From: Magnetococcales bacterium DCbin2
Lineage (GTDB): Bacteria > Pseudomonadota > Magnetococcia > Magnetococcales > UBA8363
Length of the DNA stretch: 63,773 nucleotides
Direction: 5' to 3'
NCBI GenBank assembly: GCA_002753615.1
Contig: PEAO01000003.1
Coordinates: forward strand, 1-63,773
Part shown: positions 1 through 63,773 of the stretch, piece after piece
How the letters are laid out: the number at the start of each line of letters is the position of its first letter
Position numbering within the stretch: position 1 is the first letter of the stretch
The notes under the pieces: generated by a model
What the model was told of the DNA's origin: nothing
Seen by the model: only the letters and a program-made list of their open reading frames with translations
Databases searched by the model: none
Position numbers and translations under genes: made by a program

Positions 1-108
1 CAATCCCCCAGACCCCTTTTTTCTTTTAATAATATTATATTGGTATCAATATGTTACGTAATATCAATACGCCATGGTGCCTCAGAAATTTCAAATGCGA
101 TTGCCCTG
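1..108. mobile_element. Right end of fold-back (MITE-like) element, copy A, truncated by window edge
   Basis: CAATCCCCCAGACCCCTTTTTTCTTTTAATAAT arm followed by ...ATTTCAAATGCGATTGCCCTG; closely similar to 63068-63176. Confidence 0.85.
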
Positions 109-204
109 TATAGTACTCCCCAAAATCTAGACAATGGTGTAAGCTCTAATTCACACTAAATTTTTAAGAGAATTATGAGCGTGAAACGAAAACAGTACAA
201 ACCA
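107..204 (+). mobile_element. Probable IS3-family left end and first codons of OrfA (remnant)
   Basis: TG..TAGTACTCCCCAAAATCTAGACA end-like sequence followed by ATG at 175 reading MSVKRKQYKP, typical of an IS3 OrfA start; no further transposase sequence. Confidence 0.45.
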
Positions 205-276
205 TACCAAGTCAAGCAGGTACGCAACCTGATACTCAAATACAAATTGGGGATGCCCTATGACGACACGCTATGA
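199..276 (+). pseudogene. hicA: C-terminal remnant of HicA-type toxin fused to the IS fragment
   Basis: Own translation KPYQVKQVRNLILKYKLG matches the typical HicA C-terminus and directly precedes a HicB-like ORF. Confidence 0.6.
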
Positions 277-412
277 AATCATTATGTACTGGAGCGACGA
301 AGATCAATCTTTTATCGCTGAGGCTCCAGAACTGCTAGGTTGCATGGCCGATGGACCTACCCGTCAACAAGCCATGGAAAAGAAACCGGGCGTATGCTGG
401 GTGGATGGATAA
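260..412 (+). pseudogene. hicB: HicB-family antitoxin, 3'-truncated (50 aa)
   Basis: Own translation MTTRYEIIMYWSDEDQSFIAEAPELLGCMADGPTRQQAMEK is the HicB N-terminal signature; diverges and stops at 412. Confidence 0.7.
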
Positions 413-431
413 AACAGCAGGAGGAAAAGCA

Positions 432-635
432 ATGACCATGGACCTTGTCGAAGAACTTCAACTAAAGATTAGCAACCTGCCCCCACTTCTGGCCAGAGAG
501 GTGCTGGATTTTATCGGCTACCTGGAACACACCCATAGGCAAGATCAGGAACGAGATCCCTTGAGGTATGCGCAACTGGTCTCCATGCGCAAGGTTTGGG
601 ACAATCCAACGGACGAGGCCTGGAATGACATGTAA
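432..635 (+). CDS. DUF2281-like putative antitoxin
   Basis: LPPLLAREVLDFIGYL motif and WDNPTDEAWNDM tail; GGAGG RBS; overlaps the downstream toxin gene. Confidence 0.7.
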   Translation: MTMDLVEELQLKISNLPPLLAREVLDFIGYLEHTHRQDQERDPLRYAQLVSMRKVWDNPTDEAWNDM

Positions 636-999
636 ACCTGGTATGCTGGTCATGGTGCCATTCCCTTTCGCCGATTTGTCCTTCAGCAAAAAACGCCCGG
701 TGCTGGTTCTGACTTTCCCGGACAGGTATGGAGACTTTATTGGGTTGGCCATTACTTCCGTCCCCAAGCAAGAAAACGCCATGCACCTTGAGCCATCTGA
801 CTTGATCAGTGGTGCGTTGCCCCTGCCGAGTTGGGTACGTCTGGATAAGGTGTATACTCTTGGGACAGAGTCTATTACCCGCGAATTGGCAGAAGTTCGT
901 CCCGATGTCCTGGTCCGCATCATTCGTGGCACATGCGTGATTGTTGGTCTTGCATCGACTGTCACCCCGTCTGGGGAAACAACATGCACGCCTTCATGA
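625..999 (+). CDS. PemK/MazF-family toxin
   Basis: VPFPFADLSFSKKRPVLVL and SWVRLDKVYTL motifs; start taken at ATG 625 within ORF 568..999. Confidence 0.85.
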   Translation: MTCKPGMLVMVPFPFADLSFSKKRPVLVLTFPDRYGDFIGLAITSVPKQENAMHLEPSDLISGALPLPSWVRLDKVYTLGTESITRELAEVRPDVLVRIIRGTCVIVGLASTVTPSGETTCTPS

Positions 1000-1190
1000 C
1001 CCATCACGCTTCCCTTCTTGCCTCAAGTCCAGATCAATCCGGTAAGATCGAAAGCATACGCCGCATCAAAGGCGTATACGCCATCCCAGACACACTGATC
1101 CTTGTCGTACAATGGAAAGATGGCGCGGAAGACACCGTTGATATGACGCCGATCATTCAACAATCGGCACCCTTCGGTCATCTTGAAGTT
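996..1190 (+). pseudogene. Possible DUF2442-like antitoxin N-terminal fragment
   Basis: ATGA-coupled to the toxin stop; RIKGVYAIPDTLILVVQWKDGAEDTVDMTPII..PFGHL pattern, then runs antisense into cbiET. Confidence 0.35.
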
Positions 1191-1216
1191 CGGTGCCGAT
1201 ACCCTCAACAAATGGG

Positions 1217-2512
1217 TCAACACACGTCAACCTCCTTGGTCACAGTCACGATCCAAACGGGTGATTGCGTCTCCAGACGGTTCATGTTGAGCAAAGGCTG
1301 GCTGAGGGAACAGCCGGTCTGGGTTATGGACCAGGGCTGATGGTGGTGATCCAGGTAGGCCAGGGTTCGGGTCAGATTTTCCAAAGCGACCAGATTGATC
1401 ACCAAACGTCCCCCCCCCTTCAATCGTGATAACACCAGTGCCATCAATACTTCCAGATTACCGCCGCTGCCGCCGATAAAAACGGCATCGGGATCGGGCC
1501 AAGCCTCCAAACCCTGGGGTGCCAATCCACAGGCGATGCGATAATTAAAACGTCCCAACCGGGCGCGATTGGCCAGGATATGGTGTATCGAAGAGTCGTT
1601 TTTTTCAATGGCCCAAACTTGTCCATAGGGGGTCAAACCAGCCGCCTCCAACCCGACGCTACCCGATCCGGCACCGATATCCCATACCGTATCGCCATCG
1701 GTAATGGCAAGATAAGCCAAAGAAATAGCCCGAACCTCCCGGCGGGTGATCAACCCTTTTTTAAACACTTTTTTTTGATAAAAATCGTCCGGCAAACCAA
1801 AAGCGGGCCATCGATCATACGGGGAGGGGGCAACTTTCTGGAGGATGACCACGTTGGGTTCCAGAAAGGTGCGCGCCACGCAGTCACTCGGTTCCAAGTC
1901 CCGGTCCACTCTTTCATCCTGCTGGCCCAACCGTTGGCAGACCGTCATTTTCCAGGTATTTTCCAAGCCCAACAAGGTCAACATATGGGCCAACCGGGAG
2001 GGGGTGTTGGCGGGACTGGTCAATACCCCCAAAAGGGCCGCCGCGTTGAGTGCCTGCCAGAAGGGATACAGAGCATGTTCAAAATCGGCTTCCGGGTGCC
2101 AATCTCCGCTGTCACGGGCATGGAGCGAAAGCCATCTGGCCTCAGACCAAGCCAGAGGAATCCGGGAAAAGGCAAGTTGCAAGGAGGAGACCTGACCGTG
2201 AACCTCAAAACTTCCGGGGGGGAGTTTTCCGGTCAGATACCCGGCCAATCCAAAAAAAAGGGGATCCCCCGTGGCCAACACCACCACCCGCCGTCCTTGG
2301 GTTTGCGCCTGTTCCAACCAGTGGGGCACCTGGGCGATCTGTCCGGTAAAAGGGCGTTTTTCGGCATCCTGGGCCATCGCCGGGGCATAGAGTTCCAGAA
2401 ATCGAACATCCCCCAGAACCAAATCGGCCTGCTCCAGACGGCAACGCCCCGCGTGAGACAGGCTCTCCAGGCCCGAATCCAACACCCCCAGAATACAAAT
2501 GGCCGCCGTCAT
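1217..2512 (-). CDS. cbiET: Bifunctional cobalt-precorrin-7 C5/C15-methyltransferase (CbiE-CbiT, CobL-like)
   Basis: VLATGDPLFFG (CbiE) and WDIGAGSGSVG..PDAVFIGGSGG (CbiT) motifs; cbi operon context. Confidence 0.93.
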   Translation of the reverse strand: MTAAICILGVLDSGLESLSHAGRCRLEQADLVLGDVRFLELYAPAMAQDAEKRPFTGQIAQVPHWLEQAQTQGRRVVVLATGDPLFFGLAGYLTGKLPPGSFEVHGQVSSLQLAFSRIPLAWSEARWLSLHARDSGDWHPEADFEHALYPFWQALNAAALLGVLTSPANTPSRLAHMLTLLGLENTWKMTVCQRLGQQDERVDRDLEPSDCVARTFLEPNVVILQKVAPSPYDRWPAFGLPDDFYQKKVFKKGLITRREVRAISLAYLAITDGDTVWDIGAGSGSVGLEAAGLTPYGQVWAIEKNDSSIHHILANRARLGRFNYRIACGLAPQGLEAWPDPDAVFIGGSGGNLEVLMALVLSRLKGGGRLVINLVALENLTRTLAYLDHHHQPWSITQTGCSLSQPLLNMNRLETQSPVWIVTVTKEVDVC

Positions 2513-3621
2513 GGCAAAGGTTTCCCGGCCCAGGTGATGAGCCCCCCCTCAAAATCCAGGGCCAAAACCGTCGCCTCGGTCCCTACCCCCAACCAGGGTT
2601 GCACACCCGTATGGGCCGCCTGGGCCAGTTTTTGATAGAATGGCATCTGCAATGCGACCTGCGTCAACGCTTCCACGGCAAACCGCACCGTCGTCCCCTG
2701 GGCAATTTCCGCCACCATCGATGCCTCTGCCCCGACCGATGCCGCCAGTTGCGCTACGTGATCCATGTTCAACGCTGTTTTATGGGCGTGGGTATTTTTA
2801 AGCCCTTGGGCCATCTTGGCCAGTTTTCCCCCCATGGCGACGAGGACCACCTGTTGGATTCGGGCCGCCGTGGCCGCTGCCAACGCGGCACCGACAAAAT
2901 CCCCCATCTGCACAAAAGCCCATTCCGGCCACTGCGGAAAATGGTTCATGGCAAACCGTTCGGTACGCCGTCCGGTGGTCAAAACCAGGGTTTTCAATCC
3001 TGCCGCCGCCGCCCCATGAATCGCCTGCACCACCGCCGCCTTGTAAGCGGCAGTGGAATAGGGATAGACAACACCAGAGGTTCCCAAAATCGAAATCCCC
3101 CCCAGGATGCCCAGGCGTGGATTGAGTGTTTTTTGTGCCAGTGCCTCGCCACCAGGAACCGAGATGGTCACCGCCAAGCCATGGGACTCCAAGAGCGGGG
3201 GAGCGACTTCCAACACGTTGGCGATGATATTTTGTCTGGGGACGGGATTGATGGCCGCCTCCCCCACCGGCAAGCCGAGACCGGGCCGCGTCACGGTCCC
3301 CACCCCCGCACCGCCATGCAACATGATCTCTCCCGGATGATCCAGCCAAGGTTCCACATGGGCCACCAGATGGGCACCATGGGTGCAGTCGGGATCATCC
3401 CCCGCGTCTTTGATGACAGCGGCCCACACCCCATCCCGATCTTTGGACCATTCGGCGACCGCGAAAGCAACCCGCTGACCATTGGGTAACAGCGTTTCGA
3501 CCTGATCGGGCACCTGTCCCCAGCGCAGTCCTAGCGTTGCGGCACGGGCAGCGGCGGCGGAACATGCCCCGGTGGTCCAACCGGTCCGCTTGCCCCGATC
3601 ACCTTTGCTTTTTGGATTCAA
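2509..3621 (-). CDS. cbiD: Cobalt-precorrin-5B C1-methyltransferase
   Basis: GWTTGACSAAAA, KDAGDDPDCTHG, TLNPRLGILGGISILGTSG motifs. Confidence 0.95.
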   Translation of the reverse strand: MNPKSKGDRGKRTGWTTGACSAAAARAATLGLRWGQVPDQVETLLPNGQRVAFAVAEWSKDRDGVWAAVIKDAGDDPDCTHGAHLVAHVEPWLDHPGEIMLHGGAGVGTVTRPGLGLPVGEAAINPVPRQNIIANVLEVAPPLLESHGLAVTISVPGGEALAQKTLNPRLGILGGISILGTSGVVYPYSTAAYKAAVVQAIHGAAAAGLKTLVLTTGRRTERFAMNHFPQWPEWAFVQMGDFVGAALAAATAARIQQVVLVAMGGKLAKMAQGLKNTHAHKTALNMDHVAQLAASVGAEASMVAEIAQGTTVRFAVEALTQVALQMPFYQKLAQAAHTGVQPWLGVGTEATVLALDFEGGLITWAGKPLP

Positions 3622-4277
3622 CCGCGCTTCCCCAACGCCAGATCCATCACCGTATGCAATGCCGCCACCGCCAGGGTCGATCCCCCTTTGGTCCCATAGG
3701 TGCTAATCCATGGGGGTTCTTCCAGGGTCATGAGAAGATCCTTGGATTCCACCGCCGAGATAAACCCCACCGGCACGCCAATGATCAAGGCGGGACGGAC
3801 CCCTTCCTCCTGGACCAAACGAATCAATTCCAGCAGGGCGGTCGGGGCATTGCCGATGGCCACCACCCCATGATCGAGCAATCCCCGACGCCAAGCCAGA
3901 CGCATGGCCTGAACGGTGCGTGTGGTGCGCTCTTCGGTCGCGAGCTGAATCACTTCGGCGTCGGCATTGAATTGGTGGATACGAACCCCCAGGGGTTGCA
4001 AACGGCGGGAAGTGACCCCCGCCTGGATCATGCTAACATCCACCACCAGGGGACACCCCCGCGCGAATGCATCCCGTCCCGCAGCCATCGCCTGGGGATG
4101 AAACCGGGTGAGACCATTGAACTCAAAATCGCCGCTGGTATGGATCAAACGCCGCACTAGAGGCCATTGTTCGGCGGTGTAATGGGGATGGGGACCGATA
4201 TGGGTATCGATATAGAGGAAGGAGGCGTTTTCGATATCCATACCAGCAGCAACGATGGGCGGGGCGAGATGACTCAT
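3618..4277 (-). CDS. cbiC: Precorrin-8X methylmutase (CbiC/CobH)
   Basis: RRLIHTSGDF, IGNAPTAL, GVPVGFISAVESK, KGGS motifs. Confidence 0.95.
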   Translation of the reverse strand: MSHLAPPIVAAGMDIENASFLYIDTHIGPHPHYTAEQWPLVRRLIHTSGDFEFNGLTRFHPQAMAAGRDAFARGCPLVVDVSMIQAGVTSRRLQPLGVRIHQFNADAEVIQLATEERTTRTVQAMRLAWRRGLLDHGVVAIGNAPTALLELIRLVQEEGVRPALIIGVPVGFISAVESKDLLMTLEEPPWISTYGTKGGSTLAVAALHTVMDLALGKRG

Positions 4278-4295
4278 AAAGCTCCTGGTGAGACT

Positions 4296-5123
4296 CTAGT
4301 GGTGATGGTCGATGCCATGTTCGTGGGCAATTTCCCGGATCCGGCAGCCATCGCATTCCATCATGGAGACCGAATGTTCCCGCACTTCGGCCAGACGCGA
4401 TTCCAGCACCTCCACCACCCGATCATTGATGCCCAGGTAACCGGCGAGGGAGAAGGCAATCTGCGGATATTGCCGAGTCATCCGTTGCACTTGATTTTCA
4501 ATCCGTTTGATCAGACGCCCGGTGAAGAGATAATAGGGGGCGATGATGATCTGCATGGCTCCCGAGGCGACCTGACGCGCCACCACGGTTTCCACACGGG
4601 GATAGGTGATGCCGGTAAAGGCGTAATCCACTTGGTCATGACGGGTGGTTTCAAAGACCCACCGGGCCATTTTAGCGACTTCGCCATTGGCGGACATATC
4701 CGAAGACCCCCGCCCCAGGAGGATGATGCTGGTGGTTTTGGGATCGGGCATATCCAAGGTGACCATGGCACTGTGGATGCGCATACGGACGAGTTTCAAG
4801 ATCCGTTCGTCCACCCCCAGATGCCGCCCCATCAAGAACTGCACTTGGGGGTGACGTAGGCGTGCTTGTTCAAGATATTCGGGGAGTTCCATTTTAACGT
4901 GACCGGCGGCGTTAAGGATCAGCGGCAGCAGGATCACCCGATCACTCCCTTCTGCTGCCTTATCGAGACCGGCATCGGGGAGGACTGTCGCATGTTCGAT
5001 CCAGCACACTTCGATACGCCAATCGGGATGTTTGGATTGCCAATACTGCGCAAATTCATCGACCTCGACATTGCCTTCCTCATCCCGCGATCCATGCCCC
5101 ACCAACAAAATGGTTTCCTTCAT
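4296..5123 (-). CDS. cbiX: Sirohydrochlorin cobaltochelatase, long form
   Basis: LVGHGSRD, AAGHVK, GRGSSD repeats; C-terminal MECDGC motif and His-rich tail. Confidence 0.92.
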   Translation of the reverse strand: MKETILLVGHGSRDEEGNVEVDEFAQYWQSKHPDWRIEVCWIEHATVLPDAGLDKAAEGSDRVILLPLILNAAGHVKMELPEYLEQARLRHPQVQFLMGRHLGVDERILKLVRMRIHSAMVTLDMPDPKTTSIILLGRGSSDMSANGEVAKMARWVFETTRHDQVDYAFTGITYPRVETVVARQVASGAMQIIIAPYYLFTGRLIKRIENQVQRMTRQYPQIAFSLAGYLGINDRVVEVLESRLAEVREHSVSMMECDGCRIREIAHEHGIDHHH

Positions 5124-5372
5124 GAAGATTCCTTTTTTAGATTTTTTCTCTACCGTCCGTTTTGAATCCGACGCAAAACCACCTTAAGGAGTGTACCCGT
5201 GGCTGTCAAGTCGGGGGGTGACCATCCCGATCAACCGTTGAGACGACCACAAAAAAAACAGGTATCCTCGACAATATTTTTCTTAATCTTGAAACAAGCC
5301 TACAAATATCATAGGATCGGATCTTTAAATGACAAGAGTATATTTTATTGATTTTTTCCTGAGGAGGCTGAA

Positions 5373-6200
5373 ATGAACGACTGGGTTGAATTCGCCAAAG
5401 GGGCTGGAGCCATTCCAAAAGAGCTTTACGACGATGCTGCTAAACCAATAATCCAACCTCTTGGGAAGGGGCTTGGTATTCTGGCAAGAGTTATTCCAGC
5501 CGTATTACAACCCCTTGAGAGGTGGGTTGACAAAAAAGACCACGAAGCAGCACAGAGGAAAATCGAGTTGTCACTGAGCGAAAAGTTAAAAAACACACCC
5601 AAGGAAGAGTTGGTTTCGCCCCGCCCGATGATCGCCCAACCAGCCTTGGAGGGGATGGCACTGACCCTGGATGAGGAGGATTTGTTTGATTTGTTTTCAA
5701 ACTTGTTAGCCAAATCGATGATCAAACAACACAAAGACACGATCCACCCAGGTTTCATTGCAGTACTTAAAGAAATGACGCCCCTCGAAGCACGACTTGC
5801 ACGATGGATTTTTGAATATGAGAAAGAGTACGACTCAAGATCTATACCATGCATTGGAATAAAAGCTGCTGCGAAAAACAAGAAAGATGCATATTATGAA
5901 CCACTTCAATATTATTTTGGAGAGGTGCCTTATGGCATATTCAATAATAACGATGAGATATACTCAGCAAGCCTCAACAATTTGGCTCGATTGGGAATCA
6001 TTTTTCTTCCAAAATTAGAGCAAGCTCACGTCATAGCCGATAGATTCCCCCCACTAGAAAATGATGTACCGATCAAAGAACTTATCATTTCAATAGAAAA
6101 TCATCAACTTCTTTCAAATTATTCTATATTGAGAAACTATACGATAATAACGAAATTCGGAGTTATTTTCCTCAGGGAGTGTCTTGTGCCACCAAAATGA
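5373..6200 (+). CDS. DUF4393 / Abi-alpha-like protein
   Basis: P..IAQPALEG, LFSNLLAKSM, IHPGFIAVLKEMTPLEA, SLNNLARLGII, T.FG..FL..C pattern; AT-rich relative to flanks. Confidence 0.7.
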   Translation: MNDWVEFAKGAGAIPKELYDDAAKPIIQPLGKGLGILARVIPAVLQPLERWVDKKDHEAAQRKIELSLSEKLKNTPKEELVSPRPMIAQPALEGMALTLDEEDLFDLFSNLLAKSMIKQHKDTIHPGFIAVLKEMTPLEARLARWIFEYEKEYDSRSIPCIGIKAAAKNKKDAYYEPLQYYFGEVPYGIFNNNDEIYSASLNNLARLGIIFLPKLEQAHVIADRFPPLENDVPIKELIISIENHQLLSNYSILRNYTIITKFGVIFLRECLVPPK

Positions 6201-6214
6201 GTAGAGGTGACCCG

Positions 6215-6299
6215 ATTGTATTGATCATCTCATAGCCTGACATGTATCATGAACAATTTTCGTCGATCTTGTGGGAAGCTTATATGATTGCCGCGCAAA
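6215..6299 (+). repeat. Copy 1 of ~85-bp imperfect direct repeat containing a sigma70-like promoter
   Basis: Aligns by eye (~80%) with 7964-8047; TTGATC-N18-TATCAT. Confidence 0.75.
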
Positions 6300-6433
6300 G
6301 CCGCATAATTGGCATCGGGGATTTGCGGCATTGAAAAGTTTGCATGGTCGCTTGGCGACGGTCAGTCTTGAGGAAGTTCAATTCATATTCGGCCCATTGC
6401 TTGACGGAATCACCGTCATGATCGGAAACACCC

Positions 6434-7909
6434 ATGAAAGATCTGAAATTATCTCCCAGTAATACCATGCGCTCTGCGATCATTGCCGCTTTACCCGCAG
6501 AAACAACTTCCTTCGGAAACACACCTCTGGCCAAAGAAGTCTACATTCCCGTTTCTCACATCAAGGCGTTGCGCCTGGAATGTAATCTTGTCATTGGCCA
6601 TCGTGGTGTCGGCAAGACGTTTTGGAGTGCCGCCCTGGGCGATGCAACGATCCGCAAAATACTGGGGAAAGAGATCCCTGACCTATCCCATGTGGAGGTC
6701 CATACAGGATTCGGGGATAAACCCAATGTCGCTCACTATCCCGATGGGGATTTATTCACATCCTTGCTGAAAAAAAAGTTTGAACCCTATCCAATTTGGC
6801 GCGCCGTCCTTGCCCGTTGGTTGGTAGCCTTTGATGCTTCGGTGAACGTCCCCACCGATTCGTGGGAAGCGACGATCACCTGGGTTCAGGACAATCCAGA
6901 ATCCTTTGCACGCCTGCTCGAAAACGCCAACGCCTATTTTTCCCGCAACAACAAGCATGGACTCATCGTATTTGATGCCTTGGACCGCAGTAGTACCGAT
7001 TGGCAAAACATGGATAGTATTGTACGCGATTTATTGCGGGTTGTGTTATTACTCAAACGGTTTTCCCGTTTGCATGGAAAAATATTCCTCCGCTTTGACC
7101 AATTCAGCCGCCATGCCATCGCCGATTTTCCCGATGCTTCCAAATTGCTCAACATGAAGGTCGATCTGACATGGAGACCCCGTGACCTCCACGGTCTCCT
7201 TTGGCAATACCTGTGTAATGGACCGGAAGATTCTGGAAAAATCATGCGCGAAACCTTCAAGATGATCGTCGGCTCGGACCCGCTATTGCTTGAAAGGACC
7301 ATTTGGTCGATCACCGGCGCGGCCAAAAATGATGAGACAATCCAACGGCAACTTTTCATCGAACTGGCGGGTGCATGGATGGGAAGAGACCGGCGTCGGG
7401 GTGTCCCCTACACCTGGGCCGTTGGACATCTCTCCGATGGACACCAACAGGTATCACCCCGTTCATTTCTTGCCGCCATTCGTGCCGCCGCCGAGGATTC
7501 GGGACAACGGTATTCCGAACACCCCCATCCCCTGCACTATGAAAGTATCAAACGGGGCATTCAACAAGCTTCCCAAATACGTATCGCCGAACTGGCTGAA
7601 GATTATCCATGGGTCAAAACACTCATGGAACCCTTATCCGGCATCAGCGTCCCTTGTGAATTTGAGGTCATCCAGAAATGTTGGGACGATAGCAATACGC
7701 TCACCGCAGTAAAGCAACTGACTCAAAAAAAATTACCGCCTGAACACATCGATAACGGGTGGAACGGAATGCGTCTCGACCTTGAAAATCTTGGGATTTT
7801 TGATAAGTTCAAGGATGGACGTGTCAACATGCCCGACCTCTACCGGGTCGGATTTGGATTGGGTAGAAAAGGTGGAGTCAAACCCATGGCCAAAATAAAC
7901 AATCAGTAA
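6434..7909 (+). CDS. P-loop ATPase of unknown function, defence-island type
   Basis: Walker A GHRGVGKT, Walker B LIVFDALD; C-terminal GRVNMPDLYRVGFGLGRKGGV. Confidence 0.75.
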   Translation: MKDLKLSPSNTMRSAIIAALPAETTSFGNTPLAKEVYIPVSHIKALRLECNLVIGHRGVGKTFWSAALGDATIRKILGKEIPDLSHVEVHTGFGDKPNVAHYPDGDLFTSLLKKKFEPYPIWRAVLARWLVAFDASVNVPTDSWEATITWVQDNPESFARLLENANAYFSRNNKHGLIVFDALDRSSTDWQNMDSIVRDLLRVVLLLKRFSRLHGKIFLRFDQFSRHAIADFPDASKLLNMKVDLTWRPRDLHGLLWQYLCNGPEDSGKIMRETFKMIVGSDPLLLERTIWSITGAAKNDETIQRQLFIELAGAWMGRDRRRGVPYTWAVGHLSDGHQQVSPRSFLAAIRAAAEDSGQRYSEHPHPLHYESIKRGIQQASQIRIAELAEDYPWVKTLMEPLSGISVPCEFEVIQKCWDDSNTLTAVKQLTQKKLPPEHIDNGWNGMRLDLENLGIFDKFKDGRVNMPDLYRVGFGLGRKGGVKPMAKINNQ

Positions 7910-7963
7910 TTAATGTTTTTTCCGCGTATGATCCCGCTATGTCCCCGGCGTGAAAATAATCTA

Positions 7964-8047
7964 ATTGTGTTGATCATCCCTGGCCTGATATGTATGATGA
8001 ACAATTATCGTCGGTCGTGTGGAGAAATTAAACAATTGTAGCGCAAA
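7964..8047 (+). promoter_or_regulatory. Copy 2 of the ~85-bp repeat; probable promoter of the chemoreceptor gene
   Basis: TTGATC-N17-TATGAT, 53 bp upstream of ATG 8101. Confidence 0.6.
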
Positions 8048-8100
8048 ACCTTGTAGTTCACCACTTCACAAGGAACAAAGGTAGGGGGGCCAGAATTTTT

Positions 8101-10029
8101 ATGAAGGATACCAAGAAAACGGCAAGCTTTGGCGTCCGTTCCGCTTTTTTGATGATCGGTCTGGTTTTGCTGATCATGGCCACGCTGTCCGGTCTTTCAC
8201 TCTGGCTCTCCACAGAACTTGAAAATCGTGACGCCGATACCCTTGATCTTGCCGGACGGCAGCGGATGCTGTCACAAAAAGCAACCAAAGAGTTTTTTAT
8301 CTATCTGGCTGAAGGGTCGCAAAAAACACGGGATTCCCTCGAAACGACCCTGTGGGCCTTTGACGCCACACTGACCGGTCTGATCCGAGGGGAAAAAGCC
8401 CCCCAAGCCCTGGATAAAAACAGCCCCCATCTCCCCATGAACCGCCCGTCCGCAGCGGTCAACCAACAATTGGTCCGGGTAGCCGCCATCTGGGAACCAT
8501 TCCGCAAGGATATGGAATATGGATTGGGAAAGCCTGAAGATCTGGAAGCGGTCAAAGCAAGATTGATCGACTCCAATATCGCTTTACTCTCCGAGATGAA
8601 CAAGGCGGTCGGTATGATGGCCGAGGAATCATCCGAGCGGACACAACACGTCGTCCGTTCCCTCACGACCGTCGTAGCCATCTCCGTGTTGGTCGTCATT
8701 GCGGGTCTTGTACTGCTCCTGATTATTTTTCGAAATATCTTCCGTCAGTTGGGTGGAGAACCCGCCGAAGTGACCGCCCTCGTGCAACGTGTCGCCCGTG
8801 GGGATTTATCCATCGCCTTCGATGAACGCCGCGCCCGAACAGGGGTTTATGGGGCCATGAAGGAAATGGTCGATAACCTGAAGAAAACCGTCCATTCCCT
8901 CATCGAGGTTGGGGAAAATGTCGTCCAGGAAAGCGGCAAGGTCAATACATCAGCACAAGAAATTTCCGAAGGGGCCACCGAACAAGCCGCCTCCGTAGAA
9001 GAGACTTCCGCCTCAGTGACCGAAATGGCGGCCAGTATCCAACACAACACCGACAATGCAGTCAATACCGAACGTCTGGCCCGAGATAACGCCGGAAAAG
9101 CCAAAGAGGGTGGCAAAGCGGTGGCGGGTGCGGTCACCGCCATGAAAGAAATTGCCCAAAAAATATCCATCATTGAAGAAATCGCCCGCCAGACCAATCT
9201 TCTGGCCCTCAATGCCGCCATCGAAGCCGCACGCGCCGGCGAACATGGCAAAGGGTTCGCCGTAGTCGCCGCCGAAGTGAGAAAACTTGCCGAACGCAGT
9301 CAAACCGCCGCCGGCGAAATCAATCAAATTTCAAAATCCAGCGTCGCCGTGGCGGAACAGGCGGGAAATATCCTGGCCAACCTCGTACCCGATATTGAAG
9401 AAACAGCGCGTCTGGTACAAGAAATCGCCGCCGCTTCGCAGGAACAAAATCAAGGGAGCGGCCAAGTCAACCAGGCGATTCAACAGCTAGACCAAGTGAT
9501 TCAACAAAACGCCGCCGCCGCTGAAAGAATGGCGGAATCCGCCGATCATCTGGCGGTTGAAGCCAACCGCCTCCAAGGGGTCATCGCCTTTTTCCAACTC
9601 GACGATTCCGGTTCCGATGCCGTCCTCATGCCGTGGTCCGACAAGTTATTGGTCAACATCACCGAGGCGGATCGCCAGCATCGTCACTTGGTAGACTTGG
9701 TAAACAACATTTATCGGGCCGTCAAACAGGGGCAGATCGAACATGGTCTGAAAACCCTTGTGCCGGAATTGGTCGATTATACCGTGAAACATTTTAAGTT
9801 TGAGGAAGACCTTTTCGAGAAACATGGCTATCCCGAAGCGGTCCAGCATCAACAGGCCCATAAAAAATTGGTGCAACGGGTCGTCGATTTCATCACCCAA
9901 TTGGAAAAGGGGGGAGACCACTCCATCGCCTTTGAACTTTTGGGGTTCCTGAAATCGTGGCTCATCGAGCATATCATGGGGACCGATACCCGTTATGGTC
10001 GTTGGCTCAATGAACGTGGCATTCATTAG
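8101..10029 (+). CDS. Methyl-accepting chemotaxis protein with PilJ/NarX-like periplasmic sensor and C-terminal bacteriohemerythrin
   Basis: Two TM segments; [12 protein letters not shown]-box; [23 protein letters not shown] signalling core; H..HFKFEE..H...[11 protein letters not shown] hemerythrin ligands. Confidence 0.92.
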
Positions 10030-10338
10030 GGCGTGTTGACATTCAATAAAATTATTAAAAGAAAAATTGGGTCTGGGGGATTGCCCCCAGGGTTTTGATT
10101 TTAAATAAAAAACTTCCATTTTTTCTTTTGACTTTGTTTTCGTCATTAAATAAAAAGCTTAAATGCGAAAATATTTTTGTTTAAATTCAAAACCAAAGTC
10201 AAAAGCGGAACATGGAAACCTTTTTATTTAAATTCAAAGACAACAATCAAAACCCTGGGGGCAATCCCCCAGACCCCTTTCTTCTTTCAATAATTTTCTA
10301 GGGGGTGTCAATTAATTATCGAATGTCAACACGCCCTA
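10027..10338. mobile_element. Fold-back MITE-like element, copy B, with matched TIRs and TA flanks
   Basis: TA-GGGCGTGTTGACATTC ... GAATGTCAACACGCCC-TA; inner arms GGGTCTGGGGGATTGCCCCCAGGGTTTTGA / TCAAAACCCTGGGGGCAATCCCCCAGACCC. Confidence 0.88.
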
Positions 10339-10410
10339 AACCGCATCAAAAACAAGTCTTGAAGCATGGGGGATTCATGATAGAGTGATGGGGTTGCTTT
10401 TAAGTGCGGA

Positions 10411-12408
10411 GTGTTCCCCAAACAGGCAGAGAATTCATCCCCTATGCTCATAAAACGATCATCCATCCTCACTTGGGGATGGCTACCGCTATTGTTCTGT
10501 TTTTTTATCCAACCAGCCGCAGCGACCGAAGCCCTTCCAGAAAAAGATCTGGAGGTTTTTCGCCAGTATTTTTCTCTGCTGGAGAAAGAAGGCCCCAGTG
10601 AGGCACTCCTTGACCGTGCCACGTGGCCCGATAACGATGGTCTGGCATCCTACCTGGAACTGGAATTATTACTCCATCCCCGCTATGACGCCACGCTGCC
10701 ACGTCTCCTCAGTTTTCTCGAACGTTGGCCCAACCATGCCCAAAAAAAACGGATCGAAAAAAAGGTGGAAACCCATCTTTCCGAATCCATGCAAGAAGAT
10801 GAAGCCTTGACATGGTTTGACCAACACCCCCCCGTGACCACCGCAGGTCGCACGTTTTACGTCCAATTGCTATTGCAAAAAAACAGGACTGCCGAAGCCT
10901 TTCCCCTGTGGAAAAAACTTTACTTGGCGGGAATGGTTCTCCCCAGAGATCTGGCCGACAAAACAGGTCACTTTGAACAGCAACTCAGCATGGCCGACCG
11001 GGAAAAGCGTGCCCGCAGCCTTATCGGGAATAAAAGCTACGAAACATTACAGGATTTCCTGCAAAGCTTTCCCAAAGTCCGACGTGATTATTTTCTGGCC
11101 TTACTCGCCGCCTCCACGGGCAATGAAAAACTTTTTGCCGAATACCGTCGCCGCCTTCCCAAAAAAGAGGCCAATAAATCGGAACTCTGGTATGCCCGTA
11201 TTGACTGGCTGCGAAGCCGTGATCGGGTGGATGAAACCTATGCAATGCTCATGGGACCGGAAGGTCGGCATCTCAACGTCCATGATCGCAGTGTCCTCCG
11301 TTATAAACTGGGAAAATATTTTTATGGTTATGACCGACTCAAAGAGGCCTATCAATTACTCAATTTAAATGCCACCGAAAAGGGAGCCGAGCTGGAAGAT
11401 TCCCTGTGGCTGGCCGCGTGGACGGCCCATCGGTTAAACAAAGACAAACGCGCCTTGGAATTATTCAAGTTATTGGGGAAAAAGGCCCCATCAAGCAGCC
11501 GCCGTTCCCAGGGGGCATGGTGGGCGGCGGAATTGTCGCATTCCAAAGAGGATAAAAAGAATTGGATTAATCAAGCGGCCAAATTCCCCGGTAGTTTTTA
11601 CGGCTTGCTGGCCATGGAAACCCGCGATGGTCGCTTGCCCGACTTACGCAAGACCCCATTGCAATGTGGTGTCATCCAAGACCCACGTTTGCAGGAAGAT
11701 GTTACCAGAATGCTTCTGCTACGGGCTGTAGGCCGCGATGTGTACAATGGCCGCGAAGCGGAAAACCTTGCCCAACGTTACCAACTTGGGATTGAGGAAC
11801 AACTGTGCCTGGTACTCAATGCCGGGGCCTATGAAAATGCCATTCGATTGGCTTCGGGGAGCAAACACGGAGGTGGTCGCTATTGGCAGGCTCTCTATCC
11901 TATCCCCCACTGGCAACCGGGCTGGGGTTGGCAGTTGGACCCCGCCTTGATCTGGGGCATCGCCCGGCAGGAAAGTATGTTCGACACCCGCTCCCACTCC
12001 AGTGCCCAAGCGGATGGATTGTTGCAGATCATTCCCGCCACAGCTGCGGATGAAGCGCGTCAAAGTTCGTTGCCTCCACCCACCCCCGCGCTCATGCAAA
12101 ATCCGGCCTATAATTTGGCCTTGGGACAGGCTTATATGAAGCGTATGCTGCTCTCCTTCGGTGGCGACCTGGTGCTGGCCTTGTGCAGTTACAACGCCGG
12201 CCCCCACCGGGGAGAAAAATGGCGCGAACGCCGTCAAGGCGATTCAGCCATCGAATTTATCGAAAATATCCCTTTCAAAGAGACCCGCAACTATGTCAAA
12301 CAGGTGATCAATGGATTTGTTCATTACCAATTGCTCATGTACGGCAAAAGTTCCATCCTGAAGATGATCCATCCCGGTGAACCCGGTATGCAAAGCTTGG
12401 TCATGTAG
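10411..12408 (+). CDS. slt: Soluble lytic murein transglycosylase (Slt70-like)
   Basis: Signal-like N-terminus; IARQES, GLLQIIPATA, SYNAGP, IENIPFKETRNYVK motifs. Confidence 0.9.
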   Translation: MFPKQAENSSPMLIKRSSILTWGWLPLLFCFFIQPAAATEALPEKDLEVFRQYFSLLEKEGPSEALLDRATWPDNDGLASYLELELLLHPRYDATLPRLLSFLERWPNHAQKKRIEKKVETHLSESMQEDEALTWFDQHPPVTTAGRTFYVQLLLQKNRTAEAFPLWKKLYLAGMVLPRDLADKTGHFEQQLSMADREKRARSLIGNKSYETLQDFLQSFPKVRRDYFLALLAASTGNEKLFAEYRRRLPKKEANKSELWYARIDWLRSRDRVDETYAMLMGPEGRHLNVHDRSVLRYKLGKYFYGYDRLKEAYQLLNLNATEKGAELEDSLWLAAWTAHRLNKDKRALELFKLLGKKAPSSSRRSQGAWWAAELSHSKEDKKNWINQAAKFPGSFYGLLAMETRDGRLPDLRKTPLQCGVIQDPRLQEDVTRMLLLRAVGRDVYNGREAENLAQRYQLGIEEQLCLVLNAGAYENAIRLASGSKHGGGRYWQALYPIPHWQPGWGWQLDPALIWGIARQESMFDTRSHSSAQADGLLQIIPATAADEARQSSLPPPTPALMQNPAYNLALGQAYMKRMLLSFGGDLVLALCSYNAGPHRGEKWRERRQGDSAIEFIENIPFKETRNYVKQVINGFVHYQLLMYGKSSILKMIHPGEPGMQSLVM

Positions 12409-12414
12409 GGAGTT

Positions 12415-13278
12415 GTGATCGTGGCCAAAATGGGGACACCACCGATCGGCGAACGGATGAAATTTGGCATGTGGATCATGGCAACGGGCCTGATGCTGGG
12501 TACGGGGCTGTTTCTCATGGCCGTTTTTGATGTCGATCCTTGGAAGGATCACCGCTACAGCTATGCCCCCCCCATCGCGGCTGGGGCACCCTCCCCCCAT
12601 CCCGATGATCGCACACACCGGACCTGTTCCAGTTGTCACCAAATCATCAATCAACAAAGAGACTTGGCCATCCCCATAGCCCCACCGACCCCCGCTATCG
12701 CCAGCGGTGTCCCCTCCCCCCATGGCGATAACCGGGATAACATGGCCTGCTCTAAGTGTCACCGCATTTTGGCCCAAACAACAGTGCCCACGCCACCGGC
12801 AGCCCCTCCCCAGGTTGTCGCCCCGCAAACGGCCCAAGGGATCGCCGTGGCCATGATGACCGCACCCTACCCACTTCTCCCTGCCGCACCCACCGTCACA
12901 CCACGCGAATGGCATGAAAAATTCCAACCGGTCCGTTTTCAAGGAAAGATTCTCGCCGTGGTTGGCAAAAATATCCGTTATGGTCGCATCAACGTCAATA
13001 TTCTGGTCAATGATGGGATCAATCAACCTTCATGGTATAATCTGGCACCGGAGTGGTATCTCCAGGCAAAACGGTGCAACGTCTCCACGGGATTTTATGT
13101 GAAAGGGACCTCATTCAACGAATTGGGACAACCCAATGCCCTGCGCTATGGCCAAAGTCTGTCGGTCAATGGTCAGTTTTGCCAACTCCGCAATTCCCAC
13201 ATGGAAGGTTTGTGGAATCCAACCACCCGACATCATGCCCCTGGACATGACGCCAACGAAGAAGCTGACCTGGAATAA
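12415..13278 (+). CDS. mamX: Magnetosome protein MamX (two magnetochrome domains)
   Basis: N-terminal TM; PH-x8-CSSCH and PH-x8-CSKCH magnetochrome motifs; PVRFQGKI, NDGINQP, LAPEWYLQ..C segments characteristic of MamX. Confidence 0.92.
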   Translation: MIVAKMGTPPIGERMKFGMWIMATGLMLGTGLFLMAVFDVDPWKDHRYSYAPPIAAGAPSPHPDDRTHRTCSSCHQIINQQRDLAIPIAPPTPAIASGVPSPHGDNRDNMACSKCHRILAQTTVPTPPAAPPQVVAPQTAQGIAVAMMTAPYPLLPAAPTVTPREWHEKFQPVRFQGKILAVVGKNIRYGRINVNILVNDGINQPSWYNLAPEWYLQAKRCNVSTGFYVKGTSFNELGQPNALRYGQSLSVNGQFCQLRNSHMEGLWNPTTRHHAPGHDANEEADLE

Positions 13279-15239
13279 TGATCACTCCCGAAAACAATTT
13301 CCTGGCGAAAAATCCGGGGATTTTCTATCTGACCAGTGCCCTGGGTTCCCTGGTGATGGCCATTACCGTCGGACTCCAACCACTCTTCCTGGACGAATAT
13401 TTCAGCATTGCCTTTGAAGAATCGGGGACCATCAATGCCCACCTCCTAGTCATGACCCAATTGGTGGGACTGGCCCTGACCATCTCTCTGGAACCCGTGG
13501 CCCAGGCCACCAAAATCAAAGCCTTGCTGACGGCATTTCTTTTTGTCTTCCTCGGTTCCTTACTGGCCCCATTCAGCCATCTTTTTGGCGTCACCATTGG
13601 ACTCGGTGGATTGCTGGTCTATTACATCAGCCGCGTCATGGTCGCCTACGGCGCAGAAATGTCCCAGTGGCAATTGGCAACATTGGTTTTGGAACGCTTT
13701 GAGTGCCAGACCCATACCCATAAACTGCTGTCGTCCATGATGGTTATGGTCGTGGTTGGAGCCATGCTGGTCTGCGGCATTCTCCTGCAAATTCCCCTGA
13801 CAAAAACAAAATTGATTCTGGTCATGGTGGTCCCCATATTGGCCGCCCTGGCCGCCCTGGGGATGATTTATGCGGCATCGCGCCCTATGATGCCATCCGA
13901 TCCCCCCCCGCCCGCAAAAAACGGTGGCTTCGACAAGGTTATCGATGTTATTTCTGCCGATGCCCGACTGCAACTCTCTTTAGCCACCGCCTTTTTTGTC
14001 CGTGCCGACTTTATTGCCGTCAACCTTTTTTTCTCCCTTTGGTGTATTTCGTTTGCCGATCTTCTGGGCATTACCCGGGGTGCCGCCGTGGCCCATGCCG
14101 GATGGTTGTTGCTGATCACCGGCTTTGCACTCCTCGGTTCCATCCCTTTTTGGCAATCGTTCATGGCCCGATCCAGCCGTATCTCCGCACTGGGGATCGC
14201 CCTTTCCATTGGAGCCATGGGTTTTTTATTGCTATCGCGCATCGCCGACCCCTTTAATGGACCCGTCTTGATCCCCCTGATCATGATCGGCGTTGGACAC
14301 TCCGGTTGTTTGATCGCTTCCCGCATCCTGGCCGCCGAACTCTCACCCACCACCCTGCTCGGCCCGGTGCAGCGCGTATTTCAACTGGTCGGTGGACTCG
14401 GTGTCATTTTTTTGGTCCAAAGCGGTGGCTATTATTTCGATGCCGTCGGTCCACAAACCCCCTTTACCCTCCTGGGATCGGGATACCTGTTCCTCACCAT
14501 GTATGCCCTATGGATGGTGACCCATGGGATCGATGAACAAGCGGATCATACCCTGATCAAACATCAACGCCTGGACTTAAAACCATTATTTTTCATGTTT
14601 TGTCTCCTCCCTGTCACCTGGCTGGTGGGACGGGTTTTGATCACCGGCTATTCCCCCGGAAGCTCCGTGGGGCAGATGCCGGTTGGCTTCATCAATCGTT
14701 ATCTGGGGGACTGGGCGTTCAATTTTTTGCTGATTTCGCTGGCGTGGCGTCCTTTGAGCGAATTGGCCCGCCGCCGTTCTCTGCTGCGCTATTCGCGGAT
14801 GATCGGCCTTTATGGATTTTTCTACGCCACCCTGCACGTCATGACCTACGTGTTCTTGGAATGGGTACTCAAATGGGATGACATTGTGGCGGATATCCAC
14901 AAACGTCCCTTTATTTATCTGGGATTGGTCGCTTTCGTACTGTTGATCGCCTTGTCGGTGACCTCCATCTATTCCGTCAGGAAAAAAATGGGACAAACCC
15001 ATTGGAAACGGCTGCACCAATCGGTTTTTTTGATCAACATCCTGGTAGGATTGCATTTCTTTTTTGCCGCATCCCACGATAATGGCGAACCCTACGCCTA
15101 TATCGGGTTGGTATTGATTCTCATCGCCTACCGCATCCGCGAACAAAAAAACAAAAAAACGATCCCGGATAAAAAATCCCGGCACCGCCGTAGCGTCGGA
15201 TCAAAGCTTACAGGCAGCAATCCGCACAAAAGAGCTTAA
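13278..15239 (+). CDS. mamZ: Magnetosome protein MamZ (MFS transporter fused to ferric-reductase-like TM domain)
   Basis: MFS domain followed by RYSRMIGLYGFFYATLH..WKRLH..LH heme-b domain; start overlaps the mamX stop. Confidence 0.92.
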   Translation: MITPENNFLAKNPGIFYLTSALGSLVMAITVGLQPLFLDEYFSIAFEESGTINAHLLVMTQLVGLALTISLEPVAQATKIKALLTAFLFVFLGSLLAPFSHLFGVTIGLGGLLVYYISRVMVAYGAEMSQWQLATLVLERFECQTHTHKLLSSMMVMVVVGAMLVCGILLQIPLTKTKLILVMVVPILAALAALGMIYAASRPMMPSDPPPPAKNGGFDKVIDVISADARLQLSLATAFFVRADFIAVNLFFSLWCISFADLLGITRGAAVAHAGWLLLITGFALLGSIPFWQSFMARSSRISALGIALSIGAMGFLLLSRIADPFNGPVLIPLIMIGVGHSGCLIASRILAAELSPTTLLGPVQRVFQLVGGLGVIFLVQSGGYYFDAVGPQTPFTLLGSGYLFLTMYALWMVTHGIDEQADHTLIKHQRLDLKPLFFMFCLLPVTWLVGRVLITGYSPGSSVGQMPVGFINRYLGDWAFNFLLISLAWRPLSELARRRSLLRYSRMIGLYGFFYATLHVMTYVFLEWVLKWDDIVADIHKRPFIYLGLVAFVLLIALSVTSIYSVRKKMGQTHWKRLHQSVFLINILVGLHFFFAASHDNGEPYAYIGLVLILIAYRIREQKNKKTIPDKKSRHRRSVGSKLTGSNPHKRA

Positions 15240-16223
15240 GCGGTTCATTTGCAGAAAGGTTTGCAGGTTATTGAATGTTTGCTCATCCCGAAAGTGCAGC
15301 AGATATTCCCAAAAAGGTTCCACAATTTTTCCACGCGCCGCAGCCATGGCAGACCGGACGATTTCAACATCCAATCGACCCGGGGTACTCAACTCAACAA
15401 TTTCAAAACCCGCCGCAACGATCTGATCGGTCAACGCTTCCAAAGACAGGAGGTTCATCCGGTTGATGGGATTGATATTGGACGCATGTTCACCCAAAAC
15501 CTGATACTCAAACCCACTGCATGTGGTGGTGGTCAGCAGCAATAATCCATTTTTTCTGCAATTCTTCCCCGCCCAGGTAAAAAATTTCCGACAATCGGCC
15601 ATCCTTTCGATACTGTGAAAGGCGGTAATCATGTCAATACCATCGGGAATGTCACGCCACTCCGGCATAAAAATAATGCCTGACGGTGCCAGACTCTGGC
15701 ATTCAAAGAGTTGTGGCCGGAAAGAAACAATCGCCGACAACGAAAACTCATCCATAGCCCGGTTTAAGAAATAAGGTGAGCTACTGCCATAATCCAACAA
15801 GGTGGGGGAAACTTCAAACCGCTCATCCATCAATTCCGACAACCATTGAATGTTGGGACCATGCAGATGATTCAACTGGATTTCGGTCAAGCCCAACGTT
15901 TCCCGCCGCCCATAGCGGCAAGCGGAGGAGGATCTGTTAAATTCATCCAACACAACCTCATCGGGGCGCGGATTGACGAAGATGGAACCACAACCTAGAC
16001 ATCTTTCAAAAGCGAATCCCATCTTTTCATACGCCAAAGTCAATTCCAGGCCACCACATCCTGGACACGGGACTTTTTGAAACAGCGTGCGATCCTGAAA
16101 ATAATTGACAATGTCCTGGACCAGAAGCTCCACATACCCGCGATAGAACCGTCCAGCCCCCAGATTGGATGATTCCAAATGTTCAAGATTAATCGCTGAT
16201 CTCATATTATTAAAATCCTTCAT
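15201..16223 (-). CDS. SAM-dependent methyltransferase with N-terminal Cys4 zinc motif (polysaccharide cluster)
   Basis: CPGC..CLGC..FVNPRP, LLDYG, STPGRLDVEIV. Confidence 0.75.
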   Translation of the reverse strand: MKDFNNMRSAINLEHLESSNLGAGRFYRGYVELLVQDIVNYFQDRTLFQKVPCPGCGGLELTLAYEKMGFAFERCLGCGSIFVNPRPDEVVLDEFNRSSSACRYGRRETLGLTEIQLNHLHGPNIQWLSELMDERFEVSPTLLDYGSSSPYFLNRAMDEFSLSAIVSFRPQLFECQSLAPSGIIFMPEWRDIPDGIDMITAFHSIERMADCRKFFTWAGKNCRKNGLLLLTTTTCSGFEYQVLGEHASNINPINRMNLLSLEALTDQIVAAGFEIVELSTPGRLDVEIVRSAMAAARGKIVEPFWEYLLHFRDEQTFNNLQTFLQMNRLSSFVRIAACKL

Positions 16224-16276
16224 CCCGCAATATTAGAGCAATCTTCTTTCCAAGATCCCAACTTTAGCGTGAAGAA

Positions 16277-18115
16277 TCATTTTGATGGTGGCTTTTGTCT
16301 GGATTCCGGTAAAAATGGTACCAATGTTTCCGGTTTGATTTCATGACTATACCGAGTCAAATAACGGGTCGCCTCGGCGATGGCAGCCTGATATTGGCCA
16401 AGTGTCATGGATTCAAAATATTTGACACATTGGTTGATCTCCTCAGGCGTTGCAGCACTCTGCTTCAGTGGCGACGCAAACTGAAACAGGGGATCATCCT
16501 GCAAAACTTCAGTAATTCTCATATGGATCAGTGGTATTCCGTAGGCCAGGGCGGTAAAAACCGCTGTGGTCGAAACGTAAAGGACCGCATCGGCCTCTTT
16601 CAAAGCCTGATGCAAATCGGCAGGTCTGCTCGCAATAATCGGCCCAACACCCCCAAAAAGATCCACCCCTGACATTCGCGCCAAGATCTTGTTGGTATAT
16701 TGTTCAGGATGACCACGAATCAAGAATTGGTAATTTTCCAATCGAGCCACGTTATTCGCCAAAAATTGAACCACCTTGGGCGCATACGGCATCCCTTCCA
16801 ACAACACGATGATGCGATGGATCTTCTGTGGTAATCGATGATGTGGTTGCATCGAAGAAAAGTCTGGCCCGCGCAACCCACAACCACTGAAAACTGTGGC
16901 GGGCGCTTAGTGCCCCAACGAAAGAAAGATTGTTCGCGCTTCCTCTCCAGTACTGACAATTCTACTCGGACCTGGACGCAACCCCTTTTCCTCAACCGCA
17001 ATATAATTTTTCACATGGCATTCCAACACTGCGCAATGATGAAATCCGGTTACATCACGGGGAGGTGTAGAGCATTTCGCGGCCCAATCTACCGCCCTTT
17101 CCCAGGGATTGTTCTCATACATGTGAATCACCCGACAGTTGGGATATTCCCGGAACAATCTTCTGGATGCGTATTCCAAGCTGAAACCAAAAATAATGTC
17201 GGATGCTGCCCGGCGGCGAAGATCCCACCGAATCAATGCACGAACATCACCACTGGACGCAAATGTGATTTCAGGAATTTTTATGTTGACCGTCAAACCT
17301 TTCCAAAAAGATTGCAAGACTTCCCAATATGTCAGGAAATGGCCATAGGTAAACAGGGGAATGGCCGTTATTTTCTGCGCCGCCCGGATTGTTTCATGGA
17401 GCTTGTTGCCCGGAATCCCACAGAGAATGACCTGCTCCCCCCTTTGCGTCAAAAATTTCGGCAGATCGCCAAGGTAGGTATCATGAAAGGAGTCATGCCC
17501 CGCCTGCTTTTGCAAATTAGCTTGATGAATGATAGAGATGATCGCCACATCGGCATGGGTTGGTTTCTCCGTAGGCCAGCCCGCTTCCCGGCTTTTATGA
17601 ACCAAAAGGGTCGTGGAAGCCGCACGAACCAGGGCGCGTCTAAACCCCTTAACCCCGATCACCAGATATCGCAGAGACCACACCAAGCGGTCCAAGATGC
17701 CTGACTGAACTTGCCATCCATGACGCATCGCAATATTCTTAACCATAACCGCCACTTCAGGATCTTGACAAATCCAATACAGCGGCGCACCGAGTTCCAC
17801 TTGATCCAGGAACTTAGAAAAGCGCAACGCCAAAGCCAGAGAGTCCAACATGCATGAATTATGACGATCCCGCGATGACAACCATGTGTACCACCATGCC
17901 GGTTGATCGGCATTAGCCTGACTCATTCTTGTCACTAAATGCTTGAATTCCAAAACAACTTGTTGTGCTTCGCTCCCCTCCAGGATCGGCAGACTCAGGC
18001 CATTGTCTCCTGTTCCACGACCTAGGTATTCAGAATCGGCGATTCGTCGCACCCCCTTTTTAATAGACAAAGGGGTTCGAGAAAACAAAAAAAGCGTTTT
18101 CATTGGCTTTGACAC
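16277..18115 (-). pseudogene. Surface-polysaccharide biosynthesis / glycosyltransferase-like protein interrupted by in-frame TAA at 16907-16909
   Basis: ORFs 16907..18115 and 16277..16876 are in the same frame (LGH*APATVFSGCGLRG); YENNPWER, TGFHH, RGHP, STTAVFTALAYGIP motifs. Confidence 0.7.
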
Positions 18116-18325
18116 AGGAAGGGATTAAAAAACATTGGGCAATGATCCAGAAACCACCGATTCCGACACCGTTCAGAGATCAAAATCCACCGATAGGTTC
18201 CTGGACTTTGCCCTTCGAGAAGGCGATAGTGTCGTTTCAGCATCATCGGATCCCTTAGATGTGACCACAGGTAGGTTAAAGAAACCCACCCGCACCCAGA
18301 TAGCACACCATGCCGGAGAAAATCA

Positions 18326-19087
18326 ATGAACCTGAAAAAAAGATTACAGGAAGGAATTTTGAGTGTTGGTTCCTGGATTTCCCTGGCGCATCCCGCCCAT
18401 GCGGAAATCATGGCCAAATCTGGGTTCGACTGGCTCGCCCTGGATATGGAACACAGCGTCATCAGCCTAGCCGAGGCGGAAGCGATGATTCGGATCATTG
18501 AACTTTGCGGTGTCACACCACTGGTGCGACTCACCGCCAACGATCCCAATCAGATCAAACGGATCATGGATTCCGGTGCCCATGGCATCATCGTCCCCAT
18601 GGTAAAGAGTGCCGAAGAATCCCAAGCCGCCGTGCGCGCAGTCCGTTATCCCCCCCAGGGCAATCGCAGCGTCGGCCTAGCCAGGGCACAAGGCTATGGG
18701 GCACGGTTCCACCCCTATCGGGAGTGGCAGGCGGAACAGTCCATCGTGATCGTACAGATTGAACATATCGATGCCATGAAAGATCTCAAGGGGATACTCT
18801 CCGTGGACGGCGTGGATGGTTATTTCATCGGCCCCTATGATCTCACCGGATCCATGGGGATCACCGGACAGTTCAATCATCCCGATTATCTGGCCGTCGT
18901 CAACGAAATCCAACAAACCGGAAAAGCCCTGGGCAAACCCGGCGGCATCCACGTCATCGAACCAAACCTGAAAGAATTGCGCTCACGCATTGAGGAAGGA
19001 CACCGTTTTATCGCCTACAGCGTCGATTTTCGTATCATGGATGTCGCGTGTCGCGAAGGGATCGCTGTCGTCCAGTCATTCCGCTGA
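18326..19087 (+). CDS. HpcH/HpaI-family class II pyruvate aldolase
   Basis: GFDWLALDMEHS, RYPPQGNRSVG, VQIEH, FIGPYDL motifs. Confidence 0.92.
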   Translation: MNLKKRLQEGILSVGSWISLAHPAHAEIMAKSGFDWLALDMEHSVISLAEAEAMIRIIELCGVTPLVRLTANDPNQIKRIMDSGAHGIIVPMVKSAEESQAAVRAVRYPPQGNRSVGLARAQGYGARFHPYREWQAEQSIVIVQIEHIDAMKDLKGILSVDGVDGYFIGPYDLTGSMGITGQFNHPDYLAVVNEIQQTGKALGKPGGIHVIEPNLKELRSRIEEGHRFIAYSVDFRIMDVACREGIAVVQSFR

Positions 19088-19160
19088 AAAAACCGGAAAA
19101 TGGCCAACCACCACGGACACAAACGATTCCCCAGCGTCCGTGGTGTGCCACGCCCCATGC

Positions 19161-19910
19161 TTAAATCACGTTCAACCGACCATTTTGAGCCGTAACGTGA
19201 AAACGATGCTCTGCCAAGTTGGCCTCTTCCATCGTCACCACGCCACCCGCCGCCTTCACCAAAGCGCATCCCCCCGCAACATCCCACAGGCGGATGTTTT
19301 CTTCTTGGTACACATCCATTTTCCCACAGGCCACATAACACAATGAGAGTGCCGCACTCCCTAACCAACGGATTTTTCGGTAGCCTTGAATTTTTCCGAT
19401 CAGATGGGTCAACCCTTCCATGGAAAAATCACTCTTCACCGGAAATCCTGTCCCCAGGACCGCCGCGCCAATCTCCGTCGTCGCCGAAGGGTGCATGGGA
19501 ACATGATTCAACCAAGCTCCGGCAGCGATCTGCCCGCTGAACAGGGCATCATGATTGAAGTCGTACACTACGCCCAAAATCGGTTCAAGGCCCTCATAGA
19601 GGGCAATGGACACGCAGCACATGGGGATCCCCAAGTGATAATTCAGGCTGCCATCCAAAGGATCGACGATCCAACGCCGCTTTTCCCCCACCCCAGCACC
19701 GATGAAACCGGTCTCTTCGCTCAGAATGGGATGATCACTCCCCCTTTGCAGCAGGGTGACGATCATCTCCTCGGCCATGCGATCTGCCTTGATCTTGACA
19801 TCGTGGCCCGCAGCATTCTCGATACCCGCCCAAGCACTACGCCGATCTTTAAGCGCGTGACCCGCCAATAGAGCCGCCGATTCCGCCAGCCGCAACATTT
19901 CCATATCCAT
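19161..19910 (-). CDS. Inositol monophosphatase-family protein
   Basis: LSEE, WIVDPLDGSLNY, GSAAL, WDVAGG motifs. Confidence 0.92.
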   Translation of the reverse strand: MDMEMLRLAESAALLAGHALKDRRSAWAGIENAAGHDVKIKADRMAEEMIVTLLQRGSDHPILSEETGFIGAGVGEKRRWIVDPLDGSLNYHLGIPMCCVSIALYEGLEPILGVVYDFNHDALFSGQIAAGAWLNHVPMHPSATTEIGAAVLGTGFPVKSDFSMEGLTHLIGKIQGYRKIRWLGSAALSLCYVACGKMDVYQEENIRLWDVAGGCALVKAAGGVVTMEEANLAEHRFHVTAQNGRLNVI

Positions 19911-19924
19911 AACTTCTCCCGGTC

Positions 19925-20836
19925 TCAGTGCCCCACCCTCAAGCCCCGCAGCAGATTGGCCACCGTTTCACATTCCATCCGCACACGCCCTTCATGGGTA
20001 TAAGAGGCAACATGCGGAGTCAACAAGACCTGTTCATACCCGCACAGAGGACCAGAATAAGGTTCGGTCACAAAGGTGTCCAACCAAGCCCCCGCCACCG
20101 TTCCACAATCTAAAGCTGCGATCAGTGCCCCTTCATTCACCGCTTGCCCCCGCGATGCATTCAGCACGAACATCCCCTTTTTCATCCGCCCAAACGCCTC
20201 GTGGTTCAAAATTTCATCTTCGCCACTGTTATGGAGAATCACGCCGTCACACGCAGACAATGCCTCCCATAAATCGGAGACCAAAGGGGCCTCAGGATCA
20301 TTCAACTTGGGATCAAAGGCGAGGATCTCCACCCCCAACCCCTGCAACATCCGCGCTGTCGTCCTGCCAATGCGACCATAGCCGACGATCAAAATCTTCA
20401 TCCCCTGGAGTTGCCGCCCGGTCCGTTTGTCCCACGCCTTGCGGTGCAAAGCGCGGTCCATGACGGTGACCTGCCGGATCAGGGTCAAAAGACACCCCAC
20501 CGTCAATTCGGCCACCGCCAGCGTCGGCCCATCCGGGACGCCATAAACGGCAATCCCCAACTCTTTGGCCGCCGACATATCAACGTTGGCCATCCCCGAA
20601 CCGCAACGGGAAACCACCTTGAGGGTTGATCTTTCCAAGACCTCCCGATCTACCGTTTCCAAACCGGCGATCAAGCCATCCATCCCCTGCAACAATGGCA
20701 ACAACTCCGCTTTGGTCAATTTTCGACCCAAAGGGTTGAGGGTGAATGCAACCCCCGCCTCCCGCAACATGTTCAACGGGGCGGGATCGGTGGCGGAAAA
20801 AGAGGAGGTGCCAATCAAAATTTTAGGGGTGGTCAT
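19925..20836 (-). CDS. D-2-hydroxyacid (phosphoglycerate-like) dehydrogenase
   Basis: VAELT, GYGRIG, NASRG, LDTF..EP, TPHVAS motifs. Confidence 0.9.
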   Translation of the reverse strand: MTTPKILIGTSSFSATDPAPLNMLREAGVAFTLNPLGRKLTKAELLPLLQGMDGLIAGLETVDREVLERSTLKVVSRCGSGMANVDMSAAKELGIAVYGVPDGPTLAVAELTVGCLLTLIRQVTVMDRALHRKAWDKRTGRQLQGMKILIVGYGRIGRTTARMLQGLGVEILAFDPKLNDPEAPLVSDLWEALSACDGVILHNSGEDEILNHEAFGRMKKGMFVLNASRGQAVNEGALIAALDCGTVAGAWLDTFVTEPYSGPLCGYEQVLLTPHVASYTHEGRVRMECETVANLLRGLRVGH

Positions 20837-20842
20837 GGTCGC

Positions 20843-21454
20843 TCAACCCTTCAGTTTGGCGGTCAAAAACGTGGTAATAACATGATCCAAAATCAGATGG
20901 GCATCTTCCACCGGCCCATACTCCCCCTTGGGGGTACTGACCTTGAGGACATGATGGGCCATTTTCCCCAATTGACCGCCATCAAACCCCACCATAGCGA
21001 TGACGGTCCCCCCTTTTTCCAGGGCAAGTCGCGTAGCCGCAACCACATTGCCGCTGTTTCCACTGGCAGAGATGACCACCAGGAGATCCCCCGGTTGGAA
21101 AGAAAACATCATCTGGTTGGTAAAGATTGCATCAAAGCCATAATCATTCCCCGCCGCCGTAATATAAGAAACATTGTCGGTCAGACTCAGGGTGCGAAAC
21201 CCTTCGACCTTGGCTTTGCGTCCCACCTCGGCCAAATCCTGGCAAAAATGCGACGCAGTCGAGGCACTCCCTCCATTGCCGGCAAAAAAGATGGTCTTCT
21301 TTTCTTTTCTCGCCCGCAGGAAGGCATCCGCCACCGCCTCCAACTGCCCCAGATCAATGGTACCCAAACATTGAAGCAGATAGCTTGAATAGCCAGTATA
21401 GAATTCAGTCAGGCTGGACGGTTTTCCAGAAAGTCGGGCAATAGGGCTTTCCAT
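20843..21454 (-). CDS. SIS-domain phosphosugar isomerase (GmhA-like)
   Basis: GNGGSAS, GNDYG, ISASGNS, EDAH motifs. Confidence 0.88.
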   Translation of the reverse strand: MESPIARLSGKPSSLTEFYTGYSSYLLQCLGTIDLGQLEAVADAFLRARKEKKTIFFAGNGGSASTASHFCQDLAEVGRKAKVEGFRTLSLTDNVSYITAAGNDYGFDAIFTNQMMFSFQPGDLLVVISASGNSGNVVAATRLALEKGGTVIAMVGFDGGQLGKMAHHVLKVSTPKGEYGPVEDAHLILDHVITTFLTAKLKG

Positions 21455-21482
21455 AGTTTCAATTCCTTGTATTCATTCACCT

Positions 21483-22505
21483 TCAGGGGAGAAATTTGGC
21501 GTTATCCTGGGAGTAGATGCGATGCACCGCTTCCATAGCCGCCAAAGCGTGGTTGGCATTGCAATTTTCAACCGGGCGGGATTCCAAGATGCAGCGGACG
21601 AAATAATCCACCTCTTTCATCCAGGAACGATCTTCGGTGTAATAATAGATGGCCTCCTGGGGGTTGGGCAACGGATATCCCTCCGCATCATAAACACAAT
21701 GGGCCACTTTCAAGGATTCCGAACCATAAGTCATGGTCGAGGAAAGAATGCCGTCCAGGGACAAATACCCCCGTTCCAGACACACGTCCAACACAAACTT
21801 ATGGCGCCACTGGGTCGCCGACGAATGAATCATGGCCATTTGCCCCGCGTCATTGCGCATAATTCCCATGACGTTATCTTCCACCGGGATTTTCCAATAG
21901 GTGTTGCCCACCATGCTTTTCACATCGGGAAAAGGGCCGCAAAAAAAGTGCAGCAGGTCGATCATGTGAATTCCCTGGTCAATCAGGATTCCCCCCCCAG
22001 AGCGGACAGGATCGTTGCGCCAGTTTCGATCATAGGCAGGACCGCCCGCCTTGCCGTAAACACCGCGCATCCAAAGAATTCGACCCATGCGCCCCTTATC
22101 AATCAGGGCTTTGGCATCCAGCACCGCCTGATGATACCGATGGTTAAAACCAAAATATAATTTTCCCCCTGGACCAGCCCGTTCGGCATCCGCCATACGG
22201 CGCACATCGGCCACCGTCCGCCCCGGCGGGCTTTTTCAAAAGGCATGGATCCCCAATTTCAATGCCGCCACGGTGATTTCGGGAATCGATTCGTTGGTGG
22301 TGCAGACAAACACCAGATCGGGCCGGGAATCGAGTACCTCCTGCCACTCCTGAGAGACCAAGCAACCCATCCCTTCTTCCGGGTTTATGGCGTTGATATC
22401 GCATAGAGCGGTCAATTGCAGGCTGGGATGGTTTTCGACACACTGGCGTCGGATACGCCCCACTTTGCCATATCCGATGATGGCGACACGGAGCGACCTA
22501 GCCAT
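21483..22505 (-). pseudogene. Gfo/Idh/MocA oxidoreductase interrupted by in-frame TGA at 22236-22238
   Basis: IIGYGKVG N-terminus; HAF*KSPPGRT where HxxCEKP is expected; GFNHRY and GGGILIDQGIH continue in the same frame. Confidence 0.8.
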
Positions 22506-23265
22506 GAAGCGTTCTGTATTCCGGGAACAGTTGGTCTTCCCGCATCAGGGTTTCCGCCTGGATTAAATCCTGGGGGGTATCGACCCCGGTGACCGGATAA
22601 TCGGTGGAGACCATCAGGACGGGAAAGCCATGCTCCACTGGACGCATCATATCCACCGATTCCGAGATTTCCAGCGGTGTTGCGGGGAGCCGGACAAAAT
22701 GTTCCAGAAACTTTTTACGAAAGGCGATGACCCCCAATTGTTTGAACGGTGCCCCAAACCCAGCCTTTCCAATGCCGGGATCGGGTATGGGTTGGCGGGA
22801 GTAATACAAGGCATGCCCCTTGCGGTTGCAGACAACCTTGACCACATTACGGGAGAGAAATTCCGATTCCAGCCGAATGGGGGACATCAGGTCGGTACAG
22901 GGAAGTTCGGGATCGGCCAGCAGGGGAGCGACCAATGTTTCCAACATTTCAGGCCGCACCAGGGGCATGTCCCCCTGAACATTGACGACGATATCCACCG
23001 CCATGGATTGCGCCGCCTCCTCCACCCGCTCGGTACAACGGACGTGGGTATCGGCAGTCATGACCGCTTGGCCGCCGTGACGGGTCACCTCATCGTAGAT
23101 CACCTGATCACAAGTCGCCACGATCACCCGGTCCATCATCCGGCACCGCCCGACACGCCGACGAACATGTTCGATCATACTCAAACCAAGGATTTTTTCC
23201 AACGGTTTGCCGGGAAAACGGGAGGAGGCCATACGGGCGGGTATGATCGCGCAAATGACGGGCAT
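22498..23265 (-). CDS. kdsB: CMP-ulosonate cytidylyltransferase (KdsB-like)
   Basis: IIPARMASSRFPGKPL, VNVQGD, VKVV, GVDTPQDL motifs. Confidence 0.85.
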   Translation of the reverse strand: MPVICAIIPARMASSRFPGKPLEKILGLSMIEHVRRRVGRCRMMDRVIVATCDQVIYDEVTRHGGQAVMTADTHVRCTERVEEAAQSMAVDIVVNVQGDMPLVRPEMLETLVAPLLADPELPCTDLMSPIRLESEFLSRNVVKVVCNRKGHALYYSRQPIPDPGIGKAGFGAPFKQLGVIAFRKKFLEHFVRLPATPLEISESVDMMRPVEHGFPVLMVSTDYPVTGVDTPQDLIQAETLMREDQLFPEYRTLHG

Positions 23266-23602
23266 GGTGGTTACGTTCTTTTTAAAATTGCGTTAAAAGG
23301 CCTTCTGACCGCAGGACATGGCAATCAAAAAGTGTAAGATCAACCTTTTATGCTGACAAACCACCCATCGTCAAGAGCATTTTTTCCACTGGACAACCCG
23401 ACTGTTATTCAAATTATTGAAATATAAGGCCTAAATTGAGGACTACTAAAACTAGCTACCAAATCAAAGAGATGCTTACCGAAAATATCCCAGGGCGATC
23501 ACCCGAAAAATCATAGGTTCAGGAATCTTGGAAACTTCTGGAAAGAAATGATATGGTGCCATTCAGTTTGCCGTAGACATTTCAACGAGATGGAAAATCC
23601 TC

Positions 23603-24643
23603 ATGACCATTCAGGCTCAGATATCCGGGCAAATGCCCATCCTCACGTTTTTATTGCGTCACTATAAAAATTTCAACGCCCGAGCCACCCGGGATGCCAC
23701 ATTGGCTTATTGGCGGCACATCGCGGGGGGGGGGCAGATGTTTTGGGCTATGGCGGGTGCCATGTCCTCCGCACAGATCGGCATTTCCCTCGCACCAGCG
23801 ATCCGGGCCGGTTTGGTGCATGGCCTCTCGGTAACCGGGGCCAACCTGGAAGAGTCGCTCTTTCGCTTGGTGGCCCATGACCATTATCGGGATTTTCCTG
23901 ATTATCGTTATTTCAGTAAAGAGGATGACGCCCGTATTCTTGCAGCCCAGATGCGCCGCGTCACCGATACCAGTATTCCCGAAGACGAAGCCTTTCGTGT
24001 CGTTGAAAAAATTCTCGTCCCCATGTGGCTGGAAGCCCACCGGACAGGGCAACGTCGATTCTGGCATGAATATTTTTATCAATTGGTGCAGGCGATAGAA
24101 CCCCGTCTGCAATCGGGATCTCCCGACGCATGTTGGCTGTTGGCTGCCGCCCAGGCCAATCTTCCGATTGTTGTCCCTGGCTACGAAGATTCAACATTCG
24201 GTAATATTTTTGCGTCTTATGTCAGGACCGGCGAATGTCCTGCCAGTATCGTCAAATCGGGCATTGAAGCCATGGCTTGGTTTTATGATGAATATCGCCG
24301 GATGTCGGTGGATCCCGGGGTGGGATTTTTCCAGATCGGTGGTGGTATCGCCGGAGATTTCCCCATTTGTGTGGTCCCCTCCATCAAGTACGACCTGCAA
24401 CAACCGGTCAAACCGTGGGCCTATTTTTGTCAGATTTCCGATTCCACGACCTCTTATGGTTCCTATTCTGGGGCGACCCCGAACGAAAAAATCACCTGGG
24501 ACAAACTAACGCCCCAAACACCCATGTTTATCATCGAGTCCGATGCTACCATTGTGGTCCCCCTGATGCTGACGGCACTGCTGGAATGCCAAAGCAACCC
24601 CTCCGCAGCCAACGCTTTGATTGCCGCCGCTCATGGCCAATGA
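23603..24643 (+). CDS. Deoxyhypusine synthase-like protein
   Basis: AGAMSSA, TGANLEE, EDSTFGN, IGGGIAGDF, SYSGATPNEKITW.K, ESDATIV motifs. Confidence 0.88.
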   Translation: MTIQAQISGQMPILTFLLRHYKNFNARATRDATLAYWRHIAGGGQMFWAMAGAMSSAQIGISLAPAIRAGLVHGLSVTGANLEESLFRLVAHDHYRDFPDYRYFSKEDDARILAAQMRRVTDTSIPEDEAFRVVEKILVPMWLEAHRTGQRRFWHEYFYQLVQAIEPRLQSGSPDACWLLAAAQANLPIVVPGYEDSTFGNIFASYVRTGECPASIVKSGIEAMAWFYDEYRRMSVDPGVGFFQIGGGIAGDFPICVVPSIKYDLQQPVKPWAYFCQISDSTTSYGSYSGATPNEKITWDKLTPQTPMFIIESDATIVVPLMLTALLECQSNPSAANALIAAAHGQ

Positions 24644-25289
24644 ATTATCCCGCATGCGAAAAGAAACACCCAGGGATGCCGGCTTACCCAAAATAGCACC
24701 GCAAAAACCGGCATCTCGTTGTCATGCAGACGGTTTTACGTTGATTGAATTAAGCTTGGTGCTGATCATCATCGCCATCATGATGGGGACCGTTTTGCGC
24801 TCCGACAAGGTGGTGGATGAAGGTCGCATTCAACGAATGGCCCTGGATCAGGCTGCGGTGATCTCGGCAGTTCAGGCGTATGTCCAATGGTATCATTTTC
24901 TTCCAGGCGATGATCCCAAAGCCCAGGAGCGTTGGCCTGAGGCCATCAATGGCAATGGCGATGGTGTGATCGACTCCGCATCCTTCGAAGAACAGCAAGC
25001 TTGGTTCCACTTGGTATCTGCGCACCTGCTTTCATCTGCTTCAATGATAAAGAATCCCAAAATTCATCTGTGGCATCATGTCGCGGGGTTATCCGGTGTC
25101 TCCCTGTGTATTGAAGACGTGCCACCGCTCTTGGCTTCTGGATTGGACCGCCATTTAGATGATGGCGATGGTCGTGGAGGGGGTATCCGTCGCCTGGATA
25201 TCTCATCGGATGGTAACCGCAACACTGGATCACCCTGGCCCATCCAAGGCGAGGGAGTTACCGTGTGCTCCGCCTCCTCCTGGCACTGA
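24633..25289 (+). CDS. Prepilin-type N-terminal cleavage/methylation protein (pseudopilin-like)
   Basis: GFTLIELSLVLIIIAIMMG; LPGDD..GNGDG..LDRHLDDG; start uncertain. Confidence 0.8.
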   Translation: MANELSRMRKETPRDAGLPKIAPQKPASRCHADGFTLIELSLVLIIIAIMMGTVLRSDKVVDEGRIQRMALDQAAVISAVQAYVQWYHFLPGDDPKAQERWPEAINGNGDGVIDSASFEEQQAWFHLVSAHLLSSASMIKNPKIHLWHHVAGLSGVSLCIEDVPPLLASGLDRHLDDGDGRGGGIRRLDISSDGNRNTGSPWPIQGEGVTVCSASSWH

Positions 25290-25410
25290 TTGTCATCTGT
25301 TCATGGAATAGAATATATTCACAAAAAAATCCGTGTGAATAGTTCATGGAATTGGTGCGTTCTTGTGCTTTTCAGTAAATTATTCTAATATTCAATAAGT
25401 TACTAAGGCA

Positions 25411-25899
25411 ATGACGGCCATGAAAGAGATTGCCGGCACAATTGGCATCATCGAAGATATTGCCCGGCAGACCAATTTATTGGCCTTGAATGCCACCATT
25501 GATGCGGCGCGAGCGGGAGAACATGGCAAGGGTTTTGCGGTGGTCGCTGCGGAAGTACGCAAGCTTGCGGAACGCAGCCAGACTGCGGTGGGGGAAATCA
25601 GTGGCTTGTCCTCCTCGAGTGTGGCAATTACGGAAAAGACGGGGACGAAACGGATTCAACTGCTACCAGACATTCAAAGAACCTCCGAATTTGTGCAGGA
25701 GATTGCAGCGGCCAGCAAGGAACAAAACCATGGGGCCAATCCAATCAACCAAGCCATTCAGCAAATGGACCAAGTTATTCAGAAGAACACCGGGGCTGCG
25801 GAGAGGATGGCGGCGACATCCGAAGAACTTTCGGCCCATGCGGATATCATGGAATCTGCGGTTGCCTTTTTCAAAGTTGATGAAACCCGCGCTTCGTAG
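25411..25899 (+). pseudogene. Isolated MCP signalling-domain fragment
   Basis: [23 protein letters not shown]; begins mid-domain with no sensor or TM; closely similar to the signalling region of 8101..10029. Confidence 0.65.
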
Positions 25900-26120
25900 C
25901 CACACGATTTTTGGGTTGTTTTATCTGTTTTTTTTATGATTCCCTGTGTTTCTTAATGAACGTGAGCCATGTTTCCATGGCAGCCATGGAATGTAATTCG
26001 CCGGATGGAATGCCGCTTGCGCTTGCTTCCAGTCTCAGGCTTTGCTATTAAAGGGGGCGTGGGTGGTCCGTGGACGTTAGCGGTGCCGTCTAAGTTCAGG
26101 GTGTTGGATGTACCATGTGT

Positions 26121-26197
26121 CGGGGTGTGGCTCAGACTGGTAGAGCACTGCGTTCGGGACGCAGGGGTCGGAGGTTCAAATCCTCTCACCCCGACCA
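26121..26197 (+). tRNA. tRNA-Pro (anticodon CGG)
   Basis: CGGGGTG acceptor stem, CTGCG-TTCGGGA-CGCAG anticodon arm, GGTTCAAATCC T-arm, encoded CCA. Confidence 0.97.
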
Positions 26198-26257
26198 AAA
26201 ACACGTCACTTGCGGGATAGAGGATGGCGTTTGGTATTGGAAAGTTGTAGGCACCTA

Positions 26258-27358
26258 ATGAAATCGGCTTTAGAATCCACCATGACGTTGGAAGCACTCA
26301 GACAAGCTATCGATGGAATCGACGACCGGATTCATGACCTTCTCATGGAACGGGCACAGTGGGTTCTCAAGGTGGGCGAACTCAAGGAAAAATCTTCCCA
26401 AAGTCCCATGTTTTACCGCCCCGAACGTGAGGCGGGTATTCATCGGCGTTTGGAGGCCCGGCACCAGGGACCACTCCCCGTGGCGGCGGTCCATCGCGTC
26501 TTTCGTGAAATCATCTCCGCCTCCCTGAACCTGGAAAAACATCTCTCCGTAGTCTATCTCGGACCGGAGGCGACCTTTACCCACCAAGCCGCCATCAAAC
26601 AATTTGGTTCCTCCTTCCGCATGGTCCCCGCCGCATCCATCCCCGATGTCTTCCACGAAGTCGAGGTGGGACGGGCCGACTTTGGTGTCACCCCGGTGGA
26701 AAGTTCCGCCGAAGGGGTGGTCAACCATACCCTCAAACGGTTGGCCGATTCCCCATTGCGCATCTGCGGCGAAATCTTTCTTCCCGTCATCCATACCCTC
26801 CTCTCCCAGGAAACCACGCTGGACCAAGTTCAATGGGTTTTCGGCCATCCCCAAGTCTTGGATCAATGCCGAACGTGGCTCGCAACCCATCTGCCCGGCG
26901 TCACCCTCAAAGAAGAAGAATCCACCGCCCGGTCGGTCCTGCGTGCCCGCGAAACCGCCCACAGTGCCGCCATCGCCGGGGTCTATGCCGCCGATGCCTA
27001 CGGTTTGAACCTCCTCGCCGAACACGTTCAAGATCAAGCAGGGAACGAAAATCGTTTTCTCGTCATCGGTCGCCACGATCCCGCACGCTCCGGTTATGAT
27101 AAGACAAGCATCCTGTTTTCTTTCTCCGATCAACCCGGTTTTCTTCACAAGGTTTTAGGAATTTTCGCCAACCGGGGGATCAACCTGAGCGCGATTCAAT
27201 CTATCCCCTCCCAAGGCAAAGCCTGGGAATATATTTTTTTCCTCGATTTTGACGGCCATCGGCAAGACCCTGAACCCGCCTCAGCCTTGGCGGAGATGGG
27301 TGCCATGACGGGTGTGGATGTCAAGGTTCTCGGCTCTTTTCCCAGACCCGTCCAATAA
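26258..27358 (+). CDS. pheA: Chorismate mutase / prephenate dehydratase
   Basis: LRQAIDGIDD, YLGPEATFT, NRFLVIG, ACT domain; start 26258 or 26282. Confidence 0.95.
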   Translation: MKSALESTMTLEALRQAIDGIDDRIHDLLMERAQWVLKVGELKEKSSQSPMFYRPEREAGIHRRLEARHQGPLPVAAVHRVFREIISASLNLEKHLSVVYLGPEATFTHQAAIKQFGSSFRMVPAASIPDVFHEVEVGRADFGVTPVESSAEGVVNHTLKRLADSPLRICGEIFLPVIHTLLSQETTLDQVQWVFGHPQVLDQCRTWLATHLPGVTLKEEESTARSVLRARETAHSAAIAGVYAADAYGLNLLAEHVQDQAGNENRFLVIGRHDPARSGYDKTSILFSFSDQPGFLHKVLGIFANRGINLSAIQSIPSQGKAWEYIFFLDFDGHRQDPEPASALAEMGAMTGVDVKVLGSFPRPVQ

Positions 27359-27435
27359 TATCAAACTAAATCAAGTGATCCCATGTCCTTTTTTATCAAG
27401 AAGCTGACAGTTATTGGTCTTGGCCTGATCGGCGG
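27335..27435 (+). repeat. Left copy of ~100-bp duplication (pheA 3' end plus first 18 codons of tyrA)
   Basis: 27369-27435 equals 29480-29546 with one mismatch; weaker similarity extends to 27335/29447. Confidence 0.92.
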
Positions 27436-27499
27436 CTTCTCTATGCAAGAACGAGTCAGAGATGTCCGCATATCTCAAGATTAAAGGCAGAAAACGCCC

Positions 27500-28405
27500 A
27501 TGAAACCTCCCCATCCCATACCCTATCAAGGAAGCAAGAGGAATATTGCCAATGACATACTTTGCTATTTTCCTGATGGGGTATCTACCTTGATAGAACC
27601 ATTTGTTGGTTCTGCGGCCATCTCAATCGCAGCCGCCATGAAAGGACTAGCGCGCCACTATTGGTTAAACGATCTGAACAAGCCCCTCATGGATCTCTGG
27701 GAACAGATCATTAACCATCCAGAGCATCTTTCACAAGGTTATGACCGCTTATGGCACGAACAACAAGATAATCCTCGTGAATACTACGACAAAATTCGTT
27801 CTCAATTTAATCTTTCCGGTAAGCCTCAACTTTTTTTATACCTCCTTGCCCGTTGCGTGAAAGCGTCGGTAAGATACAATTCAAACGGAGAATTCAATCA
27901 AAGTCCCGACAATCGGCGTTGTGGTGCAAAACCAAATACGATGCGTAATATGATCCTGGGTGTGTCCGCTTTGTTTAAGGGGAAATCAAAGACCACCGCT
28001 CAAAATTACCGAGACGTACTTCAAAAGGCGGAATGTTGTGATCTCGTATACATGGACCCACCATACCAAGGGGTGAGTGGGAATCGCGACTCGCGATACT
28101 TAACTGGCGTCCAGTTTTTTGAATTTGTCGATGCATTACAGGAATTAAATCAGAGATATATAAGATATATTGTTAGTTATGATGGACGAACGGGTAAAAA
28201 AGTGTATGGAGCGTCATTGCCTCCCGAACTGAGTCTTACGCGCGTGGAAATCCAAGCTGGACGCTCATCGCAAGCGACGTTACTGGGTCGCAAAGATGTA
28301 ACGATTGAGTCTCTCTATCTCTCCCCTGCTCTTTCAGGGCAGCTATCTCAGATGCCTTCGAAACATCGCCATGTGCAAATGTCGCTATTCGGAGCCGATT
28401 CATGA
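27500..28405 (+). CDS. Dam-family (D12 class) N6-adenine DNA methyltransferase
   Basis: PYQGSKR, IEPFVGSAA, LNDLN, YMDPPY motifs. Confidence 0.92.
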   Translation: MKPPHPIPYQGSKRNIANDILCYFPDGVSTLIEPFVGSAAISIAAAMKGLARHYWLNDLNKPLMDLWEQIINHPEHLSQGYDRLWHEQQDNPREYYDKIRSQFNLSGKPQLFLYLLARCVKASVRYNSNGEFNQSPDNRRCGAKPNTMRNMILGVSALFKGKSKTTAQNYRDVLQKAECCDLVYMDPPYQGVSGNRDSRYLTGVQFFEFVDALQELNQRYIRYIVSYDGRTGKKVYGASLPPELSLTRVEIQAGRSSQATLLGRKDVTIESLYLSPALSGQLSQMPSKHRHVQMSLFGADS

Positions 28406-29139
28406 AACAACAACGGCTCCCTCAGTCGTTCATCGAACAATGCAAGAAGGTCACCGCAAAACGACCAAAAACGGTAATTGACCACATCTTGAAGCACGGA
28501 TACATCACAACGCAGGAACTGAAAGATCAATATGGCTACAACCATCCTCCTCGAGCCGCAAGAGATGTGCGCGAACAGGGCATCCCGCTTGAAACATTTC
28601 GTGTCGTGGGAACGGACGGAAGACAGATTGGCGCATATCGTTTCGGCAATCCTGCGAAAGCACGATTCTCAAAACTTCAAGGGCGCACCGCCTTCTCAAA
28701 GGATCTGCGACAAAAACTTATCGATAAAAATGGCTGCCGATGCGCCATTTACATGGAGGATTTTCCGGAAAGGGAACTTCAAATTGACCATCGAATTCCC
28801 TTTGAGGTAGCCGGTGGCCACGCCGATACGGATGAGAGGCCCGAAGACTTTATGCTGCTTTCAGGATCCGCCAATCGCGCGAAATCGTGGTCGTGCAAGC
28901 ATTGCGTTAATTGGCAAGATCTGAAGAAACCAGATGTTTGCCGCGAATGCTATTGGACATATCCCGAAAATTATACTCACGTTGCCATGCAACCTGTGCG
29001 GCGCATCGATATTATGTGGACAGAAGATGACGTAAAAATCTATGATGAATTAAAAAAACGCTCGGACAAACTTCAGAAAAATATACCGACATTCGTTAAG
29101 GATATGATCAAAGAACATGTTGGAAAAGATTGTCCCTAG
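28402..29139 (+). CDS. HNH endonuclease with N-terminal HTH, putative restriction enzyme
   Basis: CAIY..LQIDHRIP..SANRAKSWSCKHC..CRECYW; ATGA-coupled to the MTase. Confidence 0.82.
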   Translation: MKQQRLPQSFIEQCKKVTAKRPKTVIDHILKHGYITTQELKDQYGYNHPPRAARDVREQGIPLETFRVVGTDGRQIGAYRFGNPAKARFSKLQGRTAFSKDLRQKLIDKNGCRCAIYMEDFPERELQIDHRIPFEVAGGHADTDERPEDFMLLSGSANRAKSWSCKHCVNWQDLKKPDVCRECYWTYPENYTHVAMQPVRRIDIMWTEDDVKIYDELKKRSDKLQKNIPTFVKDMIKEHVGKDCP

Positions 29140-29148
29140 TGGGCCGTA

Positions 29149-29444
29149 TAACCGTTCAGACCCCCCCTAAAAAACTATTAAAAAGAAAGAAGGGGTCTGG
29201 GGAATTCTTTCCCCAGGGTTTTGACTTTAAATAAAAAGCTTCAATTCTTGCTTTTGAATTTGTTTTTGACTTTACATAAAAAGCCTAAAGCTGGAAATGT
29301 TTTTGTTTAAATTCAAAGAAAGGTCAAAAACAAAGTATTGAAGCTTTTTGTTCAATATCGAAAAAAGAGTCAAAACCCTGGGGGCAATCCCCCAGACCCC
29401 TTTTTTCTTTCAATAATTTAAAAAAGGGGGGGCTGAACGGTTAC
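29149..29444. mobile_element. Fold-back MITE-like element, copy C, with TAACCGTTCAG / CTGAACGGTTAC ends
   Basis: Shared inner arms; AT-rich interior similar to copy B; outer inverted repeat differs from copy B. Confidence 0.85.
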
Positions 29445-29446
29445 GT

Positions 29447-29546
29447 TCTTTTCCCTGACCCGTCTAATAATACTAAACCAATCAAGTGATCCCATGTCAT
29501 TTTTTATCAAGAAGCTGACAGTTATTGGTCTTGGCCTGATCGGCGG
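29447..29546 (+). repeat. Right copy of the pheA/tyrA junction duplication
   Basis: See 27335-27435; this copy provides the functional tyrA start. Confidence 0.92.
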
Positions 29547-30384
29547 TTCCCTGGCCCGGGCACTCAAGGAACGCGACAAAGTTGGCGAGGTGGTCGGTGT
29601 CAACCGTAGCCTGTCAAGCCTGGAAAAAGGGATGAGCCTGGGGGTGATCGACACCTTTACCACCGATCTGGTGGCCGGGGTACGCGGGGCCAACATGGTC
29701 TTGGTCGCCACCCCGGTGCGGGCCATTGTCCCGGTGATTCGGGCAGCGGCCCCAGGATTGATGCCGGGGGCAATCGTCACCGACGCCGGAAGTGTCAAAG
29801 GGCGGATCGTCGCCGAATGCGAGGCGGCCATGCCCAAAGGGGTCCATTTTGTCGGTGGTCATCCCATCGCCGGGACCGAACATTCGGGGGTCGAAGCCTC
29901 CTTCGCCACCCTCTTTGAAGGGAGTCGAACCATTCTGACACCCACAGAACAGACCGCCAAAGATGCCCTGGAGTTGGTAACCATCGTCTGGGAAGCGGTG
30001 GGGTCGCGGGTGGAAACCATGGATCCCAAACATCATGATCGGGTATTGGCCGCCACGTCCCATCTGCCCCATCTGATGGCCTATAACATTGTCAAAACCT
30101 TGTCCGATCTGGAAAATGACATTCAATCGGAAGTCTTTCGCTTTGCCGCCAGTGGTTTTCGTGATTTTACCCGAATTGCCTCCTCCGATCCGACAATGTG
30201 GCGCGACATATGCTTAGAGAACCGTGATTCCATCCTGGAGATGATCACGCGCTTTCGCGGCGATTTGGATGATCTTCATGCCATGGTGGCGGCAGGCCAT
30301 GGCGAGGCCCTACACGAAATTTTCGCCCAATCGCGGGCAACGCGGGATCGGGTGGTCAAAGGGGACAAGGGGGGCAAACCGTGA
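29494..30384 (+). CDS. tyrA: Prephenate/arogenate dehydrogenase
   Basis: IGLGLIGGS, TDAGSVK, GGHPIAG, SHLPH, FRDFTRIASS motifs. Confidence 0.95.
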   Translation: MSFFIKKLTVIGLGLIGGSLARALKERDKVGEVVGVNRSLSSLEKGMSLGVIDTFTTDLVAGVRGANMVLVATPVRAIVPVIRAAAPGLMPGAIVTDAGSVKGRIVAECEAAMPKGVHFVGGHPIAGTEHSGVEASFATLFEGSRTILTPTEQTAKDALELVTIVWEAVGSRVETMDPKHHDRVLAATSHLPHLMAYNIVKTLSDLENDIQSEVFRFAASGFRDFTRIASSDPTMWRDICLENRDSILEMITRFRGDLDDLHAMVAAGHGEALHEIFAQSRATRDRVVKGDKGGKP

Positions 30385-31754
30385 GCGGGACAAACACACA
30401 CACGAAACAGACTGACGAAACGGAAGCAACCGTTCCCCAGTCGCTTGTCGTTGAACCTATCCGGGGCAAAAACGGCCTCAAAGGGGTAATGCGCGTTCCT
30501 GGAGACAAATCCATCTCCCACCGTGCGATCATCCTGGGTTCGGTGGCCGCAGGGGAAACTGTGGTACACGGTCTGTTGGAAGGGGAAGATGTCCTGCGGA
30601 CCGTCGCCGCTTTTCGAGCCATGGGGGTAGAAATCACCATCTCAGAGAAAGGGATCTATTCGATCCAGGGGGTGGGGTTGGACGGATTGTCGGAACCGAA
30701 CCATGTGTTGGACATGGGCAATTCGGGGACGGGAATGCGGCTTTTGACCGGGCTTTTGGCCAGCCAATCTTTTTTCTCGGTCATCACGGGTGACGACAGT
30801 CTTAGGACGCGCCCCATGGGTCGTGTGATCCAACCGTTAACCCGCATGGGAGCGGTGATTCTGGGGCGCGATGGTGGCCGACTGGCCCCGTTGGCCATTC
30901 GCGGACGTGAACTGTTGCCGCTGGAACACCAAACCGGAGTCGCCTCGGCGCAGGTGAAAAGTGCCATTTTGCTGGCAGGACTCAATACCGCCGGTGTCAC
31001 CCAGGTGACCGAACCGGCCCTATCCAGGGATCATACCGAACGGATGCTGACAGGATTTGGTGCCGTGATCCAACGCGATGGTTTGACGGTCACTCTGGAG
31101 GGCTGGCCAGACTTAAAGGGGCAAACCATCCGGGTACCGGGAGATATTTCTAGTGCCGCATTTTTCCTGGTGGCGGGGCTTTTGTGTCCAGGAAGCAATC
31201 TCCTCATTAAGGGGGTGGGTGTCAATCCGACACGCACCGGTCTATTGGATCTCCTTACTGAAATGGGTGCCGGTTTAGCACTTTCCAACCCACGGTTGGA
31301 GGGGGGGGAACCGGTGGCCGATATTCGCGTGGGATTTGCCGAACTTAAAGGAATTACGGTACCACCCGAAGTGATCCCCCGTGCTATCGACGAATTTCCT
31401 ATTTTTTTTGTTGCCGCCGCTTTGGCCCAAGGTCAGACCACTTTGGCAGGTGCAGGCGAGTTGCGTCACAAGGAGTCCGACCGAATCCGGGCCATGGCTT
31501 TGGGGCTGAACCAACTGGGAGCCAGGGTGGAAGAACACGGGGATGGCGTCATCATCCAGGGGAGGCCGGAAGGGTTGGAGGGGGGGGTGACGGTGGATTC
31601 CCTCACCGACCATCGCGTCGCTATGAGTTTGGCGGTGGCGGGATTGCGTTGTAAAAACCCCGTGACCATTCTGCGTACCGCCAATATTGCCACATCGTTC
31701 CCAGATTTTGTCCAACAATTAAAAAATATCGGAGGGATGATCGCAACATCATGA
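30381..31754 (+). CDS. aroA: EPSP synthase
   Basis: PGDKSISHR, GNSGT, SAQVKSA, RDHTE, KESDR, DHR motifs. Confidence 0.97.
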   Translation: MSGTNTHTKQTDETEATVPQSLVVEPIRGKNGLKGVMRVPGDKSISHRAIILGSVAAGETVVHGLLEGEDVLRTVAAFRAMGVEITISEKGIYSIQGVGLDGLSEPNHVLDMGNSGTGMRLLTGLLASQSFFSVITGDDSLRTRPMGRVIQPLTRMGAVILGRDGGRLAPLAIRGRELLPLEHQTGVASAQVKSAILLAGLNTAGVTQVTEPALSRDHTERMLTGFGAVIQRDGLTVTLEGWPDLKGQTIRVPGDISSAAFFLVAGLLCPGSNLLIKGVGVNPTRTGLLDLLTEMGAGLALSNPRLEGGEPVADIRVGFAELKGITVPPEVIPRAIDEFPIFFVAAALAQGQTTLAGAGELRHKESDRIRAMALGLNQLGARVEEHGDGVIIQGRPEGLEGGVTVDSLTDHRVAMSLAVAGLRCKNPVTILRTANIATSFPDFVQQLKNIGGMIATS

Positions 31755-32449
31755 TCACCAAACGGACCCCGCCCGATAGACTCGTCGTTGCCGTCGATGG
31801 ACCCGCCGGGGCTGGCAAGGGGGCGGTGTGCCGATGGGTGGCCCTTAAGTATGATTTTGAATATCTGGAGACCGGAGCCATTTATCGGGCCGTGGCCTTG
31901 TTGTCGTTGCGGCATGGTGGCTTGGCAGACCAGCCGGATCGCTTGGCGGCGATGGCACGGGAGATGACGTTCGCCTTTTCTCCGGTCGCTGGCCGCTTTG
32001 TCGCCAGCCTGGAAGGCGAAGAGGTTACCCTGGCATTGCGCCAGGAAACAGTCTCCATGGAGGCATCACGGGTGGCGGCGTTGGGGCCGGTGCGTAGTGC
32101 CCTCCTCGATTTTCAACGCAGCTATGGTGGAAAAAAAAATATTCTCCTTGATGGCCGAGATATCGGCACCGTCGTGTGGCCGGAGGCCCAGCGAAAGATT
32201 TTTTTGACCGCTTCCTTAGAAGAAAGGGCAAAACGCCGGGCTTTGGAGTTGCAAGAGAAGGGAGAAACTGTTAGCTTGCCTGGGTTGTTGGCGGAGATGA
32301 AACTTCGGGACGCCAGGGACATGGCGCGTACCCATGCCCCCATGGTCCCCGCAGACGATGCCATAATCGTGGATACCACGTTCATGACGTTGGAAGAGAG
32401 CCAACAACAAGTAGCCGCCCTCATCGCACCGTTGCACCAGGAACGGTGA
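31751..32449 (+). CDS. cmk: Cytidylate kinase
   Basis: DGPAGAGK, TGAIYR, DGRDIGTVV motifs. Confidence 0.96.
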   Translation: MITKRTPPDRLVVAVDGPAGAGKGAVCRWVALKYDFEYLETGAIYRAVALLSLRHGGLADQPDRLAAMAREMTFAFSPVAGRFVASLEGEEVTLALRQETVSMEASRVAALGPVRSALLDFQRSYGGKKNILLDGRDIGTVVWPEAQRKIFLTASLEERAKRRALELQEKGETVSLPGLLAEMKLRDARDMARTHAPMVPADDAIIVDTTFMTLEESQQQVAALIAPLHQER

Positions 32450-32610
32450 GGCAAACGAGACCCCGCTTGCCCCTTTTGAAGGAAAGAGCGGTCAGGGGAA
32501 TCGGGTTTCTTTGTGTTTCATGGCCAGAGGTATTGCAATCGGGCCGATGACGCAAAAAAACCACGCGAAGGAGGGCGGTTTGGGATCAACCATTAATCGA
32601 AGGTGGCAAT

Positions 32611-34323
32611 GTGGGTGTGGAACTAAGGGTGGAAGACATCGAACTTGAGGACGAAGACTTTGGTGCATTGTTGGAGGACTCGTTCGAAAAAGGGGTCGGC
32701 AAAGAAGGTCAGGTCGTCACCGGAACCATCATCCAGCAGGAAGGTGATGAATTCATCATTGATGTTGGCCTGAAATCAGAAGGCCGATTGACGATCCGTG
32801 AGTTCTACGACGCCAATGGCAAACTGGAGGTCGGTATCGGCGATACCGTGGATGTGTTCGTCGAGCGTTGCGAAGACCAAAATGGTCAAGCGGTGCTGTC
32901 GCGCGAAAAAGCCAAACGGGAAGAGGCGTGGATGTCCCTCGAAAAAGCCTTCAACGATAAAAAGGTCGTCAATGGCCGCATCGTTGGCAAGGTCAAAGGG
33001 GGATATACGGTGGATCTCAACTCCCTGTCGGCTTTTCTCCCCGGCTCCCAGGTGGATGTCCGTCCCGTCCACGACATCATGCGTCTCCAAGATGAAGAAC
33101 AACCTTTCGACATCCTCAAAATGGACCGCCGTCGGGGCAATATTGTCGTATCCCGTCGCTCGGTGATCGAAAAGCAGCGTGACAGTGCCCGCTCGGCCCT
33201 GTTGGAAACCCTGCACGAAGGGATGATCCTGGACGGTATCGTCAAAAACATCACCGATTATGGTGCTTTCGTCGATTTGGGCGGCTTGGACGGCCTCCTG
33301 CACATCACCGATATGTCCTGGAAACGGGTCAAGCACCCCTCCAACGTCGTTTCGGTGGGAGATACCGTTTCCGTCCAGGTGATCAAGTTCAACTCCGAAA
33401 CCCAACGGATCTCCCTGGGGATGAAACAGCTCCAGACCGACCCTTGGGAAGGGATTGGGGCCAAATATCCTTCGGGGGTCAAATTCCGGGGTATCGTGAC
33501 CAACATCACCGATTACGGCGCGTTTGTTGAGTTGGAATCGGGTGTGGAAGGGTTGGCGCACGTTTCGGAACTGGCCTGGACCAAGAAAAATGTTCACCCC
33601 TCCAAAATTTTGGATGTGGGTCGTGAAGTCGAAGTCATGGTCCTGGATGTGGATGCCGATCGGCGTCGTATCTCGCTGGGGCTGAAGCAATGCATGGAAA
33701 ATCCCTGGATGACTTTTGCGGAGCGTCATCCCGTGGGGAGTGCCGTCAAAGGCGAAATCAAGAATATCACCGAATTCGGCCTGTTCATCGGCCTGGAAGG
33801 GGATATCGATGGTTTGGTGCATCTGTCGGATGTCACTTGGGATGCCGGGGCGGGGGAAGATGCCCTCAAGCAGTTCCAACGGGGCCAGGAAGTGGAAGCG
33901 GTTGTCCTCTCCCTCGACCCGGAAAAAGAACGGATCTCCTTGGGACTCAAGCAAGCCAATCCCGACGCCTGGACTTTGTGGGTAGATGCCAATCCGAAGG
34001 GGACGACCGTCCGTGGTACCGTCAAAGAGGTTATCGGGGCTGGCGTTGTGATTTCCCTGTCCGAACAAGTGGATGGATTGCTGCGTAAGGGCGAGTTTTC
34101 CAGAGAAGATCCCGAAGGGGGCCGTCTCACCCCAGAGGCACCCTTGGATGTGATGGTGACCCAGGTGGATCGGCAAAAACGGAAGATCTCCCTTTCGGTC
34201 CGTTCATTGGAAAATGTACAGGAACGCGAGACGCTCAAGGAATACACGGCTGACAGTAGCACCGCCACCAGCAGTTTGGGCGAAGCGTTGAGCAAAGCTT
34301 TGGAAAGAAAAGCGGGGGCTTGA
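32611..34323 (+). CDS. rpsA: 30S ribosomal protein S1
   Basis: Six S1 repeats (DYGAFVDLGG, RISLGLKQ). Confidence 0.97.
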   Translation: MGVELRVEDIELEDEDFGALLEDSFEKGVGKEGQVVTGTIIQQEGDEFIIDVGLKSEGRLTIREFYDANGKLEVGIGDTVDVFVERCEDQNGQAVLSREKAKREEAWMSLEKAFNDKKVVNGRIVGKVKGGYTVDLNSLSAFLPGSQVDVRPVHDIMRLQDEEQPFDILKMDRRRGNIVVSRRSVIEKQRDSARSALLETLHEGMILDGIVKNITDYGAFVDLGGLDGLLHITDMSWKRVKHPSNVVSVGDTVSVQVIKFNSETQRISLGMKQLQTDPWEGIGAKYPSGVKFRGIVTNITDYGAFVELESGVEGLAHVSELAWTKKNVHPSKILDVGREVEVMVLDVDADRRRISLGLKQCMENPWMTFAERHPVGSAVKGEIKNITEFGLFIGLEGDIDGLVHLSDVTWDAGAGEDALKQFQRGQEVEAVVLSLDPEKERISLGLKQANPDAWTLWVDANPKGTTVRGTVKEVIGAGVVISLSEQVDGLLRKGEFSREDPEGGRLTPEAPLDVMVTQVDRQKRKISLSVRSLENVQERETLKEYTADSSTATSSLGEALSKALERKAGA

Positions 34324-34388
34324 TCCTTGGGTTGCTATCTTATAACATGGATCATGTTTTACTTTTGGACTCTGGAAGGTAGGTGTCT

Positions 34389-34664
34389 ATGACCAAGTCA
34401 GCTTTGATCAATGCCCTTGCCCGGCAAAAGGGGTTGTCCAGAAAAGATGCTGAAACTGTCGTCAATACCGTTTTTGAGGAGATTAGCCTTTCTTTGGAAA
34501 ACGGGAATCGTGTGGAGTTGCGTGGGTTTGGCAGCTTTGGACTGAAAGAACGGCGTTCGCGGGATGGACGCAATCCCAAGACGGGGGATAAAGTTTTCGT
34601 CGATTCCAAGCGGGTATTGTTTTTCAAGGCTGGCAAGGAGTTGCGGGAACGGGTCGATCAATGA
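34389..34664 (+). CDS. ihfB: Integration host factor beta subunit
   Basis: MTKSALI, RVELRGFGSF, GRNPKTG, FKAGKELRERV; follows rpsA. Confidence 0.93.
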   Translation: MTKSALINALARQKGLSRKDAETVVNTVFEEISLSLENGNRVELRGFGSFGLKERRSRDGRNPKTGDKVFVDSKRVLFFKAGKELRERVDQ

Positions 34665-34840
34665 GACCCATCGGGCCGATCTGAGAGTCACAAACAGTGC
34701 GCTTTTGGTTGTTTTCGCGCAAGAATGACGGCAAGGAAGGGGGAAGGCGGTTGTCTCCCCCCTTCCCTTCTTCGCAGGGTACTTAGTACGTGCGGAGGTG
34801 GAGCGTCACCGGGTTGCATGTCACCTTGAAGTTGGCGCAT

Positions 34841-35146
34841 ATGGGTGGATGGATCAATCTTATCATGGTGGTGGTTTTAACCATCGTTGCCGTGGTTTTT
34901 GCCCTGAATAACCAGGATGATGTGATCATCCATATCCCTGGCAATTGGCAACAGACCAGTGTTCCGGTCTTTGTCCTTGCGTTTGTCCCAATGTTGCTTG
35001 GCTTTATCTTTTGTGCGGTTTCGGGGTGGGGACGAATGAGTGTCATGCGTCGCCGTTCTGAGCAGTTGCAGCGGCAAAACCAAGCTTTGGAGCGGGAATT
35101 GACCAATCTGCGGAATCAGCCGTTGGACAACGACGTGCAGTTATAA
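34841..35146 (+). CDS. lapA: LPS assembly protein A-like
   Basis: Two TM helices, FALNN motif, coiled-coil tail; ihfB-lapA-lapB synteny. Confidence 0.8.
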   Translation: MGGWINLIMVVVLTIVAVVFALNNQDDVIIHIPGNWQQTSVPVFVLAFVPMLLGFIFCAVSGWGRMSVMRRRSEQLQRQNQALERELTNLRNQPLDNDVQL

Positions 35147-35323
35147 CGCTCTCTTGGGGGAGAGTTCGACCGTTTTTGTTTCCTCGCGGCTGTTGGGGTT
35201 TTGTACCCGCCCCGCTGATCGGAAGAGTTTCGTTTCTTCTTGGGTTAGCCTGGAAAAATGCCAGGGAGTCCTGCCAGTGTGTCGCCGTTTTTTCCAAAAC
35301 CATTTATCCGGTCAACCGCAGTG

Positions 35324-36508
35324 ATGGATATTGCCCATCTGACGGGTTGGTCTGCCTTGGCGATTACGGTGGGTGCCATCATTTTCAGGGCAGGATATCG
35401 CATGGGGCGCGACGATGCCTTGAGTTTTGGCGAAGAGCCGGAGCGGCAGCAGGAAACCTCCTATACCTTTCGGGGCCTTAATTTTTTATTGTCCGACGAG
35501 CCGGACAAGGCGATCGAAGCCTTTACCAATGTTGTCCGCATCAATTCGGAAACGGTTGAAATCCACTTATCTTTGGGTAATTTATTCCGCTCCCGTGGCG
35601 AGGTGGGGCGTGCCATTCGCATTCATCAAAATTTGATTGCCCGTCCCAGCCTGAGCGATGCCTACCGCAAGGCGGCCCTTTATGCGTTGGGCGAGGATTA
35701 TCGGCAGGGTGGTTTTGTGGATCGGGCCATCGATTCTTTTCGGCGGGTTTTGGAATTGGATCCCAACCATCGCAAGGCGTTGGCGGGTCTTCAGGCTTTG
35801 CATGAAAACGAAGGGCGTTGGGATATCGCTTTGGATATTCTCAAACGGTTGGTCAAGGTCACGGGTGAGGAAGATCCCAGACGTGAAGCGCATTTGCTGA
35901 TCAAAATTGGCCTGGAGCAGACACGGACATTGGGTGAGGGCGATGACCATCCAGGGATGGATTGGTTTCGCAAGGCGATCCGAGTCTATCCCGGCTGTGT
36001 GGAGGCCTTTCGTTTGTTGGGCGAGGCGCAATTATCTCAAAACAAGGTCAAGGGGGCCATTCAAACCTTTGCAACCCTGAAGAAGAATCGCCCCAGCCAT
36101 TTTTTCATGTTGATGGAACCGTTAAAGCGGGCTTATGTCGAGCAAGGTGACCTGGGTGGATTTGAGGAGTGTATGCGCAATGCGGTCAATGCCCCTTCGG
36201 CATCACCCAGGTTGATCGTTTTGTGGAGTCGTGAGTTACAATCGCGCAACCGGACCAGGGAAGCGGTGGATGTGTTGTTGAAGGGGTATTCCAAATATCC
36301 CGGTTCGGTGGTGATGGCGCGGTTGTTGGTGCGGTTATTGGAACATCTTAACCGAGAGGAAGAGGCTTTGGGGGTCGCGGTACGTTGTTTGGATCATCTT
36401 TTGTCGCGGCAACCGGGATTTCAATGTTCCCAATGTGGTTTTCAATCCCAAGACATCTATTGGAAATGTCCGCAATGTCATCGCTGGGATGCCATGGAAC
36501 CTATGTAG
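35324..36508 (+). CDS. lapB: LPS assembly protein B
   Basis: GLNFLLSDEPDKAI, LGNLFRSRGEVGRAIRIHQ, TPRs, C-terminal CSQC..WKCPQC rubredoxin. Confidence 0.93.
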   Translation: MDIAHLTGWSALAITVGAIIFRAGYRMGRDDALSFGEEPERQQETSYTFRGLNFLLSDEPDKAIEAFTNVVRINSETVEIHLSLGNLFRSRGEVGRAIRIHQNLIARPSLSDAYRKAALYALGEDYRQGGFVDRAIDSFRRVLELDPNHRKALAGLQALHENEGRWDIALDILKRLVKVTGEEDPRREAHLLIKIGLEQTRTLGEGDDHPGMDWFRKAIRVYPGCVEAFRLLGEAQLSQNKVKGAIQTFATLKKNRPSHFFMLMEPLKRAYVEQGDLGGFEECMRNAVNAPSASPRLIVLWSRELQSRNRTREAVDVLLKGYSKYPGSVVMARLLVRLLEHLNREEEALGVAVRCLDHLLSRQPGFQCSQCGFQSQDIYWKCPQCHRWDAMEPM

Positions 36509-36641
36509 ACGATTACGATGAGTCGGAGGGATCACCCCTCGGCTTAGACGTCTATCAAACCAAAGAGTTGCCCAGATCGCTGCATCTGGTTAACGAATGT
36601 GACAAAGGATAAGCAAAGTCTGGCGTTTTTAGGAGACTAAC

Positions 36642-39600
36642 ATGGCAGCCAGTTTTTTTGAAAAACCAATCCTGAACTCGCCATACAAATATCCCAGTCA
36701 GCACTGGGAATTGGATGCTGATGGGCAGCCTACCAATAAGATCATCGCTGCCCGTCGGCTTTCGGATCTAATCACCCCGGTTCCGAAGCCAAAAAAACGC
36801 CGTGGATCCAAGGATCAGTCCACGATGATCTTTGATGATGTTTCCACAGCAGAGCAGGAATACGACCCTACGCCGTTCATCAATGAGGTCAGGAGCGCGG
36901 TCGAAAGCTGGAGAAATCTTCCTTCACCCAATCAGTGGTCTGTGACTCCAGAAACGGCCCGTCTTCTTCAATACTGGCGGCATCATTCGTTCCAAGGGGT
37001 TCGTCCCTTTTTTTGTCAGATCGAGGCCGTAGAAACGGTCATCTGGTTGACGGAAGTAGCTCCAAATCTGGGGAAACGGGGGTCGAAATACCTGGACCGT
37101 CTGAAACAAGCCAATCTGGAAGCCAATCCTGAGATTTACCGATTGGCGTTGAAACTGGCCACCGGGGCCGGGAAAACCACGGTCATGGCCATGCTCATCG
37201 CCTGGCAAGCGGTCAATGCGGCGCGTCACCCCCAGAGCAGGTTGTTCACCAGGGGCTTTCTCATCGTGGCACCCGGTATCACCATCCGGGACCGGCTACG
37301 GGTACTCCAACCCAACGATCCAGACAGCTACTACAAGAGCCGGGAAATCGTCCCCAGCGACATGCTGGTGGACTTGGACCGGGCCAAGATCATCATCACC
37401 AACTACCATGCCTTCAAACTTCGGGAGCGCATGGATGTGTCCAAAGTGGGTCGTGCCCTGCTCCAGGGGCACGGTCCTGATTTGGAAACCGCAGAAACCG
37501 AAGGTCAAATGCTCCAACGGGTGATGCCCAGTTTGATGGGCATGAAGAACATCCTGGTTCTCAACGATGAAGCACACCATTGCTACCGGGAAAAGCCAGA
37601 CAGTCATGATGTGGATGACCTTAAGGGGGATGATAAGGACGAGGCCAAAAAGAATAACGAAGCGGCCCGGCTCTGGATTTCCGGCATCGAAGCCGTCAAG
37701 CGCAAGTTGGGCGTGCGCACCGTGTTTGACCTATCCGCGACCCCATTTTTCCTGCGGGGGTCCGGGTATATCGAGGGGACGCTGTTTCCCTGGACTTGCT
37801 GCGACTTTTCCCTAATGGACGCCATTGAATGCGGCATCGTCAAACTGCCGCGCATACCCGTTGCGGACAACATCCCCGGTGGGGACATGCCCAAGTTCCG
37901 CAATCTTTGGGAACATATCGGCAAGCGCATGCCCAAGAAGGGACGCGGCACGGCCAGGGGTCTTGATCCCCTGAGTCTGCCTGCCGAACTGCAAACCGCG
38001 TTGGAAGCCCTCTACGGTCACTATGAGAAGACCTTTGAGCTTTGGAAAAAGGAAGGCATTCGCGTCCCGCCCGTTTTCATTGTGGTTTGCAACAACACCT
38101 CCACCTCCAAGTTGATCTATGACTTCATCTCTGGGTTCGAGCGTGAAAATGATGGTCAATCCCAGTTGGAGAATGGGCGATTGGCATTGTTCCGCAACTA
38201 TAACGAACACGGCAACCGTATCCCCCGTCCACGGACGCTGCTGATCGACAGTGAACAGTTGGAATCCGGCGAGGCTCTGGACGAGAACTTCCGTGACATG
38301 GCTTCTGATGAAATCGAACGCTTCCGGCGGGAGATGGTGGATCGGACTGGCGATCAACGCGCCGGGGAGAACATCACGGATTCAGACCTGCTGCGGGAGG
38401 TGATGAACACCGTCGGCAAGAAAGGCCGCCTGGGTGAAGACATCCGCTGCGTGGTTTCCGTCTCTATGTTGACGGAAGGGTGGGACGCAAACACCGTGAC
38501 CCATGTTCTGGGTGTTCGGGCTTTTGGAACCCAACTGCTTTGCGAACAAGTGGTGGGACGCGCCTTGCGCCGCCAGTCCTACGATCTGAACGAAGAGGGG
38601 TTATTCAACGTCGAGTACGCAGACGTGCTGGGGATTCCGTTCGACTTCACGGCCCAACCGGTCATCTCCAAACCCGTGCCGCCCCGTGAGACGGTTCGGG
38701 TACATGCGGTCAAACCAGAACGCAATGATTTGGAAATCACCTTCCCCCGAGTGGAAGGCTATCGGGTGGAGTTGCCCAATGAAAAGCTCACGGCCAAATT
38801 CACCGAGGACTCCGTGTTGGAACTAACACCCCTGCTGACAGGTCCGGCCATCACCAGGAATGAGGGCATCATTGGTGAAGGTGTGAACCTGACCGTCCAA
38901 CATCTCAAAGATATGCGGCGTTCCTCCATTTTATTTCACTTGACGCGCTATCTGCTCTACAACAAATACCGTGATCCCGGCGAAGAACCCAAGCTGCACC
39001 TGTTTGGGCCACTCAAGCGCATCGTCCGACAATGGCTGGATGGCGGTTATCTGCGCTGTACCGGCGGCACCTTCCCAGCCCAGTTGATCATGCATGAAAT
39101 CGCCGACATGGCTTGTGAACGGATCAAGGCAGCTATTACCGAAAGTCTGGATGGGGAAAGACCAGTCAAAGCGATCCTGGATGCCTACAACCCCAGGGGA
39201 TCCACCCAGCATGTGAACTTCACCACCTCCAAGGAAACCCGTTGGGAAACCCGGATGGACCGTTGCCATATCAATTGGGTGGTGTGTGATGGGGACTGGG
39301 AGGCGGAGTTCTGCCGCGTGGTCGAATCCCATCCCCGGGTACTGGCCTATGTGAAAAACCAAGGATTGGGGCTGGAGGTTCCCTACCTGAGAGGAGCAGT
39401 CCCCCACACCTACATTCCAGATTTTATCGTGCAGGTAGACGATGGCCATGGCCGGGAAGATCCTTTGAATCTGATCGTGGAGATCAAGGGATTTCGGGGT
39501 GAAGACGCCAAGGACAAGGCCAACACCATGCGTGCCTACTGGGTGCCGGGGGTGAACAACCTGGGCAAGTTCGGTCGCTGGGCCTTTGCCGAGTTCACCG

Positions 39601-39698
39601 AGGTATTTGCCATGGAGGCAGATTTTGGCCAAAAGGTGGACGCAGCCTTCGATGAGACCCTTAAGAAGGTGATTGACGAATCGGGAAACGCTCAATGA
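36642..39698 (+). CDS. Type III-like restriction subunit (SF2 helicase plus PD-(D/E)xK nuclease; BPTD_3080-like)
   Basis: LATGAGKT, NDEAHH, SATP, EGWDA, QVVGRALR; C-terminal YIPDF..VEIKG. Confidence 0.9.
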   Translation: MAASFFEKPILNSPYKYPSQHWELDADGQPTNKIIAARRLSDLITPVPKPKKRRGSKDQSTMIFDDVSTAEQEYDPTPFINEVRSAVESWRNLPSPNQWSVTPETARLLQYWRHHSFQGVRPFFCQIEAVETVIWLTEVAPNLGKRGSKYLDRLKQANLEANPEIYRLALKLATGAGKTTVMAMLIAWQAVNAARHPQSRLFTRGFLIVAPGITIRDRLRVLQPNDPDSYYKSREIVPSDMLVDLDRAKIIITNYHAFKLRERMDVSKVGRALLQGHGPDLETAETEGQMLQRVMPSLMGMKNILVLNDEAHHCYREKPDSHDVDDLKGDDKDEAKKNNEAARLWISGIEAVKRKLGVRTVFDLSATPFFLRGSGYIEGTLFPWTCCDFSLMDAIECGIVKLPRIPVADNIPGGDMPKFRNLWEHIGKRMPKKGRGTARGLDPLSLPAELQTALEALYGHYEKTFELWKKEGIRVPPVFIVVCNNTSTSKLIYDFISGFERENDGQSQLENGRLALFRNYNEHGNRIPRPRTLLIDSEQLESGEALDENFRDMASDEIERFRREMVDRTGDQRAGENITDSDLLREVMNTVGKKGRLGEDIRCVVSVSMLTEGWDANTVTHVLGVRAFGTQLLCEQVVGRALRRQSYDLNEEGLFNVEYADVLGIPFDFTAQPVISKPVPPRETVRVHAVKPERNDLEITFPRVEGYRVELPNEKLTAKFTEDSVLELTPLLTGPAITRNEGIIGEGVNLTVQHLKDMRRSSILFHLTRYLLYNKYRDPGEEPKLHLFGPLKRIVRQWLDGGYLRCTGGTFPAQLIMHEIADMACERIKAAITESLDGERPVKAILDAYNPRGSTQHVNFTTSKETRWETRMDRCHINWVVCDGDWEAEFCRVVESHPRVLAYVKNQGLGLEVPYLRGAVPHTYIPDFIVQVDDGHGREDPLNLIVEIKGFRGEDAKDKANTMRAYWVPGVNNLGKFGRWAFAEFTEVFAMEADFGQKVDAAFDETLKKVIDESGNAQ

Positions 39699-39702
39699 AG
39701 GT

Positions 39703-39731
39703 TTGCTATTTTCTCCGTCAAGTGGTACGTT
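39703..39731 (+). promoter_or_regulatory. Putative sigma70 promoter internal to the RM operon
   Basis: TTGCTA-N17-TACGTT with TG upstream of the -10. Confidence 0.55.
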
Positions 39732-39737
39732 GTCCGT

Positions 39738-39805
39738 GTATCCGCCCTTTGGAAGTACGCCCGCTCAACAATCCCGAGCGTGTGCCGAAACCCTGGGGCT
39801 TTTTT
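39738..39805 (+). ncRNA. Candidate structured small RNA / leader upstream of the NYN gene
   Basis: Nested pairing GCCCT/GGGGC, GTACG/TGTGC, CGCTC/GAGCG followed by T6. Confidence 0.5.
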
Positions 39806-39822
39806 GTTTTAGGGGGCCGGTC

Positions 39823-40665
39823 ATGAGGATTCGTCGTGTTGCGGTCCTCCTCGACGGGGGATTTTTCCTCAAGCGGCTACCCAAGGTTGTTGAATCGCGT
39901 TTCCGCGAGACGCCCGAAGCGGTAGCCGAAACTGCCCGCATTCTGTGCAAACGCCACGTTCAAAGGCTGATCGGCGAGGCCGAAGGGACAACCTCCAGCC
40001 GCTGGTTAGACCACGTTTACCGGCTGTTCTATTACGATGCCCGTCCCTACGATGGCATTGCCCACCATCCCATTGCCAACCGGCGCATTGAATTTGCAAA
40101 AACCGAGCAGGCACGGTTTCGGGAATCACTTTTCCAGGAGCTTCGTCAGAAGCGGAAGTTCGCCTTGCGGCTTGGCAAAGTGGCCAAGGAAGGCGACTGG
40201 CAGATTCCCTCACGTCTCACAAAAACGCTCATTAAAACAAGGGAGTTGGTTCCCATCCTGGAGTCTCTCATGCTGAATGGGAGCGAAGGGGGAGGTCTAT
40301 CCGACCTGACGGAGGAGCAACGCCGCAATCTTGAAAAACTGATCGCCGCCTGGAAGGGCTTTGGCGAGGATGACGTGAGTCTGATCCTGCGGCAGAAGGG
40401 GGTCGATATGCGGATCGGTCTCGACATCGCCTCGATGACCCTCAAGAAACAGGCCGACACCATCATTTTGGTGACGGGTGACAGTGATTTCGTCCCGGCT
40501 GCCAAGTTGGCACGCCGGGAAGGGGTCGAGTTTATTCTGGACCCCATGTGGCAGAACGTGAACGACGACCTGTTTGAACATATTGATGGTTTGGTTTCCG
40601 TTCTGCGAACAGGAAACCGGAGTGATACGTCGGAGGAGAGACCTGATGGCCCGCAAGAGTGCTGA
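39823..40665 (+). CDS. NYN-domain (LabA/DUF88, PIN-like) ribonuclease
   Basis: AVLLDGGF, LFYYD, QKGVDMRIGLDI, LVTGDSDFVPAAKLARREG motifs; start at ATG 39823. Confidence 0.9.
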   Translation: MRIRRVAVLLDGGFFLKRLPKVVESRFRETPEAVAETARILCKRHVQRLIGEAEGTTSSRWLDHVYRLFYYDARPYDGIAHHPIANRRIEFAKTEQARFRESLFQELRQKRKFALRLGKVAKEGDWQIPSRLTKTLIKTRELVPILESLMLNGSEGGGLSDLTEEQRRNLEKLIAAWKGFGEDDVSLILRQKGVDMRIGLDIASMTLKKQADTIILVTGDSDFVPAAKLARREGVEFILDPMWQNVNDDLFEHIDGLVSVLRTGNRSDTSEERPDGPQEC

Positions 40666-43444
40666 TAAATCCCTGGAAGTCGATACCCTGACCCACACGG
40701 AGGCGCACCGTCGCAACATCCCCACGGCGGAATTTCAGTCTGTGATGAAGCAGGATGAACAGTGTCCCATCCGCATCGCTTATGAGCGGCGCAATCGGGA
40801 TCTTGATCCGCAACTGGTGTGGCGCGGCAAAGATGAGCAGGACTGGTCTGATCTGGTGGTGCATGCCCCACCGCTCTACATCCAGGAGAAGGTGCATCCC
40901 AGGGTGTTGATCGAGGATCTGCGTCGGGAGAGCGAAGCCCGTTCCAAGGAGAATGAATCCCAACAACCGAAATTTCAATTTCGACTTGATCTTTTTTCCG
41001 ACTTCAACGGCCTGCCCAAGGAGGCCACCACCACCGATTTTTATCAGCATGACGGCAACTGGACCAACCGCATGATCCTGGGGGACTCTCTCCAGGTGAT
41101 GGCCTCCCTGGCCGAACGGGAGGGGCTACGCGGGCAGGTACAGTGCATCTATTTGGATCCACCCTACGGCATCAAATTCAACTCCAACTTTCAGTGGTCC
41201 ACCACCAGCCGGGATGTGAAGGACGGCAACAAGGACCATATCAGCCGCGAGCCGGAGCAGGTAAAAGCGTTCCGGGATACCTGGCGGGATGGCATCCATT
41301 CGTACCTCACCTACCTGCGGGACCGGCTCACCGTAGCCAGAGATCTGCTGGCGGATTCAGGCTCCATTTTTGTGCAGATTGGGGATGAGAACGTCCACAG
41401 AGTCAGATCTTTATTGGATGAAATTTTTGGTGAAGATCACTTCGTTGGGGAAATAGTCTTTAAAAAAACAGGGGGGCAGAGAACAACATTGATTGCTGGT
41501 GTCTCGGACTATGTCCTCTGGTACGGAAAGAATAAAGATCTGTTGAAATTTAGAAGACTGTTGAGTTCAAAGGTTTCTGATGATGGAGATGCCACTTTTC
41601 AAGGATACGACAAGGTTGATTTTGGAGACGGCACTGAAGGCAAAAAGACAGACCCTCGTTGGGCAAAGCATGGTGAGGGTATGTTGTTTCAAGCAACTAG
41701 CATGACATCTCAAAACCCTGGATCACGATTCCCTGTCGATTATTTTGGGAAAGAGTGGAACCCATCAGGAACTCAATGGTGGAAGACAGATAAAGATAGA
41801 TTTGAACGATTAATCAAGGCTAGACGAATAGTGGTAAGCGGAAAGTCATTAAGGTATAAGAGGTTTCTAGAAGATTATGCAGCATTCTCATTGACTCTAT
41901 TTTGGGAAGACACTGCAGGTGGTGTTGGTGCTGACAAAGTATATGTCGTGCAAACAAGCACCAAAATTGTCGAACGGTGTATTTTAATGTCAACAGATCC
42001 GGGGGACTTGGTTCTTGATCCAACATGCGGCTCTGGTACAACTGCATATGCTGCAGAGCAATGGGGGAGACGTTGGATTACCATCGACACATCCCGTGTT
42101 GCACTGGCATTGGCTCGTTCTCGTGTGATGGGTTCGAGATACCCTTGGTTTCTTCTGTCTGACAGTCTTGAAGGCCAAGAGAAAGAAGCGGAGATCACCC
42201 GAACCGCGCCGGTTTCCACCCCCACCCACGGCAATATCCGCCAGGGCTTCGTCTATGAACGGGTTCCCCACATCACCCTGAAGTCCATTGCCAACAACGC
42301 CGAGATCAATGTGATCTGGGACCGCTTCCAGGAGACCCTGGAACCCTTACGGGAAGCCCTCAACGCCGAAGTTGGCCAATCCTGGCAGGAGTGGGAAATC
42401 CCCCGCGAAGCCGAGAAATCCTGGTCCGCCAAAGGCAAGGATCTGCACACACATTGGTGGGATCTCCGTATCAAACGACAAAAAGAAATCGACGCATCCA
42501 TCGCCGCCAAGGCGGACTTTGAGTTCCTCTACGACAAGCCCTATGTGAACCGCTCCAAGGTCCGCGTAGCCGGTCCCTTCACCGTGGAGAGTCTCTCCCC
42601 CCACCGAGTACTCGCCGTGGACCAGGACGATGAACTGCTGGATCCGAACAGAACCCAGGCACATACCCACGACAAGGCCGATTTCGCCGCCATCATCCTG
42701 GAAAACCTGAAAACCGCCGGGGTTCAGCAGGCGCACAAGGAAGACAAAATCACCTTCACCAGCATCACCGGCTGGCCGGGCCAGTACATTGGTGCCGAAG
42801 GACGCTACATGGAGGAGGACAAAGAACGCCGCGCCGGTATCCTCATTGGTCCAGAGTTCGGTACCGTCTCCCGCCCCGATCTGGTCAGTGCCGCCCGGGA
42901 GGCCGGTGAGGCCGGCTTCAATACCCTCATCGCCTGTGCCTTCAACTTTGACGCCCACTCTGCCGAGTTCAATCAACTGGGCCATATCCCAATACTCAAG
43001 GCACGCATGAACGCCGACCTACACATGGCCAACGACCTCAAAAACACTGGCAAGGGCAACCTTTTCGTCATCTTCGGCGAGCCGGATATCGAGATACTCA
43101 AAGCCGATGATGGCCAAATCCAGGTGAAGATCAACGGCGTGGATGTCTTTAAACCCCAGACCGGCGAAGTGGAGTCTAGCGGTCCCGACGGCATCGCCTG
43201 CTGGTTCATCGACACCGACTACAACGAAGAGAGTTTTTTCGTAAGGCACGCCTATTTCCTCGGTGCCAACGATCCCTACAAGGCACTCAAAACCACTCTC
43301 AAGGCAGAAATCGACCAGGAAGCCTGGGATTCCCTCCACAGCGATCTCTCCCGTCCCTTCGGCAAACCCAAATCCGGGCGCATTGCCGTCAAGGTCATCA
43401 ACCACCTCGGCGATGAGGTGATGAAGGTGTTTGCAGTCGAATAA
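40646..43444 (+). CDS. Type III-like modification methyltransferase (beta-class N6/N4)
   Basis: YLDPPYG preceding VLDPTCGSGTT; adjacent to the Res-like gene. Confidence 0.92.
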   Translation: MARKSADKSLEVDTLTHTEAHRRNIPTAEFQSVMKQDEQCPIRIAYERRNRDLDPQLVWRGKDEQDWSDLVVHAPPLYIQEKVHPRVLIEDLRRESEARSKENESQQPKFQFRLDLFSDFNGLPKEATTTDFYQHDGNWTNRMILGDSLQVMASLAEREGLRGQVQCIYLDPPYGIKFNSNFQWSTTSRDVKDGNKDHISREPEQVKAFRDTWRDGIHSYLTYLRDRLTVARDLLADSGSIFVQIGDENVHRVRSLLDEIFGEDHFVGEIVFKKTGGQRTTLIAGVSDYVLWYGKNKDLLKFRRLLSSKVSDDGDATFQGYDKVDFGDGTEGKKTDPRWAKHGEGMLFQATSMTSQNPGSRFPVDYFGKEWNPSGTQWWKTDKDRFERLIKARRIVVSGKSLRYKRFLEDYAAFSLTLFWEDTAGGVGADKVYVVQTSTKIVERCILMSTDPGDLVLDPTCGSGTTAYAAEQWGRRWITIDTSRVALALARSRVMGSRYPWFLLSDSLEGQEKEAEITRTAPVSTPTHGNIRQGFVYERVPHITLKSIANNAEINVIWDRFQETLEPLREALNAEVGQSWQEWEIPREAEKSWSAKGKDLHTHWWDLRIKRQKEIDASIAAKADFEFLYDKPYVNRSKVRVAGPFTVESLSPHRVLAVDQDDELLDPNRTQAHTHDKADFAAIILENLKTAGVQQAHKEDKITFTSITGWPGQYIGAEGRYMEEDKERRAGILIGPEFGTVSRPDLVSAAREAGEAGFNTLIACAFNFDAHSAEFNQLGHIPILKARMNADLHMANDLKNTGKGNLFVIFGEPDIEILKADDGQIQVKINGVDVFKPQTGEVESSGPDGIACWFIDTDYNEESFFVRHAYFLGANDPYKALKTTLKAEIDQEAWDSLHSDLSRPFGKPKSGRIAVKVINHLGDEVMKVFAVE

Positions 43445-43487
43445 TGAAAATCATCAGAACGACACCAACAGGCAAAGGATCTACAAA

Positions 43488-45116
43488 ATGAACGGCCTAC
43501 GTGAGGCACTAACTCCCCTCGCTGCCCGGATGCCACGGGTTGTTCGCGAACATGAAATCCTTCGGGTGGTTGGCGTGTTGAAAAGTAGAGAGGATCAGCA
43601 AACCAATGCCACAGCTCGCAAGGAAATCCTGGCTTGGTTGCAAAAGCGGAGTGGTGGACGTTTGCCTAAAGAGGCATGGGAATGTAAGAGGTTTGAATAT
43701 TTATCCGGTGGCAGGAATAGCGTAGGTGTCCGTATCGCAACCCCAGAGATCGACCTTTGGTCAGTACGTGCGGATGATCCTGATAAAAATATTCCTGGTC
43801 GCACATGGACAACAGAAGTAACAGTGGGCGGGACTTCCGGTGAATTGCCTACCTTCACGGCTCGCCTGATTGTCAGCACCACGGAAAACGATTTCGTGGA
43901 CGGGTCACAAGGCGCGGCAGTACCAGGTTTTGTGAAACAATTAGCAACAAAGCTGGGGGTACAGCGGGACGGTTATCATTTCTCGCCTGACCCACGATTG
44001 ATTGACTCGGAAGAGGATTCTGAATGGCTAATCAACACGCTGTTAGACCCTTCTCGCCACATTCCAGTCTTCATATTGTCTGTTCCCAATAATGCGGAAC
44101 ATCAAACGGCACCACTACTTGATGCGAACAACCTTAGCAAAGCAACCATTGGAATTGGAATCGTCGCTATCACAACCCCAAAATCTAGCTGGGCACTCAC
44201 GCATAGGTTTGGCAAACAACGGTCGGTGTTTAATGGTGCAGCAAGAACTTATCTCCCCGGCTTTTCGGATGACTCAGACCCCTATAGCCACAAACTGGCA
44301 TTGGCAGATCAATTAGCAACGCCTAAAGGGAAAACGGATTGCCTCCGGTTGATGAGGAACTTGGCAGCGGCGGAAAGCTTACGGCACACGCGACTTGGAA
44401 AGGATGTACTGGCATTTTCTGCCATCCGCAATGCGTCGATACAGATAAACCAAAAAAATCTTGAGGAGTTTGGAGCGAGTAGTGATATCAAACTTGATGC
44501 TGCAACTACACGTATTCGTGCGTTGGAGGAACGGGTCGAGTCGCTGGAAAAGGATAATGAACATTATCTTGATGAGTACCTAAAGGAATATCAAAGAGCG
44601 GAAGATGCTGATAAGCGTAGTTTTTCTCTTACATTTCGGATTCAGCAACTCAATAAGCAAATTAAGGATAGTGGGGCAGTTCCCGACACCAATATTACTT
44701 TTCCCAAGCAATGGCGTGATTTTGGCGACTGGTGCGACCAGCATCTCGCTGGACGGGTAGTGCTTGCTTCCGCTGCCCGTCGTGCTGTTCAAGAACCAGA
44801 GTATAATGATATTGAACTTGCTGCACGGTGCTTATTATGGCTCGCAAACGATTATCGTGAAAGCAGGCTGGGGCAATCTGATCTCCGAGTTCGTGAGGCT
44901 CCCATTGAGTCTGGTGTACGCAACGCAGCCTGTGGATCTGATGAATACGAAATCAATTGGAACGGACAACGGCACGTCGTCGATTGGCACATAAAAAATG
45001 GCGGCAATACCCGTAACCCATCTCGGTGCCTGCGCATTTACCACCTTTGGGATCCTGCCAGCCAGCAAGTGATCGTCGCTGATATGCCTGCTCACAGGCG
45101 TACAGGCGCGACCTAA
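43488..45116 (+). CDS. Hypothetical protein with coiled coil and possible C-terminal RelE-like domain
   Basis: Long ORF; coiled coil IRALEERVESLEKD; C-terminal WHIKNGG..RCLRIYHLWD..VIVADMPAH; start 43488 or 43431. Confidence 0.7.
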   Translation: MNGLREALTPLAARMPRVVREHEILRVVGVLKSREDQQTNATARKEILAWLQKRSGGRLPKEAWECKRFEYLSGGRNSVGVRIATPEIDLWSVRADDPDKNIPGRTWTTEVTVGGTSGELPTFTARLIVSTTENDFVDGSQGAAVPGFVKQLATKLGVQRDGYHFSPDPRLIDSEEDSEWLINTLLDPSRHIPVFILSVPNNAEHQTAPLLDANNLSKATIGIGIVAITTPKSSWALTHRFGKQRSVFNGAARTYLPGFSDDSDPYSHKLALADQLATPKGKTDCLRLMRNLAAAESLRHTRLGKDVLAFSAIRNASIQINQKNLEEFGASSDIKLDAATTRIRALEERVESLEKDNEHYLDEYLKEYQRAEDADKRSFSLTFRIQQLNKQIKDSGAVPDTNITFPKQWRDFGDWCDQHLAGRVVLASAARRAVQEPEYNDIELAARCLLWLANDYRESRLGQSDLRVREAPIESGVRNAACGSDEYEINWNGQRHVVDWHIKNGGNTRNPSRCLRIYHLWDPASQQVIVADMPAHRRTGAT

Positions 45117-45129
45117 CCGAGGAACACAA

Positions 45130-47208
45130 ATGGAGTTTCGCATAGCCGATACCTTCACCGACTCGTTGGCCAAACTGACCGGACAGGAGCAAAAGGCGGT
45201 CAAAACCACAGCCTTCGACCTGCAAATGGATTCCGTCAATCCGGGCATGAGCTTTCACAAGCTGGACCGGGCCAAAGATCCCAATTTTTGGTCCGTGCGG
45301 GTCAATGCGGATATCCGCCTTATCGTCCATAAAACCGCCTCCAGCCTTTTGCTGGTCTACGCTGGCCACCACGACAAAGCCTACAAGTGGGCGGAGTGCC
45401 GCAAGATCGAACGCCACCCCAAGACGGGTGCCGCTCAGTTAGTGGAAATCAGGGAGACGGTCGAAGAGATCGTCATTCATCAGACACGGGTAGAAAAACA
45501 GCCCGCTCTCGCAAAACCATGCATCTTTGCCAATTTGAGCAAGGGGGATCTCCTGGGATTCGGCGTACCCTCCGAGTGGGTAAACGAGGTTCGCAAAGCC
45601 ACCGAAGACTCCTTGTTCGATATCGCTGAACACCTGCCACAGGAAGCCACCGAGGCACTGTTGGAATTGGCCGTTGGCGTGCAACCCAAAGTCGCTCCCG
45701 TCACCGCAGAATCCGACAACCCCTTCGACCACCCTGATGCCCAACGCCGTTTCCGCGTCATGGCCAATCAGGAAGAGTTGGCTATCGCCCTCAATGATCC
45801 CTGGGAGAAATGGACCGTCTTCCTTCACCCCTCCCAGCGCCAATGCGTTGAAAAGGACTACACCGGCCCATCTCGTATTTCCGGCTCTGCGGGAACGGGA
45901 AAGACCATCGTTGCGCTCCACCGCGCTGCCCATCTGGCGCGGAAACACCCTAATGCGAAAATCCTTCTCACTACTTTTTCGTCTACTCTGGCCAGTACGC
46001 TTCAGACCAAACTCAACCGGTTGGTGGGAAACGAATCCGACATGGCCCGGCGGATCAAAGTCCGTTCAATCAAACGGATTGGTGAGGATCTGTACGCCCA
46101 ATCCCATGCCACTCCAAATATTGCCGACGATGCAACCATTCGCAACCTGTTAAGCCAGCATGCCGCTTCCCTGGGTACTCACCACTTCTCCGATCCATTC
46201 TTGCTGGGGGAATGGAAGGATGTGGTGGACGCTTGGCAATTGAAAAGTTGGGAAGATTACCGTGATGTGCAACGGCTTGGACGCAAAACGCGAATCGGCG
46301 GCAAACAGCGTGAGATGTTGTGGGCGATCTTCGCCACAGTCAGGGCTGAACTGGATGACCGAAACCTCATGACCTGGGCGGACCTGTTCGGAAGGGTGAC
46401 ACAGGAGATCCTCGACCAGGCAATGACCCCGTTCGATTTTGCCGTGGTGGACGAAGCCCAGGATCTTGGCGTGGCCGAAGTGCGATTCTTGGCCGCCTTG
46501 GGATCTGGCCGTTCAAACGCGCTCTTCTTCGCTGGAGATTTAGGGCAACGCATCTTCCAGCAGCCCTTCTCATGGAAATCGCTGGGTGTGGATATCCGTG
46601 GCCGGTCCGGCACCCTCCGCATCAACTACCGTACATCCCACCAGATTCGCAGTCATGCTGACCGTTTGCTTCCTTCAGCCATCTCCGATGTGGACGGTAA
46701 TGATGAAAACCGCATCAAAACGATTTCGGTTTTTGATGGACCTCCCCCTCAGGTTAAAATCGTTGACAGCATCGAGGAGGAATCTGCCGTTGTTGCCGGA
46801 TGGCTCATGCAGCAGTTGGATGATGATTTGCAGCCCCATGAAATTGGCGTGTTTATCCGTTCCCCTGCACAACTGGATAGAGCTAGAAATGCTGTAAAAA
46901 TGGCAGGTGCAACCGCCCTTGAATTGGATAACGGAGCGGAGACCGAAGCCGGGAAAATATCCGTCTGCACCATGCATTTAGCTAAAGGACTAGAGTTCCG
47001 GGCCGTGGCTGTTATAGCCTGCGACGATGAGGTATTACCCCTTCAGGAGAGGATTGAAGCTATTTCTGACGATGCTGACCTTGAAGAAGTCTATAACACG
47101 GAGCGACATCTCCTTTATGTTGCATGTACCCGCGCTCGTGATCACCTGCTGGTCACTGGCGTGGATCCGGCATCCGAATTTCTCGACGATTTTGGATTGG
47201 AACGGTAG
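45130..47208 (+). CDS. UvrD/SF1 helicase with N-terminal RelE-like domain
   Basis: GSAGTGKT, VVDEAQD, NYRT, HLAKGLEF, LYVACTRAR; N-terminal FWSVRVNADIRLIVH. Confidence 0.88.
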   Translation: MEFRIADTFTDSLAKLTGQEQKAVKTTAFDLQMDSVNPGMSFHKLDRAKDPNFWSVRVNADIRLIVHKTASSLLLVYAGHHDKAYKWAECRKIERHPKTGAAQLVEIRETVEEIVIHQTRVEKQPALAKPCIFANLSKGDLLGFGVPSEWVNEVRKATEDSLFDIAEHLPQEATEALLELAVGVQPKVAPVTAESDNPFDHPDAQRRFRVMANQEELAIALNDPWEKWTVFLHPSQRQCVEKDYTGPSRISGSAGTGKTIVALHRAAHLARKHPNAKILLTTFSSTLASTLQTKLNRLVGNESDMARRIKVRSIKRIGEDLYAQSHATPNIADDATIRNLLSQHAASLGTHHFSDPFLLGEWKDVVDAWQLKSWEDYRDVQRLGRKTRIGGKQREMLWAIFATVRAELDDRNLMTWADLFGRVTQEILDQAMTPFDFAVVDEAQDLGVAEVRFLAALGSGRSNALFFAGDLGQRIFQQPFSWKSLGVDIRGRSGTLRINYRTSHQIRSHADRLLPSAISDVDGNDENRIKTISVFDGPPPQVKIVDSIEEESAVVAGWLMQQLDDDLQPHEIGVFIRSPAQLDRARNAVKMAGATALELDNGAETEAGKISVCTMHLAKGLEFRAVAVIACDDEVLPLQERIEAISDDADLEEVYNTERHLLYVACTRARDHLLVTGVDPASEFLDDFGLER

Positions 47209-47571
47209 CAGACTATTTTTCTATGACTTGCAAACGAAATGGACCTGAGGGTCAGAGAGAAACCTTGCACTTTGATCGCCACGTCATCGAAGTGCCACAA
47301 TCAGACCTCCAGACCATTTCCTGCCACATCTACCAAGAATTTAACATGAAATTTTATATTCATATTACAATCAATTAGATACATGATGTTTTTTTGAATT
47401 GGCACCCCTTCCACTTCGTCACAATTAACCTTTTGAATTTACTTGCATATGATATAATAGGCTCGCGTTTGGCATAAAATCGGAAGGAATATTTAAACAA
47501 ATTAATGCTATCTCAACGCAAAAATATGGAAAGATTTTGAGCCATTTTAGGATATCCACGGAGAGTTGCCA

Positions 47572-48027
47572 ATGAGTCAATTGATCATCGCCTGCGATCA
47601 TGGGGCTTGGGTTCTTAAAAACGAGTTGGTACAGCACCTGCGCGTCCGACATGCCCTGGAAGTGTGCGACTTGGGTGTCAGCGGGCCAGACTCGGTGGAC
47701 TATCCCGACTATGCTGCCGAGTTGTGCCACCGTATCCTTCGGGGGGAGGCCCAAAGGGGTGTCCTTTTATGTGGTACCGGTTTGGGCATGTCCATGGCGG
47801 CTAACCGTTTTAAAGGGATACGCGCTGCTTTGTGTCATGATGAATTTACGGCGCGCATGTCGCGACGCCACAACGACGCCAATGTACTCGTCATCGGTGG
47901 CCGGGTGACAGGACCGGGATTGGCACAAGCGATGATCGATGTCTGGCTGACAGAACCCTTTGAAGGGGGACGGCATCAGCGGCGTATCGAGGGGCTGGAC
48001 GCATTGACCACACCGAAACCAACATGA
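47572..48027 (+). CDS. rpiB: Ribose-5-phosphate isomerase B
   Basis: ACDHG, DYPD, CGTGLGM, HNDANVL, FEGGRH motifs. Confidence 0.96.
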   Translation: MSQLIIACDHGAWVLKNELVQHLRVRHALEVCDLGVSGPDSVDYPDYAAELCHRILRGEAQRGVLLCGTGLGMSMAANRFKGIRAALCHDEFTARMSRRHNDANVLVIGGRVTGPGLAQAMIDVWLTEPFEGGRHQRRIEGLDALTTPKPT

Positions 48028-48069
48028 CCTAAGCCCAGCAAACCCATTTTGACACCCGCGAGGAATGCC

Positions 48070-49341
48070 ATGACTAATTCAACCGCCTCCCTGAATGTTG
48101 CTGACCCGGAGATTTATGCTGCCATCCAGGACGAGCTGGGTCGGCAAAGAGACCAGATTGAATTGATTGCGTCAGAAAATATCGTCAGTCGCGCCGTCCT
48201 GGAAGCACAAGGGAGCGTGATGACCAACAAATACGCCGAAGGGTATCCCGGCAAACGTTATTATGGCGGATGTGACTGTGTGGACCGGGCCGAGGCGTTG
48301 GCCATTTCCCGCGCTTGTGAATTGTTTGGCTGCACCTATGCGAATGTGCAACCCCATTCCGGTTCCCAGGCCAACATGGCGGCATTCTTGGCCCTGGCGA
48401 CGGCGGGAGATACCTTGCTGGGGATGTCCTTGGCCCATGGCGGCCATTTGACGCATGGTGCCGCTCCAAACTTTTCCGGCCAGTTGTTTCAACCCGTGCA
48501 GTATGGTCTGCATCCCGAAACCGAAACCATCGACTATGACGAAGTAGAACGCTTGGCGCAGCAACACCGCCCTCGCATCATCGTCGCCGGTGCCTCCGCG
48601 TACAGCCGTATCATTGATTTTCCCCGGTTTCGCAAAATTTGTGATGCCGTTGGGGCCGATTTGGTGGTGGATATGGCCCATTTTGCCGGTCTGGTGGCGG
48701 CGGGAGAACATCCCAGTCCGTTTCCATACGCCGATATCGTCACCACAACCACCCATAAAACCCTCCGTGGCCCCCGTGGCGGTATGATCCTGACCAATCG
48801 GGAAGATTTGGCCAAAAAAATCAATTCCAAAATTTTTCCGGGTATCCAGGGTGGCCCCTTGGAACACGTCATTGCCGCCAAGGCGGTCGCTTTTCGTGAG
48901 GCCTTGCAACCGGAGTTCAAGGAATACGCCCGGCGGATCCGAGCCAATGCGGTGGCCTTGGCGGAAACCTTGGTGGAACAAGGGTTACGCATCGTGTCGG
49001 GCGGCACGGATAATCATCTGATGCTGGTGGATCTGACCTCGCGCAACATCACCGGCAAAGATGCCGAAGCGGCACTGGAACGGGCCGGGATGACCTGTAA
49101 CAAAAATGCCATCCCGAACGATCCCCGCTCCCCGTTTGTCACGTCGGGTATCCGGTTGGGAACCCCGGCAGCGACCACCCGTGGGTTCAATGAGGCCGCT
49201 TTCAGAGACATTGGCCGTTGGATTGTGCAAGTTATTGATGCCGCCGCCACCAACCCTGGAGAAAGTCACAAGGTGGAAACGGAAATTCATCGCCAAGCCC
49301 AGGCGTTGTGTCGGCGTTACCCGATTTACCCAACCCTCTGA
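48070..49341 (+). CDS. glyA: Serine hydroxymethyltransferase
   Basis: [32 protein letters not shown] motifs. Confidence 0.97.
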
Positions 49342-50480
49342 TGCAAGTGCCCGCGCAACCTGAGGCAAGGATGATGGACCTCGCTCTCCGTTTGGCAGCG
49401 CGGGGATTGGGTCGGACCCATCCCAATCCGGTGGTGGGATGTGTGTTGGTCAAGGATGGACGGGTGGTGGGACGAGGATTTCACCCACGCGCTGGTGCTG
49501 CTCATGCGGAGGTCTTCGCGCTACAACAGGCGGGAACATTGGCGCACGGGGCCACGGCGTATGTGACCCTGGAACCGTGCAGCCACCATGGGCGGACACC
49601 ACCCTGTGCCGATGCCTTGATCGCTGCGGGGGTGCGACGAGTGGTCGCCGCCATGACCGACCCCGATCCACGGGTGGCGGGCAAAGGGTTTGCCAGACTC
49701 AAAGAGGCTGGTATAGTAATCCAGGTGGGAATGCGGGAAACTGCGGCAAAACGGCTGAACGCACCATTTATCAGTCGCGTACTTCGTGGACGCCCCTTGG
49801 TTCATTGCAAATTAGCAGCCTCCCTGGATGGCAAAACGGCTACCCATACCGGTGCAAGCCAATGGATCACCGGCCCTGAATCTCGGACAAGCGTGGGGCG
49901 TCTCAGAAATACCCATGATGTGGTCATGGTTGGAATCGGCACCCTTTTGGCGGATAATCCCCGCTTGAACTGCCGGATTGCCGGGGGACGCGATCCCATC
50001 CGCTTGGTGGTGGACTCCCGTTTGCGTACCCCTTTGGAAGGGGCGTTTTGGTCCTCTTCGGAGAGTGCCCCGTTATGGCTGGCAACGGTGTTGGATGAAA
50101 ACCATGACCGCGCCAAAGTGTTACGAGACCGGGGGGCGAACATTCTCGTCTGTCGCGATAACGGCTCGGGGCGGGGCGGTCTGGATGATCTGATGCAGCG
50201 TTTGGGTTCCATGGGGATCAACAGCGTCCTGTCCGAGGCGGGTGGAGAACTGACGGGATCGTTGATGGCGGGTGGATTGGTGGATCGTTTATCCTTGTAT
50301 CTGGCCCCCATGCTCATTGGCGGGGTACTGGCCCCTGGCCTTTTGGGGGGAAGTGGCGTCGCCTCCTTGGCCGATGCGTTGCGGTTGGATGGCGTTGAGA
50401 TCACCCGGTTGGGTGCGGATCTTCTGATTGAGGCGACGATGGGAAGTTTTATGCAGGATGGGCCATGTTTACCGGTTTGA
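49341..50480 (+). CDS. ribD: Riboflavin biosynthesis deaminase/reductase
   Basis: PNPVVG, HAE, TLEPCSHHGRTPPC, SLDGK..SQWIT motifs. Confidence 0.95.
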   Translation: MQVPAQPEARMMDLALRLAARGLGRTHPNPVVGCVLVKDGRVVGRGFHPRAGAAHAEVFALQQAGTLAHGATAYVTLEPCSHHGRTPPCADALIAAGVRRVVAAMTDPDPRVAGKGFARLKEAGIVIQVGMRETAAKRLNAPFISRVLRGRPLVHCKLAASLDGKTATHTGASQWITGPESRTSVGRLRNTHDVVMVGIGTLLADNPRLNCRIAGGRDPIRLVVDSRLRTPLEGAFWSSSESAPLWLATVLDENHDRAKVLRDRGANILVCRDNGSGRGGLDDLMQRLGSMGINSVLSEAGGELTGSLMAGGLVDRLSLYLAPMLIGGVLAPGLLGGSGVASLADALRLDGVEITRLGADLLIEATMGSFMQDGPCLPV

Positions 50481-51124
50481 TCGAGGGGATAGGGCATGTG
50501 CGCAGCCTGCAAAAAGGGGGGAGCGACTGGTCCTTGGGAATCGCGGCACCGTTTGATCTGGCCAAGGTTGCCCTGGGAGACTCGATTGCGGTCAACGGCG
50601 TTTGCCTGACGGTGATCGCAAAGGACGCTGTGAGTTTTACGGTGCAGGTTTCCCGGGAAACGGTCGGTGTCACCACCATGTCGGGGATCCGGGTAGGACA
50701 AGCGGTCAATCTGGAACGGGCATTGGTGTTGGGTGGCAGGTTAGATGGGCATCTGGTCCAAGGTCATGTGGATACCGTAGGACAGGTGGAGCGTTTGGCC
50801 CCCCAGGGCCATTCGGTCGCAATTTGGTTCCGTGTGCCGGCGGAGTTTGGCCGTTATATTATCCCCAAGGGATCCATAGCCGTGGATGGGGTGAGTCTGA
50901 CAGTCAATGAGGTGGTGGATGGCGGTGCGGTGACCCGCTTTGCGGTGAACATCATTCCCCATACCAGCCATAAAACGACATTGGCGGCGTTGGTGGCTGG
51001 AAGTTTGGTCAATGTGGAAACCGACCTTTTGGGTCGTTATGTGGAACGGTTATTGGCGACGGGGGGATGGGGTCGTCCCGTGGGGCTTGTTGATGAAGCC
51101 TATTTACTGAAGAGAGGTTTTTAA
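50465..51124 (+). CDS. ribE: Riboflavin synthase (alpha chain)
   Basis: MFTGLI, SIAVNGVCLT, GHLVQGHVD motifs. Confidence 0.96.
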   Translation: MFTGLIEGIGHVRSLQKGGSDWSLGIAAPFDLAKVALGDSIAVNGVCLTVIAKDAVSFTVQVSRETVGVTTMSGIRVGQAVNLERALVLGGRLDGHLVQGHVDTVGQVERLAPQGHSVAIWFRVPAEFGRYIIPKGSIAVDGVSLTVNEVVDGGAVTRFAVNIIPHTSHKTTLAALVAGSLVNVETDLLGRYVERLLATGGWGRPVGLVDEAYLLKRGF

Positions 51125-51128
51125 TCCA

Positions 51129-52355
51129 ATGTCGTCGGACTTTAATTCCATCAAAGAAATCATCGCTGATTTCCGCCAAGGTCGTATGATCATCCTGGTC
51201 GATGATGAAAATCGCGAAAATGAAGGCGATTTGATCATCCCCGCGCAAGATTGCACACCGGAAGCAGTCAATTTTATGGCCAAGTTTGGCCGTGGTCTCG
51301 TTTGCTTGGCAATGACTCAGGAACGAATCGATTATTTGCAGTTGCCGCTCATGGTGGTGGATAACGATGCCAAGTTCAAGACGGCGTTTACCGTCTCCAT
51401 CGAAGCCAAAACCGGAGTGACCACGGGAATCTCGGCACATGATCGGGCACGCACCATCGCCGTCGCCATCGGTGCCGAAAGTCTGCCGTCCGACTTAGTG
51501 CGGCCCGGCCATGTGTTTCCCCTGGTTGCCAAAGAAGGGGGTGTACTGGTACGGGCGGGACATACCGAAGCCTCGGTGGATTTGGCCCGTATGGCGGGTC
51601 GCAATCCAGCGGCGGTCATCTGTGAAATCCTAAACGAAAATGGTACCATGGCCAGGGTTCCTGATCTGATCCCCTTTGCCAGACAACACGGGCTGAAAAT
51701 TGGTACCATCGCCGATTTGATCTCTTTCAGGACACAAAATGAAAAATTGATCCATCGCCAAGTCGAAACCCGAATGCCTTCTATGTATGGCGGCGAGTGG
51801 CAGCTTTATGTTTACACCAATGATGTCGATGATTTTCAACATGTCGCCCTGATCAAAGGGACTATCGATCCTGAAAAGCCGGTGTTGGTTCGGGTTCACA
51901 GTGAATGCCTGACAGGCGATTTGTTTGGCTCGTTGCGTTGTGATTGTGGCGGACAGTTGCGTTCTTCCATGGAATACATTGGCAAAGAAGGGTGCGGAAT
52001 TGTGCTGTATCTGCGTCAGGAGGGGCGCGGCATTGGCCTGATCAACAAAATGCACGCCTACAACCTTCAGGACCAGGGATTGGACACGGTGGAAGCCAAT
52101 ACGGAGCTTGGTTTTCCGGCTGATTTGCGCGATTATGGCATCGGGGCGCAAATCTTGCGGGATGTTGGGGTGCGCAAAATCAGAATCATGACCAATAATC
52201 CGAAGAAGATCATTGGCTTGGAAGGTTATGGAATGGAAGTGGTGGAACGGGTTCCCATTGCCATTCCCCCTGGACAGGGCAATGCCCATTATCTGGAGAC
52301 CAAACGCCATAAGATGGGTCACCTTCTCCCGGCACATTCGGCGGAAGCATCGTAA
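51129..52355 (+). CDS. ribBA: DHBP synthase / GTP cyclohydrolase II
   Basis: DDENRENEGD, GHTEA, RVHSECLTGD..RCDC, QEGRGIGL motifs. Confidence 0.96.
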   Translation: MSSDFNSIKEIIADFRQGRMIILVDDENRENEGDLIIPAQDCTPEAVNFMAKFGRGLVCLAMTQERIDYLQLPLMVVDNDAKFKTAFTVSIEAKTGVTTGISAHDRARTIAVAIGAESLPSDLVRPGHVFPLVAKEGGVLVRAGHTEASVDLARMAGRNPAAVICEILNENGTMARVPDLIPFARQHGLKIGTIADLISFRTQNEKLIHRQVETRMPSMYGGEWQLYVYTNDVDDFQHVALIKGTIDPEKPVLVRVHSECLTGDLFGSLRCDCGGQLRSSMEYIGKEGCGIVLYLRQEGRGIGLINKMHAYNLQDQGLDTVEANTELGFPADLRDYGIGAQILRDVGVRKIRIMTNNPKKIIGLEGYGMEVVERVPIAIPPGQGNAHYLETKRHKMGHLLPAHSAEAS

Positions 52356-52426
52356 GGTGGCTCAAGTTGCGTGAAAATGTTGCACGTTGCCCATCGGTTT
52401 GACTTTATGCAAGGGGATGAAAACCC

Positions 52427-52903
52427 ATGTCTGAACAGGTTCGCGTGTTGGAAGGTCATTTGGATACCGGTCATGGCCGTAGCTACGGAGTGATTGTTTC
52501 CCGTTTCAACGGCTTCATCACCGAACGGTTGCTGGAGGGGGCATTGGATTGCTTTCGTCGCCACGGGATCGGCACGGAGGCGATCACCGTAGTCCGGGTA
52601 CCGGGGGCCTTCGAAATTCCCATGGCATTGGTTCGCATGGCCAAGAGCGGCCAGTATGCCGGTATCGTGTGCCTGGGAGCGGTGATCCGTGGTTCCACAC
52701 CCCATTTTGACTATGTTGCGGCGGAGGTCAGTAAAGGTGTGGCCTCGGTGGCCATGGAACAGGGAATACCTGTGGGCTTTGGGGTGTTGACGACCGATAC
52801 GGTGGAACAGGCGATTGATCGGGCGGGGACCAAGGCGGGTAACAAGGGCTGGGAAACGGCACAATCGATGATCGAGATGGCAGATTTGTTTACAAAAATA
52901 TGA
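52427..52903 (+). CDS. ribH: Lumazine synthase
   Basis: [27 protein letters not shown] motifs. Confidence 0.96.
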
Positions 52904-52977
52904 TACTATTTTAAAATTTCCTATTTTAAAAAAATCCGTGCTGACCAAAACTGTTGGATAGTAACTGAGGTGGTGTC

Positions 52978-53445
52978 ATGGCTCGGAGCGACGATGCAAC
53001 GGATAAAAGCTTGGGAGAGATGGTTGCAGGACAACTCTCTGTAGGACGGCACAAAGCCAGAGAATTAAGTTTGCAGGCACTGTATCAAAGTGATATCACG
53101 GGGGAACATATCCGTCTGGCCGTAGAGCAGTTAAGCGAAGAAAATCACAGTGGACATGTGGACTTGGCTTATTTTCAGAAATTGGCCTCTGGAACCTGGA
53201 ACCGGATTGAAACGTTGGATCCGATGATTTCCCAGGCGGCAGACAACTGGTCGATGCAGCGAATTGCGGCCATTGATCGCAATGTATTGCGGCAGGCGGT
53301 TTTTGAGCTTTTGACGGAGCCGAACCTGGATGTGGGAGTGATCATCAATGAGGCGGTTATCCTCTCCAAACGCTATGGTGATAAAAAGTCGGGCGGGTTT
53401 GTCAATGGGGTGTTGGACCGCTTGGCCCGTGAGATTCGGACTTAA
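52978..53445 (+). CDS. nusB: Transcription antitermination factor NusB
   Basis: RHKARE..QALYQ, IINEAV, FVNGVLD motifs; follows ribH. Confidence 0.94.
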   Translation: MARSDDATDKSLGEMVAGQLSVGRHKARELSLQALYQSDITGEHIRLAVEQLSEENHSGHVDLAYFQKLASGTWNRIETLDPMISQAADNWSMQRIAAIDRNVLRQAVFELLTEPNLDVGVIINEAVILSKRYGDKKSGGFVNGVLDRLAREIRT

Positions 53446-53450
53446 AGTCG

Positions 53451-54485
53451 ATGGGAGTGAAGGGCGTGGCGAATGAAAAAACGGTCTCTTCGTTGGGGGA
53501 GTTTGGACTCATCGACCACTGTTTCAAGGGATTGGGAAAAACGGATGTCCCTGGGATCAGTGCTGGCGTCGGGGATGATGCGGCGGTGCTTTTGGTGCCG
53601 CGAACCCAGGATCTGTTGACCACCTCGGATACATTGGTCGCAGGGATTCATTTTACCCAGGAGACGGACCCCAGGCTGTTGGGTTGGAAAACGATGTGTG
53701 TCAATTTATCAGACATTGCCGCCATGGGGGGAGAACCGCGGTGGTGTCTGCTCTCCATTGCGTTGCCGCCGGAAACACCTTTGGCGTGGGTGGAACAGTT
53801 GGCGTTGGGGATGGATGATGCGGGCAAGCAGTACGGGGTTGCGTTGGTCGGGGGCGATACGTCCGCGACATCAGGTCCGGTGGTATTGACGATCAGTATG
53901 TTTGGGGTGGTCGGTCATGGTCGCGCCATCCTGCGTTCCGGTGCCGAGGTAGGCAATCGGATTTTTGTCTCTGGGACCATGGGTGATTCCGCGCTGGGGT
54001 TACGTCGCCTTTTAGGGGTTGACCTGGGGGGGGCGGCCAATACGGATACAGACGGGACATTTTTTGTGGACCGGCATCTTAAACCCAGTCCGAGAATCGA
54101 CCTAGGGTTGGCGTTGGTCGATGCCTCCGTTGCCCGGGCAGCCATCGATATTTCCGATGGTCTTTTGGCCGATGCTAGGCGTTTGTGTGACGCTTCTGGT
54201 GTCGGGGCCGACCTTGATTTGGGAAAAATCCCCCTGTCCCCAGCGGCCCGTCGATGGCTGGAAAATGGTGGCCCAGATGCGTGGCAAACCCTTTTGACCG
54301 GTGGCGAGGATTATGAACTTTTGTTTACGGTAACCCCGGGTGCTTTGGAATATATCCCAGCCATTGCCACCAATCTTCGTTTGCCGTTGACAGAAATTGG
54401 GGTCATTACGGAACAAAAAGGGATCCGTGTTTTAGACCATGGCACCCCAATGACCATTCAGGGATCGGGTTTCAAACATTTTTGA
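53451..54485 (+). CDS. thiL: Thiamine-monophosphate kinase
   Basis: GEFGLI, GDDAA, NLSDIAAMGG, GGDT, DISDG, GGEDYEL motifs. Confidence 0.96.
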   Translation: MGVKGVANEKTVSSLGEFGLIDHCFKGLGKTDVPGISAGVGDDAAVLLVPRTQDLLTTSDTLVAGIHFTQETDPRLLGWKTMCVNLSDIAAMGGEPRWCLLSIALPPETPLAWVEQLALGMDDAGKQYGVALVGGDTSATSGPVVLTISMFGVVGHGRAILRSGAEVGNRIFVSGTMGDSALGLRRLLGVDLGGAANTDTDGTFFVDRHLKPSPRIDLGLALVDASVARAAIDISDGLLADARRLCDASGVGADLDLGKIPLSPAARRWLENGGPDAWQTLLTGGEDYELLFTVTPGALEYIPAIATNLRLPLTEIGVITEQKGIRVLDHGTPMTIQGSGFKHF

Positions 54486-54635
54486 TTTTTTCGGCTCCAT
54501 TTGGATTCTGGGGTCTTGGTTCGTAATTTCATCAGTCGATGGTGAAATTACGGGTGGCTTTTTTCTTGTTGTGACGATGTAGACAGCCTGCCATTCCTGG
54601 TCATCAAATACCAAGTTTAGACTTGCCTGATCCCA

Positions 54636-55490
54636 TCACTTCCCCCAGGTTTCATGTAGCATCCCTGGAATGCCATCGCCTGCTTTTGCGACGGGTTCTT
54701 GTGTGGCCAAAATACCCAGGGTGCGCAACGCCTCTTTTGCGAGGGATATCCGCAACGGGGCCTGTTCCAATGAAGGCATGGGAATTGTGAGCGCGAAGGA
54801 TAGGCGTTCACCCTGGCGTTCTCCCCATCCAACGTACCAGCCAACCTTGGGCGATGCGGCCACCGCCCAGCCCGTTTTGCCAAAAAGATGCCACCCTTCC
54901 ACCGCCTCTTGCGGCATAACGCGCCGGAGGACCATCATAGAGGATGGTGACACTGGAAGTTGCCCCATAGCCAGTTGCGCCATAAACTTGGCCTGTTCCA
55001 ACGGAGAAATGGACAAAGGGCCATCCAACCAAAACCGATCCACGACTCCGCCAATCTCCGTATTGCCATAGTTCAGCGTAACCAACCACTGGGCCATCCG
55101 TTCCAGACCAATCCTGCGGGCAATCTGTTGGAAAACGGGAACAGCAGAAACGGCCATCGCTTGGCGAAGCGTCATATCCTGTTCCCAAGCCTTGAAGGAG
55201 TAGGCGGTTTTGTCCCAAAAAAATATCTCATCTTCCCGGACGACCCCGGTTTCCAGAGCGATCACAGCTTGGACAATTTTAAATGTAGAGGCGGGCATCA
55301 ACCGTTCCTGGCACCGGGATATGTCGGAAACCAGAGTACGATTCTGAGAGATTTGAACTACGGCAATACACCCTTCGACCCCGGCTTGGTGGAGAACATG
55401 CGCCAAACGCGCATCAAAAACCGGGGCCGTCCATCCCACCGATGCCGTGAACAGTATCATACCGATTAAGCCAAACACACGTTCTCGCAT
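54636..55490 (-). CDS. Class D (OXA-like) beta-lactamase
   Basis: Signal peptide; PASTFK, SAV, YGN, FWLDG, KTG motifs; true start ~55490, as the longer ORF only runs through the repeat. Confidence 0.88.
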   Translation of the reverse strand: MRERVFGLIGMILFTASVGWTAPVFDARLAHVLHQAGVEGCIAVVQISQNRTLVSDISRCQERLMPASTFKIVQAVIALETGVVREDEIFFWDKTAYSFKAWEQDMTLRQAMAVSAVPVFQQIARRIGLERMAQWLVTLNYGNTEIGGVVDRFWLDGPLSISPLEQAKFMAQLAMGQLPVSPSSMMVLRRVMPQEAVEGWHLFGKTGWAVAASPKVGWYVGWGERQGERLSFALTIPMPSLEQAPLRISLAKEALRTLGILATQEPVAKAGDGIPGMLHETWGK

Positions 55491-55529
55491 GAATTTCTCC
55501 ATTCGGATCACCAGCTTGGTATACACCAT

Positions 55530-56026
55530 CAGGGCAATCGCATTTGAAATTGGCATATCCAAGTGTCTCGGAAATAATAAATTATTAAAAGAAAAAAGGG
55601 GTCTGGGGGATTGCCCCCAGGGTTTTGACTTTGCTTTTGACTTTGCTTTTGACTTTGCTTTTTCACGCGCCCCTTCTCCCGAAGCATTTTTCCCGTGCCT
55701 TTTCTTTTTAAAGGGAAAAATGCGCAGGCGCGCGCCTTGGTTTGCCTTTTTTCGCGGTTTTTGCGAAAAAAGGCAAACACAATGCAATGTTGAAGGGGTA
55801 AAAACAGTGCATTATGCTTGATGTTTTTCGCAGAAGGCGCGAAAAACATCAAGCTAAGGCGTGCGCCCTGCGCATTTTTTTTCGCAAAAATAAAAGGCGC
55901 GAAAAAAAATGCTTCGGGATAAGGGGCGCATGAAAAACAAAGTCAAAAGCAAAGTCAAAACCCTGGGGGCAATCCCCCAGACCCCTTTTTTCTTTCAATA
56001 ATTTTCTAGGAGGAGTGAACGGCTAC
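55530..56026. mobile_element. Fold-back element, copy D (long, multi-hairpin), mismatched outer ends
   Basis: Left CAGGGCAATCGCATTTGAAAT, right GTGAACGGCTAC; whole interior is a nested inverted repeat; homologous to copy E. Confidence 0.88.
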
Positions 56027-56074
56027 GAATCAAGACCCCGGAATCCAAATTGAGCCTAAAAAATGTGGGACAAC

Positions 56075-56106
56075 AAAAAAAGGCCGCAAACAGCGCGGCC
56101 TTTTTT
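56075..56106. terminator. Bidirectional intrinsic terminator
   Basis: A7-GGCCGC-loop-GCGGCC-T6, downstream of the minus-strand gene ending at 56134. Confidence 0.75.
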
Positions 56107-56133
56107 CCAAGAAATTCCAGACAAATAGCGTGA

Positions 56134-56451
56134 TCAGCTACCCCAGTTGGAGTATTTTTCACAGATTTTATTAATTTTTGCCCCTTTTTCTGACTCGGAG
56201 AACTTGGCGAGGTCACCCTTGAAATCCTCAGGGGTCTCATTCCACACACACTCGCAAAAAGCCGCCATTTTGGTCTGACCAGCGATCGGGCTGGGGTCAT
56301 TACCACCCTCCCAATTCTTCGTGGAATAGGCCAAGCAAGCCTGATACTGAGGATCACTGCTGGGGACATCATTATAACTGCCAGCGGCAAAGGCCAAGCT
56401 GGTAACGCCGAGGGTTAAAACGGATGCAATCGCAAGCACGGTTTTTTTCAT
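56134..56451 (-). CDS. Small secreted protein with four cysteines
   Basis: MKK-hydrophobic-AFA signal peptide; C..FCEC..C; own terminator. Confidence 0.8.
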   Translation of the reverse strand: MKKTVLAIASVLTLGVTSLAFAAGSYNDVPSSDPQYQACLAYSTKNWEGGNDPSPIAGQTKMAAFCECVWNETPEDFKGDLAKFSESEKGAKINKICEKYSNWGS

Positions 56452-56557
56452 GGTATGTCACATCCTATGAGGGTTCAAGGGCCACGGTCCGACTGACCGA
56501 AGGGGGGCATAATGCCCTTCGGAAAAAAAAAAGTCAAAGGACGTTGCGATGGATCGA

Positions 56558-59329
56558 TTACCGCACCCCTGCCAACTGCAATACGTTCTGGGCCTCCTTG
56601 GACATTCCCTGAACCAAAAGCAATTCGACATAATCGGCCTTGAGACGGGGATCATCCGGTTTTTCCCGCAACAATCCCGCATAGCCCTTTAACGCCTCCG
56701 CCCACCGCCCAACACGCTGGAGCATACGAACCCAGGTCGTCCGTTCGGCATAGGTCGGGTTTTCCACCGTTTTCATCCGCGCCATCGCCTTGAGATAATA
56801 GGGTTTGGCCTTTTCCACCATCCCCAAGGAACGATAGACCTCCGCCAGATAGAAAAAAGGTTCGTAACCATCATCATACCGCGCCAGATACCCCCCCAAA
56901 TAACCCACCACACTCTCCCACTCGCCCGCGTAAAAAGCCATGTACCCCAACCGCTTCAACGCAATCCGATCATCCGGTTTCTGTCTGACGATTTCCTTGT
57001 AAATCGCACCGGCACTCTTGGGAAGATTTTTTTCCTCCGCCAAATTCGCCAACGCCTTCAACCGGGTAATGGATTTCGTTGCCCTGAGTTCACGTTCCAG
57101 AATCTCCTCCATCCTGTGAGTATCCCCAACCCACGCCAACGCTCGCAAATAGGCATCCACCAACCCAGGATGACTCCCCGGCTGCGGTAAACGCGGACCT
57201 GCCAAAAACACCGCCTGCCGCGCCGCACCCACACCGGTCAGAATTTCCACCCACCCCCCCAGATCCTGATCCTTGGAACGGTTGGCTCGTTCCAGCAACC
57301 AATCCAAAGCTTCCTTTTCGGGACGCGGACCCAAGACGTACAGCAACTGCGCCACCTCCGGGCTATCGGGTGGTGCCAGGGAAGCGGCCTCCAGGAAGGC
57401 CCGGATCCCCATCCCCTTCTCCCCCACCTCCAATGCCAACATCCCATACTGCCGACGGCTTTCCGCATCCCCCCCCTGCCCGGGGGTATGGAGCCGTGAT
57501 TGCAAAATACTTATCATCTGGGTGCGTACCGGCTGTTTGGCGCGCCACGAAGCGATGACCACCTCCTCATAAAACCGTTTGCCATCCTCATCCAACAAAA
57601 ATTGAACCGATTTTAACCGTTGCAACGCCGCCATCGCCTGACCTTTGGCCAAATCCAACCGCGCCAACAACAACAGCCGCCCCAACCCCTCCCGGCCCAA
57701 CAGGTTCATCGGATCGTTCATCGGTTGCGCCATCAATCTTCCCACCGCCATTTCCGCCAGTTTTAATTGTTGCGTATCCAAGGCGCGATTGGCGATATCG
57801 GCCAAAAAATCATTGGGTAAGGAAGGGCGTTCGGAAACCCAGGCCATGCACGCTTCCTGACGCACCCCACTCCCCACCATCAAAATCAATCGCGCCTCCT
57901 CAAAGCGTGGACCATTGCGAATGTTTTTTAATTGTTCAAAAAACCTCAATCCACCCGCCACATTTTTCACCTGGATGAAATAACCCGCCAAATCCCGGAG
58001 GAAGGTATCGGCCACCTGCGGATCCCGCGCCATGGCCATCATCATCGCTCCCCCCTCCTCCACCCTTCCTATTTTCACCAACAATGCCGCCAGACGTAAC
58101 CGCCATTCCGGTTCCTTCGTTGCCATCCGTCCCCGCTGCAACCATTCCTCAAGCACCTCCAAACTGGAACCGGCCCGCAATTGCAACTCGGCCACCAACA
58201 CCGGAAACGATGTCAAAAATTTTTTCGCCATGGTTTCCAACGCACCCCGCGCCACAAAGCCCCCCCCATGGTTGACGATGGCATCCCCCAACGCCCTCTG
58301 CAACCAGAAAGGTCTTTCCCCCTCCGGCAAGGTTGCCATGATCCGTGTCGCCACGCCATACCGACGCAATCCAATCGCCAACTCCGACAGTAACGTCACC
58401 CCAACCACCGGCAATCGCCCCTTGCGAAAATAACTTTCTAAAACCGGCCAAGCCACCGCTTCCCGTTTTGTTCTGGCCGCCACCCGTCCCCATTGCAACA
58501 CCACTTCCAAGGAATCGGGCATCAACCGCCGCAATTCTTCCACCCAAACCCACGTCAACTCCGGCGATCCTCCCTGAAGCATCATATCGGTCATCACCGA
58601 TAACGAACGGTCATCCCGCTGCCATGTCAGCCAACTCCGCGCCTCAGCCAGGGCATCCTCCTTGCGCCCCAGGGTGAGCAACGCATAGACCATCATCTGC
58701 ATGGTATCGGGATCCAATCCTCGTGGGATCCGCTTTTTCAAGGCCAGTAATACCTCGACCGCCCGCCCATAATCCCCCCCAGACATCAGCAACCGCGCCA
58801 AATCACGATACCCCGAAGCATGTTCCGGGTACCGTCGCAGCATCTCCTCCAAAATTTTCGTCTCTTTGGTGATATCGGCGTTAAAGCTGTATAAATGCGC
58901 CAGTTGTTGCAACACATCGATGGAGGGATCCAAACGGTGCAATATTTCCAGGTTTGCCAAATAATCCATGGGCCTTTGCGCATATTGATACAGTTTTCCC
59001 AACTCCTTGCGCCCTTCAACGTGGTCCGGCTGGCCTGTCAAAAACGTTTCCAATACCGCAATGGCCTGATCCACCTGGCCATTCTGCAAATAGAGGTTGG
59101 ATAGCGGAACGACAGCCGAATCGGGGAGTTTTTTTCCCCCTTCCATTTCACGTTCAAAATAGGCCAGTGCCTTGGAATAATCCTGGTCACGCAGATGCAT
59201 CAACGCCAACGTCTCCAGAGATGGCAATAACATCATCCCCAGAGCGATTCCTAACAAACACAATACGAAACCTAGAAAATAATATCGAAGCACACCATTT
59301 TCCTGAAATATCTGAAAACCGGGCCGCAT
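56558..59329 (-). CDS. Large membrane-anchored TPR protein (PelB-like scaffold candidate)
   Basis: N-terminal TM, many helical TPR-like repeats; divergent from Pel-like enzymes. Confidence 0.72.
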   Translation of the reverse strand: MRPGFQIFQENGVLRYYFLGFVLCLLGIALGMMLLPSLETLALMHLRDQDYSKALAYFEREMEGGKKLPDSAVVPLSNLYLQNGQVDQAIAVLETFLTGQPDHVEGRKELGKLYQYAQRPMDYLANLEILHRLDPSIDVLQQLAHLYSFNADITKETKILEEMLRRYPEHASGYRDLARLLMSGGDYGRAVEVLLALKKRIPRGLDPDTMQMMVYALLTLGRKEDALAEARSWLTWQRDDRSLSVMTDMMLQGGSPELTWVWVEELRRLMPDSLEVVLQWGRVAARTKREAVAWPVLESYFRKGRLPVVGVTLLSELAIGLRRYGVATRIMATLPEGERPFWLQRALGDAIVNHGGGFVARGALETMAKKFLTSFPVLVAELQLRAGSSLEVLEEWLQRGRMATKEPEWRLRLAALLVKIGRVEEGGAMMMAMARDPQVADTFLRDLAGYFIQVKNVAGGLRFFEQLKNIRNGPRFEEARLILMVGSGVRQEACMAWVSERPSLPNDFLADIANRALDTQQLKLAEMAVGRLMAQPMNDPMNLLGREGLGRLLLLARLDLAKGQAMAALQRLKSVQFLLDEDGKRFYEEVVIASWRAKQPVRTQMISILQSRLHTPGQGGDAESRRQYGMLALEVGEKGMGIRAFLEAASLAPPDSPEVAQLLYVLGPRPEKEALDWLLERANRSKDQDLGGWVEILTGVGAARQAVFLAGPRLPQPGSHPGLVDAYLRALAWVGDTHRMEEILERELRATKSITRLKALANLAEEKNLPKSAGAIYKEIVRQKPDDRIALKRLGYMAFYAGEWESVVGYLGGYLARYDDGYEPFFYLAEVYRSLGMVEKAKPYYLKAMARMKTVENPTYAERTTWVRMLQRVGRWAEALKGYAGLLREKPDDPRLKADYVELLLVQGMSKEAQNVLQLAGVR

Positions 59330-59453
59330 ATCCTACTTTTCGGATGGAATGGCAATAAAAAATATAAAAATCGCCTGGTCGCGTTCCTCCCCTTGTCTCC
59401 AGGGTTTGTCACAAGGCATCCTATGCATCAATGTTTATTTTTGGATGGATACC

Positions 59454-60296
59454 ATGCGCCATTTCCTCTTCCGAACTTTTTTGTTGCCCATCATGGCCCT
59501 TTTCGCAACTACAACTCCAGCCAGCGGTGCCTCCTTCGTCATTTACTACAGCGATCAGGCACCCGTGACCCACTTTGAACCCTTCGACCTCATCGTCTTT
59601 GATACCCTCTACCATCCGCCACTGGAACGCCTGAAAGAACGGGGAAAAACCATCCTCGGTTACCTCAGCCTGGGAGAAGTGGAAAACCATCGACACCACT
59701 TTGCCGATGCCAAGGGACAGGACTTGCTATTTTTTGAGAACGAAGATTGGCCTGGAAGCTTTTTCGTCGATTGCCGAAATCCCCTGTGGACCAAGATGGT
59801 GATCGAAATTCTCATCCCCGATATCCTGCAACAAGGGTTTCATGGTCTGTTCATCGATACCATGGATAATCCCGGCTACCTGGAAGATTTAGACCCCAAA
59901 AAATACCAAGGGATGCGCCTGGGGGGGATCAACCTGATCAAGGCGATACGACGCCATTATCCCGATATTCCCATCATGATCAACCGTGGCTTTGATCTGC
60001 TTGATCACCTCATCTACGATGTGGATAGCATTCTGGCCGAATCCACCCGCAGTACCATCGACCCGAAAACCCAAACCGCCATCCTCACCCCGGATGCCGA
60101 TTATGAGGCCATCACCACCCAACTGCGCCGTTACAAGGAGATCCGCCCACACATCGGCCTCTATTCCATCGATTATTGGGATCCCGCCGACCTGAAAGGA
60201 CGGGCAAACATCTATCGCCAACAACGAGAACATGGATTCATCCCCTACGTCGCCACCCAAAAACTGGATCAGGTTATTTTTGAGAACAAGCCATGA
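59454..60296 (+). CDS. Endo-alpha-1,4-polygalactosaminidase-like glycoside hydrolase (GH114/GH166, PelA hydrolase-like)
   Basis: GYLSLGE, QGFHGLFIDTMD, NRGF, LAES, IDYW motifs; signal peptide. Confidence 0.85.
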   Translation: MRHFLFRTFLLPIMALFATTTPASGASFVIYYSDQAPVTHFEPFDLIVFDTLYHPPLERLKERGKTILGYLSLGEVENHRHHFADAKGQDLLFFENEDWPGSFFVDCRNPLWTKMVIEILIPDILQQGFHGLFIDTMDNPGYLEDLDPKKYQGMRLGGINLIKAIRRHYPDIPIMINRGFDLLDHLIYDVDSILAESTRSTIDPKTQTAILTPDADYEAITTQLRRYKEIRPHIGLYSIDYWDPADLKGRANIYRQQREHGFIPYVATQKLDQVIFENKP

Positions 60297-62650
60297 AAAT
60301 CAAGTTATTTTTCATGACCCTGCTGCTGATCATCATCCTCAGCCCCTCAGGCCGGGCCGAGGATGCCTCAGGGATCATCGTCCCCCGAGTCATCCTCTCT
60401 TTTTACGATTCCAAACAACATAACGGCGAACCCTGGTTCAGCAAAACCCATAAATTTGCCGAACTCCCCCTCAACCATCTTGGCTTGGTGGTCCGCTATC
60501 TGGATCTCAATGCCCCCCTCCCCGATCCCGCTACCCTGACCGACGTGCGTGGGATCATTCTTTGGACCATCGCCGACCGCATGGACAATCCCATCCCCTT
60601 TGCGGAGTGGATCACCCAGGCTGTCACCCAGGGTAAACGTCTGGTCGTTCTGGGCAATCCCCCATGGTCAGCCAACAATCAAGGGGAACCAACACCTTTT
60701 GAAATATTGGAAAAACTTTGGCGTGCCTTCGGATTTCAGTACAGTGAAGAGTGGATCTCTTTTACCCATAATCTGGAAATTGTTCAGCAAGATCCCACAA
60801 TGATCGGTTTTGAACATCCCCTACCCAAAGTTCTCCCTGAGTTTCCGCAAATGATCCCCAACAGTTCCGATGTCCGGTTGCATTTATCTGTCCGTGGCGT
60901 CAACGGGACGCAACAAGAAAACAGCCTTGTGGCAACCAATCCCAGAGGTGGTTATGCCGCACCCGATTATTTATTGTTCACCGCACCCGATCCTGAGGAA
61001 GATCATGAATTCGTACAATGGATCGTCAATCCATTTGCATTTTTTCGTCTTTCCTTTGCCACCGACGAACTACCCAAACCTGATGCCAGCACCCTCTCCA
61101 ATCGACGGATTTATTATAGTCATATCGATGGTGATGGTCTGCGCAATCTGACCGAGGTACGACCTTATAAAGACAAAGAGATGACTGCCGCCGAAGTGAT
61201 CCTCAAGGAGGCCATCGAAGGGTATCCCGATCTTCCCGTCTCTGTAGGGCCTGTGGTGGGCGATATCGACCCCGCTTGGTATGGTTCCAAAAAAACTATT
61301 CAAATCGCTAGAAAACTCCTGGCACCACCCCAGGTTGAGGCGGCCAGTCATACCTTGAGCCATCCCTTGGATTGGTCATTTTTTGATGATTATCGGGAAG
61401 CGGATGAAGTTCCGTTCCTTAAAAACTATCCCAAAAAAGATGAATTCAGCGCAACCAACCGCTTGTTGGAAGCCTTGGGATTGATGAAAAAAAAGCCAAC
61501 GGTTTCTCTGGATACCTCCCTGTGGAAACAAATCCCGGCCCGGGTGGATGATCCTGACAAAAAAAAAGAAACAAAAAGAGAACGTTATAATGACTACAAA
61601 ACACCACGGGCATACGGCATCAAACCATTTAATCTGGATGCCGAAATACGGGGAGCCAAACAGACTATTCAACAAGTGTTGCCCTCTGGAAAAAAAGTCA
61701 AGCTCATACAATGGTCGGGAAACACCCTCCCCTTTGAGCAGGCGATTCGGGTGGCGCGTTTGTCGGGGATGAATAACATCAACGGTGGTGACACCCGTTT
61801 TGATGCCAAATTTCCATCGGTGGCGTGGGTAGCACCATTAGGACGCACGGTGGGAAAGGAGTGGCAGTGTTATTCCTCAGCGAGCAATGAGAACACCTAC
61901 ACCAGTTTATGGACAGAGAAATTTTTTGGATTCAAACATTTGATTCATACCATCAAAAATACCGAATCGCCCAGACGATTGGTCGCCTTTAATATTTACT
62001 ATCATTTTTATTCGGGAGAGAAGCAGGCAAGTTTAAATGCGTTGAAGGAGAATCTGGATTATGCCCGGTCGCAGGGTTTGGCACCGGTTGCGGCGAGTTT
62101 TTATTCGGCCATTGCCCAGGGGACGGTCGAGGCACAAATTTTCAAACTTTCGCCGGGGGAGTGGTCGATTCGCAACCGTGGGCAATTACAGACCATCCGT
62201 TTTGATCATGGCACTTTGTTGCAGGTGGACATGGAAAAATCTTCAGGAATTGTCGGCCAGCGGCATTACCAGGGGAGTTTGTATGTCGCCTTGGATCAGG
62301 AGATCTTGGAACCGCGTATTGTGATCATCCCTTATGACACGCCGGCACTCCCCCCCCCTTCTTCGGTACCCTATCTGGTGGATGGGCGATGGCGTATTTT
62401 TGGAATAAAAAGATCTTCGGGGGACATGTTTGAGTTTCAGGCCCAGGGATTTGGCCGGGGGGATATGACGTGGCGCGTGCCGGTGGGGGGGCATTTCATG
62501 ATTGAGATGTTTGACGCCAAGGGGCGATCCTTGAACCGGATTTCCCGGGAGACCGATGGCAGCGGGGGGGTATTACGGATGAGTCTGCCGACATCGGCCT
62601 TGGAACCGATACGAATCGTCGTAACCCGACAGCATGAACAAGAAAAATAA
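60293..62650 (+). CDS. PelA-like polysaccharide deacetylase
   Basis: Signal peptide; YYSHIDGDG, SHTLSHP, WSGN, NGGD, NENTYT, IYYHFYS motifs. Confidence 0.8.
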   Translation: MKIKLFFMTLLLIIILSPSGRAEDASGIIVPRVILSFYDSKQHNGEPWFSKTHKFAELPLNHLGLVVRYLDLNAPLPDPATLTDVRGIILWTIADRMDNPIPFAEWITQAVTQGKRLVVLGNPPWSANNQGEPTPFEILEKLWRAFGFQYSEEWISFTHNLEIVQQDPTMIGFEHPLPKVLPEFPQMIPNSSDVRLHLSVRGVNGTQQENSLVATNPRGGYAAPDYLLFTAPDPEEDHEFVQWIVNPFAFFRLSFATDELPKPDASTLSNRRIYYSHIDGDGLRNLTEVRPYKDKEMTAAEVILKEAIEGYPDLPVSVGPVVGDIDPAWYGSKKTIQIARKLLAPPQVEAASHTLSHPLDWSFFDDYREADEVPFLKNYPKKDEFSATNRLLEALGLMKKKPTVSLDTSLWKQIPARVDDPDKKKETKRERYNDYKTPRAYGIKPFNLDAEIRGAKQTIQQVLPSGKKVKLIQWSGNTLPFEQAIRVARLSGMNNINGGDTRFDAKFPSVAWVAPLGRTVGKEWQCYSSASNENTYTSLWTEKFFGFKHLIHTIKNTESPRRLVAFNIYYHFYSGEKQASLNALKENLDYARSQGLAPVAASFYSAIAQGTVEAQIFKLSPGEWSIRNRGQLQTIRFDHGTLLQVDMEKSSGIVGQRHYQGSLYVALDQEILEPRIVIIPYDTPALPPPSSVPYLVDGRWRIFGIKRSSGDMFEFQAQGFGRGDMTWRVPVGGHFMIEMFDAKGRSLNRISRETDGSGGVLRMSLPTSALEPIRIVVTRQHEQEK

Positions 62651-62656
62651 TGGTCG

Positions 62657-63176
62657 GTTCCATGTCAATATGCCTTGGAAAAGATAAATTATTAAAAGAA
62701 AAAAGGGGTCTGGGGGATTGCCCCCAGGGTTTTGACTTTGATTTTGATTTTGCTTTTGACTTTGCTTTTCCACGCGCCCCTTCTCCCGAAGCATTTTTCC
62801 CGTGCCTTTTCTTTTAAAGGGAAAAATGCGCAGGCGCACGCCTTGGTTTGCCTTCTTTCGCGGTTTTTGCGAAAGAAGGCAAACACAATGCACTGTTGAA
62901 GGTGCTAAAACATGGCATTATGCGTGATGTTTTTCGCAAAAACCGCGAAAAACATCACGCTAAGGCGCGCGCCCTGCGCATTTTTTTTCGCGAAACAAGA
63001 AGCGCGAAAAAAATGCTTCGGGATAAGGGGCGCGTGAAAAGCAAAGTCAAAATCAAAACCCTGGGGGCAATCCCCCAGACCCCTTTTTTCTTTTAATAAT
63101 ATTTTTTATTGATACCAATAAAATAACGAATATCAATACGCCATGGTGCCAAAGAATTTCAAATGCGATTGCCCTG
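62657..63176. mobile_element. Fold-back element, copy E (long, multi-hairpin), mismatched outer ends
   Basis: Left GTTCCATGTCAA (boundary approximate), right ATTTCAAATGCGATTGCCCTG; interior homologous to copy D. Confidence 0.88.
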
Positions 63177-63258
63177 CCCAGGTCGTGGTCACCCATTGAT
63201 TCTCAACACAAAACGTGCCAAGAATGGTTCGGAAACTTCAACCTTTTGGAAAAGCCCC

Positions 63259-63773
63259 ATGGCGGCACACGCGGCAATCCTGATCCTGACAAGCCTCATG
63301 GGGATATTTCTGGCATCCCCCGCTTGGGCCGCTCCAAAGCCGCCCCCGTTTACCCTCACCGGCCCAGAATTGACCGACAAATGTGTCTCCTGTCACGCTT
63401 GGCGGCAACCCGATCTGACACCACGCACCTTAATCAAACCGCATGAGACCATGAACTTCACCCATTGGCCCCAACCCGGCCCCTGGTGCGAACGGTGCCA
63501 TGATCCCCAGGAACCCTATCAACTGACCCTCCACCACGACCAAACCGCCCCCCTATCTCAAGCCACCATCCTGTGCGCCCAATGCCATGGCCGCAAAGTG
63601 ACCGATTGGCAGTTTGGCATCCACGGAAAACGTAGCGGTCGTTGGCAAGGAGAACGTCAAATTTTACCATGCAGTGCCTGTCACAACCCCCATGAACCCG
63701 CCTGGCTCCCCCTGGTTCCGTCCACCCCACCCGCCCCCCCGGGAACCCAACGACCCTGGCACCCCCTGATCCC
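63259..63773 (+). CDS. Tetraheme c-type cytochrome, runs off the window (absent from ORF track)
   Basis: Own translation: signal peptide, CVSCH, CERCH, CAQCH, CSACH; no stop before the window end. Confidence 0.85.
   Translation, partial: MAAHAAILILTSLMGIFLASPAWAAPKPPPFTLTGPELTDKCVSCHAWRQPDLTPRTLIKPHETMNFTHWPQPGPWCERCHDPQEPYQLTLHHDQTAPLSQATILCAQCHGRKVTDWQFGIHGKRSGRWQGERQILPCSACHNPHEPAWLPLVPSTPPAPPGTQRPWHPLI

Follow-up and report, generated by a model that had tools for sequence, protein, structure and literature searches.

The window analyzed here comprises the first 63,773 nucleotides of contig PEAO01000003.1 of Magnetococcales bacterium DCbin2. It contains the res and mod genes of a type III restriction-modification (RM) system, with a gene for an NYN-domain protein lodged between them. 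A sequence-only reading of this stretch had described, in the 124-bp gap between res and mod, a sigma70-like promoter and an interrupted hairpin that ends in six T residues, with the start codon of the NYN gene 17 nt past the last T. All of these elements, the ATG at 39823 included, were found at the positions given for them (Table 1). The gene is also intact, as had been stated, with an open reading frame of 280 aa that matches Pfam NYN at E 3.4e-9; its end is overlapped by the start of mod by 20 nt. The drawing of the hairpin had to be revised in part. The helices GCCCT/GGGGC and CGCTC/GAGCG stand, but the third one, GTACG/TGTGC, is a result of the energy model, and homologues show a non-Watson-Crick AGUA/GAA loop at this place. 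According to the comparison of homologues and to the Rfam structure, the loop is closed by GG/CC and GC/GC pairs.

Table 1. Features of the res-mod region of the window (positions of the whole stretch).
Feature	Position	Strand	Basis and remarks
res gene for a type III restriction endonuclease of the BPTD_3080 family; bounds the cargo slot on the left	36642..39698	+	NCBIfam NF046055, 1369 bits; Pfam ResIII
res stop codon	39696-39698	+	Read from the sequence
Predicted sigma-70-type promoter	39703..39731	+	-35 TTGCTA 39703-39708, 17-nt spacer, -10 TACGTT 39726-39731
Structured RNA, predicted ~66 nt	39740..39805	+	Alignments A1 and A3, pair counts, tree-aware test
RNA outer stem	39744-39748/39795-39799	+	GCCCT/GGGGC
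RNA GG/CC pairs	39751-39752/39791-39792	+	Comparison of homologues
RNA GC/GC pairs	39759-39760/39784-39785	+	Comparison of homologues
RNA inner stem	39762-39766/39776-39780	+	CGCTC/GAGCG
Conserved internal loop, AGUA 39754-39757 opposite GAA 39787-39789	39754..39789	+	A3 column counts
U-run (T6) that follows the outer stem without a gap and is predicted to act as a leaky intrinsic terminator	39800..39805	+	Sequence; A3 columns
Shine-Dalgarno-like AGGGGG, outside the conserved hairpin	39811..39816	+	Sequence
Predicted ribonuclease of 280 aa with an NYN domain (LabA/DUF88-like, PIN fold), member of phrog_5783	39823..40665	+	Pfam NYN
mod gene for a type III methyltransferase; bounds the slot on the right	40646..43444	+	PADLOC MTase_III, 1396 bits

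Taken alone, the hairpin and the promoter of the window are not beyond chance. The hairpin has a folding energy of -20.6 kcal/mol (z -1.71), and 12 of 200 shuffled sequences were equally stable, while the promoter scores 9.7 and a score of 9.5 was already reached by 28% of the shuffles. Both the promoter and the terminator were absent from the list returned for the window by a consensus scanner. It is because the motif, the covariation and the promoter register recur in homologues that we regard the module as real.

The reading frame of the NYN gene is also open through the promoter and the RNA (39673-40665, 330 aa from a TTG), and the frame upstream of NYN is likewise open in two relatives (324 aa from stop to stop). 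This is probably a matter of chance and kinship, and the ATG at 39823 matches the start used in the family. Further along the window, a protein recognized by PADLOC as HEC-07 (43431-45116, E 5e-187) lies downstream of mod and is followed by a UvrD-like helicase (45130-47208); the helicase also follows mod in several relatives. Two overlapping open reading frames at 27500-29139 resemble, by eye, a Dam-type methyltransferase and an HNH nuclease and possibly represent a second RM pair.

The NYN domain (PF01936) of the window protein scores 37.8 bits against a Pfam cut-off of 24.2. The protein falls into phrog_5783 (E 8e-74), where the function is given as unknown, and receives weak NYN hits from PADLOC (E 1e-6). 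Five aspartates (D11, D195, D201, D220, and D222) are present in it and are invariant in a set of 71 members, and all three motifs were found by a strict regular expression in 87 of 96 protein clusters. The family is basic, with a pI above 8.5 in 93% of the 71 members and many near-invariant Lys, Arg, and His positions. A search by sequence found no solved structure. An AlphaFold2 model built from the 71 sequences reached a pLDDT of 92.7, and comparison with VIA gave a Z of 15.8 to 2qip (rmsd 3.0, 155 aligned) and of 15.8 to the NYN domain of Marf1, 5yaa (rmsd 2.6, 146 aligned), well ahead of the following entry at 10.6. Foldseek likewise returned 2qip. The modeled fold suggests that the NYN protein is a ribonuclease.

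Fold and acidic site are common to the cassette protein and the LabA/DUF88 group NYN.COG1432 (2qip, VPA0982, and the Marf1 NYN domain). In contrast to that group, the cassette proteins are basic, mobile, and RNA-led, with a length of ~220-285 aa that includes insertions. Housekeeping-type NYN genes of the same genomes match the cassette family weakly (E 1e-7 to 1e-4). The family itself is large, taking in 7,766 of 8,000 scored candidates, with 567 representatives at E<=1e-30. A 2017 review describes NYN.COG1432 as being of unknown function and unstudied as nucleases (PMC5499597).

Conservation of the RNA upstream of NYN genes

Sixty genome loci with relatives of the NYN protein at 37-78% identity were taken, and a regular expression located the RNA motif upstream of the gene in 55 of them. 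One of the five misses (L057) is a variant that could be aligned later. At L059 the RNA precedes a displaced 5' fragment of the NYN gene, L060 scores E 0.04 with the RNA model, and L030 and L048 have an upstream hairpin that the model missed. We added 13 plasmid and phage records at 29-42% identity, from Thermus, Xanthomonas, Aeromonas, Salinivibrio, Campylobacter, Burkholderia, Lactococcus, Moraxella, Streptococcus, Dorea, Escherichia, and Proteus. These have a hairpin upstream and, as judged by eye, most have a promoter before it and a T-run after it. The sample was completed by 205 viral loci.

From 156 distinct cores, 46 were set aside as mislocated or variant, and 71 short and 39 long forms were kept. 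Alignment A3 consists of 64 short forms, seven near-duplicates having been removed. In A3, 84.9% of the cells are paired and two-sided changes occur in all 15 pairs, while slid controls reached at most 60%. A tree-aware test, which approximates R-scape, gave E<0.05 for four of the 15 pairs and E<=0.23 for three further ones; the level of E<0.05 was reached by none of the four inner-stem pairs and by none of seven others. The same test detected one covarying pair outside the drawn structure, a mismatch that flanks the loop (E 0.02). The outer stem and the U-run region are the parts of A3 that covary best. Because the score by which the sequences were picked rewards the core loop and the outer pairs, A3 overstates both, and it is for such a selected set that the loop columns read A59 G60 U64 A64 opposite G58 A63 of 64. 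T was found in 63, 59, 52, and 51 of 64 sequences at four columns after the hairpin. Among 96 unselected protein clusters, a strict core consisting of AGUA/GA, the flanking pairs and a T-run was present in 55 and absent in 41; as a background, it occurred in 0.6% of shuffled sequences and in 4 of 2,846 other stretches of sequence.

The RNA of the family is a hairpin of 55-95 nt whose stems covary and whose AGUA/GAN loop is near-invariant. A U-run follows the hairpin, and the apex accepts an additional helix of 20-30 nt. The AGUA/GAN loop is common to members from Firmicutes and Proteobacteria; enterobacterial and Bacteroidota members carry different loops. Upstream of a more distant NYN gene (L416, G078:C157, E 6e-49), a different long hairpin was seen at positions 70-150 (z -4.0), and related NYN subfamilies may carry other RNAs.

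A model of the RNA (R1) was run over 75 sources (535 kb, both strands) and gave 61 hits, each of them upstream of the gene or of a gene fragment. An antisense reading was rejected, as every R1 hit lies in sense orientation. R1 matched 59 of 74 held-out loci, 53 of them at E<=0.01. Folding of the 15 held-out loci without a match yielded mostly long interrupted hairpins with other loops, and in one Campylobacter type among the R1 misses the core is located further upstream. The genome of the window contains a single match, the window itself being in the training set. With regard to the check that had been proposed for the upstream regions, homologues do have a conserved and covarying structure there. 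A motif-first viral scan comprised 119 loci. Of the first 80 pattern hits, 70 lacked an R1 match (E<0.001) where the pattern lies, and the ten RNAs confirmed by R1 in these 80 precede an NYN gene in six cases, do not in three, and lie at a contig end in one. Five further RNAs were tested among the other 39, short viral loci, and two of them precede an NYN gene. On three viral contigs (L297, L307, and L316) a high-scoring RNA with promoter and T-run was seen and no NYN gene; these copies would be remnants or decoys. A second RNA copy was observed at L451 (2821-2875, minus strand), ~300 nt upstream of the gene-adjacent one.

Unpaired loop bases are conserved better than stem bases, and they persist at 30-45% protein identity, a distance at which flanks and stems are replaced. 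A terminator has no need of such loop conservation. It also bears on the possibility of a plain attenuator, in which a strong promoter and a leaky terminator set a low level of NYN, no protein partner is involved, and the loop is kept merely by descent. Such an attenuator would suit the strong covariation of the U-run and outer stem and the simple hairpin of a distant relative (L452), but it is hard to reconcile with loop bases that stay in place amid such turnover, and we consider it highly improbable.

A sigma-70-type promoter with a score of at least 10.5 was found in 78% of 116 RNA loci and in 5% of shuffles. Among the 73 proteobacteria-like loci, there are 64 in which 5-9 nt lie between the end of its -10 box and the RNA; in the remaining 43 loci, which are mostly Firmicutes-like, the promoter lies mainly 14-56 nt upstream of the RNA. 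The promoter is kept in the res-mod gaps of two relatives. By their arrangement, promoter, non-coding RNA, terminator, and NYN gene appear to form one unit, as the layout of type III toxin-antitoxin systems requires. In Firmicutes-like members (L078-L090, L207, L241, and similar ones) a small additional AT-rich inverted repeat was often noticed by eye between the promoter and the main hairpin, 15-55 nt before the RNA; it may represent an operator or a hairpin at the 5' end.

The distance from the end of the hairpin to the start codon is 12-60 nt (median 24, 97 loci). For the read-through leader of the window, a refolding is predicted in which the 3' strand covers the Shine-Dalgarno sequence. 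However, of 97 such leaders, 75 retain the outer stem with a probability >0.8, and on these grounds we rejected a conserved Shine-Dalgarno switch. The leader may nevertheless serve autoregulation, with the NYN protein binding or cutting its own leader in cis and limiting its expression through termination or mRNA decay, and with free RNA that does not neutralize the enzyme. The linkage data fit such a leader equally well as an antitoxin. The RNA is always 5' of the gene, in sense, and in single copy, its hairpin abuts the U-run, and the Rfam family TEG147, to which some members belong, is typed Cis-reg, a label for which someone may have noted the downstream gene. The predicted covering of the Shine-Dalgarno sequence in the window would fit as well, but this refolding is not general and the start codon stands well past the hairpin, so that we regard autoregulation without an antitoxin role as possible and rather doubtful.

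Genomic setting, gene loss and the link to Teg147

The cassette lies near the res/mod family of the window in 9 of 60 genome loci, as seen in flanks of up to 4 kb and with some contigs being short. Among 14 res-mod gaps of relatives, five are empty, two hold RNA and NYN gene, one holds the RNA and a 3' remnant of the NYN gene, four hold a small gene with a PIN gene, and two hold Bro-N. DUF2281 was found in two of the four gaps with a small gene and a PIN gene, in one case below the cut-off. Because its content varies among these 14 gaps, we regard the res-mod slot as a site for cargo, in which pairs resembling toxin-antitoxin genes are often lodged, and the RM operon is one landing site of the cassette and not a required partner. 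The special tie to RM proposed in the sequence-only reading, in which the NYN protein acts as a back-up effector in the manner of PrrC, did not hold up, with 51 of 60 loci lacking such a neighbor and with the cargo of the slot varying.

The same data bear on the alternative that the hairpin simply terminates res, with the NYN gene being a PrrC-like accessory of the RM system. The res-mod position here and the nine loci near the res/mod family speak for this, but the lack of a res/mod neighbor within up to 4 kb at the 51 loci and the lack of RNA in 11 of the 14 related gaps leave it largely refuted and with hardly any probability. Because the covarying RNA, its own promoter, and the U-run accompany the NYN family across phyla, the hairpin is not just a res terminator.

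The cassette is also located beside integrases and beside cI in lambdoid phages, where its position after cI is that of rexAB. At the site after an SNF2-like gene in pTet-type plasmids, either of two NYN cassettes or none was observed (L439, pTet of C. jejuni, compared with L065 and L066). In E. coli, 275 of 5,426 genomes match L072:1380-2358, only 74 of them over 80% of the query, and many O157:H7 strains retain the leader together with roughly 118 codons from the start of the gene.

Locations in prophages and defense slots, together with a conserved non-canonical loop that suits protein binding, would be expected of a phage-sensing switch. In such a switch, expression would be held down by the RNA until a factor from a phage or from stress binds the loop and increases translation or read-through. 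The leader of AbiD1 is an example of this type. However, the loop is identical from Firmicutes to Proteobacteria, hosts with unrelated phages, and the NYN gene is the only constant partner of the RNA, which makes such a switch quite unlikely.

In 151 genomes of the phylum of the window, the RNA was found in ten genomes and the gene in seven; in five genomes both stand side by side, and five have the RNA without a family gene. Two more distant genes of this phylum have no R1 hit, one of them having a different long hairpin and the other being without a 5' part. In 151 genomes of another order, three RNAs and six genes were found; two of the three R1 misses are clear variants, and the third concerns a distant protein with a simple hairpin. 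Gene remnants beside an intact RNA were found in G062, G030, and G304 and at S. aureus-type loci. The RNA thus often outlasts the gene, and genes of the core family retain a hairpin. If the gene is toxic and the RNA protective, the RNA is expected to outlast the gene; the same is also expected because 65 nt are a smaller target than 800 nt. The asymmetry of loss therefore gives modest backing to a toxin/antitoxin reading.

The comparison with Rfam had a divided outcome, in that the window RNA has no match but members from Firmicutes match TEG147 (RF03535). For the window RNA, no hit to RF03535 was obtained at E<=10, which places it below the gathering threshold of 56.1 bits, and Rfam gave no relevant match for the window or for the eight genome loci scanned. 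Two NYN-linked RNAs from Firmicutes are above this threshold (L077 with 80.9 and L075 with 58.3 bits). For four S. aureus-type Teg147 loci, RF03535 gives 84-90 bits and R1 gives 52-57 bits (E<1e-12); they are outside the training set of R1, and their close relative L077 is inside. Teg147 and the cassette RNA have the same fold and the same AGUA/GAA loop and are bridged by one model, R1. No intact NYN gene was found at the four S. aureus-type loci examined, and in two such loci the similarity to L077 continues over the ribosome-binding site into the opening codons and fades beyond them, the start of the gene being decayed. These likenesses suggest that Teg147 is the orphaned RNA of an NYN cassette. 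Because Firmicutes copies pass Rfam TEG147, the RNA family is already partly known.

Teg147 of S. aureus, also named sRNA85 and srn_0960, appears among the bona fide sRNAs of Liu et al. (2018, PMC5826253) with a length of 60 nt; this class is defined there by an own promoter and terminator and by detection in at least two studies. Table 1 of that paper gives no Northern for Teg147, and the paper offers neither a function nor a link to NYN. This listing is the sole expression evidence for the RNA family. The literature searched, without the name Teg147 and with subscription papers mostly outside, yielded no account of a Teg147-NYN link or of an RNA-led NYN cassette. The parts of the Fremin 2021 supplements that were searched gave no clear match, and the main text of Beaume 2010 does not mention 'Teg147'. 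For the E. coli prophage homologue, there were no reads in four raw-read runs, and four contig runs showed a flat depth without RNA ends. In C. jejuni 81-176, the strain of the dRNA-seq data in PMC3656092, the NYN gene is absent from the expected site of pTet.

A candidate RNA antitoxin with an NYN nuclease

On balance, and by analogy with AbiF, we lean towards the view that the cassette consists of an RNA antitoxin and an NYN toxin, in which the RNA would silence the predicted RNase by binding to it. Transcripts from the promoter would mostly stop at the U-run and supply an excess of the ~65-nt RNA, and rare read-through would provide the basic NYN protein, which would bind the RNA at the conserved loop and be held inactive. 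Once host transcription ceases, because a phage infects or the cassette is lost, the RNA would decay or be displaced. The freed RNase would then cut cellular RNA, and the infection would be aborted or the carrier element stabilized. We infer these steps, from termination through binding and toxicity to release. In favor of this view count the linkage of RNA and gene, the covarying stems and conserved loop, the register of the promoter, the listing of Teg147 as a 60-nt RNA, the asymmetric loss, the slot-mates and the positions beside cI and integrases, and the five invariant aspartates and high pI of the protein. Against it count the lack of the strict loop in 41 of 96 clusters, the different loops of enterobacterial and Bacteroidota members, the 15 held-out loci that R1 missed, the eleven pairs that stayed above E 0.05, the weak PADLOC hits, the missing Northern for Teg147, and the cis-regulatory type that Rfam assigns.

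The order of promoter, short structured RNA, terminator, and read-through into an RNase gene is the same as in AbiF/AbiFr and in RCd22-AbiF of C. difficile, which are type III systems with a HEPN toxin. The absence of a second promoter and the location on prophages are further points of likeness (bioRxiv 2025.04.15.648962; PMC13064643; PMC12737573). For RCd22-abiF it has been described that the short terminated RNA dominates, that read-through makes the toxin, and that the RNA acts in cis as well as in trans (bioRxiv 2025.04.15.648962). By analogy with this double action, the leader and the antitoxin readings would be compatible and not exclusive. In contrast to AbiF, the cassette protein has the NYN/PIN fold and not HEPN, and the abiF motif RF03085 had no match in any Rfam scan of cassette loci. 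Moreover, the motif of AbiF and ToxIN stands apart from the terminator and frequently occurs in repeats, whereas in the cassette one hairpin is both.

ToxIN, CptIN, TenpIN, and AbiQ have been described with an RNA unit and a terminator before an endoribonuclease gene. Their RNA consists of tandem repeats, in contrast to the single, non-repeated hairpin of the 124-bp gap, and their nuclease fold is unrelated to NYN, which is all that Pfam finds in the cassette protein. The repeat RNAs of classical type III systems are cut by the toxin into pseudoknots. Type II VapBC systems, including those of VapC20 and VapC26, also possess a PIN-superfamily RNase, and such pairs occupy the same res-mod slot; however, their antitoxin is a protein, and NYN forms a separate structural group (PMC5499597). 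Identity of the cassette with AbiF, with ToxIN-like systems, or with PrrC-type systems was rejected, the first for want of HEPN and RF03085, the second for want of tandem repeats and a ToxN-like fold, and the third for want of a constant association with RM.

By its sequence signature, the AGUA/GAN loop is putatively of the bulged-G or loop-E type. The signature matches that of the 23S sarcin-ricin loop, as read from the 23S of a relative; the pair that follows is Watson-Crick in 23S and mostly a mismatch in the cassette RNAs. The bulged-G motif is common in RNA. A bolder form of the antitoxin reading, which we judge unlikely, is that the RNA acts as a decoy of the sarcin-ricin loop. The NYN protein would recognize the bulged-G motif of 23S, be trapped by an uncleavable look-alike without the GAGA tetraloop, and attack ribosomes once the decoy runs out. 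The cassette would then be a fifth structural class of RNA-antitoxin system, and orphan copies (Teg147, viral contigs) would give immunity against incoming cassettes. The bulged G2655 has been described as a toxin recognition site (PMC2896532), and the PIN toxins VapC20 and VapC26 as cutting the sarcin-ricin loop (PMC5737657).

Judged from its recurrence in sequence data, the cassette is real and widespread across bacteria and prophages. Toxin-binding RNA antitoxins are known for few nuclease folds, among them AbiF, which has been proposed as the ancestor of Cas13. If the antitoxin reading is true, the PIN/NYN case would mean that the same solution has arisen again in a very large unannotated family. 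It would also assign a first role to a bacterial subfamily of LabA/DUF88 proteins and account for Teg147, an orphan RNA of S. aureus.

Follow-up and report, generated by a model that had tools for sequence, protein, structure and literature searches.

A Magnetococcales fold-back element with a constant core, nested insertion-sequence ends and probable serial capture by active transposases

A repeat found in high copy number in Magnetococcales bacterium DCbin2 is most probably a non-autonomous fold-back element, in which a constant core carries nested ends of IS5, IS66, ISAs1 and IS1595 as the outcome of serial capture by active transposases. Each of these families leaves its own footprint (for IS66 in two of ten pairs), and survival by transposase switching is therefore likely. 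The element is likely to be a variant of the MITEs, with footprints and empty sites pointing to movement in trans by partner transposases. Here, we describe the copies in the window (the whole stretch of 63,773 nucleotides that was analysed), in the assembly that contains it (G000, a short-read draft of 3.36 Mb that has 402 contig ends and is 78% complete) and in a close relative used for synteny (G004, likewise a short-read draft). In the open-access literature we found neither an account of this Magnetococcales repeat nor a case of one core under the ends of several IS families.

The initial annotation had proposed five copies with shared inner arms, and all five are present in the window. 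They are given below, with copy D divided into its parts and with a related remnant.

1..108, minus strand: copy A, one arm, truncated by the contig end; ISAs1-type end with an IS5-type end nested within
10027..10338, unstranded: copy B, IS5-ended, with a TA duplication; site empty in G004
29149..29444, unstranded: copy C, an IS66-type end at each side, no target duplication
54493..54526, plus strand: coreless remnant of IS1595 and IS66 ends, directly after thiL
55530..55576, plus strand: left end of D, ISAs1-type, agreeing with the ISAs1 terminal repeat at each of the first 22 bases
55577..55629, plus strand: left core arm of D, with an A-tract, GGGG-TCT, a 7-8-bp G/C hairpin and GGTTTTGA
55630..55953, unstranded: spacer of D, long form, with 12-bp repeats and internal hairpins
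55954..56006, minus strand: right core arm of D, from the arm search
56007..56026, minus strand: right inner end of D, IS66-type, from the match to IS termini
56027..56056, minus strand: right outer end of D, IS1595-type, from the match to L406 and L410
62670..63176, unstranded: copy E, ISAs1-ended; site empty and syntenic in G004

Copies B-E measure 296-527 bp, and an Rfam search of the whole window at gathering score returned one tRNA only, with no match to the element. The end of copy A agrees with the left end of an ISAs1 element (L007) at 32 of 34 bases, and its IS5 end starts at end position 36. The matched ends described earlier for B and C are confirmed: the element proper of B (10029-10336) has GGGCGTGTTGACATT ends and TA flanks, and C has (G/A)TAACCGTTCAG ends. 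Copy C has a left arm of variant type and a left junction in common with G004, and is located on the margin of a decayed island in tyrA. Copy D folds back on itself along its entire length (-201 kcal/mol, z = -21.5, with 0 of 100 shuffles as good); its left end abuts host DNA exactly, and a pattern scan finds its left core arm terminator-like on either strand. The IS66-type right end reported for D is real but was drawn too short, the IS1595-type end further out (56027-56056) having been missed; this outer end is identical to a coreless end in L406 over 29 of 29 bases and to the IS1595 element L410 over 21 of 21. Copy E had been proposed as a mismatched copy with GTTCCATGTCAA as its left end. 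The G004 alignment runs through window position 62669 and picks up again at 63177, so GTTCCATGTCAA belongs to the host and adjoins an ISAs1 end that has been trimmed: E starts at 62670, where only the inner portion of an ISAs1-type end is retained, the outer ~33 bp of that end and the left target copy having been lost, and at the right of E an IS5 end is nested within an ISAs1 end. The remnant after thiL coincides with a synteny break relative to G004. A composite transposon reaching from this remnant at 54493 to D and carrying a class D beta-lactamase was rejected, as there is no duplication and G004 already has that gene beside a TPR gene.

Hundreds of copies per genome had been forecast, and the 422 arm matches in G000 bear this out; they comprise 88 complete in-contig elements and 246 single arms, and the genome copy number of the element is ~200 or more. 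The 88 elements span 67-492 bp from arm to arm and, like MITEs, are short and without a transposase gene. Matches to the element occur in 25 of 41 genomes of the order Magnetococcales, records that match the exact core pattern are titled Magnetococcales, and further end types surround the same core in other genomes of the order.

That one core carries the ends of several transposase families was proposed in the initial annotation from resemblance to IS5, IS66 and ISAs1, and both the proposal and the labels are now tied to transposase-bearing elements, with IS1595 as a fourth end family overlooked at first. The match to real IS termini spans 17-34 bp. ISAs1 is represented by L007, an element of 1,416 bp with a 374-aa transposase (NCBIfam, 404 bits) and a 10-bp duplication; IS5 by L011, an element of 846 bp with TA; IS66 by L017, L019, L023 and L024, which combine IS66 transposase matches with a GTAACCGTTCA-type end; and IS1595 by L410, a 1,056-bp element without flanks that scores 86 bits against a cut-off of 75. 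The IS5 partner elements presumably belong to the IS427 group. ISL3 was discarded as the origin of the fourth end, since both ISL3 loci of the genus lack it and its source is IS1595. The 477-aa open reading frame adjoining one end of this fourth type encodes a sensor protein. The terminal repeats of the element thus equal those of autonomous IS, with the autonomous partners lying in congeners or on a metagenome contig; in the 78% complete G000, a search that covered ISAs1, IS66 and IS5 found no intact partner transposase (ISAs1 is a broken remnant and IS66 a fragment) and no match to the IS5 transposase (PF13340).

Target duplications differ by end type, at 10 bp, TA, 8-9 bp and 8 bp. The 152 ISAs1-type ends give 28 exact 10-bp pairs, with none at 7, 11 or 12 bp and none in 30 shuffles; 76 of the ends have no partner, and six of seven in-contig pairs carry the duplication. 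Such copies form an ISAs1-dependent subfamily, with a terminal match of 22-34 bp and the same 10 bp as L007. IS5 pairs have TA at both sides in three of six cases and the empty site of B is clean; terminal repeat and TA together mark an IS5-dependent subfamily in L011-L014, copy B and those three pairs. For IS66, a duplication of 8-9 bp is present in two of ten pairs in G000 and absent in eight, copy C included; elsewhere it is seen in L097, agrees at seven of eight bases in the autonomous L017 and is lacking in L023. The IS1595 family duplicates 8 bp, a value found in two of three pairs (C68 and L318, not L400), and the ends and transposase of L410 with the duplications in C68 and L318 define an IS1595-dependent subfamily. 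Targeting of ISAs1-ended copies to arms was considered and set aside: 4 of 152 flanks fall within an arm, compared with 0.5% genome-wide, an excess accounted for by the mainly intergenic position of the insertions that survive (an open frame is hit by 7 of 38, where random placement would give 80%).

The ends are layered, IS5 inside ISAs1 and IS66 inside IS1595, and the composites employ both natural ends of the outer IS. An IS66 layer within a long IS5 end was also considered and is ambiguous, as subterminal repeats of IS5 could explain it. Insertion into an IS or MITE, suggested earlier as a capture route, is consistent with the nesting. The free interchangeability of ends that had been proposed is contradicted by their pairing, as 24 of 28 named pairs are matched and four mismatched, where 19.8 mismatches were expected. 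In the mechanism we propose, an ended copy would insert into an IS or a short derivative of one, deletions would cut the host IS back until its terminal repeats remain as ends of 20-35 bp, and the composite would then spread by the new transposase in trans, most recently that of ISAs1. The predicted intermediate, a core inside a full-length IS, was not seen.

The core could instead be a REPIN-like unit with an HUH mover of its own (RAYT-type) that inserts bare and meets IS ends or MITEs as passive targets. We regard this as improbable, even though the element consists of two short palindromes in inverted orientation with a spacer between them, is intergenic, has strongly conserved arms and is present in hundreds of copies, and even though coreless ISAs1 and IS1595 MITEs exist (C18:15364-15578, L319). 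Arms without a named end are indeed the largest class (175 of 422), and 20 of 88 elements are bare at both sides. These bare ends are, however, staggered, keep IS remnants, are mostly common to G004 and in some cases cut into host genes (L132): 106 of 161 stop 20-29 nt outside GGGT, a pile-up inflated by an arm profile biased towards copies that keep the A-tract, 37 retain at least 30 nt of an end and 18 break further in. Moreover, none of the 32 Y1-transposase loci examined (29 order-wide and three in G000, all in draft genomes) has an arm beside it, which leaves no RAYT partner among them, and composite ends recur as dozens of near-identical copies with fresh duplications, which shows that they spread as units.

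Under serial capture, the bare copies would be old ones that lost their ends by deletion while their arms were retained against gene 3' ends, probably as two-way terminators or mRNA-end hairpins, the terminator role being suggested by the pattern scan. Bare arms differ from the consensus at 1.6 of 31 bases and ISAs1-ended arms at 1.2. With gene calls from our own simple model, bare arms face gene 3' ends in 104 cases versus 54, with the stop inside the arm or at most 20 bp away in 70 of the 104, compared with 45 versus 68 and a median of 80 bp for ISAs1-ended arms. Erosion is not one-way, since at C14:27075 the G004 copy kept its end and lost its core.

Mismatched copies had been read as marks of recombination, which is supported in part: the two that are interpretable mark local deletions, not long-range breakpoints. 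There are four hybrids, of which D and C23 are interpretable, C29 is common to G004 and C102 carries no call. Synteny with G004 is kept at D and C23 while ~0.48 kb and ~1.4 kb of DNA, respectively, are replaced, which identifies both as local deletions; the direction of the change at C23 is fixed by an intact 505-aa open reading frame in G004. Nearby pairs of copies would recombine via their cores, with loss of the intervening DNA and mismatched ends as the result; the core being palindromic, it can act as a repeat in either orientation. Gene conversion among copies in place would swap ends and keep arms uniform with no need for deletion. At the C129 site the end is of IS1595 type in G004 but of IS66 type in G000, the C28:10272 site holds each genome's own arm type in G002, G006 and G007, and arms of old and young copies are equally uniform, all of which agree with conversion. 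It cannot, however, position an end at the precise point of a host junction that lies 0.5-1.4 kb away, as in D and C23, or generate family-specific duplications; as the overall explanation it is hence quite unlikely, and conversion is likely a contributor with the main cause elsewhere.

It is very improbable that the mixed and bare ends are chimeras created when short reads were assembled across the repeat. An arm does lie within 250 bp of 221 of the 402 contig ends, and no single contig of the sequencing runs bridges the whole of D or E. Reciprocal target duplications, proposed as a test for mismatched copies, were found in one set only, and this set may itself be chimeric: in C71:6408-6807 both ends are of one type, their duplications are partnered by the dangling ends of C59 and C57, and the copy looks like a mis-join. 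On the other hand, the nested ends fall within 100 bp, a pattern seen again in many copies and in several genomes, the two flanks of each of D, E and C23 are adjacent on one G004 contig, unlike those of a random mis-join, and contigs of runs X1 and X2 match every junction of D and the left junction of E with no differences. This junction check used contigs rather than reads, both runs may be the source sample, and runs with small word shares were left out. C14, C52, C116 and C192 are candidate breakpoints relative to G004; as the comparison is between two short-read drafts, they were not taken as established.

A further reading, held tentatively and as rather doubtful, makes the core a transposon parasite: the arm structure, a hairpin with a mirror third strand, would drive outward deletions, strip any IS to its ends and inherit its transposase, while the host keeps the arms as terminators. 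The arms fall short of the intrastrand triplex of Holder et al. (6-15 triads, loops of 1-6 nt, three blocks), with at least six perfect triads in 20 of 422 and four in 295; arm variants in G000, G025 and G039 attain six, with mirror covariation.

The element resembles bacterial MITEs (PMC3184786) in lacking a transposase, in sharing its terminal repeats with an IS, in target duplications, in a size under ~500 bp, in a long stem-loop, in filled and empty sites and in the many copies at gene 3' ends. The MITEs described there (Correia, ERIC, Nezha, Chunjie and R0/R2 of P. fluorescens) are each tied to one IS type, whereas the Magnetococcales core bears the ends of four families in nested layers and outlives them. 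With RAYT-moved REPINs (PMC3116915) it shares inverted short palindromes around a spacer, intergenic location, hundreds of copies, conserved arms and long persistence within a lineage; it differs in that 0 of 32 Y1 loci are arm-flanked, the hairpin foot is without a GTAG or CGTC tag and movement leaves DDE-type duplications. BoxC, PIT and TM triplex repeats (PMC4666352) are likewise G/C-rich, intergenic and variable in locus, with a mirror purine run, a 3-nt linker, a hairpin and inverted pairs. Unlike TM, the Magnetococcales arm is ordered purine-purine-pyrimidine and has only four triads in its main form; TM repeats are reported to have shown no link to mobile elements and no terminator activity. 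TIMEs (PMC4133298) are also non-autonomous and build mosaics, but hold their ends and vary their core, whereas this element holds its core and varies its ends. IS insertion into REPs (PMC1525189) similarly nests IS and palindromic repeats; there the IS lies within the repeat, while here the IS ends lie outside the core.

Over half of the contig breaks in G000 are accounted for by the repeat, and a MITE classification based on ends would divide this single lineage among several families. Once its partner transposase has gone, a MITE is expected to become immobile, and the longevity of REPINs is attributed to a domesticated RAYT. Serial capture of an element by unrelated transposases would be a third route to persistence, with the nested layers of ends as a record of its history. 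MITE pairs may also delete host genes, as with most of the 505-aa open reading frame at C23. If the core is a transposon parasite, it would have persisted across the order without a dedicated enzyme and would constitute a standing engine of gene deletion.

The five fold-back copies that the initial annotation placed in the window are all present. The element has a non-coding core of two inverted arms around a spacer, outside which lie either IS-like ends or no named end ('bare').

Copies of the fold-back element and other genes in the window
1-108: copy A
568-999: ORF with a PemK/MazF-like domain match, close to copy A
5290-7958: Abi-alpha domain gene and Sll1717-family ATPase, missing at the syntenic place in the close relative G004
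10027-10338: copy B
27360-27440 and 29475-29546: 5′ end of tyrA present twice, on either side of a decayed island that interrupts the gene and holds a Dam-type methylase gene, a 245-aa ORF and copy C (pheA lies next to tyrA in genomes G002, G005, G006 and G007)
29149-29444: copy C
36509-47547: 11-kb island with type III restriction-like helicase, NYN domain, N6/N4 methylase, unknown 561-aa ORF and UvrD helicase
54636-~55450 (-): class D beta-lactamase family gene adjoining copy D (NCBIfam bla_class_D_main, 261 bits, cut-off 250); homologous DNA has different neighbourhoods in G002, G004, G006 and G007
55530-56056: copy D
62670-63176: copy E

A search of the DCbin2 assembly (3.36 Mb, 201 contigs, 78% complete) with a profile of the 55-bp arm located 422 arms, nine of them in the window. 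These comprise 88 elements that are complete within a contig and 246 single arms, and therefore at least about 210 elements, in line with the hundreds per genome that had been forecast; an arm lies within 250 bp of 221 of the 402 contig ends. The predicted fold of copy D has an energy of -201 kcal/mol (z = -21.5), and an Rfam search gave no match except one tRNA. Among 41 genomes from the order, 25 match copy D, mainly in the stretch between the ends, and in an exact-pattern scan of GTDB contigs (14 of 64 parts scanned) all 80 loci among those listed are titled Magnetococcales or Magnetococcus.

Judged by sequence matches, the ends are real IS ends and belong to four families: ISAs1, IS5, IS66 and IS1595. 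The proposal that one core carries the ends of several transposase families is thus borne out by transposase-bearing loci of the first three, to which the fourth is added. A 1,416-bp element in G004 encodes a 374-aa ISAs1 transposase, has the same terminal repeat as the copies and is flanked by a 10-bp duplication, and a broken ISAs1 remnant lies behind the same type of end in DCbin2. An IS5 element of 846 bp, its transposase encoded in two frames, carries the 15-bp motif of the copies at either end, with TA flanks, and three further loci (L012-L014) have one IS5-type end each. At four loci (L017, L019, L023, L024) IS66 transposase matches lie beside an end of the GTAACCGTTCA type, C-run included. 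The fourth end type, outside the IS66 end of copy D, matches both ends of a 1,056-bp IS1595 on a metagenome contig (L410). The subgroup names IS427 and ISBst12 carry no weight as evidence here.

Target duplications and end pairing bear on how the ends are used. The 152 ISAs1-type ends yield 28 pairs with an exact 10-bp duplication, most of them across contig ends, as against three pairs at 8 bp, four at 9 bp and none at 7, 11 or 12 bp; 30 shuffles gave no pair, and allowing one mismatch yields 38 pairs that take in 76 ends. Complete DCbin2 elements show duplication in 6/7 ISAs1, 3/6 IS5, 2/10 IS66 and 1/1 IS1595 pairs, G004 shows it in one of two IS1595 pairs, and the G004 site corresponding to copy B is empty, with a single TA. 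The ends had been thought freely interchangeable, an idea that the pairing contradicts: only 4 of the 28 elements with both ends named are mismatched, where random pairing would give 19.8 (no shuffle out of 20,000 went as low). Each end type would appear to move as a unit, and the rarity of mismatched pairs, together with the type-specific duplications, argues for distinct subfamilies with a common core.

The ends are also nested. Those of copies A and E match an ISAs1 terminus over 31-34 bases and then run into an IS5 end, as does a second ISAs1-type end that matches the other natural ISAs1 terminus (29/30). At its right end copy D has IS1595 sequence for 29-30 bases and then an IS66 end; the right end of the element on contig C23 is the other IS1595 terminus. 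A core that already had ends may have inserted into an IS, or into a short derivative of one, the interior of which was then lost; this would leave the ended core between two different natural termini of the outer IS. Short coreless IS derivatives are present; no core was seen inside a full-length IS, and so insertion and interior loss are steps that we infer. In other genomes (one record set was omitted as a duplicate of loci already included) the core appears with further end types, including a doubled end of putative IS66 type in G028, and another record set has an end identical to that of L017. Sister hairpin units, clustered at loci in G028, G039, G018 and G007 (L029-L058, L351, L355), differ in their stems, share a G-run, short linker, hairpin and TTTTG tail, and form mosaics stacked with the arm.

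The element works like a MITE and shows the testable MITE features (PMC3184786), differing in its four putative partners. Its core is built like that of a REPIN (PMC3116915), and the RAYT test at 32 loci was negative; two tandem Y1-transposase-like matches 660 bp apart lie on contig C177 (2415-3400; L002, L003), with no arms nearby. TIMEs (PMC4133298) keep the ends and change the core, the reverse of the element here. Searches of open-access literature gave no description of this repeat family or of multi-family capture.

Mismatched copies had been read as marks of recombination. We compared some 25 of the 88 elements, picked by element density and end type, and some G004 elements, with the other genome (~95% identity). 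At copy E, G004 is continuous from 62669 to 63177 of the window. This makes GTTCCATGTCAA host DNA, and E, rather than being mismatched, has ISAs1 ends of which the left one is trimmed. One other ISAs1/IS1595 hybrid besides D was found:

C23:4733-5066: ISAs1/IS1595 hybrid

The outer ends of both hybrids meet host junctions exactly on both sides. In G004 the flanks of D lie close together, 470-490 bp apart, and the DNA between them has no match in DCbin2. The C23 site in G004 holds about 1,420 bp, which take in most of an intact 505-aa ORF; DCbin2 keeps the start of this ORF. The simplest reading is that two insertions were followed by recombination between their cores; recombination thus fits D and C23, but the flanks stay neighbours in G004, with ~0.48 and 1.4 kb replaced. 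Of the remaining hybrids, the IS66/IS5 element C29 is common to both genomes and the region of C102 is absent from G004. Both D junctions and the left junction of E are reproduced without differences in contigs from sequencing runs X1 and X2, which may be the source sample, and the right junction of E in those of X1 only, with the same proviso; none of these contigs spans a whole copy. One reciprocal duplication set was found: C71:6408-6807 has two ISAs1 ends of the same type, and the duplications beside them find their partners at the dangling ends of C59 and C57, reflecting either an inversion or a mis-join. As assembled, the flanks at C14, C52, C116 and C192 differ from those in G004, and G004 has one element in place of the 11-kb island and another where DCbin2 has 2.7 kb of other DNA; these are candidate rearrangements between two short-read drafts.

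By end class, the 422 arms divide as follows:

175 bare
114 ISAs1
70 IS5
42 IS66
5 IS1595
16 cut

Among 161 bare ends, 106 stop 20-29 nt outside GGGT, 37 retain at least 30 nt of end sequence and 18 are broken further in, positions on which the preference of the arm profile for copies with intact A-tracts bears. The bare copies checked are mostly common to G004, and two sites are occupied also in congeners at 75-85% identity, each by its own genome's arm type. Bare arms vary only slightly more than ISAs1-ended ones (1.6 versus 1.2 differences in 31 bases). In G004, C14:27075 has kept its end and lost its core and C101:6423 has lost its left arm, which speaks against one-way erosion.

The purine run ahead of the TCT linker varies, in three arm variants, as the mirror image of the hairpin purine strand (10/13, 7/8 and 5/6 copies). 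The variants represent at most two or three independent changes and offer a lead towards a possible intrastrand triplex arrangement. Holder et al. (PMC4666352) link such motifs to variable loci; by their six-triad definition, the main arm, with only four triads, does not qualify and 20 of the 422 arms do.

By our own gene calls, bare arms face gene 3′ ends 104 to 54, and in 70 of these 104 cases the stop codon lies in the arm or at most 20 bp away; ISAs1-ended arms face such ends 45 to 68, at a median distance of 80 bp. At L132 the last nine codons of a gene are replaced by an arm, which provides the stop. Both arms of copy D are predicted to be terminator-like on both strands (nine sites versus 1.8 in shuffles), and the arms are likely to be used as terminators.
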